This document shows positions 1 through 64,000 of a stretch of DNA of 64,000 nt, piece by piece (within the stretch, counting starts at the first letter, position 1; each line of letters opens with the position of its first letter). Under the pieces are notes generated by a model. The model did no database searches. It was not told the DNA's origin and saw only the letters and a list, made by a program, of their open reading frames with translations. The position numbers were made by a program, and so were the translations under genes. The DNA is taken from the NCBI GenBank assembly GCA_045127455.1, contig JBGVQK010000054.1, positions 3,059 through 67,058 of the forward strand. The letters are read 5' to 3'. The stretch is from Eubacteriales bacterium (GTDB taxonomy: Bacteria > Bacillota > Clostridia > Oscillospirales > CAG-272).

Positions 1-33
1 ATACTATGTGCGTATTTTGTAGAAGTATGCGAG

Positions 34-1368
34 GTGAAAGACTTGAAAAATGACGTAAGATATCAAAAAATGACACAGGCTCCCGTTGGCAAAACGATTG
101 TTGAATTGTCTATCCCCAATACGGTCGGGCTATTGGTAATAGCTGCGTACTCTTTGGCAGACTCTTTTTTTGTTTCGAGCCTGGGAACGCAAGCGGGAGC
201 GGCGGTTGGCATCGTCTTCCCTCTTCCCGTGCTCATTCAAGCGGTTGGCTACACCCTGGGGCTTGGTGCGGGGAGTCGGCTCTCTCGCGCGCTTGGAAAG
301 AAGGACGACAAAACGGCATCCCGGCTTGCCGCGTGCGCCATTGTTTGGGCGCTCATTCTTGGCGGTGGCATTGCTGCCTTGGGGCTTTGGCAAGAGCAAG
401 CCATTTTGCGTTTGTTTGGCGCCTCAAGGGATATGATGGACACCGCGCAGGCTTACCTGACGCCTCTGCTTTGGGCAACGCCTTCGATGTGCCTCTCCTT
501 TGTGCTCAGTCAACTGTTGCGTGCCGAAGGGCTTGCGACCTATTCGATGGTCGGTCTTGCCGCAGGCAGCATTTGCAATATTGTTCTTGACCCAATTTTG
601 ATCTCAAGCGTTGGAATGGGCATTGCAGGAGCTTCGACCACGACGCTCATCAGCCAAAATTTGAGTGCTTTGATATTACTGTCGGCTTATGTGTTTCGCA
701 AAAGCCATTTGCGGCTATTTTCTCATTTTCGACTGGGAACGATTTTCCTCATTGGAAAAATCAGCGTCACGGGACTTCCCTCTCTGTTTCGGCAAGGGCT
801 TTCGGGCGTGGCGACAATTCTTGTCAATCACGCAGCAGCGGACTACTCGGATGCGGCGGTGTTGGCGCTCTCGCTCGTGGCGCGCGTATTCCTTTTGGTG
901 TTTAGCCTTTGCCTTGGAATTGGTCAAGGAATGATGCCTGTTGTGGGGTACAGCCACGGTGCGGGAAACGAGGAGCGGCAGGCGGATGCCTATCGCTTTG
1001 CCGTGCGCCTTTCAAGTGCGGCAATGTTTGTCATTTCAATTCCACTCATCATTTGGGCGCCCGAGGTGATTTCCCTCTTCCGCGATGATAGTGAGGTCAT
1101 TCGAATAGGCGCTTTTGCTCTGTGTGCGCAATGTGCCATTTTGTTCACCCACGGGCTTGTGACCTGCACCATTCTTTATTTGCAAGCAGTCGGGCGCGCC
1201 TTTCTTGGCACCGTTCTCGCAGCTGCTCGGCAGGGGTTTTTCTTTTTGCCCCTCGTATTTTTGTTGCCGATGAGGTTTGGCTTGCTTGGGCTTTGCTTGG
1301 CGCAGCCCGCGGCAGATGCCCTGACCTTTTTGTTTGCGTGGGGGGTCAAAAAAACAAAAATTTTGTAA
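34..1368 (+). CDS. MATE family efflux transporter
   Basis: 444 aa, about 12 hydrophobic segments; MATE motifs LSIPNTVG, AYSLADSFFV, CNIVLDPIL, GQGMMPVVGYSHGAGN. Start may be ATG at 70. Confidence 0.92.
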   Translation: MKDLKNDVRYQKMTQAPVGKTIVELSIPNTVGLLVIAAYSLADSFFVSSLGTQAGAAVGIVFPLPVLIQAVGYTLGLGAGSRLSRALGKKDDKTASRLAACAIVWALILGGGIAALGLWQEQAILRLFGASRDMMDTAQAYLTPLLWATPSMCLSFVLSQLLRAEGLATYSMVGLAAGSICNIVLDPILISSVGMGIAGASTTTLISQNLSALILLSAYVFRKSHLRLFSHFRLGTIFLIGKISVTGLPSLFRQGLSGVATILVNHAAADYSDAAVLALSLVARVFLLVFSLCLGIGQGMMPVVGYSHGAGNEERQADAYRFAVRLSSAAMFVISIPLIIWAPEVISLFRDDSEVIRIGAFALCAQCAILFTHGLVTCTILYLQAVGRAFLGTVLAAARQGFFFLPLVFLLPMRFGLLGLCLAQPAADALTFLFAWGVKKTKIL

Positions 1369-1401
1369 AAAGATGGGGAGACAGACGTCTCCCCATTTTT
1401 A
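1367..1401. terminator. Bidirectional intrinsic terminator
   Basis: AAAAAGATGGGGAGAC-agac-GTCTCCCCATTTTT between convergent genes. Confidence 0.8.
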
Positions 1402-1424
1402 TGTTCGGTTATTTTATTTGACAA

Positions 1425-3185
1425 TCAGTTTGCAGGAACAAGCTCAATGCTTGCGGTTGTGCCATCGTATGTGAATCTAACCTTGTAATTTCCGGTGGTT
1501 TTTACAACGATATTCGTTCCGTTTAAAACACCGTTTTCGCCAAAGTTAACATCCCACGATGCGTTTTTGCGCACCTTAAATTCCTTCCCCGCCTCGAGCG
1601 CGAGAACGTCGGACTCCCAAACGCCTTCAGCTACTTTGCTCAAAGGAATGTCGATACTCCATTCGGTGTTACAAATGTTGCCGATAACGCTCCAACCATC
1701 TTTTACTTTATTTACCTCTTCAAACGCATCCGTAAGCGTTTTTTCGTATGTGGCAAGAGCAGTGGCAAGGTCGGCATCTGTTTTAGCTGCTTCGGCATCT
1801 TCGGCAAGCATTTTGGCGATATCCCACCAGTTAGCAAAGAATTGAGGTTGTGGAATTGCATAATTGTTTTGTTTAGTAAGGGCTACCATAGAGGCATCCG
1901 CCATAACAGCCTCAGACTGTTGTGCTGCAAGATTAGAAGGACACCATTCAAAACGATTAAATCTTTCAAGCTGGCAGGCTTCACTTGTCAAATACTCGGC
2001 AAGGCGAGAAAGAACAGTCGCCTTCTTGGCATCGGTTTGGGGCTTGACACCCATAAGCTTGTGACCCGAGTAAGAACCGAGATGGTAGGACTTACCGTCA
2101 ACAGTAAAGGAAGGCAGATCGATTGCTCCGAGATTTTGACCAAAATGCTCCATAGCGGCATATTTATTCCAAACGCCGGTGACGATAACACCTGCGTCGG
2201 TGAAAATATCAGCGTTGGAATCGTAGCAAGAAGATTGAACGATCTTTTGCATCCCCTTCATAGCGATAAGACCGTTAGCGGAGTTAAAGGTATCATCAAA
2301 CGCTACAAATTTGCCTTCGGCATCCATCTCCCACTTAGAATGGCAACCCGTAGCCATGAAGAAGGAAGAAGAGTACCATGCGTTTCCAAGAGCAAAGCGG
2401 AACTTTTTGTTGTTCTTTTCGCAAGCTGCGATAAGTGCTTCAAGGCTTTCGGCATCTTCGGGAGAAATGATACTCGTATCATAATACATATAATATCCGT
2501 TCTCGCTGGTCATGGGATACGCATAAACGGTGCCGTTATAGGTTGCTGCCGCTACCGAGCCCTTATCGTTATTGGCAATAATATCATCGGCAACACTTTG
2601 CTCGGGCGCCATCAATACCTGCGACTGAACCAAACACGGGAGCATATCCTGCGTAAAGCAGTAGATTTCGGGAGCGTTTTCCGGATTTTTAATAATCATG
2701 AATCCTGCGGCTGCCTCGGTAACGCACTCAATTTTAGCGTTGATAACAATGCCGGGGTTCTCTTCCATAAAGTTTTCGATCTGTTGTCTAAACTGGTCAT
2801 CAACGCCATATTTTTCGGAAACCCAAAGTGTAACAGGGTAGGTTAAAACACCGCACATTGTGCATTCGCCGTTAGCCGTGCTATGGGGGATCTTATTGAT
2901 CTTTTTTTGTGGAATCAAAACCTCACCGCAATCAGAGCAATGTCTGCCCTCGGTAAGACCTGCGGCCGTGCAGGTGGGAGCAACTCCCTCGTCGATAATG
3001 ACAGTATGCTCGTGCGCGCTTGGCGTAGTTTCATCACTGCCGTTTGGCTTTTCGGTAGGTGTTGTCGTTGGCGTTGTTTGAGTGCTGCCATCCTTCATGG
3101 CGGGGTCATTGCACGCGGTAAGCATCAGTACACTCATCAATAAAACCAAGCACACAATGCACGCGATTTGAATTGTTTTTTTCAT
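1425..3185 (-). CDS. Extracellular sugar (maltodextrin-type) solute-binding lipoprotein with N-terminal Cys/His module and C-terminal SusE/SusF-like carbohydrate-binding module
   Basis: Lipobox LTAC; Thr-rich linker; PTCTAAG..HCSDCG..CTMCG module; MalE-like core (YAYPMTSENGYYMYY, VTGVWN, GSYSGHKLMGV); C-terminal WSVIG..W..EFKVRKNASWDVNFG. Confidence 0.75.
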   Translation of the reverse strand: MKKTIQIACIVCLVLLMSVLMLTACNDPAMKDGSTQTTPTTTPTEKPNGSDETTPSAHEHTVIIDEGVAPTCTAAGLTEGRHCSDCGEVLIPQKKINKIPHSTANGECTMCGVLTYPVTLWVSEKYGVDDQFRQQIENFMEENPGIVINAKIECVTEAAAGFMIIKNPENAPEIYCFTQDMLPCLVQSQVLMAPEQSVADDIIANNDKGSVAAATYNGTVYAYPMTSENGYYMYYDTSIISPEDAESLEALIAACEKNNKKFRFALGNAWYSSSFFMATGCHSKWEMDAEGKFVAFDDTFNSANGLIAMKGMQKIVQSSCYDSNADIFTDAGVIVTGVWNKYAAMEHFGQNLGAIDLPSFTVDGKSYHLGSYSGHKLMGVKPQTDAKKATVLSRLAEYLTSEACQLERFNRFEWCPSNLAAQQSEAVMADASMVALTKQNNYAIPQPQFFANWWDIAKMLAEDAEAAKTDADLATALATYEKTLTDAFEEVNKVKDGWSVIGNICNTEWSIDIPLSKVAEGVWESDVLALEAGKEFKVRKNASWDVNFGENGVLNGTNIVVKTTGNYKVRFTYDGTTASIELVPAN

Positions 3186-3405
3186 AGGCTTTTCCCTTTC
3201 GCGTTTTTGCCCGTCGGCATTTTATTTTTTGCACCAATCAAAAAGTGCGCAGCAGAAGCCACGCACAAAAAATGCACGACCTCTTGCTACCACACAAAAC
3301 TCTCAACATTTACCAGGAAACGCCAAAAGGAAGTCTGCATTTTTTACAAAAAAAATAATGCGACCCCTGATAAAAGTTGAATATTTGGTTTTGTGTGGTA
3401 TTTTC

Positions 3406-3434
3406 ATTTTAGCACACTTTTTGAAATTTGTCAA
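3406..3434 (-). promoter_or_regulatory. SigA promoter of the solute-binding lipoprotein gene
   Basis: Minus strand TTGACA-17-TAAAAT with extended TG; implies a leader of about 215 nt. Confidence 0.7.
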
Positions 3435-3454
3435 CATTTTTCTAAAAATATGCA

Positions 3455-3480
3455 AAGCAGGCAACAAAAGTTGCCTGCTT
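3455..3480 (-). terminator. Hairpin at the end of the radical SAM gene
   Basis: AAGCAGGCAAC-aaaa-GTTGCCTGCTT, a perfect 11-bp stem. Confidence 0.6.
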
Positions 3481-4915
3481 AACGTAAAAATATGGGTGGA
3501 TTTTTGTTTTCGTGCTGCAAAAAATCTGCCGCGAGCATTTGCTTGAGTTGGGAGAGATCAACGTTTTCCATCTTCTCCTTTGCATATTCCAAGAGATAAC
3601 GGAAGGCATCGGGTTGGGAGATGCGTTGCAAGGGGCGCGTGTCGCGCTCCTCTAAATAGAGGCTGAGCCCTTCCCAAAAGCTGAACGGAGAGTGCATCAA
3701 GGGCTCAAGATACCACAAAGCGTGTGCAAACCGTCCGCTTTCAAGGTAGCGGTCAAGCACCTCGGCTATGTGGGCAAGTCTTTGCATTTCTTCGTATGTT
3801 ATCCACTTGCTTTGCAGAACTGTGTAAGGCGGTGTGGGAAGATAGTGATATTCATATTCTTCGGCGCGCTCGCGCAGCTCTGTGCCGTAAAGGAGCTTGA
3901 GAAAACCGAGCTGCAGCATATCCGATGAGCCGTAGGCATCGTTAAAGGATTTGGCAAAGGATGCGTAATTCTCATACGGAAGCCCTGCGATCAGGTCGAG
4001 ATGCACGTGCACGTTGCCCACGTTTTTAATGCGTTTTGCAGCTGCTATGACCTTTGCGGCATCAATGTGGCGCGAGGATGCGGCAAGCGTCTCGGGATTG
4101 GTGCTTTGCAGACCAATTTCAAGCTGCACCTTCCCTTTTGGAAAACGCGAAAGGATATCGAAGCTTTCCTCATCAAGAAGCGAAGCGCAGATCTCAAAAT
4201 GATAGCTTTTTGTGTATTTTTCATCGAGCAAGGCGCGCCAAATGGCGTTTGCGCGGCGAACGTCGGCATTGAAGGTGCGGTCAACAAATTTGATGACCTT
4301 GCAATTGGTATGCAGCGCTTCAAAGGTTAAGAGCTCGTCCAGCGTTTGCTCCACGCTTTTAAAGCGCACACCGCGGGTTGCGGATGAGAGGCAATACGCG
4401 CAAGAATAAGGACAGCCGCGCGAGGATTCGTAATAGAGAATGCCGCCCGTCTCTTCATCGGGACGATAGTGCACGCCCGCATCGGCAAAGGTAACGGCTG
4501 TCTCCCCCAAAATGCGGGGGTAGTCTCTTCCCTCTCTCACCGCTTGGCAGAGTGAAAGCATGGCTTCCTCACCCTCGCCGCGCACGATGGCGTCTATCCA
4601 AGGGATATTTTCAAAGCGCTCAAGACCGTAGGATGCTTCGGGTCCACCGAACACGATGCGACTTTCGGGCAACAGACTCTTGAGCGTTTGGGCGATTGTG
4701 AGCATGGGTTCGATATTCCAAATATAGCAAGAAAAGCCGTAAACGTCGGCTTGCTCGCGGTACAGATGCTCCAAAATATGTGCGGTGCGGTCGCGCAAGG
4801 TATGCTCAACGAGCGCGACCTCAAAGCCTGCCCTCTCCAAAGGGTCACGCAGACAGCGAATTGCCAAATTGGAATGCGAAAAAGAGCCGTTTATGGCGAA
4901 TAATACAATCTTCAT
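3479..4915 (-). CDS. B12-binding domain radical SAM protein (DUF4080-type C-terminus)
   Basis: RGCPYSCAYC (CxxxCxxC); GFSCYIWN and GGPE in the cobalamin-binding domain; HLDLIAGLP, QLGFLKLLYGT. Start moved to MKIVLF after the AAGGAGG RBS. Confidence 0.85.
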   Translation of the reverse strand: MKIVLFAINGSFSHSNLAIRCLRDPLERAGFEVALVEHTLRDRTAHILEHLYREQADVYGFSCYIWNIEPMLTIAQTLKSLLPESRIVFGGPEASYGLERFENIPWIDAIVRGEGEEAMLSLCQAVREGRDYPRILGETAVTFADAGVHYRPDEETGGILYYESSRGCPYSCAYCLSSATRGVRFKSVEQTLDELLTFEALHTNCKVIKFVDRTFNADVRRANAIWRALLDEKYTKSYHFEICASLLDEESFDILSRFPKGKVQLEIGLQSTNPETLAASSRHIDAAKVIAAAKRIKNVGNVHVHLDLIAGLPYENYASFAKSFNDAYGSSDMLQLGFLKLLYGTELRERAEEYEYHYLPTPPYTVLQSKWITYEEMQRLAHIAEVLDRYLESGRFAHALWYLEPLMHSPFSFWEGLSLYLEERDTRPLQRISQPDAFRYLLEYAKEKMENVDLSQLKQMLAADFLQHENKNPPIFLR

Positions 4916-4940
4916 GCGTTTCCCCTCCTTTCGGGCTTCG

Positions 4941-5711
4941 TTATTTTTGATAGGTCCACAGAATGCCGAAATCATTTTTTAAAATTTCGTACAAACGGGC
5001 ATCGGTGACGTTTTCTTCAATGTGAATAAGCTCTCCGCCCTCAAAAACCTTATAGTCGCGGTCGTTGATGGCACGGCGGCCGTTTGGGGTTTTGATAGCC
5101 ACCATTGGCGACTTGTTAAAGGGAGATGCGGGGTGCTTTTCGCAATAAAACGAGGGTTGGATAAAGTCGATATCGAGCTGCTCTTCCTCGGTGAAGGAAT
5201 AGTAAGGCAACCATTCGCCGTCTAATTTTTCGCAAAGAACCCAGCCGAGGAAATCATCGCGCGAGAAGCGGAAGGTGCCGTTGCTGCACGCCTGCGGAGT
5301 GCCCTCTTCTAAAGCCAAAGGCGCGCGCGGAGCCTCGATGCCGATGCCGACCTCAACGACGTAGCGCTTGCCCTCACACTCGGCAACAACTACACGATGG
5401 CGACGTACGGGGATCTCTGCCTCGCCTTTCAAAAAGCGACCAAAGTAGCATTTGGTCTCAAATCCAAGTGCGCGCAAAAGCATAGCAACGGCACCGCCAA
5501 GCTCAAAGCAGAATCCGCCGCGGTGGTTGGTGACGATCTTTTCAAAAAGAGCATCTTCTGATAGATCAATGGCTTTGTCGTTTAAAATATCCAAATTTTC
5601 ATACGGAACTGTGCAGATGTGGCTCTCTTGGAGCTTTTTGAGAAACGCGTATGTGTGTGCCACCTCTGCAGGCGATATGCCGATTCGTTCAAGATAGAGA
5701 TTTGCGTTCAT
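4941..5711 (-). CDS. Arylamine N-acetyltransferase family protein (Cys-His-Glu triad variant)
   Basis: VPYENLDI, RGGFCFEL (Cys), RRHRVV (His), YVVEVGIG (Glu where Asp is usual). Confidence 0.88.
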   Translation of the reverse strand: MNANLYLERIGISPAEVAHTYAFLKKLQESHICTVPYENLDILNDKAIDLSEDALFEKIVTNHRGGFCFELGGAVAMLLRALGFETKCYFGRFLKGEAEIPVRRHRVVVAECEGKRYVVEVGIGIEAPRAPLALEEGTPQACSNGTFRFSRDDFLGWVLCEKLDGEWLPYYSFTEEEQLDIDFIQPSFYCEKHPASPFNKSPMVAIKTPNGRRAINDRDYKVFEGGELIHIEENVTDARLYEILKNDFGILWTYQK

Positions 5712-5807
5712 TGTAGGTCTCCGTTTCGTTACTTCCCTTGTATTATAGCACGAAAAGTGAAAAAAGTAAATAGGGAGAACACAGTTCGCCCTATTTTTGT
5801 AAAGGAA

Positions 5808-6890
5808 TTATGCTTTTTTATCAAACAACCTTTGGCAAAAGTCCTTTGTAAAGGCCTCCTTTGCATCAAAATCCATTGCGCTTGAGTAGATATCCTCCAG
5901 GCGGAAATGCACCTCGCGCACCTTTTCAAGGGCATCAAGTGCCTCGCCTTTGAGTGCTCGTGCTATGCGGTTGATCGCGCGCAATTCCCCTCTCACGCGC
6001 TTCATAGCTGCCGTATTGACAAAGCGACGCATAGGGATGCGCTGGTGCGGATAGTCGCACTCCTCCTCGGGACATACGACAAAGGCAATACCGCTATTGC
6101 AAAGGAAGAGACCGTCTATTTTTTCTGCCTCGACGGGGTCGTGCGAGATGCGAATGGAAAGCCGCTTTTGGGTGGCAAGTTTGCCAAGCTCCATCATCAA
6201 ATACTGTGCCGCTCCGTGGCAATCGGCAATCACGAATATCTCCTTTGCCTCCTGGAAGTAGGTATCCAAAGCCACCTCACCGCGCATACCGATGGAGTGC
6301 ATAAGGGCGGGCTGCGCACAGTACGCCTCTCCCATTGGCTCCTCGCGCAAAAGCTTTTGCGCAAAGGCGGCAATCTTCTCCTTTTGAATATAGGGAGAGA
6401 CAAGCGCATCTCGATTGGCGCGCATATCGCCAAAGCCGCTCAAATAGCGGTAGGCTCTGCGATAGGCTTCTCCCTTTTCGCGGTTCAGCTGCTCGATCTC
6501 CGTGCGGCGGCAAGAGAGCGCCTCACTGCTCCAAAACTGACCGAGGTTGACGATATCCTCCCACGCCCCCGGAGAGACGGGCTCAAATAAATGTGGCGCG
6601 GTGGCATCTAAAAGTGCGATCGTCCCTTCTCCTTCCTTTGTCAGTATCACCGCATCAAGAGAGGCAGGGTCAGAGGAGCAGTAGATATATTCACTCATCC
6701 AGCCGCGCTGGGTAGCATAGCCTGCCACGTCTCCCAAAAAGCGGCTCTTGCCCGTTCCGGGTCCTCCTTTGATTGCCCAAATGTGATTGATGCGCGGCGC
6801 GCGAAAAACCTCTTCGTAATAGCTGACAAAGCCGTTTGTGCTGTTGGATGCGGCAAAATAGGCATTCTGTCCGGTTGTTTTTATGCTCAT
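5808..6890 (-). CDS. Uncharacterised P-loop ATPase (PRK06851-like)
   Basis: ASNSTNGFVSYY, IKGGPGTGKS, CSSDPASLDAV, DATAPH: the pattern of this Clostridia/Bacillus family. Confidence 0.75.
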   Translation of the reverse strand: MSIKTTGQNAYFAASNSTNGFVSYYEEVFRAPRINHIWAIKGGPGTGKSRFLGDVAGYATQRGWMSEYIYCSSDPASLDAVILTKEGEGTIALLDATAPHLFEPVSPGAWEDIVNLGQFWSSEALSCRRTEIEQLNREKGEAYRRAYRYLSGFGDMRANRDALVSPYIQKEKIAAFAQKLLREEPMGEAYCAQPALMHSIGMRGEVALDTYFQEAKEIFVIADCHGAAQYLMMELGKLATQKRLSIRISHDPVEAEKIDGLFLCNSGIAFVVCPEEECDYPHQRIPMRRFVNTAAMKRVRGELRAINRIARALKGEALDALEKVREVHFRLEDIYSSAMDFDAKEAFTKDFCQRLFDKKA

Positions 6891-6918
6891 AAGCTTTCCC
6901 CCATTCTATTTTGCTATC

Positions 6919-6972
6919 ATTGTATGCAAGCGCGCGTGAAATGTTCTACTTTTTTGGGGCTTGGCATATAGT
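6919..6972. promoter_or_regulatory. Divergent putative mother-cell (SigE/SigK-type) promoters
   Basis: Plus strand TTCTAC-15-CATATAGT (6944-6972) before spoIIIAA; minus strand AC-16-CATACAAT (-10 at 6919-6926) before the ATPase. Confidence 0.5.
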
Positions 6973-6996
6973 AAATTAAAAAGACGAGGAGAGAGA

Positions 6997-7911
6997 ATGC
7001 AGAATATTCAAGTAGCATACAAGCCATCCCCCTTGCCCGACGTTTTGCGTGCGTGCCTGCCATCGTATTTTTGTGATGCGATCGCTCACGTGGGTGCTTT
7101 TGCAATTGAGGAGATTCGTTTGCGCAAAGCAAGAGAGCTGCGTGTGACCTCAAGGGGAAAAACGTTTGGCTGCGGCATTGTGGTAAACGAGCGCGATATG
7201 CAGGAGATCTTTAGCCGTATGTGCGGCGGTTCTCTTTATGCCTATGAGGAGACGATTCGCAAGGGGTACATTCCACTTGCGGGTGGTATTCGCGTAGGCG
7301 TTTGCGGAAGTGCGGCGTGCGAGGGTGGCAAAATAATTGGCGTGCACAGCATTACAGGGCTGATGATACGCATTCCGCACGCGGTGCCGCTTGAGGCAGA
7401 TATGCTTTTGCAACGCTTTTTTGAGGATCGCATGCCACGTGGAATGCTATTGTATTCCCCACCCGGGGGTGGAAAGACCACGCTTTTGCGCGCTATTGCA
7501 AAAGCGATGGCTTCCCCACGCTACGGGCGGCATACTGTGATCGTTGACACGCGCGGAGAGCTGAACGTGGGCTTGAACGACGCAACGCTCAACCTTGACG
7601 TTATGAGCGGATATCCGCGTGAGGTTGGCATTGAGATAGCTGTGAGAACGCTTGGCGCACAGATTATTGTTTGCGATGAGATCGGCAGTATGGCAGACGC
7701 ACGCGCCACGCTTGGGGCGGCAAACTGCGGTGTTCCACTCATTGCCTCGGCACACGCCGCCACACTTCAAGAGCTTTTGGAGCGCCCTGCAATCAAGCTT
7801 TTACATAGAGCGCACGTATTTGGCAAATATATCGGTCTTTCGCGTCGCACCACAAACGGGCTTGAGTACGACGTTACCGACTGGCAGGATATTTGCACAA
7901 AGGAGAAATAA
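6997..7911 (+). CDS. spoIIIAA: Stage III sporulation ATPase AA
   Basis: EEIRLR, GGSLYAYEETIRKGYI, RVGVCG, SPPGGGKTTLLR, CDEIG; first gene of the cluster; start at MQNIQ after AGGAG. Confidence 0.92.
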   Translation: MQNIQVAYKPSPLPDVLRACLPSYFCDAIAHVGAFAIEEIRLRKARELRVTSRGKTFGCGIVVNERDMQEIFSRMCGGSLYAYEETIRKGYIPLAGGIRVGVCGSAACEGGKIIGVHSITGLMIRIPHAVPLEADMLLQRFFEDRMPRGMLLYSPPGGGKTTLLRAIAKAMASPRYGRHTVIVDTRGELNVGLNDATLNLDVMSGYPREVGIEIAVRTLGAQIIVCDEIGSMADARATLGAANCGVPLIASAHAATLQELLERPAIKLLHRAHVFGKYIGLSRRTTNGLEYDVTDWQDICTKEK

Positions 7912-7912
7912 A

Positions 7913-8383
7913 ATGCTAAAATTTTTGGGTGCCTTGCTGATTTTGGCGGTGGGCGTTTTTGCCGCCTTTGTGTCGGTGCAATATGAAAAAAAGAGGCTTT
8001 CGGTGGTGGACGGTTGGATCGACCTTATTCTTTACATTCGCTCACAGATCGACTGTTACCTGATGCCATTGGATGACATTCTCTCGGGTGGAGATCGCGC
8101 GCTTTTTGAGGCTTGTATGTCCCCCTCAAACGCGGCGGATCTGCCTGCCATTCTCGAGGCATCGGGGATCTATCTTGACGGTGACGGAAAACGCCTGATT
8201 GAGGGCTTTGTGCGCGAGATTGGAGCAGGCTATCGCGAAGAACAGATCAAAAGGTGCGATTTTTTTATTTCATCCCTGCGTACGCAGCGTGAAAGAATTG
8301 CCGCGCAGCTTCCCCTGCGCACGCGTCTTTGTGCTACGCTTTGCATTTGTATTGCGCTTGCAACGGCAATTCTGCTCTGGTAA
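7913..8383 (+). CDS. spoIIIAB: Stage III sporulation protein AB
   Basis: N-terminal TM, helical middle, C-terminal TM; position after spoIIIAA; start MLKFLG at 7913. Confidence 0.8.
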   Translation: MLKFLGALLILAVGVFAAFVSVQYEKKRLSVVDGWIDLILYIRSQIDCYLMPLDDILSGGDRALFEACMSPSNAADLPAILEASGIYLDGDGKRLIEGFVREIGAGYREEQIKRCDFFISSLRTQRERIAAQLPLRTRLCATLCICIALATAILLW

Positions 8384-8407
8384 ACTTAAAGAATTCGGAG
8401 AAATAAG

Positions 8408-8602
8408 ATGGATATTTCCTTGATTGTAAAAATTGCGGGCATCGGTATGCTTGTGTCGGTTGCCTCACAGATACTCAGCAAAAGCGGACGTGACGAGCAA
8501 GCAATGCTTGTAACGATTGCAGGGATCATTGCGACCTTAATGCTCCTGATATCACAGATCAGAGAGCTTTTTGATATGATCGTTTCGGTTTTTGGAATGT
8601 AG
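8408..8602 (+). CDS. spoIIIAC: Stage III sporulation protein AC
   Basis: MDISLIVKIAGIGMLVSVASQILSKSGRDEQA, a classic SpoIIIAC sequence. Confidence 0.93.
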   Translation: MDISLIVKIAGIGMLVSVASQILSKSGRDEQAMLVTIAGIIATLMLLISQIRELFDMIVSVFGM

Positions 8603-8604
8603 AA

Positions 8605-8997
8605 ATGACGGTTAAATTGTGTATGATAGCGCTCTTGATTTTGGCAAGCGCGGGCATCATTAAGCAATGGAAAGCGGATTTTGTGCCGCTCATTCGTATA
8701 GGCGCCATCGTTTTGTTTGGCAGCTTGCTCATAGCAAGTGCCAAGCCTCTGCTCTCCCTCATAAGCAATTTGGGCGGTCGCGCAGGAGCATCCGAATACG
8801 TCGAAACGATACTGAAGGGGCTTGGGATCGTCATTTTGACGCAGATCTGCTCCGACGTCTGCCGTGATAGCGGTGAGGGCACGCTTGCCACTCACATTGA
8901 AACGGTTGGAAAGGTGGAGCTTCTTCTTTTGTGCATTCCGCTCATTGAAAAGATCCTCGCCACCGCAACAAAGCTTTTACAGATGGGAGGAGGATGA
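8605..8997 (+). CDS. spoIIIAD: Stage III sporulation protein AD
   Basis: ILKGLGIVILTQICSDVCRDSGE..IETVGK..IPLI. Confidence 0.9.
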   Translation: MTVKLCMIALLILASAGIIKQWKADFVPLIRIGAIVLFGSLLIASAKPLLSLISNLGGRAGASEYVETILKGLGIVILTQICSDVCRDSGEGTLATHIETVGKVELLLLCIPLIEKILATATKLLQMGGG

Positions 8998-10145
8998 CGG
9001 TGAAACGTCTACTTTTGCTTTTGTTTTTTTGTTCGCTTTTGCTCTTGCACCTCTCCCCTGCCGTTTTTGCAGATGAAAAGAAGGAGGATGAAACGCTCCC
9101 CGATGGCTACCGAGACCTTTTAGAAAGTCTCCCGCCCGCGCTTTTGGAGCGTTTGCCCGAAGGGGCACTTTCGAGCAATGCAGAGGAGGTTGGAGGCGCG
9201 GTTGGCGAGATGAGCAGCTTTTCTTATCTTTTGCAAACGGTTCTTTCGTTGGTCGGCTTGCGATTGGGAGATTGCATTGGGCTTTTTTGCTCGGTGGTTG
9301 GCATTTTGATCCTTTCTGCAATTTCGCGCACCTTTTGCGCCTCGCTCAAAAGACCCGATCTCGGGCGTGCCTTTGCTTTTATGATAACGCTGATCATTAC
9401 GATCACGCTGTTTGCCTCTGGCTTTGGAACGATTGATGCAACTGTCTCTTATTTTCAAACGCTGAACACCTTTACATCTGCCTCTATCCCTCTTATGGGA
9501 AGTCTTTACGTAATGGGCGGCAATGCCGCGGCGGCGGTTGCGACCTCGGCAGGGCTTTCGTTGTTTATGACTGTTCTTGAGGAAATTGTAGGTAGGAGTA
9601 TTGTTCCCTTTTGCGGCATTTGCCTCGCCCTTGCCTTGATCGGCGCGTGTGACGGGCGCCCTCGCTTGGGCGGACTTTTGACAAGCCTGAAGAAGAATTA
9701 CACGCTGATGCTCTCCTTTTTTATGATGCTGCTTTTGGCAATGCTCTCCTCGCAGACCATTTTAGGTGCAAGTCAGGATACACTTGCGATGCGAAGTGCA
9801 AAATTTGCGGCTGGGAGTATCATTCCCGTTGTGGGTGGCTCTATTTCCGAGCTTTTGCGCTCGGTGAGTGCAAGTGTTGGCTATATGCGCACGTCGGTTG
9901 GCATTTGCGGTGTTCTGCTTTTGCTCCTTTTGATGCTACCAACACTTGTGGAGCTTCTCCTTGCTCGTGCGACCTGGCAGGTATGCGCCTTTTTTGCCGA
10001 AATTTTGGGGTGCGACGGAGAAAAACGCTTGCTTGACGAATTCGCATCTATTAACGGCTACCTGATTGCGGCGGTTGCCATTTGCTCGTCGGTCCTCTTT
10101 CTCACCTTCACACTCCTGACCCATTGCGCTACGGCACTTGCTTGA
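8994..10145 (+). CDS. spoIIIAE: Stage III sporulation protein AE
   Basis: Polytopic membrane protein; RSAKFAAGSIIPVVGG, DGEKRL. Confidence 0.9.
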   Translation: MTVKRLLLLLFFCSLLLLHLSPAVFADEKKEDETLPDGYRDLLESLPPALLERLPEGALSSNAEEVGGAVGEMSSFSYLLQTVLSLVGLRLGDCIGLFCSVVGILILSAISRTFCASLKRPDLGRAFAFMITLIITITLFASGFGTIDATVSYFQTLNTFTSASIPLMGSLYVMGGNAAAAVATSAGLSLFMTVLEEIVGRSIVPFCGICLALALIGACDGRPRLGGLLTSLKKNYTLMLSFFMMLLLAMLSSQTILGASQDTLAMRSAKFAAGSIIPVVGGSISELLRSVSASVGYMRTSVGICGVLLLLLLMLPTLVELLLARATWQVCAFFAEILGCDGEKRLLDEFASINGYLIAAVAICSSVLFLTFTLLTHCATALA

Positions 10146-10148
10146 ATT

Positions 10149-10649
10149 ATGGAAGATATCAAGGCTTATATCCTTTCAATTTTCGCCACTGCCCTCCTCA
10201 TTACGGTGGTGGACATCCTTGCGCCTGCAAGTCCCGGGAGTGGGCTCTCGGGGCATCTCAAGCTTGTCTCGGCTCTTGTGTTCGTTTGTCTGCTGATCTC
10301 GCCCACCGTCTCGCTGGCAGAGCGGCTTGTGGAGTTTGCCAACGGAGATTGGGAGCTTGACGTTGAGGGCGACGTGAATGACCATTATTCCAATGAGCTA
10401 CAAGGCGCGCTTGATACTGCCTCGAAGGACTATTTTGAGGGAATGCTGACAAAAACGCTTTGCGAGGAGTTTGAAATTGCCGAGGATGACCTGCGTTGCC
10501 GTGTGGAATGGGGTGGCGAGGGCGAGAATTTGCGCCCCAAGAAGGTAACGGTCATTCTTTCGGGCAGAGCCATTTGGAAAAATCCTGCCACGATTGAGGA
10601 ATACGTTTCTTCCCTTTTGAATTGCGATTGTGTGAGCGCAATTGAATAA
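10149..10649 (+). CDS. spoIIIAF: Stage III sporulation protein AF
   Basis: Two N-terminal TMs, LKLVSAL..LISP, acidic soluble domain; gene order. Confidence 0.75.
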   Translation: MEDIKAYILSIFATALLITVVDILAPASPGSGLSGHLKLVSALVFVCLLISPTVSLAERLVEFANGDWELDVEGDVNDHYSNELQGALDTASKDYFEGMLTKTLCEEFEIAEDDLRCRVEWGGEGENLRPKKVTVILSGRAIWKNPATIEEYVSSLLNCDCVSAIE

Positions 10650-10674
10650 AACGCAAAAGCAGATAGGAGTTTTT

Positions 10675-11178
10675 ATGTTTGATTTTTTGAAAAAAGGAAA
10701 TTTCAAGGAGAACGGTCGCTTGCGACTTTACCTTTTGCTCGGGTGCGGTGTGCTTGGAATTTTGCTTCTTCTTTTTGGAAGTAGCGAAAAAAAGGTGCAA
10801 CAAGCCACCGAAGAAACACCTTACAGCACCGCGAGCGACGAGTTGGTCATTTATCAGGACTATCTTGAATCCCGCATCAAAAAGCTCTGCGAGTCGGTCA
10901 GCGGTGTTGGCAACGTGACCGTTGTTGTCACGCTCTCGGGCAGTTTTGAGTCGGTCTATGCCACCGAGTGGCCTGACGGAAACGAGGAATACGTCATTCT
11001 CGGTAGCGGTTCTTCCGCATCCCCCATCTACCTCTCTCGCTCCGCTCCCGAGATCGCCGGCATCGGCATCGTCTGCTCGGGTGGCTCCAACGACAATATT
11101 CGGCGCGAGCTGATCTCATTGCTCTCCGCAACTTTTCATATCAGTTCGAATAGGATTTATATTGCGGAGGCGGGATAG
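10675..11178 (+). CDS. spoIIIAG: Stage III sporulation protein AG
   Basis: TM followed by YLESRIKKLCESVSGVGNVTVVVTL and PEIAGIGIVCSGG..ISSNRIYI; start MFDFL after AGGAG. Confidence 0.88.
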   Translation: MFDFLKKGNFKENGRLRLYLLLGCGVLGILLLLFGSSEKKVQQATEETPYSTASDELVIYQDYLESRIKKLCESVSGVGNVTVVVTLSGSFESVYATEWPDGNEEYVILGSGSSASPIYLSRSAPEIAGIGIVCSGGSNDNIRRELISLLSATFHISSNRIYIAEAG

Positions 11179-11314
11179 GGACGCGGCTTTTGTGCGAAAA
11201 CCTCTTGTGCATAAAAAGATGCTGCGCCATTTGAAAACATAAGGCGTGACTTGGAAATCATTGACATACAAGGATACGCCAACGAGCCAAAATACGACCA
11301 AAGATCCATATAGA

Positions 11315-11353
11315 GTGAGGAGATCCGCCAGAAAATTAGGCGGATCTCCTCAC
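11315..11353. terminator. Strong hairpin between convergent spoIIIA and TCS/ABC operons
   Basis: GTGAGGAGATCCGCC-9nt-GGCGGATCTCCTCAC, a perfect 15-bp stem. Confidence 0.7.
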
Positions 11354-11456
11354 TTAAAAAAACGAAGCTATATTTTTAGTCGGCATTTATCCTTGCTTAT
11401 AAAAATGTTTTTTACTTCGCACCGAGTAGATCAGAAACTATGATCTATTCACATTT

Positions 11457-11867
11457 TTATTTCATTAACTCGTCGGTAAGGCGAATGATCTCGGGTGCGA
11501 GCTGCTTGCGCTTTGCCTTGACGATGGCGTTATAGATGGGATATGCAAGACTTGCAAGCACGCCGCCTACAATGCCAATGATAATGCCAATAGGCATTGC
11601 TATGTTTTGATATGTGCCGAGAATTTTGCTAAGATCGGTCATGATCAGGCTCATTCCAAAGCCAAGGATAAGGGTGCCGATTACACCAAACACAAGCGCT
11701 ACCGCTTGTGCGGTTTTCGTTACGCTTGCATCCAATCGGCGCAGGCGCGCCATTTTGTCCTCAACCTCGGTCGGCTTTGTATATTTATCGCGGATCTGCT
11801 TGAGCTCCGCCTGCTCTTTTGCCGAGTAGGTGTAGCGAAATCCGTTTTGCTGGTTATTGTTCTGCAT
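11457..11867 (-). CDS. Small two-TM membrane protein (paralog of 18518-18880)
   Basis: KQIRDKY..LRRLDASV..GFGMSL..YPIYNAIVKAKRKQLAPEIIRLTDEL, similar to the 18518-18880 product. Confidence 0.8.
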   Translation of the reverse strand: MQNNNQQNGFRYTYSAKEQAELKQIRDKYTKPTEVEDKMARLRRLDASVTKTAQAVALVFGVIGTLILGFGMSLIMTDLSKILGTYQNIAMPIGIIIGIVGGVLASLAYPIYNAIVKAKRKQLAPEIIRLTDELMK

Positions 11868-11881
11868 TTTTTACCTCTGTG

Positions 11882-12751
11882 TTACATTTTTTTGAGCTTT
11901 TGTGTGCCCTGCACGATCATATAAATTGCCATTGCCACCACCGTTATCGAAACGGCAGCGCCAACACTGCCAAGCAGCATTTTTCGTGTGAAGGCGTCCA
12001 TCGTTCCGTCGTTAAAGGTCGTCAGCATAGTAGATGTCAGCGTTAGCATTGACACGCAAGCCGCGGCAAAGCTGATGGCTTTGGATGCCGAAAAAACAGG
12101 GCTGTTATATTTCTTGTATTTTACCACGTTGACGATTGCGGTTGTAAAGGTGGTAAAGGTGTATGCCGCCATTGTGATCGCTGTGATCATATGGTGCTGA
12201 AAGGTTCTGCCCCAATAGACCATAAAGAAAACAATGAGCGAGAGCGCAAGGTTCATAACGAGAAAGACCCAGCCGCAAGCGCGGTATTTGATAAGCTCGG
12301 TTTGCATCCTCTCTCCGGGGGCGTATTTTGTTGTGTGGCGCACCAAAAAGAAGCGCATAATACCAAGGCAAATATAGTAAGCGCCAAGCGAATAGAACCA
12401 AAAGGTGTGGTGATAAAATCCGAGCCATACCTGAAAGATTCCGTAAAGGGCGTTCCACGCAAACGAGCCGTAAAGCGATACGTTTACGCGCAGGCGTGGA
12501 TCGTTCAACCACTTTTGTGCGTACTTGTTTTCTTTTTTAAATCTTTTGAAAAACCGAATGATGTTCGGTATCTTCATACACCAGATCGTTAAGGTGTAGG
12601 CGGCAAGAACGTAAGAAATGTAGGCTATGGGCGACTCTGTCCCCACAAACACCATAGAGCCAACAAGCAAAACGGTGGCGAGGGGAACGAGCGCGATCAT
12701 AATGGCAATGTGCGGGAAGAGCAATGCCTTACCGAGCTTTTTCCAATCCAT
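11882..12751 (-). CDS. Uncharacterised polytopic membrane protein
   Basis: About 289 aa from MDWKK, 7-8 hydrophobic segments; overlaps the end of the histidine kinase gene. Confidence 0.75.
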   Translation of the reverse strand: MDWKKLGKALLFPHIAIMIALVPLATVLLVGSMVFVGTESPIAYISYVLAAYTLTIWCMKIPNIIRFFKRFKKENKYAQKWLNDPRLRVNVSLYGSFAWNALYGIFQVWLGFYHHTFWFYSLGAYYICLGIMRFFLVRHTTKYAPGERMQTELIKYRACGWVFLVMNLALSLIVFFMVYWGRTFQHHMITAITMAAYTFTTFTTAIVNVVKYKKYNSPVFSASKAISFAAACVSMLTLTSTMLTTFNDGTMDAFTRKMLLGSVGAAVSITVVAMAIYMIVQGTQKLKKM

Positions 12752-13820
12752 TTTCTGCCCTCCTGATTCTAACGGTAAAGGTTGTACCAACACCGATGGT
12801 GCTCTCGACCCCGATCTCTCCTTGCATAATATCGACCACGCGCTTGACGAGCGCGAGCCCAAGACCGTTGCCCTGCGTTGCGTGAGAGGTGTCACCCTGA
12901 TAGAACTTTTCAAAGATGTGTGCGCCAACCTCGGCACTCATTCCGCACCCCGTATCGGTTACTTTTACGGTGGCATAGCTTTGGTCTGCCGCGAGCGAAA
13001 GGCTTACTCTGCCGCCCTCCTCGGTGAATTTAAAAGCATTGGAGAAAAGGTTGTTCCAAACAAGCGATAGAAGCTCGGCATCGGCACAAACAATAACTCC
13101 GTCTGCAATATCGGTTTCAATTTCAATATTTTTTCTTTCCCAAACGCTTTCGTATTGCAAAAGGCTCTGGCAGAGCTGCTCGCCAAGGTCGAAGGTGGTG
13201 GGGTTGGGATAGATCTGTTGATTTTCGAGTCGGTTGAGCTTGAGAATGTTCGTCATCATATCGGCAAGACGGCGAGAGGCATCGCCAATTGCTTTTGCAT
13301 ATTCAACACGCTTCTCTTCTGAAAGCTCGGGCGCTTGCAAAAGCGTGGCGTAATTTTGCATAACGGCAAGCGGCGTTTTCATTTCGTGCGACACGTTGGC
13401 AATAAAATCGGTGCGCAGCGTTTCAACACCCGAGAGCTCCTCTGCCATAGAATTGATGGTTTCGCCAATTTGATTAAAGCCTTCCATTCCCGCTCCGTGC
13501 ATTTGCTCCACACGAACCGAAAAATCTCCGTTCATCATTTTTCCGGCGGCTTCGGTAATGATCTTTACGGGCTTTTCAACCATGATCTTTCGACGAACGT
13601 AGTCGACTATTTTGAAAAGCGCCGTAATAATTAAAACGTTTAAAAACGTGATTTTTGCCGCCTCGGCAATGTTTTCGGGGGTGTAACGCAATCCCATTTT
13701 TGTGGAAAGCACCTGCAAAAAGAGCATCATGCAGCAGGAGACCACAAAGCCGACCATCAAAAAGAACAAAAGAAAGCTACTGAACTCCCGAAGAACTCCG
13801 CGAAAGGTGATCTTTTTCAT
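12729..13820 (-). CDS. Sensor histidine kinase (2 TM, HAMP)
   Basis: DFIANVSHEMKTPL (H-box), NLFSNAFKFT (N), DTGCGM (G1), IFEKFYQGD (F), GNGLGLA (G2). Confidence 0.96.
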   Translation of the reverse strand: MKKITFRGVLREFSSFLLFFLMVGFVVSCCMMLFLQVLSTKMGLRYTPENIAEAAKITFLNVLIITALFKIVDYVRRKIMVEKPVKIITEAAGKMMNGDFSVRVEQMHGAGMEGFNQIGETINSMAEELSGVETLRTDFIANVSHEMKTPLAVMQNYATLLQAPELSEEKRVEYAKAIGDASRRLADMMTNILKLNRLENQQIYPNPTTFDLGEQLCQSLLQYESVWERKNIEIETDIADGVIVCADAELLSLVWNNLFSNAFKFTEEGGRVSLSLAADQSYATVKVTDTGCGMSAEVGAHIFEKFYQGDTSHATQGNGLGLALVKRVVDIMQGEIGVESTIGVGTTFTVRIRRAENGLEKAR

Positions 13821-14488
13821 TTGATCACCGCCTTATAGCCCAAGCCGTGAACGGTTTGAATTTCAAAGGACTCGCAAGCCGAAAGCTTTGCGCGCAGCTT
13901 TGTCATATAGACGTCGACCGTTCTCGTGCCCGTTTGCGTGTCCACGTCCCAAAATTCATCCATCAGCTGTGTGCGCGTAAAGGTCTTTTTGGGGTAAGAA
14001 AGAAGCTTATAAAGCAGGTCGAATTCCCTTGCCGTTAGGGGTATCTCCTCTCCGTCAAGCATCGCGCTCCGCTCGTCGGCATCCATTACGAAGTTGCCAA
14101 CCTCAAGGCGACGGCTCGATGCGATCTTGGAGCGGCGAAGCAGTGCACCAATGCGCAAAAACAGCTCGTCAAGATCAATCGGCTTGGTCATATAATCGTC
14201 AATGCCAATGCGGTATCCTCTTTGCTTGGACGCAAAATCGTCGCGCGCGGTCATAAACAAAATGGGAATGTCGTTATTGAGCGAGCGCACGGTCTTTGCA
14301 AACTCAAAGCCGTCGATGTTTGGCATCATAATGTCGGAAACAATGCAATCAAAGGTGTTTTTATACATCTCGTCGTAGGCACTTTCCGCATCAAGACAGC
14401 CGATCGCTTCGTAGCCCGAATTGTTCAAAAAGGAGCACACACTGCGGTTCAGGTCTCTGTCATCCTCAACGATCAAAATTTTGAACAT
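13817..14488 (-). CDS. OmpR-family response regulator
   Basis: ILIVEDD, SDIMMP, FMTARD, DDYMTKP, RTVDVYMTKLR, TVHGLGY; start MFKIL after GGAGG. Confidence 0.96.
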   Translation of the reverse strand: MFKILIVEDDRDLNRSVCSFLNNSGYEAIGCLDAESAYDEMYKNTFDCIVSDIMMPNIDGFEFAKTVRSLNNDIPILFMTARDDFASKQRGYRIGIDDYMTKPIDLDELFLRIGALLRRSKIASSRRLEVGNFVMDADERSAMLDGEEIPLTAREFDLLYKLLSYPKKTFTRTQLMDEFWDVDTQTGTRTVDVYMTKLRAKLSACESFEIQTVHGLGYKAVIK

Positions 14489-14623
14489 ATTGACCTCCAA
14501 AAAACAGATTTTGGGATTGTATGTATTTATTATAACACCCAAATGTTAAAGTTTTGTTTACGTTTTGGGCAATTGAATAAAAATTTTGAGGACAACGCAA
14601 CTTTTTTTGCGTTGTCCTCGGTC

Positions 14624-15388
14624 TTATACGAGACTTGTTCTTTTGAGAATGATCTTGCTGATGCCACCCAAACCAAAGGCGAACATCGCTCCGCCTGCGG
14701 CGCAAAGCGCCACGTTGATGACGGTCGAGTTTAAGGGTGTGATCATAGAAACCATCATAAAGAGGAGCATTCCGCCGCCAAGGCTACCGCAAATGGCAAG
14801 CCACGCCTTTTGCTTTGCCGCCACGCTGATGAGAACAAAAATAGAAACGAATACAAGCATAAGAAATATCTTGGCAAGCATACACATTACGAGGTTTACC
14901 GCGTTGAGCCCAAAAAGGTCAAAGGAAAGCCCTGCGATGGCGCCGCCGAAGATAGAGCCTACAAAATACGCGATCAGCATCAAGGCACCGCAGACAAATC
15001 CACAAAGGGTTTTGGAGATGACGTATTCCCCTCTTTTTGCGCGGACGGTAAACAGATTTTTGGCGTATCCGCTGCGAAAATCATCGGAAATAAAGAGACA
15101 AACAAATACGGCTACTGCCATAAACATCATATTGATGTTGCACATCATAAACACCTCGTTGCCGCCCATCGCTTCCCCACCGGGGAGCGTGCCGACGTTC
15201 TGCCAGGTGTTCTCGGGGCCCTGCATAACCGTTTCTACCCCCGTTTGCGGATCGACAGACACGCTGCCGTCCATCATAGCCATCATCACCGTCATCAAAA
15301 CGGGCATCAAAAGAGAGACCGCAAGCAGAATATAGAACAGGCGGGATTTGAACATTCTGCGCGCATCTACCGCCAGCATACTTTTCAT
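14624..15388 (-). CDS. ABC-2 type permease
   Basis: About 6 TMs; FISDDFRSGYAKNLFT motif shared with the 16351-17193 product. Confidence 0.85.
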   Translation of the reverse strand: MKSMLAVDARRMFKSRLFYILLAVSLLMPVLMTVMMAMMDGSVSVDPQTGVETVMQGPENTWQNVGTLPGGEAMGGNEVFMMCNINMMFMAVAVFVCLFISDDFRSGYAKNLFTVRAKRGEYVISKTLCGFVCGALMLIAYFVGSIFGGAIAGLSFDLFGLNAVNLVMCMLAKIFLMLVFVSIFVLISVAAKQKAWLAICGSLGGGMLLFMMVSMITPLNSTVINVALCAAGGAMFAFGLGGISKIILKRTSLV

Positions 15389-15435
15389 CCGCTTTGCAAA
15401 ACTGCTTTTTTCAAAAACGATTTTCTTTTCCGTTC

Positions 15436-16335
15436 TTATCTGCCTCCCTTCATCAAGTCAATGTAGTATTCTTCAAGACCGATCTTGTCGGTTTTGATCT
15501 CGCTTACGCAAATGCCGTTTTTGTAGAGGTAGGTTACGATCTCCTCGGGCGTGGTTAGATCATACACGCGAAGGTAGCCTGCTTCGTCTTCTTCCACACG
15601 GGAATATTTACAGCCAAGCAGCATTTTGGTTCTGTTCATTTCGCTGCTTTGAAGCGCAACGTAGGTGCGACAGCTTGCATCAAGCTCGTCCGCCGTCATT
15701 TCTACAAGCATTTTGCCGTGGCGGATAATGCCATAGTGCGTTGCCACCTTTTGCAGTTCACCAAGCAAGTGAGAGGAAACGATGATACTACGCGTGCCAT
15801 CCTTGATGATGTCAAGGAACACCTCACGCATAATGCGCATACCGTCGGCATCAAGTCCGTTGAGGGGCTCGTCGAGCACGAGCAGCGTGGGCTCTCCCAA
15901 AAGCGCCATAGCAATGCCGACTCTCTGCTTCATACCAAGCGAGCAGTTCTTATATTTGTTCCCTGCCGCGCCCTCCATTCTCACCATTTTGAGAGCCTTG
16001 ATGACCTCTTGCTCGGCATTGGGGATAGAAAGGTTTGCCGCCTGAAGCATCATATTATCGAACACGGTGAGCCCGGGAAAGCAACCGGGGGCTTCGATGA
16101 GAACGCCCATTTTTGCACGTACGTCTGCGTCGGTGTAGTCCTTGCCGTAGAGCTTGATGGAGCCGCCGCTTGTGGGAATAAGACCGCAGATCATTTTTTC
16201 GGTGGTGGATTTTCCGCTTCCGTTTTCACCGATAAAGCCGTAGATCGCACCCATGGGGACCGTCATATCAAGGCCGCAAACCGCCTGCTTGGGGCCAAAA
16301 TTTTTAGATAAGCTTTTGATTTCTACTGCATTCAT
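15436..16335 (-). CDS. ABC transporter ATP-binding protein, BcrA/LanF-like
   Basis: GENGSGKST, LIEAPG (E-loop), CSLGMKQR, LDEPLNGLD, SSHLL. Confidence 0.93.
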   Translation of the reverse strand: MNAVEIKSLSKNFGPKQAVCGLDMTVPMGAIYGFIGENGSGKSTTEKMICGLIPTSGGSIKLYGKDYTDADVRAKMGVLIEAPGCFPGLTVFDNMMLQAANLSIPNAEQEVIKALKMVRMEGAAGNKYKNCSLGMKQRVGIAMALLGEPTLLVLDEPLNGLDADGMRIMREVFLDIIKDGTRSIIVSSHLLGELQKVATHYGIIRHGKMLVEMTADELDASCRTYVALQSSEMNRTKMLLGCKYSRVEEDEAGYLRVYDLTTPEEIVTYLYKNGICVSEIKTDKIGLEEYYIDLMKGGR

Positions 16336-16350
16336 TTTTCTGCCCCCTTT

Positions 16351-17193
16351 TTAATATACGTCACAATTGTTGAGCAGCTTTGTGCCCGCTACGTTATAGA
16401 TAACCGCCCAAACGACCGAAACCGCTATGCAGATCAGCAAGGAAGGAATGCCGCTTGAGAGGTTGGCATTGACCGATGCCCCGTAAAGGAAAATGTTGAG
16501 AAAAGCCGTGGGGATAGAAAGATTTTCGACAATTGCCGCCACACCGATGATGAGAATGCCTGTTCCAAAGAAGAACGAGGATGCAATGGAGATGCCGAAA
16601 TACCTTCTGAAAATAACGTTGAGGAAGGTGTAAAGGCTCGCCCAACCCAAGCTCATAATCATCTTGCCGAAAATGGCGATGAGTAAGGAGCCTACGTTTA
16701 CGTCGGTCTCATAACCGACAAGCAGACCGCCTACGGTGCCGCCGATAAAATAGGTGATGCACATACACGCCATTGCAAAAGCACACGTAAGAGATTTGGA
16801 GATCATATAATCCTGCTTTTTTGCGTGCGTGGTAAAGAGCTGCTTGACATATCCGCTCTTATAATCGTGACCGATAAAAATAGACACCATAATGCCGCCA
16901 AAAATGAATACCATATTCATATTGGCGTAGTCGGCAATGGTCTCAATGACGTAAAGAGATTTGGTAGCGGCAATGATCTGCCATACGTTGGAATAAAGCG
17001 GCTCCATGGTGTTGCCGTTTTGATCGGGCATCATGGTCATTGCCGATACCATTGCGGGAATGATGGCGGCAATCGCCAAGAAAATGTAGAAAAGCGGCGT
17101 GTGGAACAAACGGTAAAAATCCACACCAAGCATACCTTTTATACGGCGAGAAAAGGTGGGCGATTCAAATTTGATTTCACGTGCTGTATTCAT
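16351..17193 (-). CDS. ABC-2 type permease
   Basis: About 6 TMs; FIGHDYKSGYVKQLFT. Confidence 0.85.
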   Translation of the reverse strand: MNTAREIKFESPTFSRRIKGMLGVDFYRLFHTPLFYIFLAIAAIIPAMVSAMTMMPDQNGNTMEPLYSNVWQIIAATKSLYVIETIADYANMNMVFIFGGIMVSIFIGHDYKSGYVKQLFTTHAKKQDYMISKSLTCAFAMACMCITYFIGGTVGGLLVGYETDVNVGSLLIAIFGKMIMSLGWASLYTFLNVIFRRYFGISIASSFFFGTGILIIGVAAIVENLSIPTAFLNIFLYGASVNANLSSGIPSLLICIAVSVVWAVIYNVAGTKLLNNCDVY

Positions 17194-18095
17194 TATTCTG
17201 CCTCCTTTTTCGACATAAGCTCGATGTAATATTCTTCAAGGCCGATCTTGTTCTTTTTAATCTCGCTGACAACGTGACCGTTCTCCATCAAAAAGGCAAC
17301 GATCTCTTCAACGTTATCCACGTCATAAATGCGAATGTAGCCGTCCTCTTGTCTTACGTCGGCATATTTTTGGGTCAAAAGGAACCAAGCCTTTTGCATT
17401 TCGGCGGTTTTGAGCGAGGTAAAGACCTGTGCTCTTGCATCCATCTCTTCGGCAGAAAGCTCCATGATCATCTTCCCCTGACGGATAATGCCGTAGTGCG
17501 TTGCAATCTTTTCAAGCTCGCCAAGAATATGCGAGGAGATCAGGACGGTGCAGCCGTATTTCTTTGTGATATCCACAAGAATTTCGCGCATCATACGCAT
17601 ACCGTCGGTATCAAGACCGTTGATGGGCTCGTCGAGAATAAGGAGTGCGGGGTCACCGAGAAGCGCCATAGCAATGCCGATGCGCTGCTTCATGCCAAGC
17701 GAGCAGCTCTTGAATTTGAGATTTGCATTTTCCTCCATGCGCACGATCTCAAGCACGCGGTGGATCTCCTCATCGGCGTTTTCAATGCCGAGGTTGATGC
17801 ATTGCATCATCAAATTTTGGTAAACGGACGAGCCGGGAAAGCAGCCCGCATTCTCGATCAACGCGCCAACGCGCACACGCACACCGGGATCGGTATACTC
17901 TCTGCCGAACAGTTTAATGTCACCGCCGTCGGGAACGAGATGACCGCAAATAAGCTTCATCGTGGTCGATTTACCTGAGCCGTTCTCTCCGATAAAGCCG
18001 TAGATCGCGCCCTGCGGAACGGTCATATTCAGATGATCGACCGCATACATGGAACGAAAGCTTTTTGAAAGATTTCTAATTTCAATAGCGTTCAT
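17193..18095 (-). CDS. ABC transporter ATP-binding protein, BcrA/LanF-like (paralog of 15436-16335)
   Basis: GENGSGKST, LIENAGCFP, CSLGMKQR, LDEPINGLD; the same KIGLEEYYI C-terminus. Confidence 0.93.
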   Translation of the reverse strand: MNAIEIRNLSKSFRSMYAVDHLNMTVPQGAIYGFIGENGSGKSTTMKLICGHLVPDGGDIKLFGREYTDPGVRVRVGALIENAGCFPGSSVYQNLMMQCINLGIENADEEIHRVLEIVRMEENANLKFKSCSLGMKQRIGIAMALLGDPALLILDEPINGLDTDGMRMMREILVDITKKYGCTVLISSHILGELEKIATHYGIIRQGKMIMELSAEEMDARAQVFTSLKTAEMQKAWFLLTQKYADVRQEDGYIRIYDVDNVEEIVAFLMENGHVVSEIKKNKIGLEEYYIELMSKKEAE

Positions 18096-18172
18096 TTTTT
18101 ACTCCTTCGTTTTTATCTGTAAACGCAACACGAGCGAGCCGTCCCTCGACGCCTCGCTGATGTTGATGTTTT

Positions 18173-18481
18173 TTACTTCTTTTTTGCTGCGTCGTAGCGA
18201 GCGTTGGCTGCTTCGATTCTTTCGTTTGCCTGTGCGATTTGCGCGTTGCGCTCCTCTTGTGCGCGAGTGGCTCTTTCGGAAGGGCTCATGTGAGCGTCAT
18301 CCCAATTCTTTTTTGCATCAGCCTTTGCCTTTGCATAGGTGTTGTGGAACTTGTTCTCTTCAAAGTTTGCCTTTGCCTCTGCCTTTGCTGCTGCAAAGTT
18401 TGCCTTGTCAACTTCGTGTTGCGCCTTTGCGCTATCCTTCATATCACCGAATGCCTTTTTGAAAAATGCTTTGATTCCCAT
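18173..18481 (-). CDS. Small Ala/Lys/Glu-rich helical protein of unknown function
   Basis: 102 aa, AAAGGAG RBS, amphipathic N-terminus MGIKAFFKKAF; located inside the operon. Confidence 0.8.
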   Translation of the reverse strand: MGIKAFFKKAFGDMKDSAKAQHEVDKANFAAAKAEAKANFEENKFHNTYAKAKADAKKNWDDAHMSPSERATRAQEERNAQIAQANERIEAANARYDAAKKK

Positions 18482-18517
18482 TTGTTTTTCTCCTTTTGAT
18501 TTGAATTTATTTTTATT

Positions 18518-18880
18518 TTATTGATTGATGATTTTGTTGCTCAGCGCAAGGATCTCTGCGCTGTATTTTTGGCGACGGCTCTTGAGGATGCCGCGGTAGA
18601 TGGGATAATTGATGATTGCCATAAATAGACCGACAACACCGATGGCAAGACCAGGGATCATTGTATTGACGATGCCCAGAATAGCGCCAATGTCGGTCAT
18701 GATCAAGCTCATGCCTGCGCCCATAATGATGGCGGAGAGGCTGCCAAAGGTATAGGCAAATGCGTTTGCGGGGCGCTTTACCTTTGCATCCAGAGCGCGG
18801 AGTGTGTCAAGCTCTGTGGTCTCTTTTGCAACGTATTGGGTGCGGATCTTTTCTGCTGCGTATTGATCGTTTCTGTTCAT
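18518..18880 (-). CDS. Small two-TM membrane protein, first gene of the TCS/ABC operon
   Basis: EKIRTQY..LRALDAKV..GAGMSLIMTD..YPIYRGILKSRRQKYSAEILALS. Confidence 0.82.
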   Translation of the reverse strand: MNRNDQYAAEKIRTQYVAKETTELDTLRALDAKVKRPANAFAYTFGSLSAIIMGAGMSLIMTDIGAILGIVNTMIPGLAIGVVGLFMAIINYPIYRGILKSRRQKYSAEILALSNKIINQ

Positions 18881-18945
18881 TTTTTGTTACCTGCCTTTTT
18901 TGTTTGTTGTGACATTATTTTACGATATTCTTTTTTGCGTTTTGC

Positions 18946-18966
18946 TTCTAAAATGTTTCTAAAATG
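18946..18966 (-). promoter_or_regulatory. Candidate OmpR-type operator (direct repeat)
   Basis: TTCTAAAATG twice with an 11-bp period, about 24 bp upstream of a TAAAAT -10 at 18917-18922 (minus strand). Confidence 0.55.
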
Positions 18967-18988
18967 TTATAAAAAACTTTTTTGAAAA

Positions 18989-19097
18989 CTCTTAGCGGCT
19001 AGGGTAGCAAAGCGGCGCGAGCGTAATGAATGACAGTCCGGTGGACTGTCAGAACGTGAGTGAGACCAAGCCGCAGCGAGACCCTGGTAGCTAAGAG
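18989..19097. repeat. About 109-nt long imperfect hairpin element
   Basis: CTCTTAGCGGCTAGGGT pairs with ACCCTGGTAGCTAAGAG; inner GCGGC/GCCGC; apical TGACAGTCC-ggt-GGACTGTCA (19031-19051). Confidence 0.65.
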
Positions 19098-19108
19098 AGT
19101 GGTTTGGC

Positions 19109-19144
19109 ACAAAAACGGGCGATTCGTGAATCGCCCCTACGAAT
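19109..19144. repeat. GTAG-type REP unit, direct repeat of 20709-20744
   Basis: ACAAAAACGGGCGATTCGTGAATCGCCCCTACGAAT versus the same sequence with one mismatch at 20709-20744. Confidence 0.85.
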
Positions 19145-19221
19145 TATTATAAAATTTATTGTATGGGCGAAGAGATTGCTTGCAATCTCTTGACGGCTTG
19201 CCGCCTTCCATTAGGTCGCCC
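19141..19221. repeat. Left arm of an 81-bp inverted repeat (partner 20780-20860)
   Basis: 79/81 match to the reverse complement of 20780-20860. The ORF track confirms it with the same shadow peptide GDLMEGGKPSRDCKQSLRPYNKFYNNS on opposite strands. Confidence 0.92.
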
Positions 19222-19296
19222 TCTATTCTTTCTTGCTTCTCCACTTCTTTTAGAAAAAAACCACTTATCGTGGTAAAATTCTCAAAAACGCGGTTA

Positions 19297-19325
19297 TTGA
19301 CATTCTTTTTTGGATGTGCTATCAT
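19297..19325 (+). promoter_or_regulatory. SigA promoter of the XRE regulator gene
   Basis: TTGACA-17-TATCAT with extended TG. Confidence 0.7.
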
Positions 19326-19388
19326 AAGGGTGACGATAGGGCCCATCGTTGCAGAAAACGAAATCAGGTTACAAGAAAGGAAAAATTT

Positions 19389-20522
19389 ATGGAACTAATG
19401 ATTGCACAAAAAATTAAGAAGTACCGCAAAGAACGCGAATTGACACAAGATGCTTTGGCTTCGGCGTTAGGTGTTTCCCCTCAATCTATTTCAAAATGGG
19501 AATGCGGCGATGGATACCCCGACATTACGCTTCTGCCCTCTATTGCAAATTATTTTGAAGTTACAGTAGATGAGCTTATTGGAAATGATGAGATCAGCGC
19601 AAAAGACGATATAGAACAAAATTATTTTGATGTTGTGTGGGAACTCGACAGAGATGCTGCTTTGCAGCTTGCATTAAAATATAACAAAAAATATCCGCGA
19701 AATTGGCGTATTGCAAATTCTCTCATGTATGAAATTTCGCGAAACCACCGTGACAAGCTTGAAAAATACGAGCAACTAGTTTATGACCTTTGTGAGCGAC
19801 TTTTGAAGGAATGCACAGACAGTGTTATGCGCCGACAAGCCATACAATCTGTTTGCATGATTTGTCCTGAAAACGAAATCAATGAATGGTTAGATAGAGA
19901 CACCACTTGTTGGTATGAAAAGAGACACGAAGTTTATGAAGAAAGATATGAATTGATGGGCGACAAAAAGCAACATACGATGTACCAATGCGCCAATAAC
20001 TTTTTATATGCTTCCCGAATGTTAAATATCATAGGGGAAAATCGAAGCTATTACGGATCCCCCCAAAAAGCAATGGCGTGGCACAAAGCATATATTCATT
20101 TATTGGATGCCGCATCCGGTTTTTGCGAAACCCAAACTGTCCCCGACGGTTGGCTGCCTGAATATGCTTATGCCTATATGCGACTTTCTGCGGCCCTTTT
20201 TGCAGTGGGAGAAAAGAATAAGGGGTATGAGTGTATTGAAAAGGCGCTTGGTTTTGCAAAACAATATTTTGATATTCCAGACGGTCAACCCGTCGACCTT
20301 GGAAACAGCATTTTTTACGGTGATACAAAGGCAGTAAGAGGAGATGATTATCTCATTTTGCCAAACGGCAAAAAACTGGAGAATTTCTACGGCATTGCTT
20401 ATTATCCGCCCTGTATTTACCAAATTATGGAGGCAAAATCCGGCTGGGAATGGTTCAATTCGGTTCGCAACGAAGAACGCTTCCTCGCTTTGCTCGAAGA
20501 AGCAAAAAGCGTTACAGAATAA
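19389..20522 (+). CDS. XRE-family HTH regulator with a long helical (TPR-like) C-terminal domain
   Basis: IKKYRKERELTQDALASALGVSPQSISKWECGDGYPDITLLPSIANYFEVTVDELIG; visibly AT-richer than its neighbours. Confidence 0.88.
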   Translation: MELMIAQKIKKYRKERELTQDALASALGVSPQSISKWECGDGYPDITLLPSIANYFEVTVDELIGNDEISAKDDIEQNYFDVVWELDRDAALQLALKYNKKYPRNWRIANSLMYEISRNHRDKLEKYEQLVYDLCERLLKECTDSVMRRQAIQSVCMICPENEINEWLDRDTTCWYEKRHEVYEERYELMGDKKQHTMYQCANNFLYASRMLNIIGENRSYYGSPQKAMAWHKAYIHLLDAASGFCETQTVPDGWLPEYAYAYMRLSAALFAVGEKNKGYECIEKALGFAKQYFDIPDGQPVDLGNSIFYGDTKAVRGDDYLILPNGKKLENFYGIAYYPPCIYQIMEAKSGWEWFNSVRNEERFLALLEEAKSVTE

Positions 20523-20549
20523 TCAATATTAGCAAAAAAGCCATCAAAC

Positions 20550-20870
20550 GGGACGCCGAGGACGTCGTCCCCTACGAGGAATCTTTCCCTTGGGTTGTGT
20601 ATATTCTACCGTTTTAACAAAATTACAAATGCATCAAAATTGCAAAAGGTAAACAACTTTTGTAGGGGATGACCTCCCGGGCATCCCGAAAACGAACAAT
20701 TATCGCAAACAAAAACGGGCGATTCGTAAATCGCCCCTACGAATCCTCGACATCTCATTGTTTCGTTGTCGTTAGAAGCGGGCGACCTAATGGAAGGCGG
20801 CAAGCCGTCAAGAGATTGCAAGCAATCTCTTCGCCCCTACAATAAGTTTTATAATAATTCCATCCCCTAC
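20550..20870. repeat. Cluster of GTAG-type REP hairpins, including the right arm of the 81-bp inverted repeat
   Basis: GGGACGCCGAGGACGTCGTCCCCTAC (20550-20575), GTAGGGGATG..CATCCC (from 20662), GGGCGATTCGTAAATCGCCCCTAC (to 20740), IR arm 20780-20860, CCCCTAC at 20864-20870. Confidence 0.85.
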
Positions 20871-20890
20871 CGATTGATTTTTGCTAAAAT

Positions 20891-20936
20891 AAAAAACGTG
20901 AGGTTCTCCCATTTGGGATGTTCCTCACGTTTTTTG
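20891..20936. terminator. Terminator of the ylxM-ffh-rpsP-khpA operon
   Basis: AAAAAACGTGAGG..CCTCACGTTTTTT. Confidence 0.75.
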
Positions 20937-20943
20937 TTACGTC

Positions 20944-21180
20944 TTAGCGAATGTCGACGTTTACTTTTTTGCCACTGTTAACCGCTGCGGCTTTCATTAC
21001 GGAACGGATCGCTTTTGCAATCTTACCGTGTCTGCCGATTACCATTCCCATATCGTCGGGGGCAACGGTGAGAGTGAGCGTAACAGTCTTTTCGTCCTCT
21101 TCTTGCGTTACCTTAACTTCGTCGGGAGAATCGACAATCGCCTTGGCGATGTTGGTGAGCGTTTCCTGCAAGTTAATCAT
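20944..21180 (-). CDS. khpA: KH-domain RNA-binding protein (YlqC/KhpA)
   Basis: DMGMVIGRHGKIAKAIR; follows rpsP. Confidence 0.93.
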   Translation of the reverse strand: MINLQETLTNIAKAIVDSPDEVKVTQEEDEKTVTLTLTVAPDDMGMVIGRHGKIAKAIRSVMKAAAVNSGKKVNVDIR

Positions 21181-21203
21181 GCTGTGTCTCCTTATCGGAC
21201 GGC

Positions 21204-21449
21204 TCAGTCAACGATGCCACTCTTCTTCAGCAGGGACTTAACGGTCTCGGTGGGTTGTGCGCCGTTGGAGAGCCACTTCTTTGCCTTTTCTGCATCGATC
21301 TTGATATCAGCGGGCTCGGTGAGAGGGTTGTAGTAACCGATCTCCTCGATGAAGCGACCGTCTCTGGGAGAACGGCTGTCTGCTACGATTACGCGATAGA
21401 AGGGTGCTTTCTTCATACCCAATCTTCTCAGTCTCATTTTTACTGCCAT
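21204..21449 (-). CDS. rpsP: 30S ribosomal protein S16
   Basis: [42 protein letters not shown]. Confidence 0.99.
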
Positions 21450-21521
21450 GGTTTGTTTCCTCCATAAATTAAAAAATATTTTTATTTTTTGTTTTTTCTT
21501 GATTTATAATGAACGGTGAAA

Positions 21522-22865
21522 TCAGAAAGGCATCTTCATTCTACCGAGCATTCTTTTGCCTTGCTTTGTTTTGCCCATATTGGAAAACTGCTTCATCATT
21601 TTGAGCATTTGCTCAAATTGCTTGAGGAGCTTATTGACCTCCTCGACCGAGGTGCCCGATCCTGCCGCAATTCTCTTTTTGCGAGATGCGTTGATCATAT
21701 CGGGGTGTTCCCTTTCGGCTTTTGTCATAGAGTGGATGATCGCCTCGGTGTGTGCCATAGCTTTTTCATCAATCTTGACGTCCTTCATAGATCCCGGCTT
21801 GACGCCCGGCATCATACCCATCAGCTGCTCAAGGTTGCCCATATTTTTGAGCTGTGCGAGCTGCTCGAGGTAATCATCAAGGGTGAAGGTCTGCTGACGC
21901 ATCTTTTGCTCAAGCTCTGCCGCTTGCTTTTCGTCGTAAGCCGCTTGTGCCTTGTCGATGAGGGTGAGCACGTCGCCCATACCGAGAATACGCGATGCCA
22001 TACGGTCGGGGTGGAAGGGCTCGATGGTATCGAGCTTTTCGCCCATACCCACAAACTTAATGGGCTTGCCTGTGACGTAGCGGATGGAAAGTGCCGCACC
22101 GCCTCTGGTGTCGCCATCGAGCTTGGTGAGAATAACGCCCGTAATATCGAGCAGATTGTTAAAGGTTTCGGCAACGTTGACAGATTCCTGACCGATCATA
22201 GAGTCGACAGTCAAAAGAATTTCATCGGGGTTGACCTCTGCCTTGATATTTTTGAGCTCATCCATGAGAACTTCGTCGATCTGCAGTCGACCTGCAGTAT
22301 CAATGAAGACCATATCGTAGCCCTTTTGGTTTGCGAATTTAATGGATTCCTTTGCGATCTCGACGGGAGAGACCTTGTCGCCCATTGTGAAAACAGGAAT
22401 ATCCAGCTTTTCACCGACTACCTGCAGCTGCTTGATTGCAGCGGGACGGTAGACGTCGCCTGCAACGAGCAACGGACGTTTGCCCTGCTTTTTATACATT
22501 CCCGCGAGCTTGCCCGCGTGGGTGGTTTTACCTGCACCCTGAAGACCGACCATCATAATAACTGTGGGGGGCTTGGATGCAATGGTGAGCTTGGCTTGCG
22601 AGCCGCCCATCAGGCGCGTGAGCTCTTCGTTTACGATCTTAACGACCTGCTGAGCAGGAAGCAAGGATTCGAGAACTTCGGCACCGACTGCACGCTCGGA
22701 AACGATTTTGATAAAGTCACGAACTACCTTGAAGTTAACGTCAGCCTCGAGCAGTGCGAGCTTGATCTCGCGCATACCCGCCTTAACGTCGGCTTCGGTA
22801 AGCTTACCCTTGTTACGAAATTTTTTAAAGGCGTTGTTTAACTTTTCGCCCAAACTTTCAAACAT
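21522..22865 (-). CDS. ffh: Signal recognition particle protein
   Basis: GLQGAGKTT, DTAGRLQ, TKLDGDTRGGAALS, Met-rich M domain. Confidence 0.99.
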   Translation of the reverse strand: MFESLGEKLNNAFKKFRNKGKLTEADVKAGMREIKLALLEADVNFKVVRDFIKIVSERAVGAEVLESLLPAQQVVKIVNEELTRLMGGSQAKLTIASKPPTVIMMVGLQGAGKTTHAGKLAGMYKKQGKRPLLVAGDVYRPAAIKQLQVVGEKLDIPVFTMGDKVSPVEIAKESIKFANQKGYDMVFIDTAGRLQIDEVLMDELKNIKAEVNPDEILLTVDSMIGQESVNVAETFNNLLDITGVILTKLDGDTRGGAALSIRYVTGKPIKFVGMGEKLDTIEPFHPDRMASRILGMGDVLTLIDKAQAAYDEKQAAELEQKMRQQTFTLDDYLEQLAQLKNMGNLEQLMGMMPGVKPGSMKDVKIDEKAMAHTEAIIHSMTKAEREHPDMINASRKKRIAAGSGTSVEEVNKLLKQFEQMLKMMKQFSNMGKTKQGKRMLGRMKMPF

Positions 22866-22885
22866 TTACGCACTCCTTTCGTCTC

Positions 22886-23221
22886 TTATCCTCCTACGGT
22901 TTCAAGGAGCTCCTTTGCAGCCTTGCGGACATCGCCCGCAACGCCCTCTTTTTCCATTAAGGAAAGCAACTCTGCGGTTTGCGCCTCGACTAACTGAAAG
23001 CGCTTTGCAAGCCCCAGCTTTTCCTCATAGAACATAAGCTCCTCGCCCGCCTTTTTGATCAGCTCGCGAACACCTTGTCTGGAAATACCGATCTCTTCGG
23101 CAATTTCTGCCAAAGAAAGATCGTCGTTATAGTAATAATCCAGCACCGTTCGTTTCCGCTCCGAGAGCACGTCGCCGTAAAAATCGAGCAAATAACCGAT
23201 TTCAAGGTTCTTTTCAAACAT
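22886..23221 (-). CDS. ylxM: YlxM family DNA-binding protein
   Basis: LLDFYGDVLSERKR..DDLSLAEIAEEIGISRQGV; upstream of ffh; start MFEKN. Confidence 0.93.
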   Translation of the reverse strand: MFEKNLEIGYLLDFYGDVLSERKRTVLDYYYNDDLSLAEIAEEIGISRQGVRELIKKAGEELMFYEEKLGLAKRFQLVEAQTAELLSLMEKEGVAGDVRKAAKELLETVGG

Positions 23222-23265
23222 CTTGTTTTCACCTCCAAATAGGTGTAAAGCAAATTGCTTTACAT

Positions 23266-23294
23266 AGTATACCATAAGACCTTTCGTTTGTCAA
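23266..23294 (-). promoter_or_regulatory. SigA promoter of ylxM-ffh
   Basis: TTGACA-17-TATACT with extended TG. Confidence 0.75.
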
Positions 23295-23386
23295 CACTTT
23301 TTCAAAAATTTTTTCGTCTTTTTTGCGTTTTTGTTGCAGTTATGCTTAAAATATGATATAATGAAGAAAAAACTTAGGAGTGCGAT

Positions 23387-24268
23387 ATGAAAACCGACGC
23401 TTGGATACAAAAAAATATGCCCTCAATGGTTGGCAAAACCGTTGCTATCAGCGGGGCTACCGGTGGAATTGGGCAAGAACTCTGCCGCCATTTGGCAGGT
23501 CTTGGCGCCGCTCTTTTGCTCCTTGACCGCAACAGCGAGCGCTCGAATGCTTGGATCGAAAAATTGAAAGTAGAATTCCCCGCTCTCAATGCGCGCCATT
23601 TACGCCTTGACCTATCCGACTTTGAGACGGTGCGTTCTGCGACCGCAGAATTGCTTGCATCCCCTCCCGATTATTTGATTTTTAACGCAGGGGCATATCA
23701 CGTTCCGCGTTATACCACGAGCATTGGACACGACAACGTTTTTCAAATCAATTTTGTCGCTCCCTACTATATGGCGCACGAGCTTCTGCCCGTTATGCGC
23801 GAGCGCGGCGGTCGCATTGTTGCCGTTGGCAGTATCGCCCACAACTATTCGCATATTGATTTAGAGGATATAGAGTTTCTCACGCGCAAACAATCCTCAA
23901 AGGTTTACGGCAATGCAAAGCGCTTTTTGATGTTCGCGCTCTTCGGACTTGACAAAGACGGCAACACGATCTCCGTCGCGCACCCGGGCATCACCTTGAC
24001 AAACATCACCGCGCACTATCCCAAGCTGATCTATGCCATTATCAAGCACCCAATGAAGGTGATCTTTATGTCTCCGCGCCGCGCATCTCTTTCCATCCTT
24101 GCGGCAATGGTGCAGGATACACAGCAAAATGAGTGGTTTGGTCCCTCTCTCTTTGACGTTTGGGGACTGCCAAAAAAGAAGCTCCTCAAAACCTGCCCCG
24201 CTGATGAGGCGGCAAAGATTTGCGGTGAGGCAGAGAAAATTGTTGAAAATTTGAAAGCTCAAAAATAA
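23387..24268 (+). CDS. Short-chain dehydrogenase/reductase
   Basis: SGATGGIG, FNAG, YGNAK (YxxxK), HPGITLT. Confidence 0.9.
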   Translation: MKTDAWIQKNMPSMVGKTVAISGATGGIGQELCRHLAGLGAALLLLDRNSERSNAWIEKLKVEFPALNARHLRLDLSDFETVRSATAELLASPPDYLIFNAGAYHVPRYTTSIGHDNVFQINFVAPYYMAHELLPVMRERGGRIVAVGSIAHNYSHIDLEDIEFLTRKQSSKVYGNAKRFLMFALFGLDKDGNTISVAHPGITLTNITAHYPKLIYAIIKHPMKVIFMSPRRASLSILAAMVQDTQQNEWFGPSLFDVWGLPKKKLLKTCPADEAAKICGEAEKIVENLKAQK

Positions 24269-24294
24269 CAGAAATATAGGAAAGGAGAAACCGA

Positions 24295-25170
24295 ATGTCA
24301 GCTTATCGCTTCATTTCCAAGGAATTGATACAAAAAGGTTGGTCGGGAGACAAAAAATACTGCGCCATTGACGAGCACGGCAACAAGTTTTTACTCCGCG
24401 TTTCTCCTATCGAGCAATATGAGCGCAAGAAAAGCGAATTTGAACTGATGCAGCAAGTGGCGGCCCTTGGCATTCCTATGTGCGAGCCGTTAGAGTTTGG
24501 CACTTCTGACGAAGGTGTCTACTCTGTTCAAACTTGGATCAATGGAATAGATGCCGAGGAAAACATTCACCGTTTTTCGTACGAGGAGCAATATTCCTAC
24601 GGCTTTGCATCGGGGCAAATTCTAAAAGAAATTCACAAAGTCCCTGCTCCCGAGGGATGTGAGGATTGGGAAATCTATTTCAACCGCAAGGCGGATCGCA
24701 AGATCAAAATGTATGCGGAATGCCCCATCAAATGTGAGAACGGTCAGGCGTTCATTGATTATATCAACGCCAACAGACACCTGCTCAAAGGGCGCCCCAG
24801 AACCTATCAGCACGGCGATTATCACATTGGCAATATGATGATCGGTGAGGATAAAAAACTCTACATCATCGACTTTAACAGAAATGATTTTGGAGACCCG
24901 TGGGAAGAATTTAATCGCATTGTTTGGTGCGCGCAAGCTGCGCCCCACTTTGCCAGCGGCATGGTGGACGGATATTTTGATAACCAAATTCCCATGGAGT
25001 TTTGGAAATTGCTTGCCTTGTATATTGCCAGCAATACTCTGTCCTCTGTGCCGTGGGCGATTCCCTTTGGTGAAAAAGAGATTGAGGTTATGCTCAATCA
25101 AGCAAAAGATGTGCTATCGTGGTATGACAATATGAAAAATCCCGTGCCGAGTTGGTACATAAGAATTTAA
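24295..25170 (+). CDS. Aminoglycoside phosphotransferase/choline kinase-like family protein
   Basis: KGWSGDKKY, HGDYHIGN, IIDFNR..GDPWEEF. Confidence 0.85.
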   Translation: MSAYRFISKELIQKGWSGDKKYCAIDEHGNKFLLRVSPIEQYERKKSEFELMQQVAALGIPMCEPLEFGTSDEGVYSVQTWINGIDAEENIHRFSYEEQYSYGFASGQILKEIHKVPAPEGCEDWEIYFNRKADRKIKMYAECPIKCENGQAFIDYINANRHLLKGRPRTYQHGDYHIGNMMIGEDKKLYIIDFNRNDFGDPWEEFNRIVWCAQAAPHFASGMVDGYFDNQIPMEFWKLLALYIASNTLSSVPWAIPFGEKEIEVMLNQAKDVLSWYDNMKNPVPSWYIRI

Positions 25171-25206
25171 ACGTTTAATATATAAATATAAAATATGCAC
25201 TTTCTA

Positions 25207-25236
25207 TTGACAAACTGCCAAAAATGGTGATATAAT
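25207..25236 (+). promoter_or_regulatory. SigA promoter of nadE
   Basis: TTGACA-18-TATAAT with extended TG. Confidence 0.65.
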
Positions 25237-25276
25237 TTTTTTGAAAGAAAGTTCCTTAACAAAGGAGTTATGAATT

Positions 25277-27175
25277 ATGAAAAATGGTTTTTTGAAGGTT
25301 GCCGCCGCCACTCCCGTGGTGCGTTTGGCTGACACAAAAGCGAATTGCGAGGCACACGTCGCGCTGGCGCAAAAAGCGTATGTCGAGGGTGTGCGCGTGC
25401 TCGTATTCCCCGAATTGTCTCTCACAGGTGCTACTTGTGGGGACCTGTTTGCGGCTGACACGCTTCTTGCAGGTGCCGCAGATGCACTCAAGGCTTACCT
25501 TGATGCCACCAAAGAGATGGATATGATATCGGTTGTGGGACTCCCCTTTGCGGCTCACGCAAAGGTCTACAACACCGCCGCCGTTTGCCACGCAGGCAAG
25601 CTTTTGGGTCTTGTGGCACAGCGCAAAGTGAACGAGCGTCATTTTGCATCCGCCCCCGATTTTGTAGAGGAAGTATCCTTTGCAGGCGAGCATGTATCGC
25701 TTGGCACCGAGCAGATATTTGAGTGCGAAACGATGCCCTCTTTGACGCTTGCCGTTGAAATTGGCGCGGATCTGCACACGCTCTATGCCCCCTCGCTCTC
25801 TCATAGCGCGGCTGGCGCTACTGTAATCTGTCACCCCGCGGCAATGCCCGAGGTCGCTTCTAAAATGCCCGCACTCGACGTCATTCTCGCGGCGCACACT
25901 GCGCGCACGCACACCGCTTATATCACATCCCTTTCGGGTGACGGTGAATCGACTACCGACAATGCCTTTGGCGGCAAAAAGCTGGTGGTTGAGAACGGTG
26001 AAGTTGTAGCTGCATCCGTTCCATTTGATGGCTCCGAGCTTCTCATTACCGAAATTGATCTTGAAAGACTGATGCACGACCGCCGCCGCGCCAATCTTGT
26101 TGACCCCGGCAGCTGTCATACGGTTGTTCCCTTCTCTCTTTCGGTTTGCGAAACAAAGCTGACGCGCAAACTTGATGCCACACCTTTTTTCCCGATAGCG
26201 CCCGCTGAGCTTGCCGCACACTGCGAGCGCGTATTGACCGTTGCCGCGGCAGGACTTAGGACGCGCATTGTGCGCGCTTACGCAAAAAAGATCGTGCTTG
26301 GCATTTCGGGCGGTCTTGACTCCACATTGGCACTCCTCACAATGGTTCGCGCTATGGACTCCCTCGGACGTCCGCGCACTGACATTGTGGCGGTTACGAT
26401 GCCCTGCTTTGGCACGACCGCGAGAACCAAGACCAATGCGACCGTTCTTTGCGAGGAGCTTGGTGTCACCTTCCGTTGTGTTGATATTTTTGATGCGGTC
26501 AACGTGCATTTCCGCGATATCGGACACGATCCCGACCTCCGCGACGTCACTTATGAGAACGCGCAAGCGCGCGAGCGCACACAGGTTTTGATGGACATTG
26601 CCAACGATTGCGGCGGTATGGTCATTGGTACGGGTGACCTCTCCGAGCTTGCTCTCGGTTGGGCAACCTACAACGGCGACCATATGTCAATGTACGGGGT
26701 GAATGCTTCCATTCCCAAGACTTTGGTCGGTCACGTGGTAAGATATTGTGCCATTCAAGCCAAGGAAAACGGACAGGAAAAGGTTGCGACGGCACTCTTT
26801 GATATTCTCGACACGCCCGTCTCGCCCGAATTGCTCCCTGCCAATGCCGACGGTAAGATCGCACAAAAGACTGAAGATTTAGTTGGTCCTTACGAATTGC
26901 ACGATTTTTATCTGTATTATTTCATTCGTTACGGCTTCTCCCCCATCAAAATCTACCGCATGGCACAGAATGCTTGGGGCGAAAAGTACAGCGATGAAGT
27001 GCTGAAAAAGTGGTTGCAGGTCTTCTTCAAGCGTTTCTTTGCGCAGCAATTCAAGCGTTCTTGTCTGCCTGACGGACCTCAGGTTGGAGAGATCTCGCTC
27101 TCGCCCAGAGGCGGCTGGCAAATGCCTTCCGATGCCGCAAGCGCTTTGTGGATGAATGAAGTTGAAAAGTTATAA
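25277..27175 (+). CDS. nadE: Two-domain NAD+ synthetase with a degenerate glutaminase domain
   Basis: Synthetase motifs intact (GISGGLDST, ENAQARER, GDLSELALGWATYNGDHMS, QFKRSCLPDGP); the nitrilase domain reads EIGADL for EICEDL. Confidence 0.93.
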   Translation: MKNGFLKVAAATPVVRLADTKANCEAHVALAQKAYVEGVRVLVFPELSLTGATCGDLFAADTLLAGAADALKAYLDATKEMDMISVVGLPFAAHAKVYNTAAVCHAGKLLGLVAQRKVNERHFASAPDFVEEVSFAGEHVSLGTEQIFECETMPSLTLAVEIGADLHTLYAPSLSHSAAGATVICHPAAMPEVASKMPALDVILAAHTARTHTAYITSLSGDGESTTDNAFGGKKLVVENGEVVAASVPFDGSELLITEIDLERLMHDRRRANLVDPGSCHTVVPFSLSVCETKLTRKLDATPFFPIAPAELAAHCERVLTVAAAGLRTRIVRAYAKKIVLGISGGLDSTLALLTMVRAMDSLGRPRTDIVAVTMPCFGTTARTKTNATVLCEELGVTFRCVDIFDAVNVHFRDIGHDPDLRDVTYENAQARERTQVLMDIANDCGGMVIGTGDLSELALGWATYNGDHMSMYGVNASIPKTLVGHVVRYCAIQAKENGQEKVATALFDILDTPVSPELLPANADGKIAQKTEDLVGPYELHDFYLYYFIRYGFSPIKIYRMAQNAWGEKYSDEVLKKWLQVFFKRFFAQQFKRSCLPDGPQVGEISLSPRGGWQMPSDAASALWMNEVEKL

Positions 27176-27190
27176 CAAGTAAAAAAAGAT

Positions 27191-27216
27191 AGCCCCGAGG
27201 ATTTTTCCTCGGGGCT
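27191..27216. terminator. Bidirectional terminator between nadE and the SipW locus
   Basis: AGCCCCGAGG..CCTCGGGGCT, preceded by an A-tract and followed by a T-rich tail. Confidence 0.75.
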
Positions 27217-27225
27217 TGGTTTTTG

Positions 27226-27768
27226 TTATTGAACTGCAGTGATTTGATTGTTGGTAACGGTTACACCCCAGCTGCTTTGTGCGGCTTCTGCAGGGTTCGC
27301 CTGAATGGCTTCGGCAAACACATCAATGACCTGTCTGCAACCGTCCTCGCTTTTTAGAGTGAGTTTTTGCCCATTCAATAAGTCGCTTGTTTTGGTTCCC
27401 ACCGCAAGCGGTGCCCTGTAATAATAGGTATCGCTATTTGCAGACTTGATCCAATCATCCCCAAGCGTAAAGCTTATGGGTTCGGGTGCTTTGTTGATCA
27501 CATTGCCGCTTGCATCAACCCAATAGGTTACCAATCGCACACGAACAAACACATCAATATTGCTGTTGCTGTTATCGTTTGTAACGGTAATGTTGGATTT
27601 TTGGTTGGCGTCAAAGGTTTCCTCAAGCTTGCAAGAAACCTTTGCGGGAGCAAAACCGCCTGTTTCCAGCTCGGAAATTTTGATCATATAGGCAACAACT
27701 CCACCAACTGTTCCGGCGAACAGAACAGAGCAAATAATGATAATTGCAATCAGTTTTTGTTTTGCCAT
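27226..27768 (-). CDS. SipW-class secreted protein (TasA/BsaA-like minor subunit)
   Basis: Signal ends GTVGGVVAYM (GxxxAY/F type); F.PAKV..EETFD..K.NITV.N; DVFVRVRLV..W; EAIQA. Confidence 0.72.
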   Translation of the reverse strand: MAKQKLIAIIIICSVLFAGTVGGVVAYMIKISELETGGFAPAKVSCKLEETFDANQKSNITVTNDNSNSNIDVFVRVRLVTYWVDASGNVINKAPEPISFTLGDDWIKSANSDTYYYRAPLAVGTKTSDLLNGQKLTLKSEDGCRQVIDVFAEAIQANPAEAAQSSWGVTVTNNQITAVQ

Positions 27769-27769
27769 A

Positions 27770-30700
27770 TTAGTTCACCGCCCCAAAGATGTTTTTGAAA
27801 ATTTGAGAATTGGAATTCAGCCAAGCCTGATTGGTAGGAGCATTGGCAAAGGTAATTGTCACTTCGTTGTTATTCAGAGAAACTTCCTGCTTGTTTGTAA
27901 CGATATCATTGTATCTCCAAGACCAATCGGTCACCTGCTCAATCGTATACTCACCTTGAAGCAAGCCTTCAATGCGGACGGTAGGATTGGAGAACGATGC
28001 CGTAACATAGAGTGTGTTTGCATCGGCAGTATTTGTTATCTTGTAAACAAACACTTGCGTCTCGTCAATACCATCAAAGCTTCTCTCAATAGTCAACGAA
28101 CCCGTTTTGCGCTCAAACTTGGCGTAGAATGTGTTGACTTCTACCTCGCTCAAATCGTTTACAGAAGGAACATACTTAGCATCTGTTGTAATGAGGTTTT
28201 CACATTCTTCCTCTTTATACCAGCCAACAAATTCAAAATATTCGTTCGCGTTTGCGGTTGATCCATTAAAGGTTTGTGCACCAGAAGTGTACAATTTGTT
28301 CTCTGCTTCCGGTGAGGTATAGCCACCTAAAGTACCGATATCTTTCTTATCTCCTCCTACAAACGTAACCGCAACGTATCTGATATTATACTGAATAGGT
28401 TCGTAGTTAAATACAATTACGTTACTTGCTTCATTTTCTGTTATGGTAACGGAACCAACAGTGTTGATTGGTCGATAACCGGAAACAAGTTTTTTATCTG
28501 CCTCGGTCAGCTCATAGGTCACTTTTTCACCGTATTTTGCTGTGAGATTTGATTTTATCGGTTTTACATTTTCCACACTACTTTGAAGATAATGAATCTC
28601 GATATCATAGTTGTAGGAATTTCTCTTATAAAAAAGATTGATCTCAACACCAGCAACGGTAACTTCAAAAGAAATCTTATTGTCACTTGTAGTTACCGTA
28701 TTGTTGTAGGTAAAGCCAAGAATTTGAGGCAATTCGACCGTTTTAGTTGCAGGAATATACTGACCAGCCTGGTAAATATAAGGTACGGCTTCCTCAATAC
28801 TGGAATGTAGATCACAATTGCCCGTATTAAGTGTTGCCGCTGTATTTCCAAGTTTCTCGGTGTAAAAATTCACAACATAATAACCTGTCGGCTGCTCTTG
28901 TAACGTATACTCGAATTCAATCACATTTTTTTCGGTGTCACTTACATAATCTCCTTGGTCATTCTGCTTGATAGAAAGAACCAAAGATTTCTTATAAGAA
29001 TCCGGTGTGTAATACTTAATATTGTTAGGATCTGATTCGTCCGTATACGGGAAATACGAATGCACAACGTAGGAGCTTGTTGTTTTAACTTTTGCCTCGC
29101 CATCTACGATTTCTGTACCGTCTGCCAAAGAATCGTTAATGGGAAGACGTGCACCGGTTGCGGCATCCACATATCTAATTGTATACTCCAGTTCTCCATC
29201 AACATGGAAATACTTAAAAGCATATTCGTTCCCGAATTCGCCGATAACAATTGAGTGAGACTGAGAAATTGGGAAATAATTTGTTTGATATTGAGAATAC
29301 AGAGCACTACCAGCTTTTGCAACAAAAGTCTTTGTTGAGTTTTCGCGTGCTACACCCGTGGTAGGATCTGCTATTTGAATTGTTGATCCATTCTCTTCGT
29401 ACACATAATTTACTGTATAATCACGAGGAGTGGTTCCCTCCCAGACAGCAAATATTTCCATGTCTCCCTTGATAGGGGTATGAGCAGGGTCATATTTCTT
29501 TCTGGTCATACCATCCACATAAAACCATCCCATAAAGTGATCGTTATCGCGAGTAGGGTCTTTAACCGTTAGAGCATTATTATCTTTGGTTGAACCAATC
29601 ATTGTACCATGAGGAATTTTAACATTCTCATTACCATCGCCGCCAAATTGATACAAAAGGTCACCGTTCAAAGACTCATAAAACTTTACGGTATAGGTGT
29701 TTTTAACCCAGTATGCATGAAGAATAACATCCTCTTCGGGAATTGTAAAGGTATTGAGATCAACAATCGTAGCATCTGAGCAGGGGGATGTGCTACACCA
29801 GCCCTTAAATACATAGGCACCCGGCTCGAGTGTTGTGGGATAATAAGTGGCAAAATTTTTAGAAAGATCCCAATCAAAATCTACCAAACTATCCTTTAAC
29901 AAGCTGCCAAAAGGCTCATTTGTTACGGTATGAATTTCCACACCCTCATTTTTAAAGGTTATGGTTTGACTTGTGAGAAGACGGTAGTAGAAATAATATT
30001 TGTAAACATCTACCCCTTCATTGCTACCCGTAGTTGGGTCAACAACAACGTTAATGCATTCGTAACCGTCAAGCGAAATTTTTGTTTGATTTCCGATTTG
30101 ATCCTTTTCGGAATTATCAAATACAGAGAACGATCTGGACAAAAGATACCAAATCCCGTCCTTTTTTTGATAGGTTTGATCGTTTTGTACATAGGTGGTA
30201 CTACCGGAGGCTACGGAGTTAAGCTCCAGTTGCTTGCTTTCTGGAACCTGCAAATAGATGTGATACACAAATTCATGCGGAATGCTCCAGGCTATGTCGG
30301 CACCGTTTACCCAATAACAGAGATAGCTAACAATCGTATCGTCGTGGTATCCCGGAATGGTGTTATCAAACACAAGATTTTCATCAAGATACTGATATGC
30401 CCCCTTAATTGTTTGGTTGCTGTTATCCGTGCTGTATTTTACACCCTTTTGACCGTTCCAAGCACTAAAATAGGCTTTGCTCCATTGACAAGTGTGGTTA
30501 GTATGCTCTTCATCAATTTCAACAGATTCAAATTTGTCAACGGGCCAAACGGCAGATATGTCATCACCAAACGGTGCTACAAACTCAAAATAGTAATATG
30601 TGAAACCGTTTGCCTCCAACGTCCCAGTTTTCAGCTTATATTCACTTTTTAAGTTGGGATCCGTAATATAGTCTTCTTTAAGAGCAGGAAGATCTTTTAC

Positions 30701-32548
30701 CTTACCCCATTCGGTCGTGTTATTCAGCAACGTGGGGACTGCAGCCCACGCGTCCTCGTTGTTTATGCTATTTTTGTCGGCAAAATCACCAAAATTATAC
30801 GTTGTACCACCAACCACCTCATAGATACCTTCAGAATCCTTTCGTGCATAAAAGAATCTCAACGTATACTCTTTATGACGGTAATAAACATTGATAACCG
30901 TTGTTCCATCGCCTTCAATGATTACATTTTGATCGGCAGAGTCATAAACCAAATGGGTTGCGCCCATTTCACACTGAGAATTGTGCACATGTTCTTCAAG
31001 GCCGCAAATATAATTGTAGCAAGAATCATTATGCGTGTGACCGCATTTTAATGATGCACCATTGACAGAATATTTGTAAACATAATACCCATTATTTTCT
31101 GCTGTTCCCAACACTTCGCCGGAAACATAGTTCCCCATATTGTTTGCAGAAACGGCGTTTCCAATCTGATACCAAGTATTATTTACATACAGTTTTAGCC
31201 AGTAACGATTGTAATACTTATCAGTATCTGTTTGAATTGCATAAACGCTACCATTTTCGTATTGTCCGCTTTCTAATGCGTCAATGACATTTTTATCTCC
31301 AGAACCTAATGATCCTACATAGCTAAAAGGGGATTTAATACAGGCATCCGTGTGTATATGTCCACAAGGCATACAAATCGTTGTATGTGCATGTTCACTC
31401 GTAAAGCCACATATATAGCCAAAATCAATATCATCTGAACCACTCACAAGGCCCCCTGCGGTAGCATCTGTAACTGTTTTGGTGCCAAGAAGATACTGAT
31501 GTCCATTCTCTTCTTTTGCCCAGTAGACAATAACATATGAAGTTGCGCCTGCATCGGCAATCCAATCTGCCAGGTAGTAGCGGTTTTGAACCCCGATTGT
31601 TTTTGGCAAATTTGCCGCATTCAGTAAAGGAGCATTATTTGCCTTTTGATCCGGAATTCCGTCACTATTACTATCAACGGTAAGCTCATACCAACCATTA
31701 AAAGTGTATCCTGGTTTTGTGGGAACGCCAGTAGTTATATTTGCTCCGTAACGTTCATATATCTGATCAACGCCGAAACCATCGACGAGATTGAAGTTCA
31801 TCGAGTAGTATTCCCTATCGAAGTAAACCTGAAATACCGTACTTCCATCGGCAGCAACCATATCGGGAATAGCGTGAAGCAGTTTGTATCCTTGTTCAAA
31901 ATTCTCGGGCAAATTGGGGTTATCATCTATCATCGATGCTAATGCTTCATCAGAAAAGACACTTCCGGTTTTTGCTTTGTCGGAGAGTGAAAGAGCGGTG
32001 ATTTCTGTGTAACCATCTCCAACGGTATCTTGAAAATAATACCTAACGGTATAATTTACATCAGCCGCAGTGTAATAAACGTAATAAATAAGTTGATTGT
32101 TGCTATCAACATTGTTCAGATTGAACTTGAGAAGATTTGTTTCATTGTCAATTCCAACTCCATCATCATTGTAATTGAGCAATTTGGCATTCCGTTCTTC
32201 AGGCGTATCATCAGCGGATAATTCTACTTGTGTAACGTAAGATGCCTTGTAACCAACCAAAGAACGAACCAAAAATGTTTCGTTAAATGTTGTCTCGCCC
32301 GCACCAATAACGATATTCATAGGGTCCGGAAGATTGCTATCTACGTCAGCTGATGCATTTTGAGGATCGTAGCAATATATAACAACAATGTCACCGTGAT
32401 AGCCCACCAACGCATTGATTGCATCTTTGATGCCGGAGAAGTCGAAGGTGGGAAGGAATTCGACGGCGCTTGCCACAAAGGTGAGCATTTCGGTGGTCAA
32501 AAGCATGCAAATGCAGAGGATTACACATAAAATTTTCTTCATATTCAT
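27770..32548 (-). CDS. Large secreted adhesin-like protein (InlB B-repeat-like and MucBP-like modules, His/Cys motifs), no LPXTG/SLH/TM anchor
   Basis: Sec signal ending VASA; PTKPGYTFNGWY, YVFKGW, FMGWFY and FVGWY repeats; YTVRYY/YTVNYV/YTIRYV modules; C-terminal YTIEQVTDWSWRY..WLNSNSQIFKNIF; AT-richer than the core genes. Confidence 0.8.
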   Translation of the reverse strand: MNMKKILCVILCICMLLTTEMLTFVASAVEFLPTFDFSGIKDAINALVGYHGDIVVIYCYDPQNASADVDSNLPDPMNIVIGAGETTFNETFLVRSLVGYKASYVTQVELSADDTPEERNAKLLNYNDDGVGIDNETNLLKFNLNNVDSNNQLIYYVYYTAADVNYTVRYYFQDTVGDGYTEITALSLSDKAKTGSVFSDEALASMIDDNPNLPENFEQGYKLLHAIPDMVAADGSTVFQVYFDREYYSMNFNLVDGFGVDQIYERYGANITTGVPTKPGYTFNGWYELTVDSNSDGIPDQKANNAPLLNAANLPKTIGVQNRYYLADWIADAGATSYVIVYWAKEENGHQYLLGTKTVTDATAGGLVSGSDDIDFGYICGFTSEHAHTTICMPCGHIHTDACIKSPFSYVGSLGSGDKNVIDALESGQYENGSVYAIQTDTDKYYNRYWLKLYVNNTWYQIGNAVSANNMGNYVSGEVLGTAENNGYYVYKYSVNGASLKCGHTHNDSCYNYICGLEEHVHNSQCEMGATHLVYDSADQNVIIEGDGTTVINVYYRHKEYTLRFFYARKDSEGIYEVVGGTTYNFGDFADKNSINNEDAWAAVPTLLNNTTEWGKVKDLPALKEDYITDPNLKSEYKLKTGTLEANGFTYYYFEFVAPFGDDISAVWPVDKFESVEIDEEHTNHTCQWSKAYFSAWNGQKGVKYSTDNSNQTIKGAYQYLDENLVFDNTIPGYHDDTIVSYLCYWVNGADIAWSIPHEFVYHIYLQVPESKQLELNSVASGSTTYVQNDQTYQKKDGIWYLLSRSFSVFDNSEKDQIGNQTKISLDGYECINVVVDPTTGSNEGVDVYKYYFYYRLLTSQTITFKNEGVEIHTVTNEPFGSLLKDSLVDFDWDLSKNFATYYPTTLEPGAYVFKGWCSTSPCSDATIVDLNTFTIPEEDVILHAYWVKNTYTVKFYESLNGDLLYQFGGDGNENVKIPHGTMIGSTKDNNALTVKDPTRDNDHFMGWFYVDGMTRKKYDPAHTPIKGDMEIFAVWEGTTPRDYTVNYVYEENGSTIQIADPTTGVARENSTKTFVAKAGSALYSQYQTNYFPISQSHSIVIGEFGNEYAFKYFHVDGELEYTIRYVDAATGARLPINDSLADGTEIVDGEAKVKTTSSYVVHSYFPYTDESDPNNIKYYTPDSYKKSLVLSIKQNDQGDYVSDTEKNVIEFEYTLQEQPTGYYVVNFYTEKLGNTAATLNTGNCDLHSSIEEAVPYIYQAGQYIPATKTVELPQILGFTYNNTVTTSDNKISFEVTVAGVEINLFYKRNSYNYDIEIHYLQSSVENVKPIKSNLTAKYGEKVTYELTEADKKLVSGYRPINTVGSVTITENEASNVIVFNYEPIQYNIRYVAVTFVGGDKKDIGTLGGYTSPEAENKLYTSGAQTFNGSTANANEYFEFVGWYKEEECENLITTDAKYVPSVNDLSEVEVNTFYAKFERKTGSLTIERSFDGIDETQVFVYKITNTADANTLYVTASFSNPTVRIEGLLQGEYTIEQVTDWSWRYNDIVTNKQEVSLNNNEVTITFANAPTNQAWLNSNSQIFKNIFGAVN

Positions 32549-32563
32549 ATATGTAGTCCTCCT

Positions 32564-33205
32564 TTAATTATTTTTGACCGAATCCCACGCTTCGGTCGCG
32601 TTTTCAAAGCCGATGCTTTGCACAGCAATGGCTTTGACGGAAATAGAAATGTCCCCGCCTGTTTTTAAAGCGGAAAGATCGGCTGCGGTTGCCTGATTAC
32701 TGATGGCAACACCTCCGTTTACGCCGTTTTGATTGGTAAAGATTTGAACATCGGCAAGCACTACGTTGGGATCAAGTGCTCGATAGAACACAAATTTGTC
32801 GCCGTCGGTTATCAGGTGGGTCCAATCACTGTTGACCCCGAGAGTTGCAATTTCTTTTTCACCGTGCTTAATTTTCAGCATGTTCTCTGCGTACGTCCAA
32901 TGCTCTGAAGGTGTGATTACAACAAACACAAAGGTTGCCGATTCACTACCGGCAAAATCTAATTTAACTTCGTTTTTGGCAGTAATGCCAGGGGAAAGGA
33001 TGAGGTAGTTGTCGCCGGGTTGTGTAAGGGTAATATCGCCAAAGCGGATAACTCTTGCGCTGGCGGAGCTTGTGTTTTTGCTGATATAACGCGCGTAAAG
33101 CCCGTTGATAGCATAGGAAGAAAGCAGTACCGCGCACAAAAGCAAGAGGGCTACGTGCATCGTTGAAAACAGCGGTGCTTTATTATTCGATTTTAAAAAT
33201 TTCAT
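32564..33205 (-). CDS. SipW-class secreted protein (TasA-like minor subunit)
   Basis: NGLYARY then ARVIRF; ILSPG; shares its pattern with the 35091-35723 product. Confidence 0.75.
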   Translation of the reverse strand: MKFLKSNNKAPLFSTMHVALLLLCAVLLSSYAINGLYARYISKNTSSASARVIRFGDITLTQPGDNYLILSPGITAKNEVKLDFAGSESATFVFVVITPSEHWTYAENMLKIKHGEKEIATLGVNSDWTHLITDGDKFVFYRALDPNVVLADVQIFTNQNGVNGGVAISNQATAADLSALKTGGDISISVKAIAVQSIGFENATEAWDSVKNN

Positions 33206-33226
33206 AATTTACACCGCCTTTCGTGA

Positions 33227-33832
33227 TTAGTTTTCTTCCTTATTATTTATATCGGTGGTTTCTTGTGGGGGTTCGGCATCCTTTTTGAGTTCTTCGATCT
33301 CGCGGCGAATGGCGGCAAGCTCTTCGGCTTTTTTGTCTTTTTCCTTTTTAAAGGATGCTTCCAAGAGCCAAACGGCAGCGCCAAGCAAAAGGATGGTGCC
33401 AAACGGGGTTTTGATAAGATTGACGATGAGACCGATAAACGGAATGGCGAAAATGACCTTTCCCTTTATGTTCTCTTTTGCAATGGGGTCATCATCTGTA
33501 TTGTTTGCGTCACCGCGCGTGATGATCTTATCGCCGTTGATTGCGACGATGCGATGCACCACGGCAGTTCGCTGGGTTTGATAAACGACTACGTCGCCAA
33601 CCTCGTAGGTATCGGATGGGGTGACGATTAAAAGGTCGTCGACCGAAAGCTCAGGTTCCATGCTGCCCGAAAGAACGACCGTCATGCCAAAGCCAAACGG
33701 CATTGGGAGCGCGTTGCCGCCAAGCATGCTTGCATTGATTGAATAAATGCTAACACCAATAAGGACAGCCAACAGAACGAGAACCGAAATTCGAATAACT
33801 GATTTCAGTTGAATTTTCAAAACAAACTCCAA
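33227..33832 (-). CDS. sipW: Signal peptidase I, SipW (ER-type, Ser-His)
   Basis: VVLSGSMEP (Ser), VVHRIV (His), TRGDANNTDD, C-terminal TM. Confidence 0.93.
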   Translation of the reverse strand: MEFVLKIQLKSVIRISVLVLLAVLIGVSIYSINASMLGGNALPMPFGFGMTVVLSGSMEPELSVDDLLIVTPSDTYEVGDVVVYQTQRTAVVHRIVAINGDKIITRGDANNTDDDPIAKENIKGKVIFAIPFIGLIVNLIKTPFGTILLLGAAVWLLEASFKKEKDKKAEELAAIRREIEELKKDAEPPQETTDINNKEEN

Positions 33833-33838
33833 TTAACT

Positions 33839-34912
33839 TTATGAAATAACTACGGCACCGCCCGCCGAGGCGACAATGCGCTTTGCATCGGCAGAAGCAC
33901 TGTTTACAAAGATAACAAGCGGTTTTGTGAGAACAAAGTTGGGACTTGCCGTAAGGTGGATGCTGCTTGTATTAACAGGCACCAAGCCTCTTCTCTTTAA
34001 GGTTGCGAGGTTGATAACTGCAGCTCCATGGAAGTTTGCCGCCAACATTTCGAGGGTAATGGTTTGCGTGCTGCTGGGGGCTTCTTTCTTTTCTTCCTTG
34101 GGAGCAGGAACAAATTCGGGATCCACGATTCCTGCAAGTGCTTCCTTGCGCTTCTTAACGATTACAGCAATGGTAACGATTGCAGATATAAGAAGAATGC
34201 CTGCCGCCATTGCAAGGGCGAGGTTCTTGCCCATATCGGGGTGCCCCTCCCAACCGCCGTTGGCATCCAACGTGGTGTTTGCTACTGCGTGGAAGGTAAA
34301 GGAGATCTCAACGCCAACGTCTCTATCCTGATTGCCGAGCTCGGTATCAAAGCCGTCGTTTCCGCTCTCATAGGGCCATTGCCATTCAAAAACGTATTCG
34401 GCTGCTTTGGTCTTTTCGAGCGTGCCCGTGTGGCTGAGGCTTCTCAAATCCTGCAGGGTTGCCCATTGTTCATCGGAGCCGAGAACGTACTCGCCATCAG
34501 AGGTTTTCATTTTGACTTGCAGCGGAACCTGATATCTGGTGGAGAAAACGACCTTTGGCTTGAGCTCATAATCAAGCGCGTATTCGTCGGCATTGCGCAA
34601 ACGAACGGTGTAGGAAGAACCCGAGCCGGGGGCTATGACCTTATTCTCGTTGTTACTTTGAATAATGACTTCGCCGGATTCGTTTGTGTATTGGAGAGCA
34701 AAAAGGTGAACTTTGGCATCGTTGCCTACCTCAATTGTCACCTCGCGCTTATCCTGCTGTGCGTAGTCGGCAATGCGAATGCCGAGAAGAATGGTTGAGA
34801 GGAGCAAAAGCGTAATGGTAACAACCAAAAAGATGCGTTGCTTGTTGGATACCTGCAGCTTTTCCAATTCAAGGTCACTATTCACTTTTGTAGAGGCTTT
34901 TTCTTGTGCCAT
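33839..34912 (-). CDS. Two-TM protein: TasA-like extracellular domain plus a cytoplasmic uL15-like domain (putative filament base)
   Basis: TM1 IFLVVTITLLLLSTILLG; VIAPGSGSSYTVRLRN and YVFEWQWPYE; TM2 followed by KKRK; C-terminal LTKPLVIFVNSASADAKRIVASAGG, resembling the L15 C-domain. Confidence 0.72.
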   Translation of the reverse strand: MAQEKASTKVNSDLELEKLQVSNKQRIFLVVTITLLLLSTILLGIRIADYAQQDKREVTIEVGNDAKVHLFALQYTNESGEVIIQSNNENKVIAPGSGSSYTVRLRNADEYALDYELKPKVVFSTRYQVPLQVKMKTSDGEYVLGSDEQWATLQDLRSLSHTGTLEKTKAAEYVFEWQWPYESGNDGFDTELGNQDRDVGVEISFTFHAVANTTLDANGGWEGHPDMGKNLALAMAAGILLISAIVTIAVIVKKRKEALAGIVDPEFVPAPKEEKKEAPSSTQTITLEMLAANFHGAAVINLATLKRRGLVPVNTSSIHLTASPNFVLTKPLVIFVNSASADAKRIVASAGGAVVIS

Positions 34913-35090
34913 TGCGTTTTTCTCCTTTCATCAAATTTTGTTTTTTGGCTTTTCACGACAATCAGTTGCATTTGATCGCCCTGAAAAACCAAAAATCTCG
35001 CGATTTTTGATTTTGTATCCCCCCGCCCCCAGCCACGATGGGTTGGGGGGATATCAATTTTGTTTTAGATTTGTCTAATTTGGGTTAGAA

Positions 35091-35723
35091 TTAGTCACCG
35101 AGTTGGGTTACTTCTACAGAGCAAGTAAAGCTGATTTCGGGAGCAGGATTAAGCTTGCCAAGTTTGGTATCGCTTGCATTGTCACCCTCGAATGCCCATG
35201 CCCAAGAAACGGAAAGACTGCTCGCAAGAGTAGCATTAGCTGCTACTTCTGCCTTACTGAGAGCAGTGAACTTAGCTTCAACAGCTGCTTCAAGTTCTTC
35301 AAGAGTATCGATTTCGCCTTCCATCTTGATTTCCTCAGCGCCTACGGTGAATACGATAGGACAATATACGGTATCGGTATCAATTACCCATCCTGTGAGT
35401 TCGAGGTCAGCGGTTACAACAACCTTAACCTTAACTTCGGTGGTACCAGAAATACTAACGCCACCAAGAACGCCTTCAGTACCGGGAGCAACAACTTTTA
35501 CACCAGTTTCAGAGGAGATTACATCACCATCTTCATAATTGGTCAAAAAAGCAGTTTCACCGATAGCGTCTACAGTAACACCCCACTTTGCTACGCGAGC
35601 AGTTTCGAGAGCGGTACTATCGGTTGTGGTATACTTTGCGAACGTGCCGGAAATAGCACAGGTTGTCATAAGAACTGCTACCAAAAGAGCGGAAGCAACT
35701 CTCATCATTACGTTTTTCTTCAT
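35091..35723 (-). CDS. SipW-class TasA/CalY-like protein, probable major filament subunit
   Basis: ISGTFAKY, ARVAKW, VVAPGT, WAWAFE; strongly biased codon usage (many GCT/GTT/GAA) suggests high expression; flanked by stem-loops. Confidence 0.85.
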   Translation of the reverse strand: MKKNVMMRVASALLVAVLMTTCAISGTFAKYTTTDSTALETARVAKWGVTVDAIGETAFLTNYEDGDVISSETGVKVVAPGTEGVLGGVSISGTTEVKVKVVVTADLELTGWVIDTDTVYCPIVFTVGAEEIKMEGEIDTLEELEAAVEAKFTALSKAEVAANATLASSLSVSWAWAFEGDNASDTKLGKLNPAPEISFTCSVEVTQLGD

Positions 35724-35941
35724 AGTAGAAATTCCTTTCTTGTTTTGAAAAAATTATTCTTCCCTAACCCGAGGGAATACGTTTTTTTGGCGATGGGTTC
35801 ACCTATAGATTTCATCGCCAAAAAATCTTAGGTTTTTATGTATTCATCTCGCGGCGTGGCTTCCGTGGGAAGAATAACAAAGTTGTTTTATATTAAGAGG
35901 CGAGCGCCTCAAAATATCAATTGAGTGTGGAATTGAGGAGA

Positions 35942-36721
35942 TTACTCCTGCTTGGGTTGTTCAGCTTGAGGAGTAGGCTCGGGGGCTGCTTCGGGTGCGG
36001 GTTGCGTTTCAACCTTTTCCTCTGCCTTGACCTCTTCGGCGGCATCAGCCTTTGCTTGTGCGCTGACCTCGGCTGCCTTGGCTTTTTCTGCCTTGAGTGC
36101 CTCAAGCTCGGCGCGGAGAGCATCAACGTCTTCGGTCTTGCCCTTTTCGTACATCTTGCGGCGGATAACGTCGTATCCAACAAACAGAAGAATGGGAACG
36201 ACTACGCAAACGATAAGTCCGCCCGGCTTTTGCATTGCCATTGCAAGGTTGCCTGCACCGCCAATGCGGAAGTCATCCCATTTGCCAACGATCTTATCTG
36301 CCTCGCGGAGCTTGCCGTCGGGTGTGGGGTTGTTGATACCTTGCGTTCTGAATTTTACTTCACCGTTCTCTTCGATAACCTCGATTACCTTGTGAGTCCA
36401 AATGGTTGTGTAATTATCCTCGGCTGCGTAGAAGGAAATAACCGTTCCAACCTCAATTTCGCTGGGGTCCACTTCCTTTACAATGATGAGGTCGCCCTTT
36501 TTGATATCGGGATACATAGAATCTGAAAGGACGATGAGCGGAACAACGCCCGCAAAATCGGGCACCTCGTTTTTGTTGATAAAGCTCTTGATAATGAGCG
36601 TGCAGTTGACTATGAGAATGGGTACTAAAATGACGCACAAAACGATGCCAATGATTGTGAGCGTTCTTTGCTTTTTATCTACCGCTTGATTTTGAACGTT
36701 TGATTTTTCGTTCGTCGACAT
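35942..36721 (-). CDS. sipW: Signal peptidase I, SipW paralog with an Ala/Glu/Pro-rich tail
   Basis: IVLSDSMYP (Ser), WTHKVI (His), RTQGINNPTPD, C-terminal TM. Confidence 0.9.
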   Translation of the reverse strand: MSTNEKSNVQNQAVDKKQRTLTIIGIVLCVILVPILIVNCTLIIKSFINKNEVPDFAGVVPLIVLSDSMYPDIKKGDLIIVKEVDPSEIEVGTVISFYAAEDNYTTIWTHKVIEVIEENGEVKFRTQGINNPTPDGKLREADKIVGKWDDFRIGGAGNLAMAMQKPGGLIVCVVVPILLFVGYDVIRRKMYEKGKTEDVDALRAELEALKAEKAKAAEVSAQAKADAAEEVKAEEKVETQPAPEAAPEPTPQAEQPKQE

Positions 36722-36790
36722 CTCGCTTTTTTCCTCCTATTACATATTTATATATCATACTTTAATTAGATACAAAAAAATAGATAATTC

Positions 36791-36819
36791 ATTTTATCAC
36801 TTTTTCATCACAATGTCAA
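36791..36819 (-). promoter_or_regulatory. SigA promoter of the SipW locus
   Basis: TTGACA-17-TAAAAT with extended TG, inside an AT-rich intergenic region. Confidence 0.7.
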
Positions 36820-36933
36820 TAGAAATGCCAAAAAAATAACGCTTTTTTATATATAAATATGTAAAAAAACGCAAAAAAGAAGCTGTTTTTTATCCTTTTT
36901 TCCATTTTTTGCAAGAAAGCCGATTTTTACTTG

Positions 36934-36972
36934 CAAAAAAAGCACCGACACGCCGTGTCGGTGCTTTTCTTT
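36934..36972 (-). terminator. Terminator of nrdDG
   Basis: AAAAAAAGCACCGACAC-gcc-GTGTCGGTGCTTTT. Confidence 0.85.
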
Positions 36973-36973
36973 T

Positions 36974-37498
36974 TTACTTGTCCCAAAGGACGATCTCTTT
37001 CTTTTCAAGAGTTGCTTTCATATCAATGATGCGCTGGTTAGAAGAGCCGCGAAAACGCAAGGAAATATCCTTGAGCGCTTTTACGTATCTACCGTCGACC
37101 AGCACGTCGATCAGAGAAAGCATTTCGTCGGTATGCTCGCATCGGGGATAGCTTCCCTCTTTCCATAGCTCCTCGTCAAGGGTAAATCCCGTAAAGCACC
37201 AAACGGTCTTATTGGGACACTCCTCGCGAAAGCGGCGGAGAAAGGCAACGAGTGCGCCTTGGTTCTTTGGCTCGAACGGCTCACCGCCAAGCAGCGTTAG
37301 CCCATTGATGAAATAGGGCTTGCAGGATGCGATGATCTCGTCCTCAACCTCGCGTGTGAAGGGTTCGCCGTAGCAAAAATCCCACGTTTGGGGCTGAAAG
37401 CACTCCTCGCAATGGTTTGTGCAGCCCGAAACAAAGAGGACTGTGCGCACACCTTCCCCATTGGCGATGTCGCATTTTTTGATTTCACAGTAGTTCAT
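36974..37498 (-). CDS. nrdG: Anaerobic ribonucleotide reductase activase
   Basis: NGEGVRTVLFVSGCTNHCEECF, LLGGEP, FRGSSNQR. Confidence 0.97.
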   Translation of the reverse strand: MNYCEIKKCDIANGEGVRTVLFVSGCTNHCEECFQPQTWDFCYGEPFTREVEDEIIASCKPYFINGLTLLGGEPFEPKNQGALVAFLRRFREECPNKTVWCFTGFTLDEELWKEGSYPRCEHTDEMLSLIDVLVDGRYVKALKDISLRFRGSSNQRIIDMKATLEKKEIVLWDK

Positions 37499-37501
37499 AG
37501 C

Positions 37502-39676
37502 TTACAGATGCAGTACGCGCTCCTTGATCTCTTGGGTTCTACCCTGATTCCAATACTGCGTGCCAATGTAGCCGCAGGTACGGCGAGCAACGTTCATTTT
37601 GCTTTGATCGGTGTTGCCGCACTTGGGGCATTTCCAAATCAGCTTGCCGTCAACCTCAACGATCTCAATTTCACCGTCCCAACCGCACTCTTGGCAGTAG
37701 TCGGACTTGGTGTTGAGCTCGGCATACATAATGTTATCGTAGATAAAGCGCATAACCTGAAGTACTGCCTCGAGGTTTTGTTGCATATTGGGAACCTCAA
37801 CGTAGCTGATAGCGCCGCCGGGAGAGAGCTGTTGGAACTGTGCCTCGAACGCCAGCTTGGAGAAGGCGTCGATCTCTTCGGTTACGTGGATGTGGTAGCT
37901 GTTGGTGATATAACCCTTATCGTTGATGCCGGGAACCACGCCAAATCTCTTTTGGAGACACTTTGCAAACTTGTAGGTGGTGGATTCCAGGGGCGTGCCG
38001 TAAAGGCTGAAGTCGATGTTGTGCTCTGCCTTCCACTTTTTGCAGGCGTCGTTGAGGTACTGCATAACGCTGAGTGCAAAGGGAGTAGCGGCGGGATCGG
38101 TGTGGCTCTTGCCGGTCATATACTTAACACACTCGTAAAGACCTGCGTAACCGAGCGAAATGGTGGAATAACCACCGTAAAGGAGCTTGTCGATGGGCTC
38201 GCCCTTCTTGAGTCTTGCAAGCGCGCCGTATTGCCACAGAATGGGAGCAACATCGGAAAGAGTGCCCTTGAGGCGCTCGTGACGGCACATCAATGCCTTG
38301 TGACAAAGCTCAAGGCGTTCGTCAAAGATCTTCCAGAATTTTTCAATATTTCCGCCGGAAGAGAGTGCTACGTCGGGCAGGTTGATGGTAACAACGCCCT
38401 GATTGAAGCGACCGTAATACTTCGGCTGACCGTTTTCGTCAACAAAAGGTGTCAGGAAGCTGCGGCAACCCATGCAGGTGTAGCAGTGACCTTCCCCGTT
38501 TTTGTCGACCTTGAGCTCGAGCATCTTCTTTTCGGAAATGTAGTCCGGAACCATGCGGCGCGCGGTGCATTTTGCCGAAAGCTTGGTAAGGTAGTAATAG
38601 GGGGAATCCTCGTGGATGTTTTGTTCCTCGAGAACGTAGATGAGCTTGGGGAATGCGGGAGTGACGTAAACGCCTTCTTCATTCTTAACACCCTCGTAGC
38701 GTTGCAGGAGAGTTTCCTCAATGATAATGGCGAGGTCCTTCTTTTCTTGCTCGCTTCTCGCTTCGCCAAGGTACATAAATACGGTGACAAAGGGTGCCTG
38801 ACCGTTGGTGGTGAGAAGTGTTACGACCTGATACTGAATGGTTTGAACACCCTTGCTGATCTCCTCGCGCAAGCGTTTTTCTACAATAGTAGAAAGCTGC
38901 TCGTCGGTAAGAGTGGTGCCGATGGCTGCCATTTCCTCTTTAACGGCTTTTGTAATCTTTTCGCGGCTTACCTGTACAAAAGGTGCGAGATGTGTGAGCG
39001 AGATGCTCTGACCGCCATATTGATTACTTGCAACCTGCGCAATGATCTGTGTTGCAATGTTACACGCCGTGGAAAAGCTGTGGGGACGCTCGATCATCGT
39101 GCCGGAGATGACCGTTCCGTTTTGCAGCATATCCTCAAGGTTAACAAGGTCGCAGTTGTGCATGTGCTGCGCGTAGTAGTCGGTATCGTGGAAGTGAATG
39201 ATACCCTCTTCGTGTGCTTGAACGACATCCTCGGGAAGGAGCAGACGCGTTGTAATGTCGCGGCTTACCTCACCTGCCATATAGTCGCGTTGAACGCTGT
39301 TGACAGTGGGATTTTTGTTTGCGTTCTCCTGCTTTGCCTCTTCGTTGCAGCACTCGATCAGGCTCAAAATCTTTTCATCGGTGGTATTGGAGCGACGCAC
39401 AAGGGCTCTGGTGTAGCGGTAAGTAATATACTTTTTTGCTACCTCGTAAGCTCCGTGTGCCATGATCTGCGATTCGACCAGATCCTGGATCTCCTCCACC
39501 TCGGGGGCTCTGTTCATTCTGATACAGCTCAGCTCCACCGCCTCGGCGATGCGTTTGATCTGCATCGGTGTCAATCTTGCCTCTTCTTCAACAGCTTCGT
39601 TTGCCTTCGTAATGGCGGTAATGATCTTACTGATATCGAACGTAACTTCGGAGCTGTTTCTCTTAATAACCTTCAT
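37502..39676 (-). CDS. nrdD: Class III anaerobic ribonucleoside-triphosphate reductase with ATP cone
   Basis: VIKRNS ATP cone, HFHD, MGCRS, RFNQGV, terminal RRTCGYIG glycyl-radical motif. Confidence 0.98.
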   Translation of the reverse strand: MKVIKRNSSEVTFDISKIITAITKANEAVEEEARLTPMQIKRIAEAVELSCIRMNRAPEVEEIQDLVESQIMAHGAYEVAKKYITYRYTRALVRRSNTTDEKILSLIECCNEEAKQENANKNPTVNSVQRDYMAGEVSRDITTRLLLPEDVVQAHEEGIIHFHDTDYYAQHMHNCDLVNLEDMLQNGTVISGTMIERPHSFSTACNIATQIIAQVASNQYGGQSISLTHLAPFVQVSREKITKAVKEEMAAIGTTLTDEQLSTIVEKRLREEISKGVQTIQYQVVTLLTTNGQAPFVTVFMYLGEARSEQEKKDLAIIIEETLLQRYEGVKNEEGVYVTPAFPKLIYVLEEQNIHEDSPYYYLTKLSAKCTARRMVPDYISEKKMLELKVDKNGEGHCYTCMGCRSFLTPFVDENGQPKYYGRFNQGVVTINLPDVALSSGGNIEKFWKIFDERLELCHKALMCRHERLKGTLSDVAPILWQYGALARLKKGEPIDKLLYGGYSTISLGYAGLYECVKYMTGKSHTDPAATPFALSVMQYLNDACKKWKAEHNIDFSLYGTPLESTTYKFAKCLQKRFGVVPGINDKGYITNSYHIHVTEEIDAFSKLAFEAQFQQLSPGGAISYVEVPNMQQNLEAVLQVMRFIYDNIMYAELNTKSDYCQECGWDGEIEIVEVDGKLIWKCPKCGNTDQSKMNVARRTCGYIGTQYWNQGRTQEIKERVLHL

Positions 39677-39770
39677 TTTCTCCTCCTTTTGTTTATAATT
39701 TACAAAATATGTACAAGCAAATTTGTCACATTGAACAACGCATTTGCTAATATGCCTATGGGGTACATAT

Positions 39771-39821
39771 ATTATACCATATTTTGTGGTTTTGTCAAGG
39801 GCAAAACACTATATTTTGTGG
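39771..39821 (-). promoter_or_regulatory. nrdD SigA promoter overlapped by tandem NrdR boxes
   Basis: ATACCATATTTTGTGG (39774-39789) and ACACTATATTTTGTGG (39806-39821), 32 bp apart as typical for NrdR; minus strand TTGACA-16-TATAAT. Confidence 0.85.
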
Positions 39822-39942
39822 TTTTTTGACAAGTTATTTTTTTGACAATGATGCGACAAATCTTGCTTTTTCGGTCAAAAATTGCGCTTTTTGGAGAGGC
39901 AAAACGGCAAAAATTTAAGCCGGCAAAAATTTTTCCCTTTTT

Positions 39943-39957
39943 TGTGATTTTATCACA
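39943..39957 (+). promoter_or_regulatory. Putative Crp/Fnr operator upstream of trxA
   Basis: TGTGATTTTATCACA, centred 29 bp upstream of TATAAT (39979-39984). Confidence 0.7.
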
Positions 39958-40016
39958 TACAAGTGACTTTTTGCGTGGTATAATTATAATGTAAAAAGAA
40001 AAAGGAGGACATAAAG

Positions 40017-40325
40017 ATGTCAGTTGTAAATATCAATCAATCTAATTTTGAAGCAGAGGTTTTAAACGCCGACAAGAAGGTGCTCGTTGACTTTTGGGCG
40101 CCCTGGTGCGGTCCCTGCCGTATGGTATCCCCCATTGTAGATGCGATCGCCGATGAGCGCGACGACATTAAGGTTGGAAAGATCAACGTTGATGACGAGG
40201 AAGAGCTTGCCGTTCGTTTTGGCATTATGAGCATTCCCACGCTGCTTGTGTTTGAGGGTGGCAAGATCGTCAATTCGGCAATCGGTGCTCGCTCCAAGGA
40301 AGATATTTTAAAAATGCTCGATTGA
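40017..40325 (+). CDS. trxA: Thioredoxin
   Basis: DFWAPWCGPC, FGIMSIPTL. Confidence 0.97.
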   Translation: MSVVNINQSNFEAEVLNADKKVLVDFWAPWCGPCRMVSPIVDAIADERDDIKVGKINVDDEEELAVRFGIMSIPTLLVFEGGKIVNSAIGARSKEDILKMLD

Positions 40326-40331
40326 GTAAAA

Positions 40332-40369
40332 AAGAAGAAATCCGTCGATCTTTCGGCGGATTTCTTCTT
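40332..40369. terminator. Bidirectional terminator
   Basis: AAGAAGAAATCCGTCGA..TCGGCGGATTTCTTCTT. Confidence 0.8.
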
Positions 40370-40377
40370 ATTTATTA

Positions 40378-41031
40378 TTAGCAAAGTGCCTCGAGCTTTT
40401 CTTCGTCAATGATCTCCACAGTGCCGCGGGCAAGGGCGACCATTCCCTCGGTTTGAAAATACTTGAGCATTCGGGTAATGACCTCGCGGTGAGAACCGAT
40501 GTGGTTGGCAATGCCCTCGTGTGTGAGCTTGAGCACGTGACTTCCCTCAATGGCAGCTTCTTCTATTAAAAAGGAAGCAAGGCGGCGATCCAAGCTCTTC
40601 CACATGATCTGCTCCACGAGCCACATTACGTCGGTAAAGCGCGTTGCCATGATTTCGTTGGTGTAATTGGCAAGGGGAGCGGACTCCTCCATGATTTTTT
40701 GGTAAACACGAACGGGAATGACCCAAAGCTCGGTATCCTTTTCCGCCTCTATCGTAATTTCAAACTGAATGGAGCGCATCAGACAGGATGCAGAGAACAG
40801 ACACAGGTCTCTGTCAAAAAGGCGGTAGAGCGTGATCTCTCTTCCCTCCTCGGAGAGCATATAGGCGCGCAGCTGCCCCGATCTTACCAAAAAAAGCGCC
40901 GTGCAATCCATACTTGCATTGTGCAAGATAGTTCCTTTTTCTATTTTTTTGAAGGAAACGGCAGCACGCAGCTTCTCCCTGTGCGCCTCGTCCAGCTTGT
41001 TCCATATTGGAAAATAGCTTTGAAATTCCAT
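40378..41031 (-). CDS. Crp/Fnr-family transcriptional regulator
   Basis: cNMP-like beta-barrel, EGREITLY, RLASFL, LTHEGIANHIGSHREVITRML; start MEFQSY after GGAGG. Confidence 0.93.
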   Translation of the reverse strand: MEFQSYFPIWNKLDEAHREKLRAAVSFKKIEKGTILHNASMDCTALFLVRSGQLRAYMLSEEGREITLYRLFDRDLCLFSASCLMRSIQFEITIEAEKDTELWVIPVRVYQKIMEESAPLANYTNEIMATRFTDVMWLVEQIMWKSLDRRLASFLIEEAAIEGSHVLKLTHEGIANHIGSHREVITRMLKYFQTEGMVALARGTVEIIDEEKLEALC

Positions 41032-41150
41032 CGCGACTCTCCTTCCCTCCATGTCTTTCTTTCTCTTTGTGTTCATTATACACGTTTTTTTGCAAAAAAT
41101 CAACCCAAAGCGGGCAAAAAATGAAAAGATTTTGATAAAATGGTATTTTG

Positions 41151-41165
41151 TGTGATTTTATCACA
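41151..41165 (+). promoter_or_regulatory. Putative Crp/Fnr operator upstream of ccdA
   Basis: Identical TGTGATTTTATCACA, centred 29 bp upstream of TATAAT (41187-41192). Confidence 0.7.
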
Positions 41166-41223
41166 GAAATGCTTTTCAATTTATTATATAATAAAGTCGT
41201 AAAAAACAAAGGAGGTATTCTAT

Positions 41224-41886
41224 ATGCAATACTTACTTGTATTTATAGAAGGAATTTTTACTTTTATTTCCCCGTGTCTCTTACCGATGCTCCCAATATA
41301 TATTTCCTACTTTGCGGGTGGCGGACAGAGAAGGACAAAGCGAACGCTGACCAATGCGCTTGGCTTTGTGATGGGCTTTACGATCGTGTTTGTAGCGATG
41401 GGTGCCTTGGCAGGAACGATTGGCAGATTTTTGCGTGACTATCGCGTAGCTGTCAATATCGTTTCGGGTCTTTTGGTGATCTTGTTCGGCCTGAGCTTTC
41501 TCGGTTTGTTTGAGCTCAAGCTCTTCAAAGGGATCAAAAAGAATATAGACCCCGAAAAGATGGGATTCTTCCCAGCTCTTCTCTTTGGAACAGTCTTCTC
41601 GATTGGTTGGACTCCTTGCGTTGGTGCCTTTCTTGGAACGGCGCTGATGCTGGCTGCACAGCAGGCACACGTGGTAGAGGGTATGCTGATGCTCTTTCTC
41701 TACTCGCTCGGGTTGGCTATCCCCTTTGTGCTGAGCGCACTGCTCATCGATTATCTCAAAAACGCATTTAACTGGATCAAAAAGCATTATAAGGTCATCA
41801 ATATCGTTAGTGGAAGTCTTTTGATCCTCATCGGTATTTTGATGGCAACCGGAATGTTTGACCGTGTGATCGGTCTCTTATCCTAA
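41224..41886 (+). CDS. ccdA: CcdA/DsbD-beta thiol-disulfide transmembrane electron transporter
   Basis: FISPCLLPMLP and WTPCVG cysteines; 6 TMs. Confidence 0.93.
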   Translation: MQYLLVFIEGIFTFISPCLLPMLPIYISYFAGGGQRRTKRTLTNALGFVMGFTIVFVAMGALAGTIGRFLRDYRVAVNIVSGLLVILFGLSFLGLFELKLFKGIKKNIDPEKMGFFPALLFGTVFSIGWTPCVGAFLGTALMLAAQQAHVVEGMLMLFLYSLGLAIPFVLSALLIDYLKNAFNWIKKHYKVINIVSGSLLILIGILMATGMFDRVIGLLS

Positions 41887-41898
41887 AGGAGGTTTATT

Positions 41899-42591
41899 AT
41901 GAAAAAGTTTTTAGTACTATCGCTTGCTCTTGTGCTGGTTGCGGCATTTGCTACTTCCTGCAACCTCGCAGATGCAGCTCCAAAAAATCAGTTGAACACC
42001 TACGCACCGCAATCCCCTAAGGAGGAAAGCACGCCGCTTCCGGAAGAGACAACTCCCGATGGTGGAGCAAACGTTACCGACGGCCAAGAGGATCAACAGG
42101 AAACGCAGCCTCAGGAAACGCCAAAGGAAACCGAAAAAGAAGAACCGCAAGAAACGGAAGCTCCCCCCGCCCGCACAGAGCCGAAGGCAATGGATTTTAC
42201 AGTTTATGATGCCAACGGCAATGCAGTCAAGCTTTCGGACTTCTTTGGCAAGCCCATTGTGCTCAACTTTTGGGCAAGCTGGTGCCCGCCCTGTAAGGGT
42301 GAGATGCCAGATTTTCACGCCAAATATCTTGAGCTTGGCGACGAAGTGCAATTTTTGATGGTCAATATGACCGGTGGACGCGAGACGCTCTCAAGCGCAA
42401 AAGGCTTTATTGAAGAACAAGGCTATACATTTCCCGTATTCTTCGACACAGCATATGAGGCTTCCGATGCTTACGAGGTATATTCCCTGCCCGCCACCTA
42501 CTTTATTGACGCAGAGGGCTATCTCATCGCATACGCTATTGGTGCCATTGACGCCGCGACTCTGCAGACCGGAATTGATATGATTCAATAA
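41899..42591 (+). CDS. TlpA/ResA-family thioredoxin-like lipoprotein
   Basis: Lipobox ATSC; Glu/Thr/Pro linker; NFWASWCPPCKGEMP; LPATYFID. Confidence 0.9.
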   Translation: MKKFLVLSLALVLVAAFATSCNLADAAPKNQLNTYAPQSPKEESTPLPEETTPDGGANVTDGQEDQQETQPQETPKETEKEEPQETEAPPARTEPKAMDFTVYDANGNAVKLSDFFGKPIVLNFWASWCPPCKGEMPDFHAKYLELGDEVQFLMVNMTGGRETLSSAKGFIEEQGYTFPVFFDTAYEASDAYEVYSLPATYFIDAEGYLIAYAIGAIDAATLQTGIDMIQ

Positions 42592-42595
42592 AACC

Positions 42596-42819
42596 GGGGC
42601 TGATTCATTTAGCGCAGAACAAAAGCCACTCTTATAAACAAAGCTCAAGACCAATTAAAAAATGTAGCCTTGAGTTTTTAATATGTTGAAATCCGCCGAA
42701 AAAATTCGGCGGATTTCTTCTTTTTATGTGGCTTTTTAGTCGCGATTTGGTTCTCTGGCGTACCTTTGTACGCCTACGAGGACCAAATCACGCCTTCTGC
42801 ATCTGAATGGCTCAGCCCC
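42596..42819. mobile_element. MITE-like, multi-hairpin non-coding element
   Basis: Terminal IRs GGGGCTGATTCATT / AATGGCTCAGCCCC (12/14); nested GCAGAA/TTCTGC and AAAAGCCAC/GTGGCTTTT; two internal hairpins. Confidence 0.55.
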
Positions 42820-43766
42820 TAAACCGGTTCCTCGGTTGCGGCGTGTGACTCCTTGATCTTTTGCAGATCGAAGGGCGTTGTCTGATAAACGAAGTAGTTG
42901 AGCCAATTGCAATACAAGAGGTTTGCCGAAGAGCGCCACGTGGAAACGGGAGCCTTGGAAGGATCGTTATCGGGATAATAATTTTTGGGAATTTCGATAG
43001 GCTTGCCCGCGTTGACGTCTCTCCAATATTCGCGACCGAGAGTTTCGGCATCGTATTCGGGGTGTCCTGTAATGAAGATCTGTCTTCCCTTCTTCGTTGA
43101 GAGCGCAAAGACACCTGCCTCGGGAGAGGAAGCCAAAATTTTCAGCCCGGGGATGCCCTCAAGATCCGCGCGGTCAATGGTGGTATGACGGGAATGCGGC
43201 ACCATAAAGACGTCGTCAAAGCCGCGGAAAAGCATGGAACGCTTATAGTCGGCAACGTGCGGAAATACACCGAACATTTTTTTATCAAGTGCCTTCTTTT
43301 GCACGCCAAAGTGATAATAAAGCCCCGCTTGCGCGCCCCAACAGATGTGGAAGGTGCTGTGCACGTGCGTGGTGCTCCATTCCATAATCTCGCAAAGCTC
43401 GTTCCAATACTCTACTTCTTCAAATTCGAGCATTTCAACGGGAGCACCCGTGATGACAAGACCGTCAAAATAGCGATCCTTGACCTTATCAAAGGTGGTG
43501 TAGAACGCTAAAAGATGGTCCTCGGATGTATTTTTTGACTTGTGAGAGCTTGTATGCATCAGCGTCAGCTCGACCTGCAAGGGGGTGTTGCCCAAAAGGC
43601 GGGAAAGCTGCGTTTCCGTATCAATTTTGGTGGGCATCAAATTCAGCATCAAGATCTGCAAGGGGCGGATATCCTGCGCAACGGCGCGCGCATCGGTCAT
43701 TACAAAGATATTCTCCTCAGCGAGCGTTTTTGTTGCAGGTAATTGGTTGGGAATTTTGATGGGCAT
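42819..43766 (-). CDS. metA: Homoserine O-acetyltransferase (MetA family)
   Basis: NLMPTK, ITGAPVE (Glu at the acetyl/succinyl-determining position), ICWGAQ, HSRHT, GHPEY. Confidence 0.95.
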
Positions 43767-43801
43767 TCTGTCCTACTCCTTCGTTTGTTTGTTCAAAAAA
43801 A

Positions 43802-45085
43802 TCAAATGGATTCGAGTGCTTGCTTAAGGTCGGCAATAAGATCTTCGGCATTCTCAAGTCCGCAAGAATAACGAACGAGATCGCCCGATACGCCTGCGGC
43901 GATCAGCTCTTCGTCGCTCATTTGTCTGTGTGTAGCACTTGCGGGATGCAGACAGCAGGTGCGCGCGTCCGCTACGTGGGTTTCGATTGCGGCAACCTTA
44001 AGATGCTTCATAAACTTCTCTGCCGCACTTCTGCCACCCTTGACGCCGAAGCTGACAACGCCGCAGGTGCCCTTGGGCATATACTTCTTTGCAAGGTCGT
44101 AGTATTTGTCGCCCTCAAGATCGGCATAGGTTACCCAGGTTACGTTGGGATGGTTTTTGAGGAAGGTTGCAACCGCGAGAGCGTTTGCACAGTGACGCTC
44201 CATACGAACGTGCAGACTTTCCAAGCCCAAATTGAGCAAAAATGCACTTTGCGGTGCGGGAGTGGAGCCGAAGTCACGCATCAATTGTGCAGTGGCTTTG
44301 GTGATAAATGCCCCACCCTGACCGAATTTTTCGGCATAAACGATGCCGTGATAGCTATCGTCGGGGGTGCAGAGTCCGGGGAATTTTTCTTTATGCGCCA
44401 TCCAATCAAAATTACCGGAATCAACGATGCAACCACCAACCGCCGCACCGTGACCGTCCATATACTTGGTTGTGGAGTGCGTGACGATGTCAGCGCCCCA
44501 CTCAAAGGGACGGCAATTAATGGGGGTGGCAAAGGTGTTATCGATGATAAGCGGAACACCGTGCGCGTGTGCGGCTTTTGCAAATTTTTCGATATCAAGA
44601 ACGGTAAGCGCAGGGTTTGCAATGGTCTCACCAAACACTGCCTTTGTGTTGGGACGGAATGCCGCCGCCAGCTCCTCCTCGGTGCAATCGGGAGAAACAA
44701 AGGTGAAGTCAATACCCATTTTCTTCATTGTAACCGAGAAAAGGTTAAAGGTGCCACCATAAATGGTGGAAGCCGATACAACGTGGTCTCCGCAGGTAGC
44801 AATATTAAATACGGCATAAAAGTTTGCCGCCTGACCCGACGAGGTCAGCATTGCGGCACTTCCCCCTTCGAGCTCACAGATCTTTGCTGCAACGGTATCG
44901 CAGGTGGGGTTTTGCAGACGGGAGTAAAAATATCCCGAAGCTTCAAGGTCAAATAGCTTTGCCATATCCTCGCTTGTGTCATAATGGAAGGTCGTGCTTT
45001 GCACGATCGGAATTTGGCGAGGCTCGCCGTTGCCGGGAGTATAACCGCCCTGCACACATTTGGTTTCGATTTTATAGTTGCTCAT
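43802..45085 (-). CDS. metY: O-acetylhomoserine aminocarboxypropyltransferase
   Basis: YSRLQNPT, SSGQAA, HSTTKYMDGHG, HVADARTCCLHPASATH. Confidence 0.93.
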   Translation of the reverse strand: MSNYKIETKCVQGGYTPGNGEPRQIPIVQSTTFHYDTSEDMAKLFDLEASGYFYSRLQNPTCDTVAAKICELEGGSAAMLTSSGQAANFYAVFNIATCGDHVVSASTIYGGTFNLFSVTMKKMGIDFTFVSPDCTEEELAAAFRPNTKAVFGETIANPALTVLDIEKFAKAAHAHGVPLIIDNTFATPINCRPFEWGADIVTHSTTKYMDGHGAAVGGCIVDSGNFDWMAHKEKFPGLCTPDDSYHGIVYAEKFGQGGAFITKATAQLMRDFGSTPAPQSAFLLNLGLESLHVRMERHCANALAVATFLKNHPNVTWVTYADLEGDKYYDLAKKYMPKGTCGVVSFGVKGGRSAAEKFMKHLKVAAIETHVADARTCCLHPASATHRQMSDEELIAAGVSGDLVRYSCGLENAEDLIADLKQALESI

Positions 45086-45112
45086 AATATCTTCTCCTCA
45101 CTAAAGGATTTT

Positions 45113-46144
45113 TTAAAGTACTTCTGCAAGATCGTAGATAAGACGCTCGGTCTTTTCCCAACCAAGGCAGGGGTCGGTAATAGATTTACCGTAGATCTCA
45201 TCGGGGCCGATCTTTTGTGCGCCATCCTCAATGTAGCTCTCGATCATCAGCCCCTTAACGATCCTTTTAACGTCTGCCGAGTGGCGGCAAGCGTGCAGGA
45301 CCTCTTTGGCGATACGCACCTGCTCGAGGCATTGCTTGCCCGAGTTGGCGTGGTTGGTATCGACGATAACGGCGGGGTTGACAAGACCGCTCTTGGCATA
45401 CATATCTGCCAAGGTGATCAGGTTTTCATAGTGATAGTTGGGTGCGCTCTGCCCCTTGGTGTCAACGTATCCGCGCAGGATAGCGTGTGCATGGGGGTTG
45501 CCTGCACTCTTGACCTCCCAACCGCGGTAAAGGAACATATGCGAGCTTTGCGCTGCCTTGACCGAGTTCATCATAACGTTCAGATCTCCGCAGGTGGGGT
45601 TCTTCATACCAACGGGAATATCAAGTCCGCTGGCGGTCAGGCGGTGCTGCTGATCCTCTACCGAGCGTGCACCAACTGCTACGTAGGTAAGCAGGTCGGA
45701 GAGGTAGCGATGATTTTCGGGATACAGCATTTCATCGGCACAACCAAAGCCTGTTTCGGCAAGGGCGCGCAGATGCAAGCGACGGATAGCAATGATGCCC
45801 TTGAGCAAGTCGGGATCGGCATTGGGGTCGGGTTGGTGCAACATTCCCTTATACCCTTCTCCCGTGGTGCGGGGCTTGTTGGTGTAGATGCGAGGCACGA
45901 TCATAATTTTATCGGCAACCTTATCCTGAACGGTGCGCAAGCGCGAGATATAGTCGATAACGGCATCCTCGCGGTCGGCCGAGCAAGGACCGATAACAAG
46001 CACAAATTTATCGCTCTTTCCTTCAAATATTCTTTTCAGCTCCTCAACGGCTGCATCTCTTGTAGCTTTCAGCGCCGGTGTAACGGGGTATTCTTCCTTG
46101 ATCTCCTTTGGAATGGGGAGCTTGCGGTAAAATTCCATATTCAT
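45113..46144 (-). CDS. aroF: DAHP synthase, class I-alpha
   Basis: IGPCSA, KPRTTGEGYKG, GARSVEDQ, GMKNPT, DTNHANSGK, YGKSITDPC. Confidence 0.95.
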   Translation of the reverse strand: MNMEFYRKLPIPKEIKEEYPVTPALKATRDAAVEELKRIFEGKSDKFVLVIGPCSADREDAVIDYISRLRTVQDKVADKIMIVPRIYTNKPRTTGEGYKGMLHQPDPNADPDLLKGIIAIRRLHLRALAETGFGCADEMLYPENHRYLSDLLTYVAVGARSVEDQQHRLTASGLDIPVGMKNPTCGDLNVMMNSVKAAQSSHMFLYRGWEVKSAGNPHAHAILRGYVDTKGQSAPNYHYENLITLADMYAKSGLVNPAVIVDTNHANSGKQCLEQVRIAKEVLHACRHSADVKRIVKGLMIESYIEDGAQKIGPDEIYGKSITDPCLGWEKTERLIYDLAEVL

Positions 46145-46192
46145 AGCGGTGGGTTCCTTTCGGGTATAGAAAAACGTTGTTAAAAATTTATA

Positions 46193-47065
46193 TTATTGGT
46201 TTGCCTTCGGCTTATCAAAAAGCATTCGGCGAGCGGTGGCACGGCGCATCACGTCGCGCATCCCCTCTCCGTCCTCTTCTCGCAGCATTGTGCGGAAGCG
46301 GTCGAACTCATCGGCAAAGGCATCCATTTGGGATAGGAGTGCCTCGCGGTTTAAGAGAAAGAGCTCCGACCACATCACGTCGTTGATCTTTGCGATGCGC
46401 GTCAGGTCACGGAAGGAGTCGCCTGTGTATTTTTCCATCATGGGAGAGTCGTTTGCGGTCATCAACGTAACGGCAATGCAGTGCGTCAGCTGCGAGAGAA
46501 ACGCGATCATGCGGTCGTGCTCCTCGGGCGACAGCTCGGTTATGCGCGCAAAGCCAAGCACCTCGCCCAAAGCGCGGCAAGCCTCGATCGCCTCGGGGGT
46601 GTTGCGCTCGGTGGGGGTAATGATATAGTTTGCGCCGATAAATACGCGGTCGTCACTATACTCTACGCCGCTGCTCTCACGTCCTGCCATAGGGTGTGCG
46701 GCAATAAATTCGACGTCGGGGCGCAGAATGCTTTGTACCTCATCAACAATGCGGCTCTTAACGCCCGTTACGTCGGTGATGAGTGTTCCTGCGCGAAACA
46801 AGTGTTGGTATTCCTTGATCCATTCAATAAAAATATGCGGATAAAGCGCAAAAACAACAAGATCTGCCCATTCGACAGTCTCTTTTGTGACCTCGGTACT
46901 CCCCTGCTCGATCATACCGAGTGAGAGTGCGTAGTCGACGTCTTTTTGCTCTTTTGTGATACAACGGACAGAGTATCCGTTACGACTCAGGGCGCGGGCA
47001 TAGCTGCCACCGATAACGCCCAAGCCTACGATGAGAATTTTGGTGTCTTTTGTAAGGGGGGGCAT
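46193..47065 (-). CDS. tyrA: Prephenate dehydrogenase
   Basis: GLGVIGGS, DVTGVK, HPMAGRE, HDRMIAFLSQLTH, FRDLTRIA. Confidence 0.93.
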   Translation of the reverse strand: MPPLTKDTKILIVGLGVIGGSYARALSRNGYSVRCITKEQKDVDYALSLGMIEQGSTEVTKETVEWADLVVFALYPHIFIEWIKEYQHLFRAGTLITDVTGVKSRIVDEVQSILRPDVEFIAAHPMAGRESSGVEYSDDRVFIGANYIITPTERNTPEAIEACRALGEVLGFARITELSPEEHDRMIAFLSQLTHCIAVTLMTANDSPMMEKYTGDSFRDLTRIAKINDVMWSELFLLNREALLSQMDAFADEFDRFRTMLREEDGEGMRDVMRRATARRMLFDKPKANQ

Positions 47066-47080
47066 GGGGGAATTTCCTTT

Positions 47081-48292
47081 TTATTGGGTAATTTTTTCTA
47101 TTTTGATGCCGAGCGAGGAGATGCGCTCGAAAAAGTCGGGAAAGCTTTTGGCGACTGCCTCAGCACCCTCGATCACGCCACCCGTCAGGGTTGCAAGAAC
47201 GGTAAGCGACATTACGATGCGATGGTCGTTGTGCCCAAGGAGCGTTTCGGTTGGCGCGTGGAAGGCGGTGGGGGTGATGATAACTTCATTTTCGTGCACC
47301 TCGACCGTCGTGCCGAATTTGCGCAGCTCCTGTGCCATCACCTCGGCGCGGTTGCTCTCCTTGATGGCAAGGCGGCGCGTATCGGTAAAGCGTCCTCCCT
47401 CTCCTTTTGCCGCAAGCGCGAACAGAATGGGGGCGAGGTCGGGGCAATCCGCCAAAGATATGGTAGCAAACCCGTCTGCAAGGCTTGCAAAGTGTTCTAC
47501 ATAAACGCGGTCTCCCTGCAAGGATGCAGAATTGAGACCTGTGACCGTTACTTCTCCCCCAAGCAAATTGAATGCAGAGAGAAATGCGGCGTTTGAATAA
47601 TCACCCTCAACAGTGATGTTTTGTGCGATCATCGGCTTGCCACCGCGAACACACAGGGTAAGATCGTCAAGCCATTCAACGTCTGCGCCAAAAGCAACAA
47701 GCGCTTGCAGGGTGAGCAGCACGTAAGAACGGCTCTCAAAGGGTGGGAGAATATGCAAAATGCTTTTTCCTGCAATTTGTGTTAGTGCAAACAGCATTCC
47801 ACTGATAAATTGGCTGCTAACATCGCCCGGAAGGGTGTATTCGCCTGCCAAGAGAGGCCCTTTTACGGTAATGCCCTGCTCGGTTTGCTCAAAGAAAAGG
47901 TCGTGCTCCGCGCAAAGATTTTGATAGACCTTCATTGGGCGGTGCAAAAGGGATGGCGCGCCAACGAGCGTGGCTTCTTTGCCCGAAAGCAAGCACAACG
48001 GCAGCATAAAGCGCATCGTGCTACCGCTCTCACGGCAAGGCAAGGTCATATTTTGAGTTTGGGTAAAATCAATGCCCTGAATAGTGACTGTGTCATTTTC
48101 AATTTTGCATTCCGCACCAAGCGCGCGCAAGCAATCAAGCGTTGCGCTGACGTCCTCACAGTCGGAAACACCGCAAATGCGGCTCACACCCGAGGAGAGC
48201 GCGGCACAGATGAGTGCGCGGTGCGCCATGCTTTTGGAAGGCGGCGCGCTCACGCTCCCGCGTGCAAGTGACGGATAGATACGGACGTTCAT
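47081..48292 (-). CDS. aroA: EPSP synthase
   Basis: PPSKSMAHR, CRESGSTMRF, VSSQFISG, DCPDL, NDHRI; start MNVRIY. Confidence 0.95.
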   Translation of the reverse strand: MNVRIYPSLARGSVSAPPSKSMAHRALICAALSSGVSRICGVSDCEDVSATLDCLRALGAECKIENDTVTIQGIDFTQTQNMTLPCRESGSTMRFMLPLCLLSGKEATLVGAPSLLHRPMKVYQNLCAEHDLFFEQTEQGITVKGPLLAGEYTLPGDVSSQFISGMLFALTQIAGKSILHILPPFESRSYVLLTLQALVAFGADVEWLDDLTLCVRGGKPMIAQNITVEGDYSNAAFLSAFNLLGGEVTVTGLNSASLQGDRVYVEHFASLADGFATISLADCPDLAPILFALAAKGEGGRFTDTRRLAIKESNRAEVMAQELRKFGTTVEVHENEVIITPTAFHAPTETLLGHNDHRIVMSLTVLATLTGGVIEGAEAVAKSFPDFFERISSLGIKIEKITQ

Positions 48293-48738
48293 TTTGCCTC
48301 TCCTTTTGCAAGAAGCTCGCAAAGAAAGTCCATTGCCAAAAGGTATCCTTGTGTGCCCTGCCCTGTGATGGTCTTTTGGCAAGCGGCACGAATGTAGCTG
48401 ATCTGGCGGAAATCTTCCCTTTGTTCAACCTTGGAGATATGCACCTCAACGGTGGGAATGCCTACGGATTTTACGGCATCCAGCAGTGCAATGCTTGTGT
48501 GCGTATAGGCACCGGGATTGATAACGATGCCGTCTGCCTTTTGATAATACGCTTCTTGAATTTTATCAACGAGGTCGCCCTCGTGATTGGATTGATAGCA
48601 TTCGACTTCAACGCCAATTTCGGCAGCGTGGGCGCGGATCATTTCAAGGAGCCCCTCGTAGGTGGTGTTGCCATAGTGCTGCGGCTCACGGATGCCCAAA
48701 AAATTGAGGTTGGGACCGTTCAGAATATACAGTTTCAT
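48289..48738 (-). CDS. aroQ: Type II 3-dehydroquinate dehydratase
   Basis: LNGPNLNFLGIREP, QSNHEG, INPGAYTHTS, EVHIS. Confidence 0.97.
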   Translation of the reverse strand: MKLYILNGPNLNFLGIREPQHYGNTTYEGLLEMIRAHAAEIGVEVECYQSNHEGDLVDKIQEAYYQKADGIVINPGAYTHTSIALLDAVKSVGIPTVEVHISKVEQREDFRQISYIRAACQKTITGQGTQGYLLAMDFLCELLAKGEAK

Positions 48739-49979
48739 AGGCTCAAAAACTCCTTTCTGATGCGTTCTGCTACGTCTTCAATGCTTCCGTCACCGTCAAT
48801 ACGGCAATCGGCTGTGGCACAGTAGCGCTCATAGCGCTCCTCGTATCGCCGGCGGATCGCCTCGCGTGAGGAAGCCAAGGGGCGGTCTGCGGTAGGAAGC
48901 AGCGCCGCGAGTGGGCGGTCGATAAAATAAATCTTTCCGTTGCGGTGCAAGAGGTCAATATTCTCGTCCTTCAAGATCGCGCCACCGCCCGTGGCGAGAA
49001 CGATATTCTTTTTATTCGATAAGACATCGCGCAAAACGCGCGTTTCGAGATCGCGGAAAAAGGCTTCTCCCTCGGTTGCAAAAATTTCGGGAATGGAGCG
49101 TCCCTCTGTGCGAATGATCTCCTCGTCAAGATCGAAAAAGTCTCTTTTGAGTTCTTCTGCCAAGCGCTTACCAACGGTGCTCTTGCCCGAGGCAGGCATG
49201 CCCGAAAGAACGATATTTTCGGTTTGGTTCATCAACTCTTTATAAATGCGATCGGCGGTATTTGCCTCATACGTGCAATCGAGAAAAAGCTCGGATGCGC
49301 GCACCGCTTGGGCAACGAGCATATAAAGTCCGCCCTCGGCAGGTACGCCGTGCTTTTGTGCATCTATGATCAATTGCGTTCGAAGTGGGTTGTAAATGAC
49401 GTCAATAACGCCCGAAAGATTTGAAAATTGAGAAATATCAACAGGCATTGCCTCGGTGTTGGGATACATTCCTACGGGGGTGGCATTGATGATGACGTCA
49501 ACGTCGGTGTGCTCTTCCATCAGGTCGGCATAGGTAATGACACCCTCGCCAGCCGTGCGGCTAACGGTCAGGATCTCTCGCGCTTCCAAAAACTTTGCAA
49601 CTGCGTGAGCGGTTTTAGAGGTTCCGCCCGTGCCGAGAATGGCAACCTTTTTGTGCTTGAGTGTAATACCTGCGTGCGCTATGAGCGACTGCAAGCCGTA
49701 AAAATCGGTGTTGTATCCCCACAGCTCTCCCCCACGGTTGACAACGGTGTTGACCGCGCCAATGGCTTTTGCCTGCTCGCTAACCTGCGAGAGATACGGG
49801 ATAACCGTGGACTTATAAGGAATGGTCACGTTGATAGCGGAAAAATCCTTTGCCGCAAAAAATGCGTCGATCTCATCTCGGTCAAGCTCTACGAGTGCAT
49901 AGGGGTGGCTTTTAAGCTTTTGGTGTATTTCTGCCGAAAAGCTATGCCCTAATTTTTCGCCAATGAGACCGTATTGCAT
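48735..49979 (-). CDS. aroE: Fused shikimate dehydrogenase and shikimate kinase (AroE-AroK)
   Basis: LGHSFS, NVTIPYK, GAVNT, NTDFYG, GTGG; then GMPASGKSTVG, ATGGG and RPL in the kinase half. Confidence 0.93.
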   Translation of the reverse strand: MQYGLIGEKLGHSFSAEIHQKLKSHPYALVELDRDEIDAFFAAKDFSAINVTIPYKSTVIPYLSQVSEQAKAIGAVNTVVNRGGELWGYNTDFYGLQSLIAHAGITLKHKKVAILGTGGTSKTAHAVAKFLEAREILTVSRTAGEGVITYADLMEEHTDVDVIINATPVGMYPNTEAMPVDISQFSNLSGVIDVIYNPLRTQLIIDAQKHGVPAEGGLYMLVAQAVRASELFLDCTYEANTADRIYKELMNQTENIVLSGMPASGKSTVGKRLAEELKRDFFDLDEEIIRTEGRSIPEIFATEGEAFFRDLETRVLRDVLSNKKNIVLATGGGAILKDENIDLLHRNGKIYFIDRPLAALLPTADRPLASSREAIRRRYEERYERYCATADCRIDGDGSIEDVAERIRKEFLSL

Positions 49980-50015
49980 ATTTGTGACCTCCCTTCTCTT
50001 TATTTCAAATTCAGT

Positions 50016-51098
50016 TTATTTCGGAAAATCGGTTCCAAAACGGAGTGCAAGCAGATCGCACAAAACAAGTGCCACTACGCTATCCACAACAACGCGTGCG
50101 CGGTGGATGATGGCAGGGTCGTGTCTGCCTTGCAGGGTAAGCGTCGTATTTTGTCCGCTTGCAAGGTCTACGCTCTCTTGCTCTTGGAAGATGGACGGTG
50201 TGGGCTTGACTGCACAACGGAAGATAAGGGGCATTCCGTTTGTAATGCCGCCGTTAATGCCGCCGTTGTGGTTGGTTGTGGTAATCACGCGTCCGTTCTC
50301 TATGCGCAAAGCATCGTTTGCTTCGCTTCCGCGCAGGTCTGCCATACCAAAGCCCTCTCCAAACTCCACGCCCTTGATGGCAGGAATGGAGAAAAGTGCG
50401 TGCGAAAGTACGCCCTCGACCGTGTCAAACCAAGGCTCGCCAATGCCTGCGGGGAGCCCTATTACGGCAGTTTCCAAAATGCCGCCAACGCTATCCCCTT
50501 CGCTTGCGGCATCCTCGATGCAGGCACGCATCAGGTCCGCTTTTTGAAAATCGAGAACGGGGAAAGAAAGATCGGCAAGGGTCTCGATATCGAATTCATA
50601 AGAGTTAAAGGAGCGGTCGCAAATATCGGAAATGCGCGAAATGTGCGTGCCGACTAAAATTCCATTCTGCCGCAAGGCGGAAATGGCAATGGCGCCTGCC
50701 GCTACGAGTGCGGCGGTTATGCGACCCGAAAAGTGTCCGCCACCGCGTGGGTCTTGGTAGCCGTGATATTTGCATTCTGCCGCATAATCGGCGTGCCCCG
50801 GGCGCGGGATGTTTCTGTTGTAGTCCTTGCTTCTCGTATTCGTATTGGGAATAAGAATGCAAAGCGGTGTGCCTGTGGTCTTCCCTTCAAAAACACCGCT
50901 GATGATTTTGAATTCGTCGGCTTCAACGCGCGCGGTTGAAATTTTGCCTTGCGGGCGACGCAAGGAAAGCTGATGGCGGATAAAGGCTTCATCAACGGTG
51001 AGCCCGGGTTCCATTCCGTCAAGCACCGCGCCAATGTATTCGCCATGGCTCTCGCCAAAGAGAGTAATAGCTACGCTTTGCCCAAAGGTGTTCTTCAT
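50016..51098 (-). CDS. aroC: Chorismate synthase
   Basis: FGESHG, RPGHAD, FSGRITA, GGINGGITNG, KPTPSI, GRHDP. Confidence 0.97.
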   Translation of the reverse strand: MKNTFGQSVAITLFGESHGEYIGAVLDGMEPGLTVDEAFIRHQLSLRRPQGKISTARVEADEFKIISGVFEGKTTGTPLCILIPNTNTRSKDYNRNIPRPGHADYAAECKYHGYQDPRGGGHFSGRITAALVAAGAIAISALRQNGILVGTHISRISDICDRSFNSYEFDIETLADLSFPVLDFQKADLMRACIEDAASEGDSVGGILETAVIGLPAGIGEPWFDTVEGVLSHALFSIPAIKGVEFGEGFGMADLRGSEANDALRIENGRVITTTNHNGGINGGITNGMPLIFRCAVKPTPSIFQEQESVDLASGQNTTLTLQGRHDPAIIHRARVVVDSVVALVLCDLLALRFGTDFPK

Positions 51099-51102
51099 TG
51101 CC

Positions 51103-52113
51103 TTATCCTCCTATCTGCTCGCGAATGTAATTCTGCCAATCCGCAAGCGGCATTTTTTGGATGCGGTAAGAGCCGATCTTGTCAACGAATACCACGTTGA
51201 CCAAGGTGCCCTCGCATTTTTTATCGTGCGTGGTAAAGTGCAAAATAGTTTCAAGGTCTCCATCTGTTTTTGTCGGGAGCCCGATGGATTGCAGAACGCC
51301 AACGAGGCGCGCACGCACGTCAGGCGCGCACATAGGAAGCATTCCAAGGGCGACACATTCGCCGTGGTAAAGCCTTCCTTCACTTGCCGCCTCAATACCG
51401 TGTCCAAGCGTGTGACCGAAATTGAGGATGCGACGCAGTCCCCTTTCCTTTTCGTCCTCCTCGACAACGGCTTTTTTGATGCGGAGTGAGCGCTCAATGA
51501 CGGTTTCGATCTTTTCAAATACTTCGCCGCGCTCGAAAATTTCAAAGAGCTCGGCGTCGCTTGTCAATGCCATTTTGATTGCTTCGGCAAGTCCGTTTGC
51601 AATTTGTCTTTGCGGAAGTGTGGAGAGCACGTCGGGGTCAATAATAACCGCTTTGGGCTGATAAAAGGCGCCCACAATGTTCTTTACCCCTCCAAAATTA
51701 ACAGCTACCTTGCCGCCGATGGAAGAATCGACTTGGGAGAGAACGGTGGTAGGAATATTGTAAAAATCAATGCCGCGCATAAAGGTGGATGCGGCAAAGC
51801 CCGAAAGATCTCCCACAACGCCGCCGCCAACGGCTACTACACAGTCGCTGCGTCCAAAGTCTTTCTTTAGCATGATGTCAAGCAAAGCTTCAAGAGTGGA
51901 AAGACTCTTGCTTCCCTCTCCCTCGGCTACTGTAACAACATGTGCCTCGCGACATTGTGTTGCTATTCGGTGCGCATATTCGGCAGGAACACCGCTATCG
52001 GTAACGATCAGCACACGTCTATCAAGAGAAAGCAACGCACTCGCACGGTCAAACGCCCCGCGTTCGATATAAATGGGGTATCCACCCGTTGGTAAATTCA
52101 GTTGGAGCGTCAT
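51103..52113 (-). CDS. aroB: 3-dehydroquinate synthase
   Basis: GGGVVGDLSGF, PTTVLSQVDSSIGGK, LNFGHTLGH, HGECV. Confidence 0.97.
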   Translation of the reverse strand: MTLQLNLPTGGYPIYIERGAFDRASALLSLDRRVLIVTDSGVPAEYAHRIATQCREAHVVTVAEGEGSKSLSTLEALLDIMLKKDFGRSDCVVAVGGGVVGDLSGFAASTFMRGIDFYNIPTTVLSQVDSSIGGKVAVNFGGVKNIVGAFYQPKAVIIDPDVLSTLPQRQIANGLAEAIKMALTSDAELFEIFERGEVFEKIETVIERSLRIKKAVVEEDEKERGLRRILNFGHTLGHGIEAASEGRLYHGECVALGMLPMCAPDVRARLVGVLQSIGLPTKTDGDLETILHFTTHDKKCEGTLVNVVFVDKIGSYRIQKMPLADWQNYIREQIGG

Positions 52114-52144
52114 TGTCCTCTCTCCTTTCGCATTTGTTTATTGT

Positions 52145-53263
52145 TTAGGAATTGCTTTTATCGATGAAATATGTGCCTGCAAGCTTGAGACGGTCACAGA
52201 AAAGTCCGAGTTCTCGCATCATCCACTCGCCGGCTTCGGTGTAAACGTCGCCCTCTGCCTCAACGTAGAAGTAGTATTGCCACAAGAGGTCTTTCATAGG
52301 GCGTGAGCGCAGAGTGCGCATATTAAAGCCGTAACGGCCAATGATATCCACCGCTTTTGCAAGTGCGCCTGCTTCGTGCTTAACAGTAAAGAGCAGGATA
52401 AAATGCTCGCCCATACGCTTGGAATGTCGGCGGCTCTCTACGCGAGAAAAGGCTGCAAAACGTGTGGTATTGCTACGACTTGCATTGATATTGCGCGCCA
52501 GAACCTCAAGACCGAAGACCTCGGCAGCCTCTTCGCTTGCGATGGCGGCAACGGATTTGTCTTTTTTGTCGGCAACGTACTGCGCGGCAAGTGCAGTGTT
52601 GGAATACTCGGCAGTGCTCCACCCATTGTTGTGGATATACTCGGCGCATTGCGCGAGCGCCTGCGGATGGCTGACCACCTCACGAATATCCTCAATATGT
52701 GTATCCGGAGAAACCAAAAGGTCGTGTGAGACGGCAAGGTCCATCATTTCGCTCACGTAAAGCGAGCCCGAAAAAAGCAGGTCTGTGACCTGTCCTACCT
52801 CGCCATTGTAGCTATTCTCAACAGGCAGAACTGCGGCATCACATTCTCCGTTCTCGACGGCGCGATAAGCAGCGGTGAAATCACCGTATGCCACGCGTAC
52901 CGAGCCCGGGAACATTTTGCCCGCGGCTATGTGAGCAAAGGCTCCCTCTGTTCCGCAGTAAGCAACGCGCATACCTTCCATCAATCGACTTTGATACGCG
53001 CGGGAGACCGCCATATTGTTGCGAATGAAATTGACGTAATACTCGCGCAACGTCTCATCCTCTACAAGCTTTGCATTGCATTGGATCACCTGCTCCTCGC
53101 GAGCGGCATCGAGAATAGGAAGCGCGTGTTCCTTTTTATAAGTGGCAACCTGCTCGGCAGCGCGCATACGGCGCACGAAGAGCTCAGCCATTTGGGCATC
53201 GACCTCGTTGATTTCGCGGCGCGCCTGCTCCAACAAATTTTCTTTTTGGTTTTGATCAGACAT
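52145..53263 (-). CDS. pheA: Chorismate mutase / prephenate dehydratase
   Basis: AroQ-type N-domain; GTEGAFA, PVENS, SHPQAL, NTTRF, ACT domain SRP. Confidence 0.95.
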   Translation of the reverse strand: MSDQNQKENLLEQARREINEVDAQMAELFVRRMRAAEQVATYKKEHALPILDAAREEQVIQCNAKLVEDETLREYYVNFIRNNMAVSRAYQSRLMEGMRVAYCGTEGAFAHIAAGKMFPGSVRVAYGDFTAAYRAVENGECDAAVLPVENSYNGEVGQVTDLLFSGSLYVSEMMDLAVSHDLLVSPDTHIEDIREVVSHPQALAQCAEYIHNNGWSTAEYSNTALAAQYVADKKDKSVAAIASEEAAEVFGLEVLARNINASRSNTTRFAAFSRVESRRHSKRMGEHFILLFTVKHEAGALAKAVDIIGRYGFNMRTLRSRPMKDLLWQYYFYVEAEGDVYTEAGEWMMRELGLFCDRLKLAGTYFIDKSNS

Positions 53264-53269
53264 TTTCTT

Positions 53270-54463
53270 TTATTTCTCCGTCAGGTAAGATTCTGCCAAC
53301 GCCTTGAATGCAGGTAGAGATTTTTGAATTTGCTCGGTGGTTACGCAATAAGAGATACGCACATAGCCGGGACAACCGAAGCTATCGCTTGCAACAAGCA
53401 AAAGTTCAAATTCTTTTGCCTTTTCACAAAAAGCATTGGCATCCGCCTCAAGTGCTTTGACAAAGAGGTAGAATGCGCCATCGGGCTTGACAACCTCGTA
53501 GCCGTAAGAGGTCAGCGCCTCGGAAAGCAGGCGACGGTTGGTATCGTAGATGGAAATATCAGCGGTTTTGCCGATAACTGCAGGGATCATATATTGGAAA
53601 AGCGCGGGCGCGCAGACAAAGCCAAGTGCTCTGCCCGCTCCGCAAACGGCTTGATAGACCGCGGTGGCATCTGTTGCCTCGGGATTTACGAGAATGTAAC
53701 CTATGCGCTCACCCGGAAGCGAAAGAGATTTGCTGAACGAGTAGCAAATGAGCGTATCCTTATAAAAATGCGGCAGATACGGCACGTCAACGTCACCGTA
53801 AACCAGCTCGCGATAAGGCTCGTCGGCAATGAGGTAGATGGGTTGTCCGTTCGCCTCGGATGCCTCACGAAGAAGCGCGGCAAGCCCCTCGATGCTCTCT
53901 TTTGTCATAACCGCGCCCGTGGGATTGTTGGGCGAATTGACAATGATCGCACGTGTTTTGGGGGTGATGGCTGCCTTGACGGCTTCAAGGTCGGGCTGGA
54001 AGGTTTTTGTGTTGCAAAGAACAGGAACTGCAACAGCCCCGTTGCGTTCTACAAAAACGCGGTATTCCGGAAAGAAAGGAGCGAGCAAAATGACCTCGTC
54101 CCCTGCCACGGTCAAAGCCGAGAGAGAGATGGTCAAGGATGCCGCCGCACCGACTGTGAGATAGATCAGGTCGGGATTGGGGTTGGCACTGTGCGTTTTT
54201 GCAATATAGTCGGCAATTGCCTTGCGCACACCCGCATCTCCCTGCGCACTGGTGTAGCCGTGCAAGGAGACGGCATCCTTTTCTTGCAAAAGACGGGTCA
54301 AGGTCTCATTAACGATGGCAGGAGACGGCACACTGGGGTTGCCGATGCTAAAATCAAAAACGTTCTCGGCACCGATCTCTGCCTTTCTCTTTTTGCCGTA
54401 TTCAAACAGTTCTCTTATGACCGAGCGACACGCGCCAAGTCCTCTCATTTTTTCGTTTACCAT
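53270..54463 (-). CDS. PLP-dependent aminotransferase class I/II (probable aromatic/aspartate aminotransferase)
   Basis: NSPNNPTG, DEPY, SFSKSLSLPGERIGY; start at MVNEK (54463); the track's N-terminal extension overlaps uvrA. Confidence 0.9.
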   Translation of the reverse strand: MVNEKMRGLGACRSVIRELFEYGKKRKAEIGAENVFDFSIGNPSVPSPAIVNETLTRLLQEKDAVSLHGYTSAQGDAGVRKAIADYIAKTHSANPNPDLIYLTVGAAASLTISLSALTVAGDEVILLAPFFPEYRVFVERNGAVAVPVLCNTKTFQPDLEAVKAAITPKTRAIIVNSPNNPTGAVMTKESIEGLAALLREASEANGQPIYLIADEPYRELVYGDVDVPYLPHFYKDTLICYSFSKSLSLPGERIGYILVNPEATDATAVYQAVCGAGRALGFVCAPALFQYMIPAVIGKTADISIYDTNRRLLSEALTSYGYEVVKPDGAFYLFVKALEADANAFCEKAKEFELLLVASDSFGCPGYVRISYCVTTEQIQKSLPAFKALAESYLTEK

Positions 54464-54502
54464 AACAGCCTCGCGTTTTAATAAAGTAAAATAATTATTT
54501 AT

Positions 54503-54531
54503 ATTATACTCGCGTGCGAATGGGATGTCAA
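54503..54531 (-). promoter_or_regulatory. Consensus SigA promoter of the aro-met operon
   Basis: TTGACA-17-TATAAT, about 40 nt upstream of the start codon. Confidence 0.8.
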
Positions 54532-54611
54532 GGGGCTTTGGTAAAAAAATATCATACTTTTGACGAAAAAAGAGGAAGAAGCAGCGTGGTGCCGCCTCTT
54601 CCTTCGTGTAT

Positions 54612-57434
54612 TTATCCAAAATATTTTTTGAGATACTTGCCGGTGTGAGATGCCTCAACTGCGGCAATATCCTCGGGAGTGCCCGTGGCAATGACCGTTC
54701 CACCACCGTCTCCCCCCTCGGGGCCAAGGTCGATAACGTGATCGGCACACTTGATAACGTCAAGATTGTGCTCAATAACGATGACCGTGTTGCCTGCATC
54801 GCAAAGGCGTTGCAGAACCTCAAGGAGCTTGGCAACGTCGGCGGTATGCAGACCCGTGGTGGGCTCGTCCAAAATATAAACGGTTCTACCCGTAGCCCTC
54901 TTGGAAAGCTCGGTTGCTAGCTTAACGCGTTGTGCCTCACCGCCCGAAATAGTGGTGGCAGGCTGACCGATCTTGATATACCCGAGACCGACGTCGTAAA
55001 GCGTTTGAAGCTTACGACTGATGGCGGGAAGGCCGTCAAAGAAGCGTACGCCCTCCTCTACCGTCATATCGAGGACCTCGAAAATGTTTTTGCCCTTGTA
55101 TTGCACCTCGAGCGTGTCGCGATTATAGCGCTTACCCTTGCATACGTCACAAGTGACGTAAACGTCGGGCAGGAAGTGCATCTCGATCTTTTTTACGCCG
55201 TCGCCCTCGCAAGCCTCGCATCTGCCGCCCTTAACGTTAAAGGAGAAGCGACCGGGGCCGTAGCCGCGCGCTTTTGCATCTTTGGTTTGGGCAAAAAGCG
55301 AGCGAATATCGGTAAAGAGCCCCGTATAGGTTGCGGGATTGGAGCTCGGCATACGCCCGATGGGGCTTTGGTCGATGCAAATGACTTTATCGAGGTGCTC
55401 AAGTCCCGTAACCTCATCGTGCTTGCCGGGATAGGTGATGGCACGATTGAGCTTATCTGCCAAAACGGGATGCAAAATGCCGTTGATGAGCGAGGATTTG
55501 CCCGAGCCCGAAACGCCCGTAACGCAAACAAATTTTCCAAGAGGAATATCGACGTTGATGTTTTTTAGGTTGTTGTGGCGCGCGCCCTTGATGTGCAGGA
55601 ACGCACCGTTGCCCTCGCGGCGGTATTTGGGGATGTCGATGCTCTTTTTGCCCGATAAATACGCACCTGTGATGGATTTTTCGTCCTTCACGATCTCCTC
55701 GGGCGTTCCTGCGGCAACCACTTCACCGCCGTGAATTCCCGCTCCAGGACCGATATCGAGAATGTAATCGGCACTCTCCATGGTCTCCTCATCGTGTTCA
55801 ACGACGATGACCGTATTACCAAGATCGCGCAAGCGCTTGAGGGTTGCGATCAGCTTGGAGTTATCGCGCTGATGCAGACCGATGCTGGGCTCATCCAAAA
55901 TGTAGAGCACGCCAACAAGGGCCGAACCGATCTGCGTTGCAAGACGAATTCTTTGTGCCTCACCGCCCGAAAGCGTTCCCGCTTTGCGGGAAAGCGTAAG
56001 ATAGTTCAAACCCACGCTGACTAGGAAGCCGAGGCGTGAACGGATCTCTTTGAGGATCTCACCCGCGATTTGTGCTTCGGTTTCGCTTAACTCGAGCGAG
56101 TTGACAAAATCGAGGGCATCTACAATGGAAAGCGAGCAAAGCTCGTGAATATTCTTTCCACCAACCGTAACGGAAAGCGAGGTAGCGGAAAGGCGCTGTC
56201 CGTGACACTCGGGACAAGGTGCTTCCTCAATGAATTGCGCGTAATATTCATTGCCGTACATTTTCATACGGTTTTCGATCATAGGAACGATGCCCTCAAA
56301 TTTGGCAAGCTGATGGTGGTGTTCCCTACCAAACCAGCGGTGAATTTCGTATTTTTCGTCACCCGTACCGTAAAGAAGCTTTTGGTATTGATCCTCGGTG
56401 AAGTTTTCAATGGGGGTATCCATATCAAAGCCGAATCTCTTGCCGACGGCGGCAAAGAGAGGACCGTTCCAGCTTTCTTCCTCCAAGGTTTTGAAGCCGT
56501 TTACGGCTATGGCGCCTTGCGAGAGTGAGAGCTTTTTGTTGGGAATGATGCGATTGACCGCGATGGTCTGCATCTCTCCAAGTCCTGCACAATGCGCGCA
56601 CGCACCTGCGGGATTGTTAAAGGAAAACATACGGGGCTCGAGCTCACCGAAAGAAATGCCGTGCTCCTCACAGGCGTAGTTTTGGGAGAACTCGAGTTCC
56701 TTTGGCTCGCCCTCGCGCGGGACGGTAACGATGGTAACGTGTCCGTCTGCCGCACCGAGTGCGTTTTCAACCGAATCGGAAAGGCGGGATGCAATTCCCT
56801 CGCGCATCACAAGACGGTCTACAACAATGTCGATTGTGTGCTTTTTGTTTTTATCGAGCTTGATCTCCTCGGAAAGATCGTACATATTTCCATTAACGCG
56901 TACACGGACGTATCCGCGCTTGCGCGCATCAGAAAAGACCTTTTCGTGCATTCCCTTTTGCGCACGAACCACGGGAGCGAGCACCATAAAGCGTTCCCCT
57001 TCGGGGAAGGTCAGGATGCGGTCGATGATCTGGTCAACCGTCTGCTGACGGATCTCCTTGCCGCAGATCGGGCAATGCGGAATGCCCACGCGAGCGTAGA
57101 GCAAGCGCAGGTAATCGTAAATTTCGGTGACCGTTCCCACCGTGGAGCGCGGATTGCGCGAGGTGGTTTTTTGGTCGATGGAAATGGCGGGCGAAAGCCC
57201 TTCGATAGAATCTATGTCGGGTTTATCAAGCTGACCGAGAAACATACGCGCATAGGACGACAGCGACTCAACAAAGCGGCGGTGTCCCTCGGCGTAGATG
57301 GTATCAAAGGCAAGCGAGGATTTACCCGAGCCCGAAAGTCCCGTAACGACCACGAGCTGATCGCGCGGAATTTCGACGTCTATATTTTTCAGATTGTGCA
57401 CCCGCACACCGCGGATGGTGATTTGATTGGGCAT
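54612..57434 (-). CDS. uvrA: Excinuclease ABC subunit A
   Basis: [18 protein letters not shown], two LSGGE/ISGGE signatures, Zn-finger Cys motifs. Confidence 0.99.
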
Positions 57435-57479
57435 AAAGATCTCCTGTTTTTTTGGGTTTTTGAAGGACGTATAGCGATT

Positions 57480-59504
57480 TTAGCTGTTTTTTCGGCTGCT
57501 TCGGGGCGCATCAATTTTGCCCTCGCGTAGCTTTTTGATCTCATCGCGCAGATATGCGGCTTTTTCAAATTCGAGGTGCTGGGCTGCCTTTTTCATCTCG
57601 ACCGTAAGCTCGGCAATCAGCTTTTCGCGCTCGGTCTTGGTCAGCTTGCGGCTCGCCTTCTCGGCAAGTCCTGCTCGGGTACGAATGCCGCCCTCCTCCT
57701 TGGAGCCAACCTCAATAATATCGCGCACACCCTTGACAACGGTCTTGGGAATAATGCCGTTTGCCTTGTTGTAGGCATCCTGAATCTCGCGGCGGCGGTT
57801 GGTCTCACTAATGGCTCCGCGCATCGAGCGCGTAACGGTATCGGCATACATAATGACCTTGCCTTCGGCATTACGTGCAGCACGTCCGATGGTCTGAATG
57901 AGCGAACGCTCGGCACGCAAAAAGCCTTCTTTGTCGGCATCGAGGATAGCGACCAAAGAGACTTCTGGGATATCCAATCCCTCGCGCAAGAGGTTGATAC
58001 CCACAAGGACGTCGAACACGCCAAGGCGAAGGTCGCGGATGATCTCCATACGCTCCATCGTTTCTACGTTGTGGTGAATATAGCGCACCTTGATGTTGTT
58101 GTCTTCAAAGTATTCGGTAAGGTCTTCCGCCATCTTTTTTGTAAGCGTTGTGACCAAAACGCGCTCGTTTTTTGCAGCACGTGCACGAATTTCGCCCATC
58201 AGATCGTCAACTTGACCCTCTACGGGGCGAACCTCGACCTCGGGGTCAAGAAGTCCCGTGGGACGGATAATTTGCTCAACGACACGCTCGGAATGCTCGT
58301 TTTCGTAGTCACCCGGCGTTGCACTGACAAACACCGCTTGTTGAATGCTTTGCTCAAATTCATCAAAGAAAAGCGGACGGTTGTCATAAGCCGACGGCAA
58401 ACGGAAGCCGTAATCTACAAGATTCTTTTTTCTTGCTGTGTCGCCGCCGCTCATTCCGCGCACCTGCGGAATGGTGATGTGCGACTCGTCGATGAACATA
58501 ACGTAGTCATCCGGAAAATAATCAAGGAGCGTAAAAGGCGTTGCTCCGGGTTCTCTGCCCGAAAGCACACGGGAGTAGTTTTCAACGCCCGAGCAAAAGC
58601 CAATTTCCCGTAGCATCTCCAAGTCATAGCGGACGCGCTCACGCAGTCTTTGCGCCTCCAAAAGCTTGTTTTCGGACTCAAAATATGCAACACGTTCTAT
58701 CATTTCGCGCTCGATCTCGGCAAGCGCCGCTTCCCTCTTTTCGTCGGAGACGGCATAGTGCGTTGCGGGATAGATGGCGGCATAGGTAAGCGTTCTTTTG
58801 AGCTCGCCCGTAACGATATTGATCTCGCAGATGCGGTCGATCTCGTCGCCGAAAAATTCGACGCGCAGCGCACTGTTGTCTATGTTTGCGGGAATGATCT
58901 CCACCGTATCACCGTTGACACGGAAGGAATCGCGTTTGAGGGCAATGTCGTTACGCGTATAACTGTTGGCGACCAATTTGCGGATGAAAACGTCGCGACC
59001 AATGGGCATTCCAGGGCGAATTGCAAGGACAAGTCCTTGATATTCGCTCGGGTCACCGAGGGAGTAGATGCAGGAGACCGATGCCACGATAATGACGTCA
59101 CGGCGCTCGAAGAGCGCGCTGGTGGCGCTGTGGCGCAAGCGGTCGATCTCATCGTTAACAAGGGCGTCCTTTTCGATATACATATCCTTGCCCGGGATGT
59201 ATGCCTCGGGCTGGTAGTAATCGTAGTAAGAAACGAAATACTCGACAGCGGCATCGGGAAAGAACTCGCGCATTTCGGAGCAGACCTGTGATGCTAAGGT
59301 TTTGTTGGGCTCGAGGATAAGCGTGGGGCGATTGGTTCGCGCGATGACGTTTGCCATAGTAAAGGTCTTGCCCGAGCCCGTAACGCCAAGCAGAGTTTGC
59401 ATCCGCTCGCCGCGCAAAATGCCCTCGATCAAGCTCTCTATCGCCTCGGGCTGGTCGCCTGTGGGGGTATATTCACTTTTGAGCACGAAAGGCTTGCTCT
59501 GCAT
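57480..59504 (-). CDS. uvrB: Excinuclease ABC subunit B
   Basis: [34 protein letters not shown] coil. Confidence 0.99.
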
Positions 59505-59780
59505 TCAGCGCACCTCGCTTTCCCTAAAATTTCTCGTATCTTACAGTATACCACATTTTTTGCGGCAAGTAAAGTCTTTTTTCAATTTTCGTCCGCCACT
59601 TTTTGTTGCTCTTTTATTGCAATGATGGAAATAAATGGTTGCCTCGCAAAAAAAGTAGAAAAAAGATTGAAAAAAGCGCAACTTTTTTTTGAAAAACTAT
59701 GGAAATTTTGAAAATAGTGTGCTATAATAAGATGAAATAGTGAAAAGTATCGTTTTAGCCCCGTTTGAAAGGATTTTAGA

Positions 59781-62204
59781 ATGTCCGCATATATCGAAAA
59801 AGCCGAACCCGTTACGCTACCGGTCATTGCCCTGCGAGGCACGGTAGCCTTTCCCAAAATGACTATCAACTTTGAGGCAGGCGATGAGAGTGCCGCTACT
59901 GCTGCTAAAGCCGCTGCGGCAAGCTCCTCTTTTTTGTTCCTGACCTCCTATAACGAATATCTCGACAACAGCGAAGAAATCGAATTTCCCTTTTACCGCT
60001 TCGGAACCGTTGTGCGCATCAAGCAAATGATCCGCACTCCCGAAGGACAAACACGCATTATTGCCGAGGGTATGGTAAGAGCGACCGTTAGCCGCTACCG
60101 CACCATTCTCGGTTACACCGAAGCGGACCTGATTTGTAAGCACGTAAATCTCCCCGATAACGGTGGTGTAAGAGGTGAGGCTGCAGTGAGCGAAATGCTC
60201 CGCGCAGCTGAAAAAAATATGCGCCTCCTCCCTGCCGAATCGAGCGATCTTCTCAACACCATTCGCACCATCAAGGACCCCGGTGCACTTGCCGACTTTA
60301 TTGCGGCTCACATTCTTGTGCGCCCCATTGACAAGCAGGCAATTCTTGAGTGCATCGACCCCTTTGCCCGTGCAGAGATCCTTTTGAGCATTCTTGCCGA
60401 GGAGGCTGTGGTGATGGAGGAAGAATCGCTCATTCGTAAACGCGTGAGCGCGCGCATGAACCGTCACCAAAAGGAATACTACTTGCGTGAGCAGATCAAG
60501 GTCATTCAAGAGGAGCTTGGCGAGGGCGACGACGTTGCCGAGTTTGCCAAGAGAATTGAAGCGGCAAATCTGCCCGCTGAGGTTGAAGCAAAGCTTTCCA
60601 AAGAGAATGACCGCCTTGCCAAAACGCCCTTCGGTTCTGCCGAGGCAACGGTTCTGGCAAATTACCTTGATACCTGCCTCTCCATTCCGTGGAGTGCAAC
60701 CACAAAGGACCGCGTCAGCTTCAAAGCCGTTCAAAAGGTTTTGGATGCCGACCACAACGGTCTTGAAGAGGTCAAAGAGCGTATTGTGGAATACATTGCC
60801 GCAAAGCAGCTCAACCCAAACCTCAACAACCAAATTCTCTGCCTTGTCGGCCCTCCCGGCGTTGGTAAAACGTCGATCGCTTCTTCCATCGCGCGTGCGA
60901 TGAACCGCAAATACGTACGCATCTCGCTTGGCGGCGTACGCGATGAGGCTGATATCCGCGGTCACCGCAAAACCTATATCGGTGCAATGCCAGGCCGCAT
61001 TATTACCGCTCTTACCCAAGCCGAGGTAAGAAATCCGTTGATCCTTCTCGATGAGATCGACAAGCTGACCCGTGACTCTCACGGTGACCCCACCTCTGCC
61101 CTTCTCGAGGTGCTTGACGGCGAACAGAACAAGAGCTTCCGCGATCACTTCGTAGAGCTCCCCTTCGACCTTTCCGACTGTATGTTCATCGCAACGGCAA
61201 ACAACCTTGAGAACATTCCCAAGCCCCTGATCGACCGTATGGAGATCATCGAGCTCTCTACCTACACCAAGCGCGAGAAGCTGGAGATCGCAAAGGATCA
61301 CCTTATTCCAAAGCAACTGAGGCGTCACGGCATGACCAAAAAGATGCTGAAGATCACCGAGGACGCCTTGATCGAGATCATCGACTACTACACGCGTGAG
61401 GCGGGTGTGCGTAATTTGGAACGCACCATTGCAACCCTTTGCCGCAAGACCGGCAAAAAGATGCTGGAGACCGGGTGCAAAAGCATCACCCTCAAAGCGG
61501 GCGACGTCAAGACCTATCTTGGTGAGCGAAAGCTGCTGCCCGAAACCATTGATGCCGAGGATCCCGTAGGATGCGTAAACGGACTTGCCTACACCGAGCT
61601 TGGCGGAAGCCTGCTCAAGGTTGAGGTCGCCGTTCTTGACGGCACCGGCAAGATCGAGACCACCGGCTCGCTTGGCGACGTTATGAAGGAGTCGGCACAA
61701 ATTGCTGTCAGCTACGTTCGCTCGGTTGCAAAGGAATTCGGTATTCCCACCGACTTCTACAAAACCAAAGACATTCACATCCACTTCCCCGAGGGCGCGA
61801 TCCCGAAGGACGGCCCCTCTGCAGGTGTTACGATGGTAACAGCGCTTATCAGTGCGCTGACAGGCAGAGCCGTTCGCCGCGACGTGGCAATGACGGGCGA
61901 GATCAGCCTGCGCGGAAACGTGCTTGCGATTGGCGGTCTGAAAGAAAAGACCATGGCGGCTTACAGCGCAGGGGTCAAGACCGTTTTGATTCCCGAAGAG
62001 AATATGCGCGACCTTGCAAAAATTGATGCAATGGCGCGCGACAATCTGCACTTTATTCCCTGCCGCCGCGCAAGCGACGTATTGCACGCAGCACTCCTGC
62101 CTGCAAAAAAGACCACACTTGCAGAGACCGATAAAACGGAAGATGCGATTGCGGCATCCACCTTTGTTCCCACATCCAACGTTCAACCGCAGGTTCGCCT
62201 GTAA
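59781..62204 (+). CDS. lon: ATP-dependent Lon protease
   Basis: GPPGVGKTS, RGHRKTYIGAMPG, LLDEIDK, PKDGPSAG, IGGLKEK. Confidence 0.99.
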   Translation: MSAYIEKAEPVTLPVIALRGTVAFPKMTINFEAGDESAATAAKAAAASSSFLFLTSYNEYLDNSEEIEFPFYRFGTVVRIKQMIRTPEGQTRIIAEGMVRATVSRYRTILGYTEADLICKHVNLPDNGGVRGEAAVSEMLRAAEKNMRLLPAESSDLLNTIRTIKDPGALADFIAAHILVRPIDKQAILECIDPFARAEILLSILAEEAVVMEEESLIRKRVSARMNRHQKEYYLREQIKVIQEELGEGDDVAEFAKRIEAANLPAEVEAKLSKENDRLAKTPFGSAEATVLANYLDTCLSIPWSATTKDRVSFKAVQKVLDADHNGLEEVKERIVEYIAAKQLNPNLNNQILCLVGPPGVGKTSIASSIARAMNRKYVRISLGGVRDEADIRGHRKTYIGAMPGRIITALTQAEVRNPLILLDEIDKLTRDSHGDPTSALLEVLDGEQNKSFRDHFVELPFDLSDCMFIATANNLENIPKPLIDRMEIIELSTYTKREKLEIAKDHLIPKQLRRHGMTKKMLKITEDALIEIIDYYTREAGVRNLERTIATLCRKTGKKMLETGCKSITLKAGDVKTYLGERKLLPETIDAEDPVGCVNGLAYTELGGSLLKVEVAVLDGTGKIETTGSLGDVMKESAQIAVSYVRSVAKEFGIPTDFYKTKDIHIHFPEGAIPKDGPSAGVTMVTALISALTGRAVRRDVAMTGEISLRGNVLAIGGLKEKTMAAYSAGVKTVLIPEENMRDLAKIDAMARDNLHFIPCRRASDVLHAALLPAKKTTLAETDKTEDAIAASTFVPTSNVQPQVRL

Positions 62205-62228
62205 AACGCTTATGAAAGGAGATGCGAT

Positions 62229-62837
62229 ATGGCACTCAACCTCAACAAGACCGAGCTTCGTATCAGCGCGGGATTTCCCAAGCAGTTCCCTCGCGACGCA
62301 ATGGTACAGATCGCCTTTTCGGGCAGATCGAACGTAGGCAAAAGCTCGCTGATCAATTCCCTGCTCGGCCGCAAGTCTTTGGCGCGTGTCAGCTCCTCTC
62401 CCGGCAAGACCATTACCATCAACTTTTACGAGGTTGACAAAACCCTCTTCCTCGTTGACCTGCCCGGCTACGGCTTTGCAAAACGAGCTCCTGCCGATAA
62501 GGCACAATGGTCGGCACTGACCGACGGTTACTTTACGCAAAACCCCAACATTGACCTGCTCAAGCTCGTTATTCAGCTTGTGGATAGCCGCATCGGCCCC
62601 ACGGCTGACGATGAAATGATGCTTTCCTTTTTGCGCGAGGCGGACATTCCCTTTTTGGTGGTTGCCACCAAGGCGGATAAGCTCAACGCAACCGAACGCA
62701 AAAAGAGCGAGGAGCTTTTGCGCAGTCACCCCGACATTCCTGCCGACACCCCTATCGTGTTCTATTCTGCCCTCAAGGGCGAAGGACGCGCCGACCTTTG
62801 GAAGCTGATTGCTGACTACACGGGCTTGAAACTGTAA
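62229..62837 (+). CDS. engB: Ribosome biogenesis GTPase YsxC/EngB
   Basis: GRSNVGKSS, PGKT, DLPGYG, TKADK. Confidence 0.97.
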   Translation: MALNLNKTELRISAGFPKQFPRDAMVQIAFSGRSNVGKSSLINSLLGRKSLARVSSSPGKTITINFYEVDKTLFLVDLPGYGFAKRAPADKAQWSALTDGYFTQNPNIDLLKLVIQLVDSRIGPTADDEMMLSFLREADIPFLVVATKADKLNATERKKSEELLRSHPDIPADTPIVFYSALKGEGRADLWKLIADYTGLKL

Positions 62838-62868
62838 TCTTTCCCGAAAGTGAGAACCGTTTTTCAAA

Positions 62869-63588
62869 ATGTTACTTGATATTCTTTCCGGCGGTAATTT
62901 CCGCGATATTATTATTTCGCTCGTATTCAGTATGCCCATCATCCTCTTGGCGCTCTCTCTGCACGAGACCGCGCACGGATACGTGGCATACAAATGCGGC
63001 GACAACACCGCATACAATCTCGGTCGCTTAACGCTGAACCCCTTTAAGCACATCGACCCGATCGGCTTTGCGTGTATGCTGCTCCTCGGCTTTGGTTGGG
63101 CAAAGCCTGTGCCGATCAACACCCGCAACTTCCGCAACCCCAAGCGCGGCATGGCGCTTTCTGCCCTTGCGGGCCCACTTTCAAATGCCATTTTGGGACT
63201 TTTGAGTGCTGCTCTGTTCGGCTTTTGTCAGGCGTTTTATTACTACCTGATGTTTTCGGGTGCCAACGACTTTGTTTTAACCTGCATTTCTTACACGAGC
63301 CTGCTTTTTGAGCTCTCTGCACTTTACAACCTTTTGTTTATGGCATTCAACCTCATCCCCATTCCTCCCTTTGACGGCTCGCGCATTATGCTGATCTTTC
63401 TGCCGCCCAAGGCGTATTTTGGAATTATGAAGCACGAGAAACAAATCATGATCGGTTTGCTCGTTGCCCTTATGATACTCTCCCGTTTGGGCTTTTCGCC
63501 CTTCTCCTGGATCGCCTACAACCTGACAGAGCTTGTTGCAAGTCCCGTTTTCAAGCTCTTTGGAAATTTGTTTGGCATTTTTGGATAA
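62869..63588 (+). CDS. Site-2 protease (M50) family membrane metalloprotease
   Basis: HETAH, GRLTLNP, GWAKPVP, AGPLSN, NLIPIPPFDG. Confidence 0.93.
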   Translation: MLLDILSGGNFRDIIISLVFSMPIILLALSLHETAHGYVAYKCGDNTAYNLGRLTLNPFKHIDPIGFACMLLLGFGWAKPVPINTRNFRNPKRGMALSALAGPLSNAILGLLSAALFGFCQAFYYYLMFSGANDFVLTCISYTSLLFELSALYNLLFMAFNLIPIPPFDGSRIMLIFLPPKAYFGIMKHEKQIMIGLLVALMILSRLGFSPFSWIAYNLTELVASPVFKLFGNLFGIFG

Positions 63589-63618
63589 TAAACAACAGAA
63601 AGGACTCGACCTCACCTT

Positions 63619-64000
63619 ATGGAAGCACTCACTTACCGGCTGGATCAGTTTGAAGGCCCCCTTGACCTTCTTTTAATGCTGATTCAGAAGAATAAAGTGA
63701 ATATTATCGATATTCCCATCGCGCTCATCTGCGACCAGTACCTTGAATATCTCAAGGCAGCGCAGGATATGGATATGGAGATCGCGGGTGAATTTATCGT
63801 TATGGCGAGCGAATTGATGCTCATCAAGAGCCGCCTGCTCCTCCCCAAGGTAGAGGAAAACGAAAAGGATCCCCGTGCCGACCTCGCTGAAGCACTCTTG
63901 CGTTATCAGCAAGCCAAGCAGGCTGTGGCAAAAATGATCCCCCTCTATCAAACCTACAGCGGCCGTATGGTCAAGGATACCGACGAAATTTCGGTGGATA
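63619..64000 (+). CDS. scpA: Segregation and condensation protein A (runs off the window end)
   Basis: My translation from ATG 63619: MEALTYRLDQFEGPLDLLLMLIQKNK..EFIVMASELMLIKSRLLLP; absent from the track because it has no stop. Confidence 0.95.
   Translation, partial: MEALTYRLDQFEGPLDLLLMLIQKNKVNIIDIPIALICDQYLEYLKAAQDMDMEIAGEFIVMASELMLIKSRLLLPKVEENEKDPRADLAEALLRYQQAKQAVAKMIPLYQTYSGRMVKDTDEISVD

Follow-up and report, generated by a model that had tools for sequence, protein, structure and literature searches.

The sipW-bsaA-bsaB-bsaC operon of Clostridium perfringens (Obana 2020, PMC7395162; Kivimaki 2025 preprint, PMC11580942) encodes a SipW peptidase, BsaA-family subunits, and BsaC, a large vWA protein that is not a subunit. 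BsaA polymerises through N-terminal donor-strand exchange (PMC11580942), and an LPXTG motif is absent from both fibre subunits, BsaA and BsaB. In the TapA-TasA system of Bacillus subtilis (PMC10151520, PMC9674648), the accessory protein TapA, which has an anchor/nucleator role, gives an N-terminal donor strand to the groove of a subunit. The tip adhesins of the WxL (Elr) pili of Enterococcus/Lactobacillales combine a variable payload with a WxL attachment module that is invariant and C-terminal (bioRxiv 10.64898/2026.10.17.759780; October 2026). A further C-terminal domain is that of the pilus tip adhesin Cpa, on which DUF5979 has been modelled (PMC12617251). TasA/BsaA-type fibres are known as biofilm scaffolds, whereas the carriage of specific adhesins by them has not been described.

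In the window, which is the whole stretch of 64,000 nucleotides analysed here, we found an operon of ~9.6 kb with the gene order sipW, shaft subunit, membrane base, sipW, minor subunit, adhesin, and BsaA-like subunit. A SipW-processed TasA/BsaA-type surface fibre is the best explanation of what this operon encodes. Its features outside the adhesin gene were as follows:

36791..36819, minus strand: best match to a sigma-70-like promoter, upstream of the first sipW, with 11 of 12 consensus matches and an extended TG (a consensus match only)
35942..36721, minus strand: sipW paralogue 2, P0007, 259 aa (TIGR02228, 94.5 bits against a cut-off of 51.85)
35091..35723, minus strand: shaft subunit (probable), P0006, 210 aa, with a SipW-type signal and a donor segment (..GTFAKYTTT..ARVAKWG)
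33839..34912, minus strand: base candidate, P0005, 357 aa, whose C-terminus bears a TM and a uL15-like cytoplasmic tail
33227..33832, minus strand: sipW paralogue 1, P0004, 201 aa (TIGR02228, 86.9 bits against a cut-off of 51.85)
32564..33205, minus strand: minor TasA-like subunit, P0003, 213 aa, placed in the family by an iterated profile over 80 loci
27226..27768, minus strand: BsaA-family subunit, P0002, 180 aa, the partner gene and candidate adhesin-fibre adaptor
27191..27216, no strand assigned: strong, bidirectional intrinsic terminator with an 11-bp stem, of which 8 pairs are GC, and T-tracts on either strand

The promoter-like sequence is likely to mark the start of the operon. The TIGR02228 match identified P0007 as a SipW/archaeal-type signal peptidase I, and the two sipW genes of the genome both lay within this operon. 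P0006 clustered with the TasA-like subunits of related loci and is the probable major shaft subunit, and P0005, whose uL15-like tail matched PF00828 at residues 295-355, is a candidate for the membrane-anchored base of the fibre. P0003 matched no Pfam or NCBIfam model; it joined the profile family of the other subunits when the profile was iterated over the 80 related loci, it shared their C-terminal A-x-A-[IV]-Q motif, and a gene of its type occupied the same place in the loci of architecture A. The adhesin gene began 15 nt downstream of the P0003 gene and ended 1 nt upstream of the P0002 gene, in the tight position between two subunit genes that the initial annotation had given it. The same annotation had taken the adhesin gene to be richer in AT than the core genes, in line with a GC content of 0.396 in the passenger and a GC3 of 0.37 in the whole gene, against 0.51 and 0.63 in the neighbouring nrdD and a GC content of 0.47-0.50 in sipW. 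Compared with the bsa operon, this operon shares the SipW peptidase, the BsaA-family subunits, and a large non-subunit protein, but it differs in having a second sipW gene and a membrane base whose tail is uL15-like; BsaC lacks the C-terminal module described below, and no paired cassette of adhesin handle and adaptor has been described there. P0004 adjoined the 5' side of the block of minor subunit, adhesin, and adaptor. The terminator ended the operon and was common to the convergent nadE.

The ORF at 27770-32548 on the minus strand was real and encoded the adhesin of 1592 aa, with a Sec signal at its N-terminus, that had been read from it initially; the host is a gut Clostridia bacterium. 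The adhesin consisted of three parts, namely the Sec signal peptide, a passenger that is long, differs between strains, and is made up of repeats of the InlB-B type, and an invariant C-terminal module of 111 aa, with the following features:

32465..32548, minus strand: signal peptide, aa 1-28 (..FVASA), the sole hydrophobic stretch of the adhesin
28142..32406, minus strand: variable passenger, aa ~48-1469, AT-rich, with Flg_new/InlB-B repeats and a Cys/His motif cluster
27845..28105, minus strand: CnaB/prealbumin-like core, aa 1482-1568, predicted by AF2 with seven strands and including the DWSWR loop
27914-27928, minus strand: DWSWR loop, aa 1541-1545, invariant columns in the family alignment
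27773..27844, minus strand: C-terminal tail, aa 1569-1592 (..WLNSNSQIFKNIFGAVN), conserved, predicted to be disordered in isolation, candidate donor strand or lock segment (Asn1586, Phe1588)

The signal peptide was 94% conserved among alleles with differing passengers. A scan of the whole protein found neither an LPXTG-like motif nor a C-terminal hydrophobic stretch or TM, in agreement with the earlier reading, and the adhesin did not have the combination of LPXTG-like motif, hydrophobic segment, and basic tail that marks a sortase substrate. In the passenger, Flg_new (PF09479; InlB B-repeat / Listeria-Bacteroides repeat) scored 40.2 bits against a Pfam cut-off of 27 in four stretches, and Flg_new_2 fell slightly under its cut-off. 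The InlB-B-like modules of the initial annotation were therefore borne out, whereas the MucBP-like modules, which it had recognised by eye alone, had no Pfam match in the adhesin even at E<=10. Pfam also gave no match to WxL, SLH, CBM, or other wall-binding families in the adhesin, and comparison of the whole adhesin with PDB sequences returned only noise.

The module comprised the last 111 aa (aa 1482-1592), and its AF2 model, with a pLDDT of 79.6 and seven strands, upheld the prediction of a compact beta-rich domain at this end. It models as a complete seven-stranded CnaB/prealbumin domain of the DUF5979/DUF7601 kind, with no strand missing. The best Foldseek matches were Cpa/Spy0125, GBS52, and CnaB2 (probability 1.00, E ~1e-4). 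The terminal domain alone (112 aa) matched nothing in Pfam (E<=10) or NCBIfam; the terminal domains of distant relatives matched DUF5979 PF19407 (P0029 and P0034) and DUF7601 PF24547 (P0029), and that of P0036 matched SpaA PF17802 below the cut-off. The Lys/Glu/Asn isopeptide triad, located on the first, fifth, and last strands (PMC12617251), was intact in ~36 of 81 relatives as LTI-x-K, YTVTE, and TF-x-N, and in these distant relatives it would lock the first and last strands together. In the window protein the triad was lost, with Arg (LTIER) and Gln (YTIEQ) in place of Lys and Glu.

After the core came the tail, with the motif WL-x-G-x-S-x3-4-N-x-F. In the family alignment its W95 and L96 were invariant and S100 was at least 90% conserved. 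The conserved Asn, Asn1586 here, was found in 150 of 158 tails; within this clade it was kept loosely, RNIF, KYIF, and KHIF all being seen. The tail had a pLDDT of 36-56 in the models of the isolated module and of the read-through described below, and the strand topology of the model placed both the DWSWR loop and the tail at the far pole of the domain, away from the passenger. The module had lost the sorting signal and carried the DWSWR loop and the conserved tail in its stead. The C-terminal CnaB domain of Cpa/Spy0125 of Streptococcus pyogenes (PDB 4BUG, 2XIC), among the best structural matches, is likewise the last domain of a pilus adhesin and adjoins the attachment point, as the module would here, and the relatives whose terminal domains match DUF5979, DUF7601, and SpaA keep the triad. 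Unlike Cpa, the adhesin has no sorting signal after the domain and its genome no sortase; this clade has lost the triad and gained the DWSWR insertion and the WL..N.F tail. Two other readings of the C-terminal region were rejected. The tails, of 0-40 aa and with no TM, spoke against the remnant of a sorting signal behind the domain; a T9SS-type C-terminal domain was dismissed because the lineage is monoderm and is not known to have such a system.

The family comprised 687 representative clusters matching at E<=1e-3. Among 179 representatives, the module ended within 40 aa of the C-terminus in all, and within 10 aa in 163, and none of the 179 had an LPXTG sorting signal. The sipW count was limited to loci whose upstream DNA reached 3.5 kb or more; 47 of these 52 had sipW upstream on the same strand, so that the module was tied to sipW contexts and not found mainly in sortase-anchored or non-sipW ones; in loci without an upstream sipW, TasA-like subunits still adjoined the adhesin gene. 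The module occurred once per genome, and once in this one, almost only in sipW operons. No sortase gene was found in the genome of the window, a 95%-complete assembly. Because 36 of the 40 other module-bearing genomes had sortases, sortase independence was shown for the adhesin alone, not for the whole organelle.

Comparison with a conspecific locus (L084) demonstrated an exchange of passengers. By blastn both flanks were 96-98% identical, and the passenger gave no alignment; one breakpoint lay at aa ~47, at the signal peptide, and the other at the module, 124 aa before the C-terminal end. Passenger identity among alleles was 21-50%, and P0002 was 97% identical in a strain with a different passenger, the module being conserved as well. 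This result showed that strains of one gut species swap the passenger exactly between signal peptide and handle, as expected of the swappable cassette suggested in the initial annotation. The shaft subunit followed the same logic, with the signal and donor strand kept and the body varying: the first 48 aa of P0006 were identical to those of a conspecific strain, and the remainder was ~30% identical.

P0002 was encoded beside SipW-type peptidases, its operon holding two sipW genes. TIGR04090, the 'BsaA family SipW-dependent biofilm matrix protein' model, was matched by all 47 members of the P0002 family (best E 2.4e-14); P0002 itself scored 29.6 bits, under the cut-off of 60, over the N-terminal 104 aa only. 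The P0002 type had a SipW-type signal, a donor segment forming a long, highly conserved N-terminal strand (N-x-F-x-P-A-x-V-S-C-x-V-x-E), and a C-terminal A-x-A-I-Q motif; in the P0002 of the window, in a difference from the bsa operon, the donor Asn was replaced by Gly37. The P0002-family profile gave only noise, and no TasA, against PDB sequences. When the two subunits flanking the adhesin were compared with the TapA-family model TIGR04087, P0003 did not match and 2 of the 47 members of the P0002 family matched weakly (E ~2e-3). A P0002-type gene of 170-230 aa lay 3' of the adhesin gene, at -58 to +32 nt, in ~76 of 80 loci. Two whole-genome HMM searches covered 251 genomes of the order: the 20 best-scoring P0002-type matches (>100 bits) fell in exactly the 20 genomes with the module, each directly downstream of the module gene, and 30 further genomes had only weaker P0002 paralogues and no module. 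These results supported a 1:1 coupling of the module to one dedicated minor subunit of the P0002 type; no specific coupling of the upstream P0003 to the module was seen.

Since the module is strictly C-terminal, lies within fibre operons, and is paired with a dedicated subunit gene, it is most likely a fibre handle. We consider it probable, with some reserve, that this handle couples exchangeable adhesins to the fibre, and that the downstream BsaA-family subunit is its partner, the conserved tail being the most likely contact. The handle would attach the adhesin physically to the fibre via P0002 as its specific partner; P0002 would in turn use its N-terminal donor strand to join the shaft, and the adhesin would therefore sit at the distal end, the fibre tip. 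As for the surfaces in contact, the conserved tail may insert into the P0002 groove as a C-terminal donor-like strand while the DWSWR pole packs against P0002. Recombination between signal peptide and handle would then exchange the passengers, which are exchangeable because only the handle and its partner must stay constant.

The initial annotation had made retention of the adhesin depend on the filament and had supposed that the terminal module accepts the donor strand of a neighbouring subunit. FimH-type and WxL-type tip adhesins work in this way, the tip being acceptor-only. Docking on the fibre agreed with the sipW context and the pairing with P0002, but the acceptor contact did not agree with the completeness of the fold. 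The genomic coupling to a subunit with a long conserved N-terminal strand would suit such a contact. TapA of B. subtilis, an anchoring protein, reportedly acts as strand donor, so that a free donor strand would remain distally. Precedents are chaperone-usher and WxL pili, whose tip adhesins have a C-terminal module that acts as acceptor (10.64898/2026.10.17.759780). However, all seven CnaB strands were modelled with high confidence, the triad of the relatives ties the first and last strands covalently, and the second-architecture bases, which lack a donor motif, argue for the opposite polarity. In addition, a pseudo co-fold did not place the N-terminal segment of the subunit as a strand. This model was a single chain obtained by reading through the natural stop of a relative, L021 (module, stop, one codon, full downstream subunit), with an alignment of 127 rows, 24 of them paired. 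It gave no confident docking, with a pTM of 0.58 and a pLDDT that was high per domain (91) and ~50 in the tail; it was a weak test, as the L021 tail lacks the motif Phe, the signal peptide was attached, and pLDDT and pTM served as the measure. A Foldseek search with the read-through model was dominated by the CnaB half and returned no TasA match. Because the CnaB fold is complete and the pseudo co-fold showed no docking, the acceptor reading was unsupported, and we consider it unlikely.

The absence of docking in the pseudo co-fold would equally suit a module that anchors the adhesin non-covalently to the wall or a polysaccharide through an aromatic platform (W-S-W-R-Y and W-L), as was formerly supposed for WxL or CBM-like modules; the adhesin would then be located on the wall and not on the fibre, the link to the operon being one of co-regulation only. 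Most of the invariant residues, DWSWR(Y) and WL, are aromatic and exposed, and the adhesin has no covalent anchor in a genome without sortase, but a wall anchor would need no 1:1, often translationally coupled partner gene, and ought also to turn up away from sipW operons and in several proteins per genome, contrary to its occurrence; the lack of a Pfam match to any wall-binding family also speaks against this explanation, which is rather improbable. More improbable still is an adhesin released as a matrix or secreted protein, for which the BsaA-like P0002 would be a dedicated chaperone, export helper, or nucleator and not a structural adaptor. The secretome of C. perfringens contained BsaC, the large protein encoded by the bsa operon (PMC11580942), TapA and CapP are precedents for chaperone-like minor proteins, and the pairing alone fits an adaptor or a chaperone equally; on the other hand, the P0002 type has the full anatomy of a subunit, and only the two ends of the adhesin are kept across swaps, fitting a structural handle.

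Returning to the proposed docking of the handle on P0002, the motif of the tail suggests, to a modest degree, that it may be a C-terminal donor strand for the downstream subunit. The tail shared the spacing [W/Y]-[L/F]-x7-8-N-x-F with shaft donor strands, and a donor-strand PSSM ranked it among the top 1% of windows for 55% of the 67 adhesins, counts that come from phylogenetically related and hence not independent sequences. Without the first two positions of the PSSM, only 31% of tails were in the top 5%; the signal was owed largely to the W/Y-L start, and enrichment appeared with the full-length PSSM only. A local HMM scan of the adhesins with donor-strand profiles showed no enrichment at the tail. 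The shaft donor strands that the tail resembled were those of the other architecture, not the ARV-x-K-[FW]-G type of this locus. The base proteins of the second architecture carried a signal peptide of the ordinary kind and lacked a donor motif, and a donor-only cap at the other end is therefore logical; if so, the polarity would be opposite to that of chaperone-usher and WxL pili, with a donor-only tip and an acceptor-only base. The insertion proposed for the tail resembles the strand donation by TapA, but the TapA strand is N-terminal, TapA is not a distal adhesin, and it has no relation to the module in sequence or fold. It is doubtful, but conceivable, that the tail is a natural C-terminal 'tag' and that after docking of the CnaB handle its Asn1586 lies in the P0002 groove and is locked by a spontaneous isopeptide bond to the near-invariant Lys57, with catalysis by the near-invariant Glu50. 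If true, the Asn1586-Lys57 lock would be a sortase-free, SpyTag-like 'exchange-and-lock' that mounts adhesin payloads covalently on a TasA-type fibre, and a tail that proved to be a locking donor strand would provide a plug-in system of natural origin that is of practical interest. We rejected a conserved disulfide linking a Cys of the tail with that of the partner's VSC, as the tail Cys is missing here and in many relatives.

The cassette parallels the modular WxL tip adhesins of Bacilli, with unrelated fold and fibre. In both, the module is strictly C-terminal (2,867 of 2,871 in WxL against 179 of 179 here), the payloads are variable, largely unannotated, and include repeat and lectin-like modules, the pilin partners are encoded in the operon, and a base with a KKRK-type tail is tethered to the membrane or wall; the WxL fibre is built by donor-strand exchange and not by sortase polymerisation, as we propose for the fibre here. 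The module did not belong to the WxL family, having no Pfam match and a closed seven-strand sandwich in the model, in contrast to the incomplete Ig fold with an open groove of WxL; it resembles WxL in position and role only. The pilins there are primed by a DUF916/DUF3324 chaperone, whereas the shaft here is SipW-processed TasA/BsaA; the hosts are Bacilli there and Clostridia here, and the polarity is probably opposite. The two genes define a widespread cassette of a strictly C-terminal, CnaB-derived handle and a dedicated BsaA-like subunit, and offer a testable model for sortase-independent adhesin display in gut Clostridia. With the signature DWSWR...WL-x-G-x-S...N-x-F, the adhesin repertoire of such fibres can be retrieved from metagenomes. 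The module was distributed in Oscillospiraceae, Ruminococcus, and Lachnospiraceae including Roseburia, and was present in ~8% of the genomes of the order.

The last 111 aa of the secreted adhesin P0001 (aa 1482-1592; hereafter the module) had no Pfam match of their own, and an exhaustive HMMER search over 1.84 billion representatives returned 687 clusters matching them at E<=1e-3. The domain envelope ended within 40 aa of the C-terminus in all 179 proteins retrieved (within 10 aa in 163), and none of them carried a sorting signal. Eighty genomic loci were taken from Oscillospiraceae, Ruminococcus, Acutalibacteraceae and Lachnospiraceae, including Roseburia and Faecalimonas. Where at least 3.5 kb of upstream DNA was available (52 loci), 47 loci had a same-strand sipW upstream, and the remaining five still had TasA-like subunits or a downstream sipW. 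Because of this association and the lack of sorting signals, sortase-anchored or non-sipW contexts are not the main setting of the module, which is a terminal piece dedicated to proteins of sipW operons. Sortases were encoded elsewhere in 36 of the 40 genomes of those loci, so that the sortase-free state of the window genome and its nearest relative is not general. Some proteins ending in the module (P0032, P0034, and P0035) had BNR/sialidase-like domains as passenger, so that its cargo extends from repeat adhesins to probable enzymes or lectins.

In about 76 of the 80 loci, the adhesin gene was directly followed, at a spacing of -58 to +32 nt, by a gene for a 170-230-aa subunit of the type of P0002, the downstream partner in the window. 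The reverse search, on 251 genomes drawn from the order, gave strong module matches in 20, and the best 20 matches to the P0002-type subunit (104-234 bits) lay in these same 20 genomes, each directly downstream of the module, thirty other genomes having weaker TasA-like paralogues only and no module. This shared occurrence and adjacency indicated that the module and the P0002-type subunit form a 1:1 cassette. In four loci (L043, L070, L073, and G047:C70) the partner was much longer (lengths of 421, 570, 578, and 1032 aa), the extra length being a large C-terminal extension of the adaptor subunit. Across loci L004-L083, the adhesin/adaptor cassette came in two architectures, one with the base upstream and two sipW genes, the other with the base downstream and one sipW gene. 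The gene order in architecture A, that of the window, was sipW, shaft, base, sipW, minor subunit, adhesin, and P0002-type subunit; in architecture B it was sipW, three to five subunits, adhesin, P0002-type subunit, and a base of about 220 aa with an LPXTG-like/TM end. In the window, these genes formed a compact operon on the minus strand (27191-36819).

Features of the fibre operon (window coordinates)
36819-36791 (-), promoter-like site, first element of the operon
35942-36721 (-), sipW (P0007), above the TIGR02228 cut-off
35091-35723 (-), shaft-type subunit, 210 aa (P0006)
33839-34912 (-), membrane-anchored base candidate, 357 aa (P0005)
33227-33832 (-), second sipW (P0004), above the TIGR02228 cut-off
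32564-33205 (-), minor subunit, 213 aa (P0003)
27770-32548 (-), adhesin, 1592 aa (P0001)
27226-27768 (-), subunit, 180 aa (P0002)
27191-27216, strong bidirectional terminator with a perfect 11-bp stem, closing the fibre operon

The terminator at 27191-27216 also serves nadE, which converges on the fibre operon. The intergenic gaps from P0005 to P0002 were 6, 21, 15, and 1 nt; between P0003 and the adhesin, the stop and start codons lay 15 nt apart (32549-32563) in one frame, and a single nucleotide (27769) separated the adhesin stop from the P0002 start. Adhesin and partner genes often overlapped by 4 nt (ATGA) in relatives, which suggests translational coupling. The genome (2.14 Mb, 95% complete) contained only two sipW-type peptidase genes, both in this operon, a single copy of the adhesin terminal domain, and no sortase gene.

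The initial annotation of the adhesin was confirmed except for its "MucBP-like" modules, for which the Pfam search gave no MucBP match. The sole hydrophobic stretch was the signal peptide, and an LPXTG-like motif was absent; Flg_new/InlB-B repeats scored above the Pfam cut-off and Flg_new_2 just below. The gene was AT-rich as described, with a GC of 0.396 in the variable middle (the passenger) and a GC3 of 0.37 over the whole gene, compared with 0.51 and 0.63, respectively, in the adjoining nrdD. TasA-like genes did flank it: P0002 and all 47 orthologues matched the BsaA-family model TIGR04090, P0002 with a score below the cut-off, and P0003, with no match in domain libraries, belonged to the same profile family as the other subunits (80 related loci). 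Cys/His motifs fitting C-G-x(1-4)-H-x-H-x(2-4)-C were also clustered in the passenger at 30971-31411 (aa 380-526), namely CGFTSEHAHTTIC, CGHIHTDAC, CGHTHNDSC, and CGLEEHVHNSQC; of the 69 full-length family members, 29 had the motif, which no Pfam model matched and whose role may be that of a metal site or of a structural knot.

The compact beta-rich C-terminal domain proposed earlier was borne out by an AF2 model built with a 24-row alignment, a seven-stranded sandwich (pLDDT 79.6) in which the invariant DWSWR(Y) formed two short helical turns between strands 5 and 6 and the tail (aa 1569-1592) had low confidence. Invariant columns of the alignment were I6, V34, Y53, D60-W61-S62-W63-R64, F86, W95, and L96. 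Judging from the seven-strand topology, the passenger would join the sandwich at its N-terminal pole, with DWSWR, in the E-F loop, and the WL... tail that follows strand G both at the other pole. Foldseek grouped the core with CnaB domains of Gram-positive pilins, the best matches being the tip adhesin Cpa/Spy0125, GBS52, and CnaB2. The terminal domain of more distant homologues matched DUF5979, DUF7601, and SpaA, which are classed in a recent survey as CnaB-like domains with a Lys-Glu-Asn isopeptide, Cpa residues 606-718 being its example for DUF5979 (PMC12617251). The Lys/Glu pair (LTI-x-K, YTVTE) and the last-strand Asn were kept in about 36 of 81 family members; since Arg and Gln replace Lys/Glu in the window's clade, the internal isopeptide lock has been lost there as a unit. 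Lys/Glu occurred mostly with a downstream base and Arg/Gln with an upstream base.

Comparison of alleles strongly supported the proposal of a swappable cassette. Alleles P0008 (1430 aa) and P0009 (1423 aa) were 94% identical to P0001 over the first 50 aa and 88-95% over the last 100 aa, with only 21-50% in the middle. The conspecific contig L084 had the same gene order and neighbours as the window, and blastn aligned 32407-35056 at 98.2% and 20892-28141 at 96.2%, with no alignment for 28142-32406; the breakpoints, at aa ~47 and 124 aa short of the C-terminus, coincide exactly with the signal peptide and with the module. P0002 was 97% identical to its L084 counterpart. Another allele, P0010, was a mosaic: most of the stretches aa 51-300 and aa ~850-1500 was 96-100% identical to P0001, and the stretch aa ~350-850 was 40-86% identical, indicating recombination inside the passenger as well as at its borders. 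In the shaft subunit P0006 (35091-35723 versus L084:6846-7451), the first 48 aa, comprising the signal peptide and donor segment (..AKYTTT..ARVAKWG), were identical and the rest about 30% identical, and GC3 (0.35) was as low as that of the adhesin. It looks as if the exposed body has been replaced or is under diversifying selection while the assembly strand is kept. Overall, elements used for assembly stay constant and exposed regions vary; by analogy, the constant C-terminal module would be the assembly element of the adhesin.

The earlier idea that retention depends on the filament was well supported at the genomic level through the specific partner P0002; the attachment to the fibre itself is putative. 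The accompanying idea that the module accepts a donor strand from a neighbouring subunit was not supported: the predicted fold speaks against a sandwich with a missing strand, and relatives have an isopeptide triad that would tie the first strand to the last. The better candidate is a putative donor-like tail at the C-terminus. The consensus over 158 distinct tails was W-L-[D/N]-G-[N/D]-S-x3-4-N-x-F, with an Asn at tail positions 7-16 in 150. Shaft subunits of architecture B start, after the SipW site, with [Y/W]-[L/F]-T-D-x5-6-N-T-F-T-V-G, which corresponds to the V-x-N-x-F donor strand of BsaA, for which a lock of Asn35 onto Lys74, with Glu56, has been proposed (PMC11580942). A PSSM made solely from these shaft donor strands was scored on 67 adhesins. 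In 55% of them the tail window ranked among the best 1% of all windows; once the first two positions were dropped, the top 5% included only 31% of the tails, and a local HMM scan of the adhesins for donor-strand likeness at the tail was negative. The resemblance is thus genuine but modest, and the sequences are not mutually independent. Polarity favours a donor-like tail: the architecture-B bases, with an ordinary signal peptide, a TasA-like core, and a wall/membrane anchor, had no donor motif and thus constitute an acceptor-only end, and a chain ending in such a base would need a donor-only cap at the opposite end. Glu50 and Lys57 were near-invariant in the P0002 type and, speculatively, could serve a BsaA-like lock. 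We also made a pseudo co-fold from loci in which the stop codon of the adhesin shares its frame with the start codon that follows, with the stop read as Gly; the chain comprised the module, the stop, one further codon, and the full P0002-type protein, and the alignment combined 24 paired rows with unpaired halves. For the relative L021, pLDDT was 91 and pTM only 0.58; the tail stayed near pLDDT 50, and a helix was predicted for the signal peptide. No docking was evident in this weak test, judged by scores alone with an uncleaved signal peptide and a tail lacking Phe.

Our literature search found no published description of the module or its pairing with the P0002-type subunit. The closest functional analogue of the module-bearing adhesin is the WxL pilus tip-adhesin family (October 2026), and the closest relatives by descent are the CnaB end-domains of sortase-pilus adhesins and the C. 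perfringens bsa system.

Follow-up and report, generated by a model that had tools for sequence, protein, structure and literature searches.

A predicted membrane anchor of SipW-processed TasA-like fibers carries a uL15-related tail in a sortase-free lineage of Clostridia

Why should a surface fiber protein end in a domain of a ribosomal protein? This question is raised by a gene in the 64,000-nucleotide stretch of DNA that we analyzed from a Eubacteriales bacterium (contig JBGVQK010000054.1; the whole stretch is called the window, and all coordinates are positions within it). A sequence-only reading had described the product as a filament subunit wired across the membrane to a uL15 fold. The coordinates it gave for the open reading frame (33839-34912) are exact, and the peptides it quoted are the last ~70 residues of the encoded protein, which we call the anchor. 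The surrounding sipW operon contains the following features:

36791..36819, minus strand: promoter-like site (TTGACA-17-TAAAAT with TG) upstream of sipW-A, the likely operon start; a consensus match only, with 11/12 matches, the best of the region
35942..36721, minus strand: sipW-A, 259 aa, signal peptidase I of the ER/archaeal type (TIGR02228, 94.5 bits against a cut-off of 51.85)
35091..35723, minus strand: free TasA-like fiber subunit 1, 210 aa, with an SGTFAKY SipW-type signal and a BLASTP match to the anchor ectodomain (E 2e-4)
33839..34912, minus strand: anchor gene, a 357-aa ATG open reading frame for a two-transmembrane (two-TM) protein with a uL15-like tail
33227..33832, minus strand: sipW-B, 201 aa, beginning 6 bp past the anchor stop (TIGR02228, 86.9 bits)
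32564..33205, minus strand: free TasA-like subunit 2, 213 aa, with an orthologous gene in the related locus L005
27770..32548, minus strand: secreted adhesin, 1592 aa, with Listeria-Bacteroides repeats (PF09479, E 3.7e-10) and without a TM segment or sorting signal
27226..27768, minus strand: small subunit 3, 180 aa; its L005 orthologue reaches E 4.9e-5, below the cut-off, with the BsaA family model TIGR04090
27191..27216, minus strand: strong, bidirectional terminator-like hairpin (11 pairs, 8 of them GC), the likely operon end

The sipW-A product matches the SipW model at E 3.6e-24 and ends in a C-terminal TM segment and a charged tail. The anchor runs from an N-terminal TM segment through a TasA-like jelly-roll ectodomain, a second TM segment, KKRK, and a 24-aa linker to a 77-aa tail:

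34835..34912, minus strand: N-terminal cytoplasmic segment, residues 1 to 26, with five K/R
34778..34834, minus strand: TM1, residues 27 to 45, a putative signal or signal-anchor without the SGTFAKY motif of the free subunits
34247..34777, minus strand: TasA-like jelly-roll domain, predicted extracellular, residues 46 to 222, from homology, model, and Foldseek
34223..34246, minus strand: GHPDMGKN, residues 223 to 230, the decayed sortase-motif position (xPxTGD in relatives)
34157..34222, minus strand: TM2, residues 231 to 252, derived from the hydrophobic segment of a cell wall sorting signal
34145..34156, minus strand: KKRK, residues 253 to 256, basic stop-transfer cluster on the cytoplasmic side
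34073..34144, minus strand: variable Pro/Glu/Lys linker, residues 257 to 280 (pLDDT of <50 at residues 265 to 274)
33842..34072, minus strand: uL15 C-domain-like tail, residues 281 to 357, with the PF00828 match at residues 295 to 355 (33848-34030)

The ectodomain includes VIAPGSG (residues 92 to 98) and FEWQWPYESGNDGFDTELGN (residues 175 to 194). That the anchor and the adjoining subunit share IAPG and WxW motifs had been noticed by eye, and BLASTP against the 210-aa neighbor extended this likeness to almost the whole ectodomain (E 2e-4); the paired motifs, anchor first, are VIAPGS/VVAPGT and FEWQWPYESGNDGFDTELGN/SVSWAWAFEGDNASDTKLGK. Foldseek matched the ectodomain model to TasA chain 5of1_B (E 1.4e-3, probability 0.99), with other jelly-rolls scoring similarly. 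Neither the ectodomain nor the free subunits, subunit 2 among them, had a significant match in Pfam or NCBIfam, and the anchor matched no TasA, camelysin, TapA, or BsaA model of these collections at an E of ≤1, so the term "TasA-like" is based on fold, locus, and paralogy. The SGTFAKY signal is present in all free subunits and conserved in those of related loci but is absent from the anchor N terminus. These results support the assignment of the anchor as a TasA-like subunit paralogue predicted to be held in the membrane.

TasA and TapA of Bacillus subtilis form donor strand exchange fibers processed by SipW (PMC9674648, PMC10151520). The locus in the window resembles that system in its dedicated SipW-type peptidase and its jelly-roll subunits (Foldseek 5of1), and the anchor, like TapA, is an accessory paralogue that presumably ties the fiber to the cell. 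Unlike that system, it has two sipW genes and no sequence family match to the TasA, camelysin, or TapA models. Two TM segments and a cytoplasmic domain also set the anchor apart from TapA, a secreted protein without them. The sipW-bsaABC operon of Clostridium perfringens specifies a SipW-dependent polymer with accessory subunit genes and adjoins a sortase gene; BsaA has no sorting motif, and deletion of srtB was without effect (PMC7395162). BsaA was the only case that we found described in the literature on SipW and sortase. The weak BsaA likeness of the last small subunit, seen in the L005 orthologue below the TIGR04090 cut-off, is shared with that operon, but no two-TM anchor or uL15 tail has been described for sipW-bsaABC.

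At least 83 loci make up the family of the anchor, and their genes are ordered sipW, free subunit, anchor, sipW. The layout of N-terminal TM segment, ectodomain, and C-terminal TM segment is found in 83/83 loci, the distance from the anchor to the start of a downstream sipW gene is <100 bp in 77/83, and two sipW genes are present in 66/83. The ectodomain HMM also matches free subunits in most related loci. The predicted tie to sipW is thus very strong for the anchor family. It does not extend to the tail itself, since sipW-locus anchors make up only 12 of the best 150 tail-bearing clusters.

Relatives of the anchor show how such proteins may be fixed to the cell. Distant family members match the LPXTG_anchor model TIGR01167, and the sorting signal of relatives consists of xPxTGD, a hydrophobic segment, and a short basic tail. 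TM2 and KKRK of the anchor align with these LPXTG_anchor-positive relatives. PxTG or xTGD/E precedes TM2 in 50/63 members outside the tail clade versus 0/20 inside it. The relatives with a sortase signal are probably attached to the cell wall, and the earlier idea of a base protein is strengthened by the presence of a cell wall sorting signal in most of them. Taken with the ectodomain data, this shows the anchor to be the predicted cell-bound base paralogue of a SipW-processed TasA-like fiber. The same homology bears on topology: a cytoplasmic tail had been predicted, which the positive-inside charges favor and the descent of TM2 and KKRK from sortase sorting signals favors more strongly. Motifs of the (S/P)PxTG type are those of Clostridioides difficile SrtB.

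The window's own lineage has no sortase gene. PF04203 was absent from the window's genome (94.9% complete) and from all 18 genomes of the tail clade but present in 20/20 genomes with PxTG anchors; by wider scope, it was found in 0/25 genomes of the window's genus versus 14/16 other families of the order. With no sortase gene and the motif decayed to GHPDMGKN, the hydrophobic segment and KKRK would stay as a permanent membrane anchor. Compared with sortase substrates and the basal pilins of sortase pili, the anchor has a homologous tripartite C terminus (motif position, hydrophobic segment, and basic cluster) and would serve the equivalent purpose of attaching the near end of the fiber to the cell; it differs in its lost motif, in a genome without sortase, and in the linker and folded 77-aa domain that lengthen the signal. 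Neither the decay of the sorting signal nor the lack of sortase had been noted in the earlier reading.

Additional PF00828 copies, beyond uL15 itself, occurred in 17/17 genomes of the tail clade group versus 0/20 in the PxTG anchor group. The tail clade genomes are close relatives (uL15 identity to the window's genome of 71 to 99%, versus 55 to 70% in other families). The association of the tail with a missing sortase therefore derives from what is in essence a single lineage and amounts to about one event in evolution. An even sample of the class gave no extra PF00828 copy in 149 other genomes (G170 was left out of scoring), and an even sample of the phylum (300 genomes) gave no other tail-bearing lineage, its sole return being a 159-aa frame in G330. 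With no independent replicate in these samples, the correlation is a single-lineage observation. Loci L020 and L021 have lost the tail and keep a 26- to 27-aa end, and their genomes are also without sortase.

The tail had been proposed to be a homologue of the uL15 C-domain from alignment by eye, and profile searches bear this out. Pfam PF00828, the model for the globular domain of the L15/L18e/L27A family, matched residues 295 to 355 (E 2.3e-6; 28.4 bits versus a gathering score of 21.5), and TIGR01071 (rplO) matched 17/26 anchor family members (best E, 6.6e-11). A phmmer search of the PDB with the whole anchor protein gave no match, but a profile of 16 tails alone succeeded: its best match among solved structures was 6o8w_M (E 5e-14), uL15 of Enterococcus faecalis, aligned to residues 75 to 143 of 146, and all 60 listed matches were ribosome chains of the uL15/eL18 family. 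The AlphaFold2 model gave the tail a pLDDT of 92 to 97. Foldseek agreed, returning uL15 chains as the best PDB matches of the tail with a probability of 1.00 (9tvu_L and 4v8a_AP; root mean square deviation of 2.4 to 2.9 Å over 77 to 80 columns).

The tail shares with uL15 its sequence ancestry, its fold, its extreme C-terminal position, and the conserved positions F..G, KvL, L.K, FS..A, and AGG. Unlike uL15, it is tethered to a TM segment, is encoded outside the spc operon, and lacks the Gly/Lys/Arg-rich N-terminal extension (KGHKGQ region), in whose place the TM segment and ectodomain stand. It also has residues of its own, LK..GLvP and LAR, and is more basic (median net charge of +4 for anchor tails versus 0 for the lineage's own uL15 C-domains). 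One well-supported branch splits the tails from 14 Clostridia uL15 domains. The anchor cannot be taken for ribosomal protein uL15 itself: TIGR01071 scored 18.7 bits against a cut-off of 77.95 and covered model positions 67 to 143 only, and a genuine 149-aa rplO lies directly upstream of secY on contig C44, while the anchor gene lies in the sipW operon. These comparisons show that the tail is a paralogue of the uL15 globular C-domain without the rRNA-threading N-terminal extension.

Among the anchors, the tail has a simple history. It is present in 17/81 complete anchors; one further tail, in L019, is frameshifted and degenerating, and one subclade has lost it. One gain and one loss suffice on the ectodomain tree, which shows, on this phylogenetic reading, that the uL15 tail was gained once in the window's clade, where the sorting motif was lost. 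A sister clade has an alternative tail of ~150 aa with no Pfam match. With most anchors lacking it, the tail is optional for the SipW fiber system as such. The proposal of a filament subunit wired across the membrane to a uL15 fold is supported in part, as far as a membrane-held TasA-like paralogue with a genuine uL15 C-domain homologue is concerned. Where it is present, the tail is shown to be the most constrained part of the anchor (variable sites within species: tail, 5.4%; ectodomain, 9.6%; linker, 16.7%). The linkers of relatives are PE rich and ~25 to 75 aa long, which suggests that the tail reaches away from the membrane.

Searches beyond the anchors returned 977 tail clusters at an E of ≤1e-10, mostly membrane proteins; these are uncharacterized proteins from gut and rumen metagenomes. 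In the best 150 clusters, the domain lies ≤15 aa from the C terminus in 148, and an upstream TM segment is detectable in 93. The signature of this wider family is F..G, LK..GLvP, KvLAr, L.K, S..A, and GG, and anchor residues 281 to 357 carry it and end the protein. Since only 12 of the best 150 clusters are SipW-locus anchors, the tail is a general membrane protein module and not a fiber-specific device. Net charge across the family ranges from -7 to +10, and the second uL15-like tail in the window's genome is strongly acidic; this spread would argue against one universal polyanionic ligand. In 41 of the best 150 clusters, the tail has a companion domain, the model of which has YjbR as its best match (2fki; probability 1.00, E 0.013). 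The YjbR fold is labeled DNA binding in databases, but the match is weak and the function of YjbR is itself unproven. The second tail-bearing protein of the genome has a central domain without a match in Pfam or among PDB sequences, and the only fold match of this domain, to YjbR/YdhG, was weak. Our literature search found no paper on membrane proteins that carry a PF00828 or uL15-like domain.

We propose that the ancestral anchor would have ended in a cell wall sorting signal whose sortase motif decayed in a sortase-free lineage, leaving TM2 and KKRK as a permanent anchor. A copy of the uL15 globular C-domain (77 residues) has been added to the cytoplasmic end via a flexible linker. This tail may act as a docking foot for a conserved cytoplasmic partner, and docking would fix, cluster, or position a fiber base for which linkage to the wall is not available. 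We consider it fairly probable that the anchor is such a sortase-free base protein with a cytoplasmic docking foot. As to the partner, a structured RNA or ribosomal particle is tentatively the single most likely candidate because of the uL15 ancestry, the retained uL15 signature residues, and the raised positive charge; a protein partner is nearly as likely. Net charge had been considered as an argument against RNA binding, which we rejected, as the anchor tails exceed genuine uL15 C-domains in positive charge, though the wider family is heterogeneous.

The most specific form of an RNA partner is a tether: the tail would bind either 23S rRNA, close to or at the site of uL15, or a uL15-free pre-50S particle, and would hold ribosomes or polysomes at the membrane from which fiber subunits are exported. 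The homology of the tail, its retention of the majority of conserved uL15 positions, its charge relative to the ribosomal domain, and the YjbR-like companions in the wider family all speak for it. Basic, unstructured C-terminal tails of YidC in some bacteria bind ribosomes, as do eukaryotic ER ribosome receptors. The anchor would be analogous as a membrane protein with a basic extension at its cytoplasmic C terminus and possible contact to the translation machinery; unlike those tails, its own is a folded paralogue of a ribosomal protein. Several points weigh against a tether. The N-terminal extension of uL15 is missing, the mature 50S subunit already holds the genome's own uL15 at the homologous site, and the tail, which consists of the final 77 residues, is made too late to act while its own chain is being translated. 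The tail-specific invariant residues differ from uL15, some tails are strongly acidic, including the second one in this genome, and the YjbR evidence is weak for the reasons given above. We regard the tether as rather unlikely, and a uL15 mimic that would dock on large-subunit rRNA (pre-50S or RNA resembling the uL15 site) and so anchor fibers and adhesins as unlikely.

A second alternative is a protein-docking or signaling module: the tail would bind a protein of the cytoplasm or the membrane, such as another scaffold or the two SipW peptidases at their charged C-terminal ends, and would report or control fiber assembly from within the cell. The surface-type residues LK, P, and LAR are invariant in the tail family and absent from uL15, the charge range of the family suits varied protein partners better than RNA, and both SipW paralogues have long charged cytoplasmic extensions. 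The C terminus of B. subtilis SipW has a regulatory role independent of its peptidase. However, no conserved partner gene is peculiar to the tail-bearing loci, gene order is the same in tail-less loci, and the operon has no two-component or kinase genes. This reading, too, is rather unlikely.

The tail might also be a passive plug, a folded domain without a specific ligand that merely keeps a single TM helix under load from being pulled out of the membrane or slipping through it. Its presence coincides exactly with the loss of covalent attachment to the wall, and the C-terminal position and the upstream TM segments of the wider family fit this picture. A stable fold would suffice for a plug, but no other part of the anchor varies as little as the tail, which retains particular polar residues across large distances; a plug would have no use for long PE-rich spacers, and L020 and L021 cope with a 26- to 27-aa tail in sortase-free genomes. 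We find a plug improbable. Finally, a mis-assembly, a mis-called fusion, or a functionless, decaying relic, which the degenerating L019 tail might suggest, has a negligible chance and is effectively refuted by conservation: the 357-aa protein falls in a 41-member cluster whose 15 listed members are all 357 aa, several on multiple contigs, the fusion is kept in 17 genomes with ectodomain identities down to about 33%, and the tail has the fewest variable sites.

To our knowledge, recruitment of ribosomal protein domains to nonribosomal roles is rare, and we found no published case of such a domain tethered to the cytoplasmic end of a surface fiber anchor. The evolutionary setting of the docking foot proposed here is clear, with a sortase motif lost in a sortase-free lineage and a uL15 copy appended in its place. 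It poses a testable question, namely, what takes the place of wall anchoring in Gram-positive bacteria of the gut that lack sortase and whether RNA or ribosomes have a role in it. If the tail were an rRNA-docking mimic, the anchor would be a bacterial "ribosome receptor" that rivets the fiber base and places translation or export at the assembly site. The tail marks ~1,000 uncharacterized clusters, so one binding result could annotate a large family.

The sequence-only reading had placed a putative filament base protein at 33839-34912, and these coordinates were exact. They enclose a single reverse-strand open reading frame (ORF) of 357 aa, the anchor, which is gene 3 in a block of seven genes that all run in the same direction. 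There is one strong promoter-like site upstream of the block and one strong terminator-like hairpin downstream.

Genes of the anchor block
35942-36721 (-), sipW-A, first gene
35091-35723 (-), 210-aa subunit, second gene
33839-34912 (-), anchor, third gene
33227-33832 (-), sipW-B, fourth gene, starting 6 bp past the anchor stop
fifth gene (-), 213-aa subunit
27770-32548 (-), 1592-aa adhesin with Listeria-Bacteroides repeats, sixth gene
seventh gene (-), 180-aa subunit

Both sipW products clearly exceeded the cut-off of the model for archaeal/ER-type signal peptidases (SipW type), and both have long charged C-terminal extensions beyond the last transmembrane (TM) helix. The adhesin has a Sec-type signal but no TM helix, sorting motif, or uL15 tail, and it presumably relies on the fiber to stay attached to the cell. 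The otherwise syntenic locus L009 is without the adhesin module.

Layout of the anchor
residues 1-26, charged N terminus
residues 27-45, TM1
residues 46-222, beta-rich ectodomain
residues 223-230, GHPDMGKN
residues 231-252, TM2
residues 253-256, KKRK
residues 257-280, variable linker
residues 281-357, tail

The whole AlphaFold2 model had a score of 78.5 and a pTM of 0.49, as would be expected for a beads-on-a-string protein. The ectodomain is a paralog of the neighboring free subunit (BLASTP E value of 2e-4 over nearly the full length), and the motifs noticed by eye as common to the two proteins fall within this alignment. The anchor is a two-TM paralog of a fiber subunit encoded in a SipW locus. 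In a Foldseek search, the ectodomain model matched TasA (5of1_B; E value of 1.4e-3, probability of 0.99) alongside other jelly-rolls. None of the curated TasA, camelysin, and TapA models in Pfam and NCBIfam matched the anchor, so "TasA-like" refers to fold, locus, and paralogy and not to family membership.

From a word-indexed search of proteins, we obtained 41 relatives of the anchor; the majority carry the tail, and it is missing from some shorter ones. Scanning species genomes for the ectodomain motif gave 80 loci in metagenome-assembled genomes (MAGs) of gut and rumen Clostridia; we analyzed these loci by script together with three metagenome loci (83 in all). The same layout of N-terminal TM helix, ectodomain, and C-terminal TM helix was present in all 83, and a free subunit gene lay immediately 5' of the anchor in most. 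The suspected association with sipW loci holds for the anchor family, with a sipW start less than 100 bp 3' of the anchor in 77/83 loci. A second sipW gene was found 5' of the anchor in 69 loci, and two SipW paralogs flank the subunit-anchor pair in 66/83 (the L005-L090 set of loci); the loci with fewer sipW genes are mostly on short contigs. An SGTFAKY signal is near-invariant in the free subunits and absent from the anchors, which have a different N terminus, and therefore each peptidase may serve one substrate class.

The tail is an add-on to the anchor family. It occurs in just 17 of 81 complete anchors, and 58 of the 81 stop 5 to 44 residues past the TM helix. The tail-bearers form one clade on the ectodomain tree, where one gain and one loss (loci L020/L021) are enough to explain their distribution. 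At L019:6796-7067, the tail is broken by a stop and a frameshift, with AGG decayed to NGD, which represents either a pseudogenized tail or an assembly error. Five anchors of a sister clade (L045, L059, L062, L071, and L074) carry after the TM helix an unrelated, conserved domain of ~150 aa (WRTPVYVTGF...) that had no Pfam match and appears to be a second domain added independently at this position.

Distant members of the family matched the LPXTG-anchor model. Among the 63 anchors outside the tail clade, the residues before TM2 include PxTG in 43 (LPKTG, SPKTG, VPQTG, PPKTG, and others) and xTGD/E in 7, so in the majority of family members TM2 and the basic cluster make up a cell-wall sorting signal; inside the tail clade, neither motif was found (0/20). 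The C-terminal anchor of the window protein is a former sorting signal. These signals support the idea of a base protein, in which the anchor paralog would be the cell-bound end of the fiber. They also bear on the cytoplasmic location proposed for the tail: homology to the sorting signals of its relatives fixes the predicted topology, with the ectodomain outside and KKRK and everything after it in the cytoplasm, and the positive-inside count agrees.

Sortase (PF04203) and an extra uL15-like copy (PF00828) by genome group
Window's clade: sortase 0/18 (own genome plus 17); extra copy 17/17 others, plus own genome
Genomes with PxTG anchors: sortase 20/20; extra copy 0/20
Window's genus: sortase 0/25 sampled genomes, and none in own genome, G000; extra copy in nearly all of 25
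Other families of the same order: sortase 14/16; extra copy 0/16

A sortase-free setting is common to the decay of the motif and the appearance of the tail. Ribosomal uL15 identities (91 to 99% in the same genus, 71 to 82% for neighbors, and 55 to 70% for other families) show that the tail-clade genomes are one lineage, so the sortase-tail correlation amounts to about one evolutionary event. We looked for a replicate in even samples of the class (149 other genomes, with G170 left out of scoring) and the phylum (300 genomes), and neither included another lineage with the tail.

The uL15 likeness of the tail is real, and both profile and structure comparisons bore out what had been aligned by eye. 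PF00828 matched residues 295 to 355 with 28.4 bits against a gathering score of 21.5 (E value of 2.3e-6), and the bacterial rplO model matched 17/26 aligned family members (best E value of 6.6e-11). A 16-tail profile matched solved uL15 chains (E value of 5e-14) over positions 75 to 143 of 146 residues, and all structure matches listed were uL15/eL18-family ribosome chains. The tail model is confident (pLDDT of 92 to 97), and its top Foldseek matches were uL15 chains (probability of 1.00), two of them at a root mean square deviation of 2.4 to 2.9 Å over 77 to 80 columns. We rejected the anchor as the ribosomal uL15 itself: a normal 149-aa rplO lies directly 5' of secY on another contig of the same genome, the tail has no counterpart of the N-terminal half rich in Gly, Lys, and Arg, and the score with the full-length rplO model was 18.7 bits (cut-off, 77.95). 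The tails retain, in a joint alignment, conserved uL15 positions (F..G, KvL, L.K, FS..A, and AGG) and have near-invariant residues of their own (LK..GLvP and LAR). All tails lie on one side of a single branch with 99% support and the 14 Clostridia uL15 C-domains compared lie on the other, and the median net charge is +4 for anchor tails versus 0 for the lineage's own uL15 C-domains. The cytoplasmic end of the window protein is a conserved uL15 C-domain paralog, with uL15 as its closest known relative. Across 15 near-identical sequences of this protein taken from different assemblies, the share of variable positions was 5.4% in the tail, 9.6% in the ectodomain, and 16.7% in the linker. Among 17 tail-bearing homologs, identity to the window protein was similar for tail (52%) and ectodomain (55%) and 38% for the linker.

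A tail profile search against 1.84 billion cluster representatives returned 977 proteins at an E value of ≤1e-10 and 3726 at ≤1e-3, the latter tier being expected to include genuine uL15. Among the best 150 clusters (76 to 3311 aa, many short ones looking like fragments), the domain ended within 15 residues of the C terminus in 148, a TM helix was detectable upstream in 93, and only 12 were TasA-like anchors. Net charge of tails in this wider family ranged from -7 to +10. The window's own genome encodes a second nonribosomal example, a 1032-aa membrane protein (contig C70, L004:6986-10084, -) with N-terminal TM helices, long acidic linkers, a central domain of ~180 aa, and an acidic tail (PF00828 E value of 3.2e-7); it has orthologs in nearly all 25 genus genomes. 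Its gene is directly 5' of one for a 1365-aa Listeria-Bacteroides-repeat surface protein with a C-terminal TM helix and an acidic tail. The central domain, confidently modeled (pLDDT of 91), had Escherichia coli YjbR (2fki) as its best, weak fold match (E value of 0.013, probability of 1.00), and it recurs in 41 of the best 150 clusters. Fifteen others of the 150 are proteins of 1200 to 1654 aa without this domain, and six C termini inspected among them have TM helices directly upstream of the tail. Four giant tail-bearing surface proteins of 1300 to 1650 aa (P0079, P0080, P0094, and P0097) have in common a conserved cytoplasmic motif, ..VSAEEADSLISD..CRGCKKTFINVD.., upstream of the tail, which is absent from the window protein. 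Four other proteins (P0059, P0072, P0102, and P0117; 231 to 324 aa) combine a genuine uL15 N-terminal extension with two or three C-domain copies in tandem after it; they resemble variants of ribosomal uL15 in which the globular domain is duplicated.

Among the closest known relatives of the system are the Bacillus TasA/TapA fibers (PMC9674648 and PMC10151520) and the Clostridium perfringens sipW-bsaABC operon, where an adjacent srtB had no detected role (PMC7395162). Sortase sorting signals are the closest known relative of the anchor part. In the literature searched, we found no description of membrane proteins bearing a uL15-like domain.

On account of the tail's ancestry, basic charge, and retained uL15 residues, its leading single candidate partner is RNA or a ribosomal particle, a possibility we hold tentatively. 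A ribosome tether proper is unlikely, since real uL15 occupies the homologous site on the mature 50S subunit, the tail is without the rRNA-threading half of uL15 and could not act while its own chain is being synthesized, and acidic tails occur, one of them in the same genome. Binding of a protein partner seems about as doubtful as that tether. A passive membrane plug is improbable, because the strong constraint, specific polar residues, and long PE-rich spacers in relatives point to a specific partner lying somewhat away from the membrane. We propose that the anchor would be the membrane-bound base of the fiber in cells unable to link that base to the wall, with the tail as a putative docking foot for a cytoplasmic partner.
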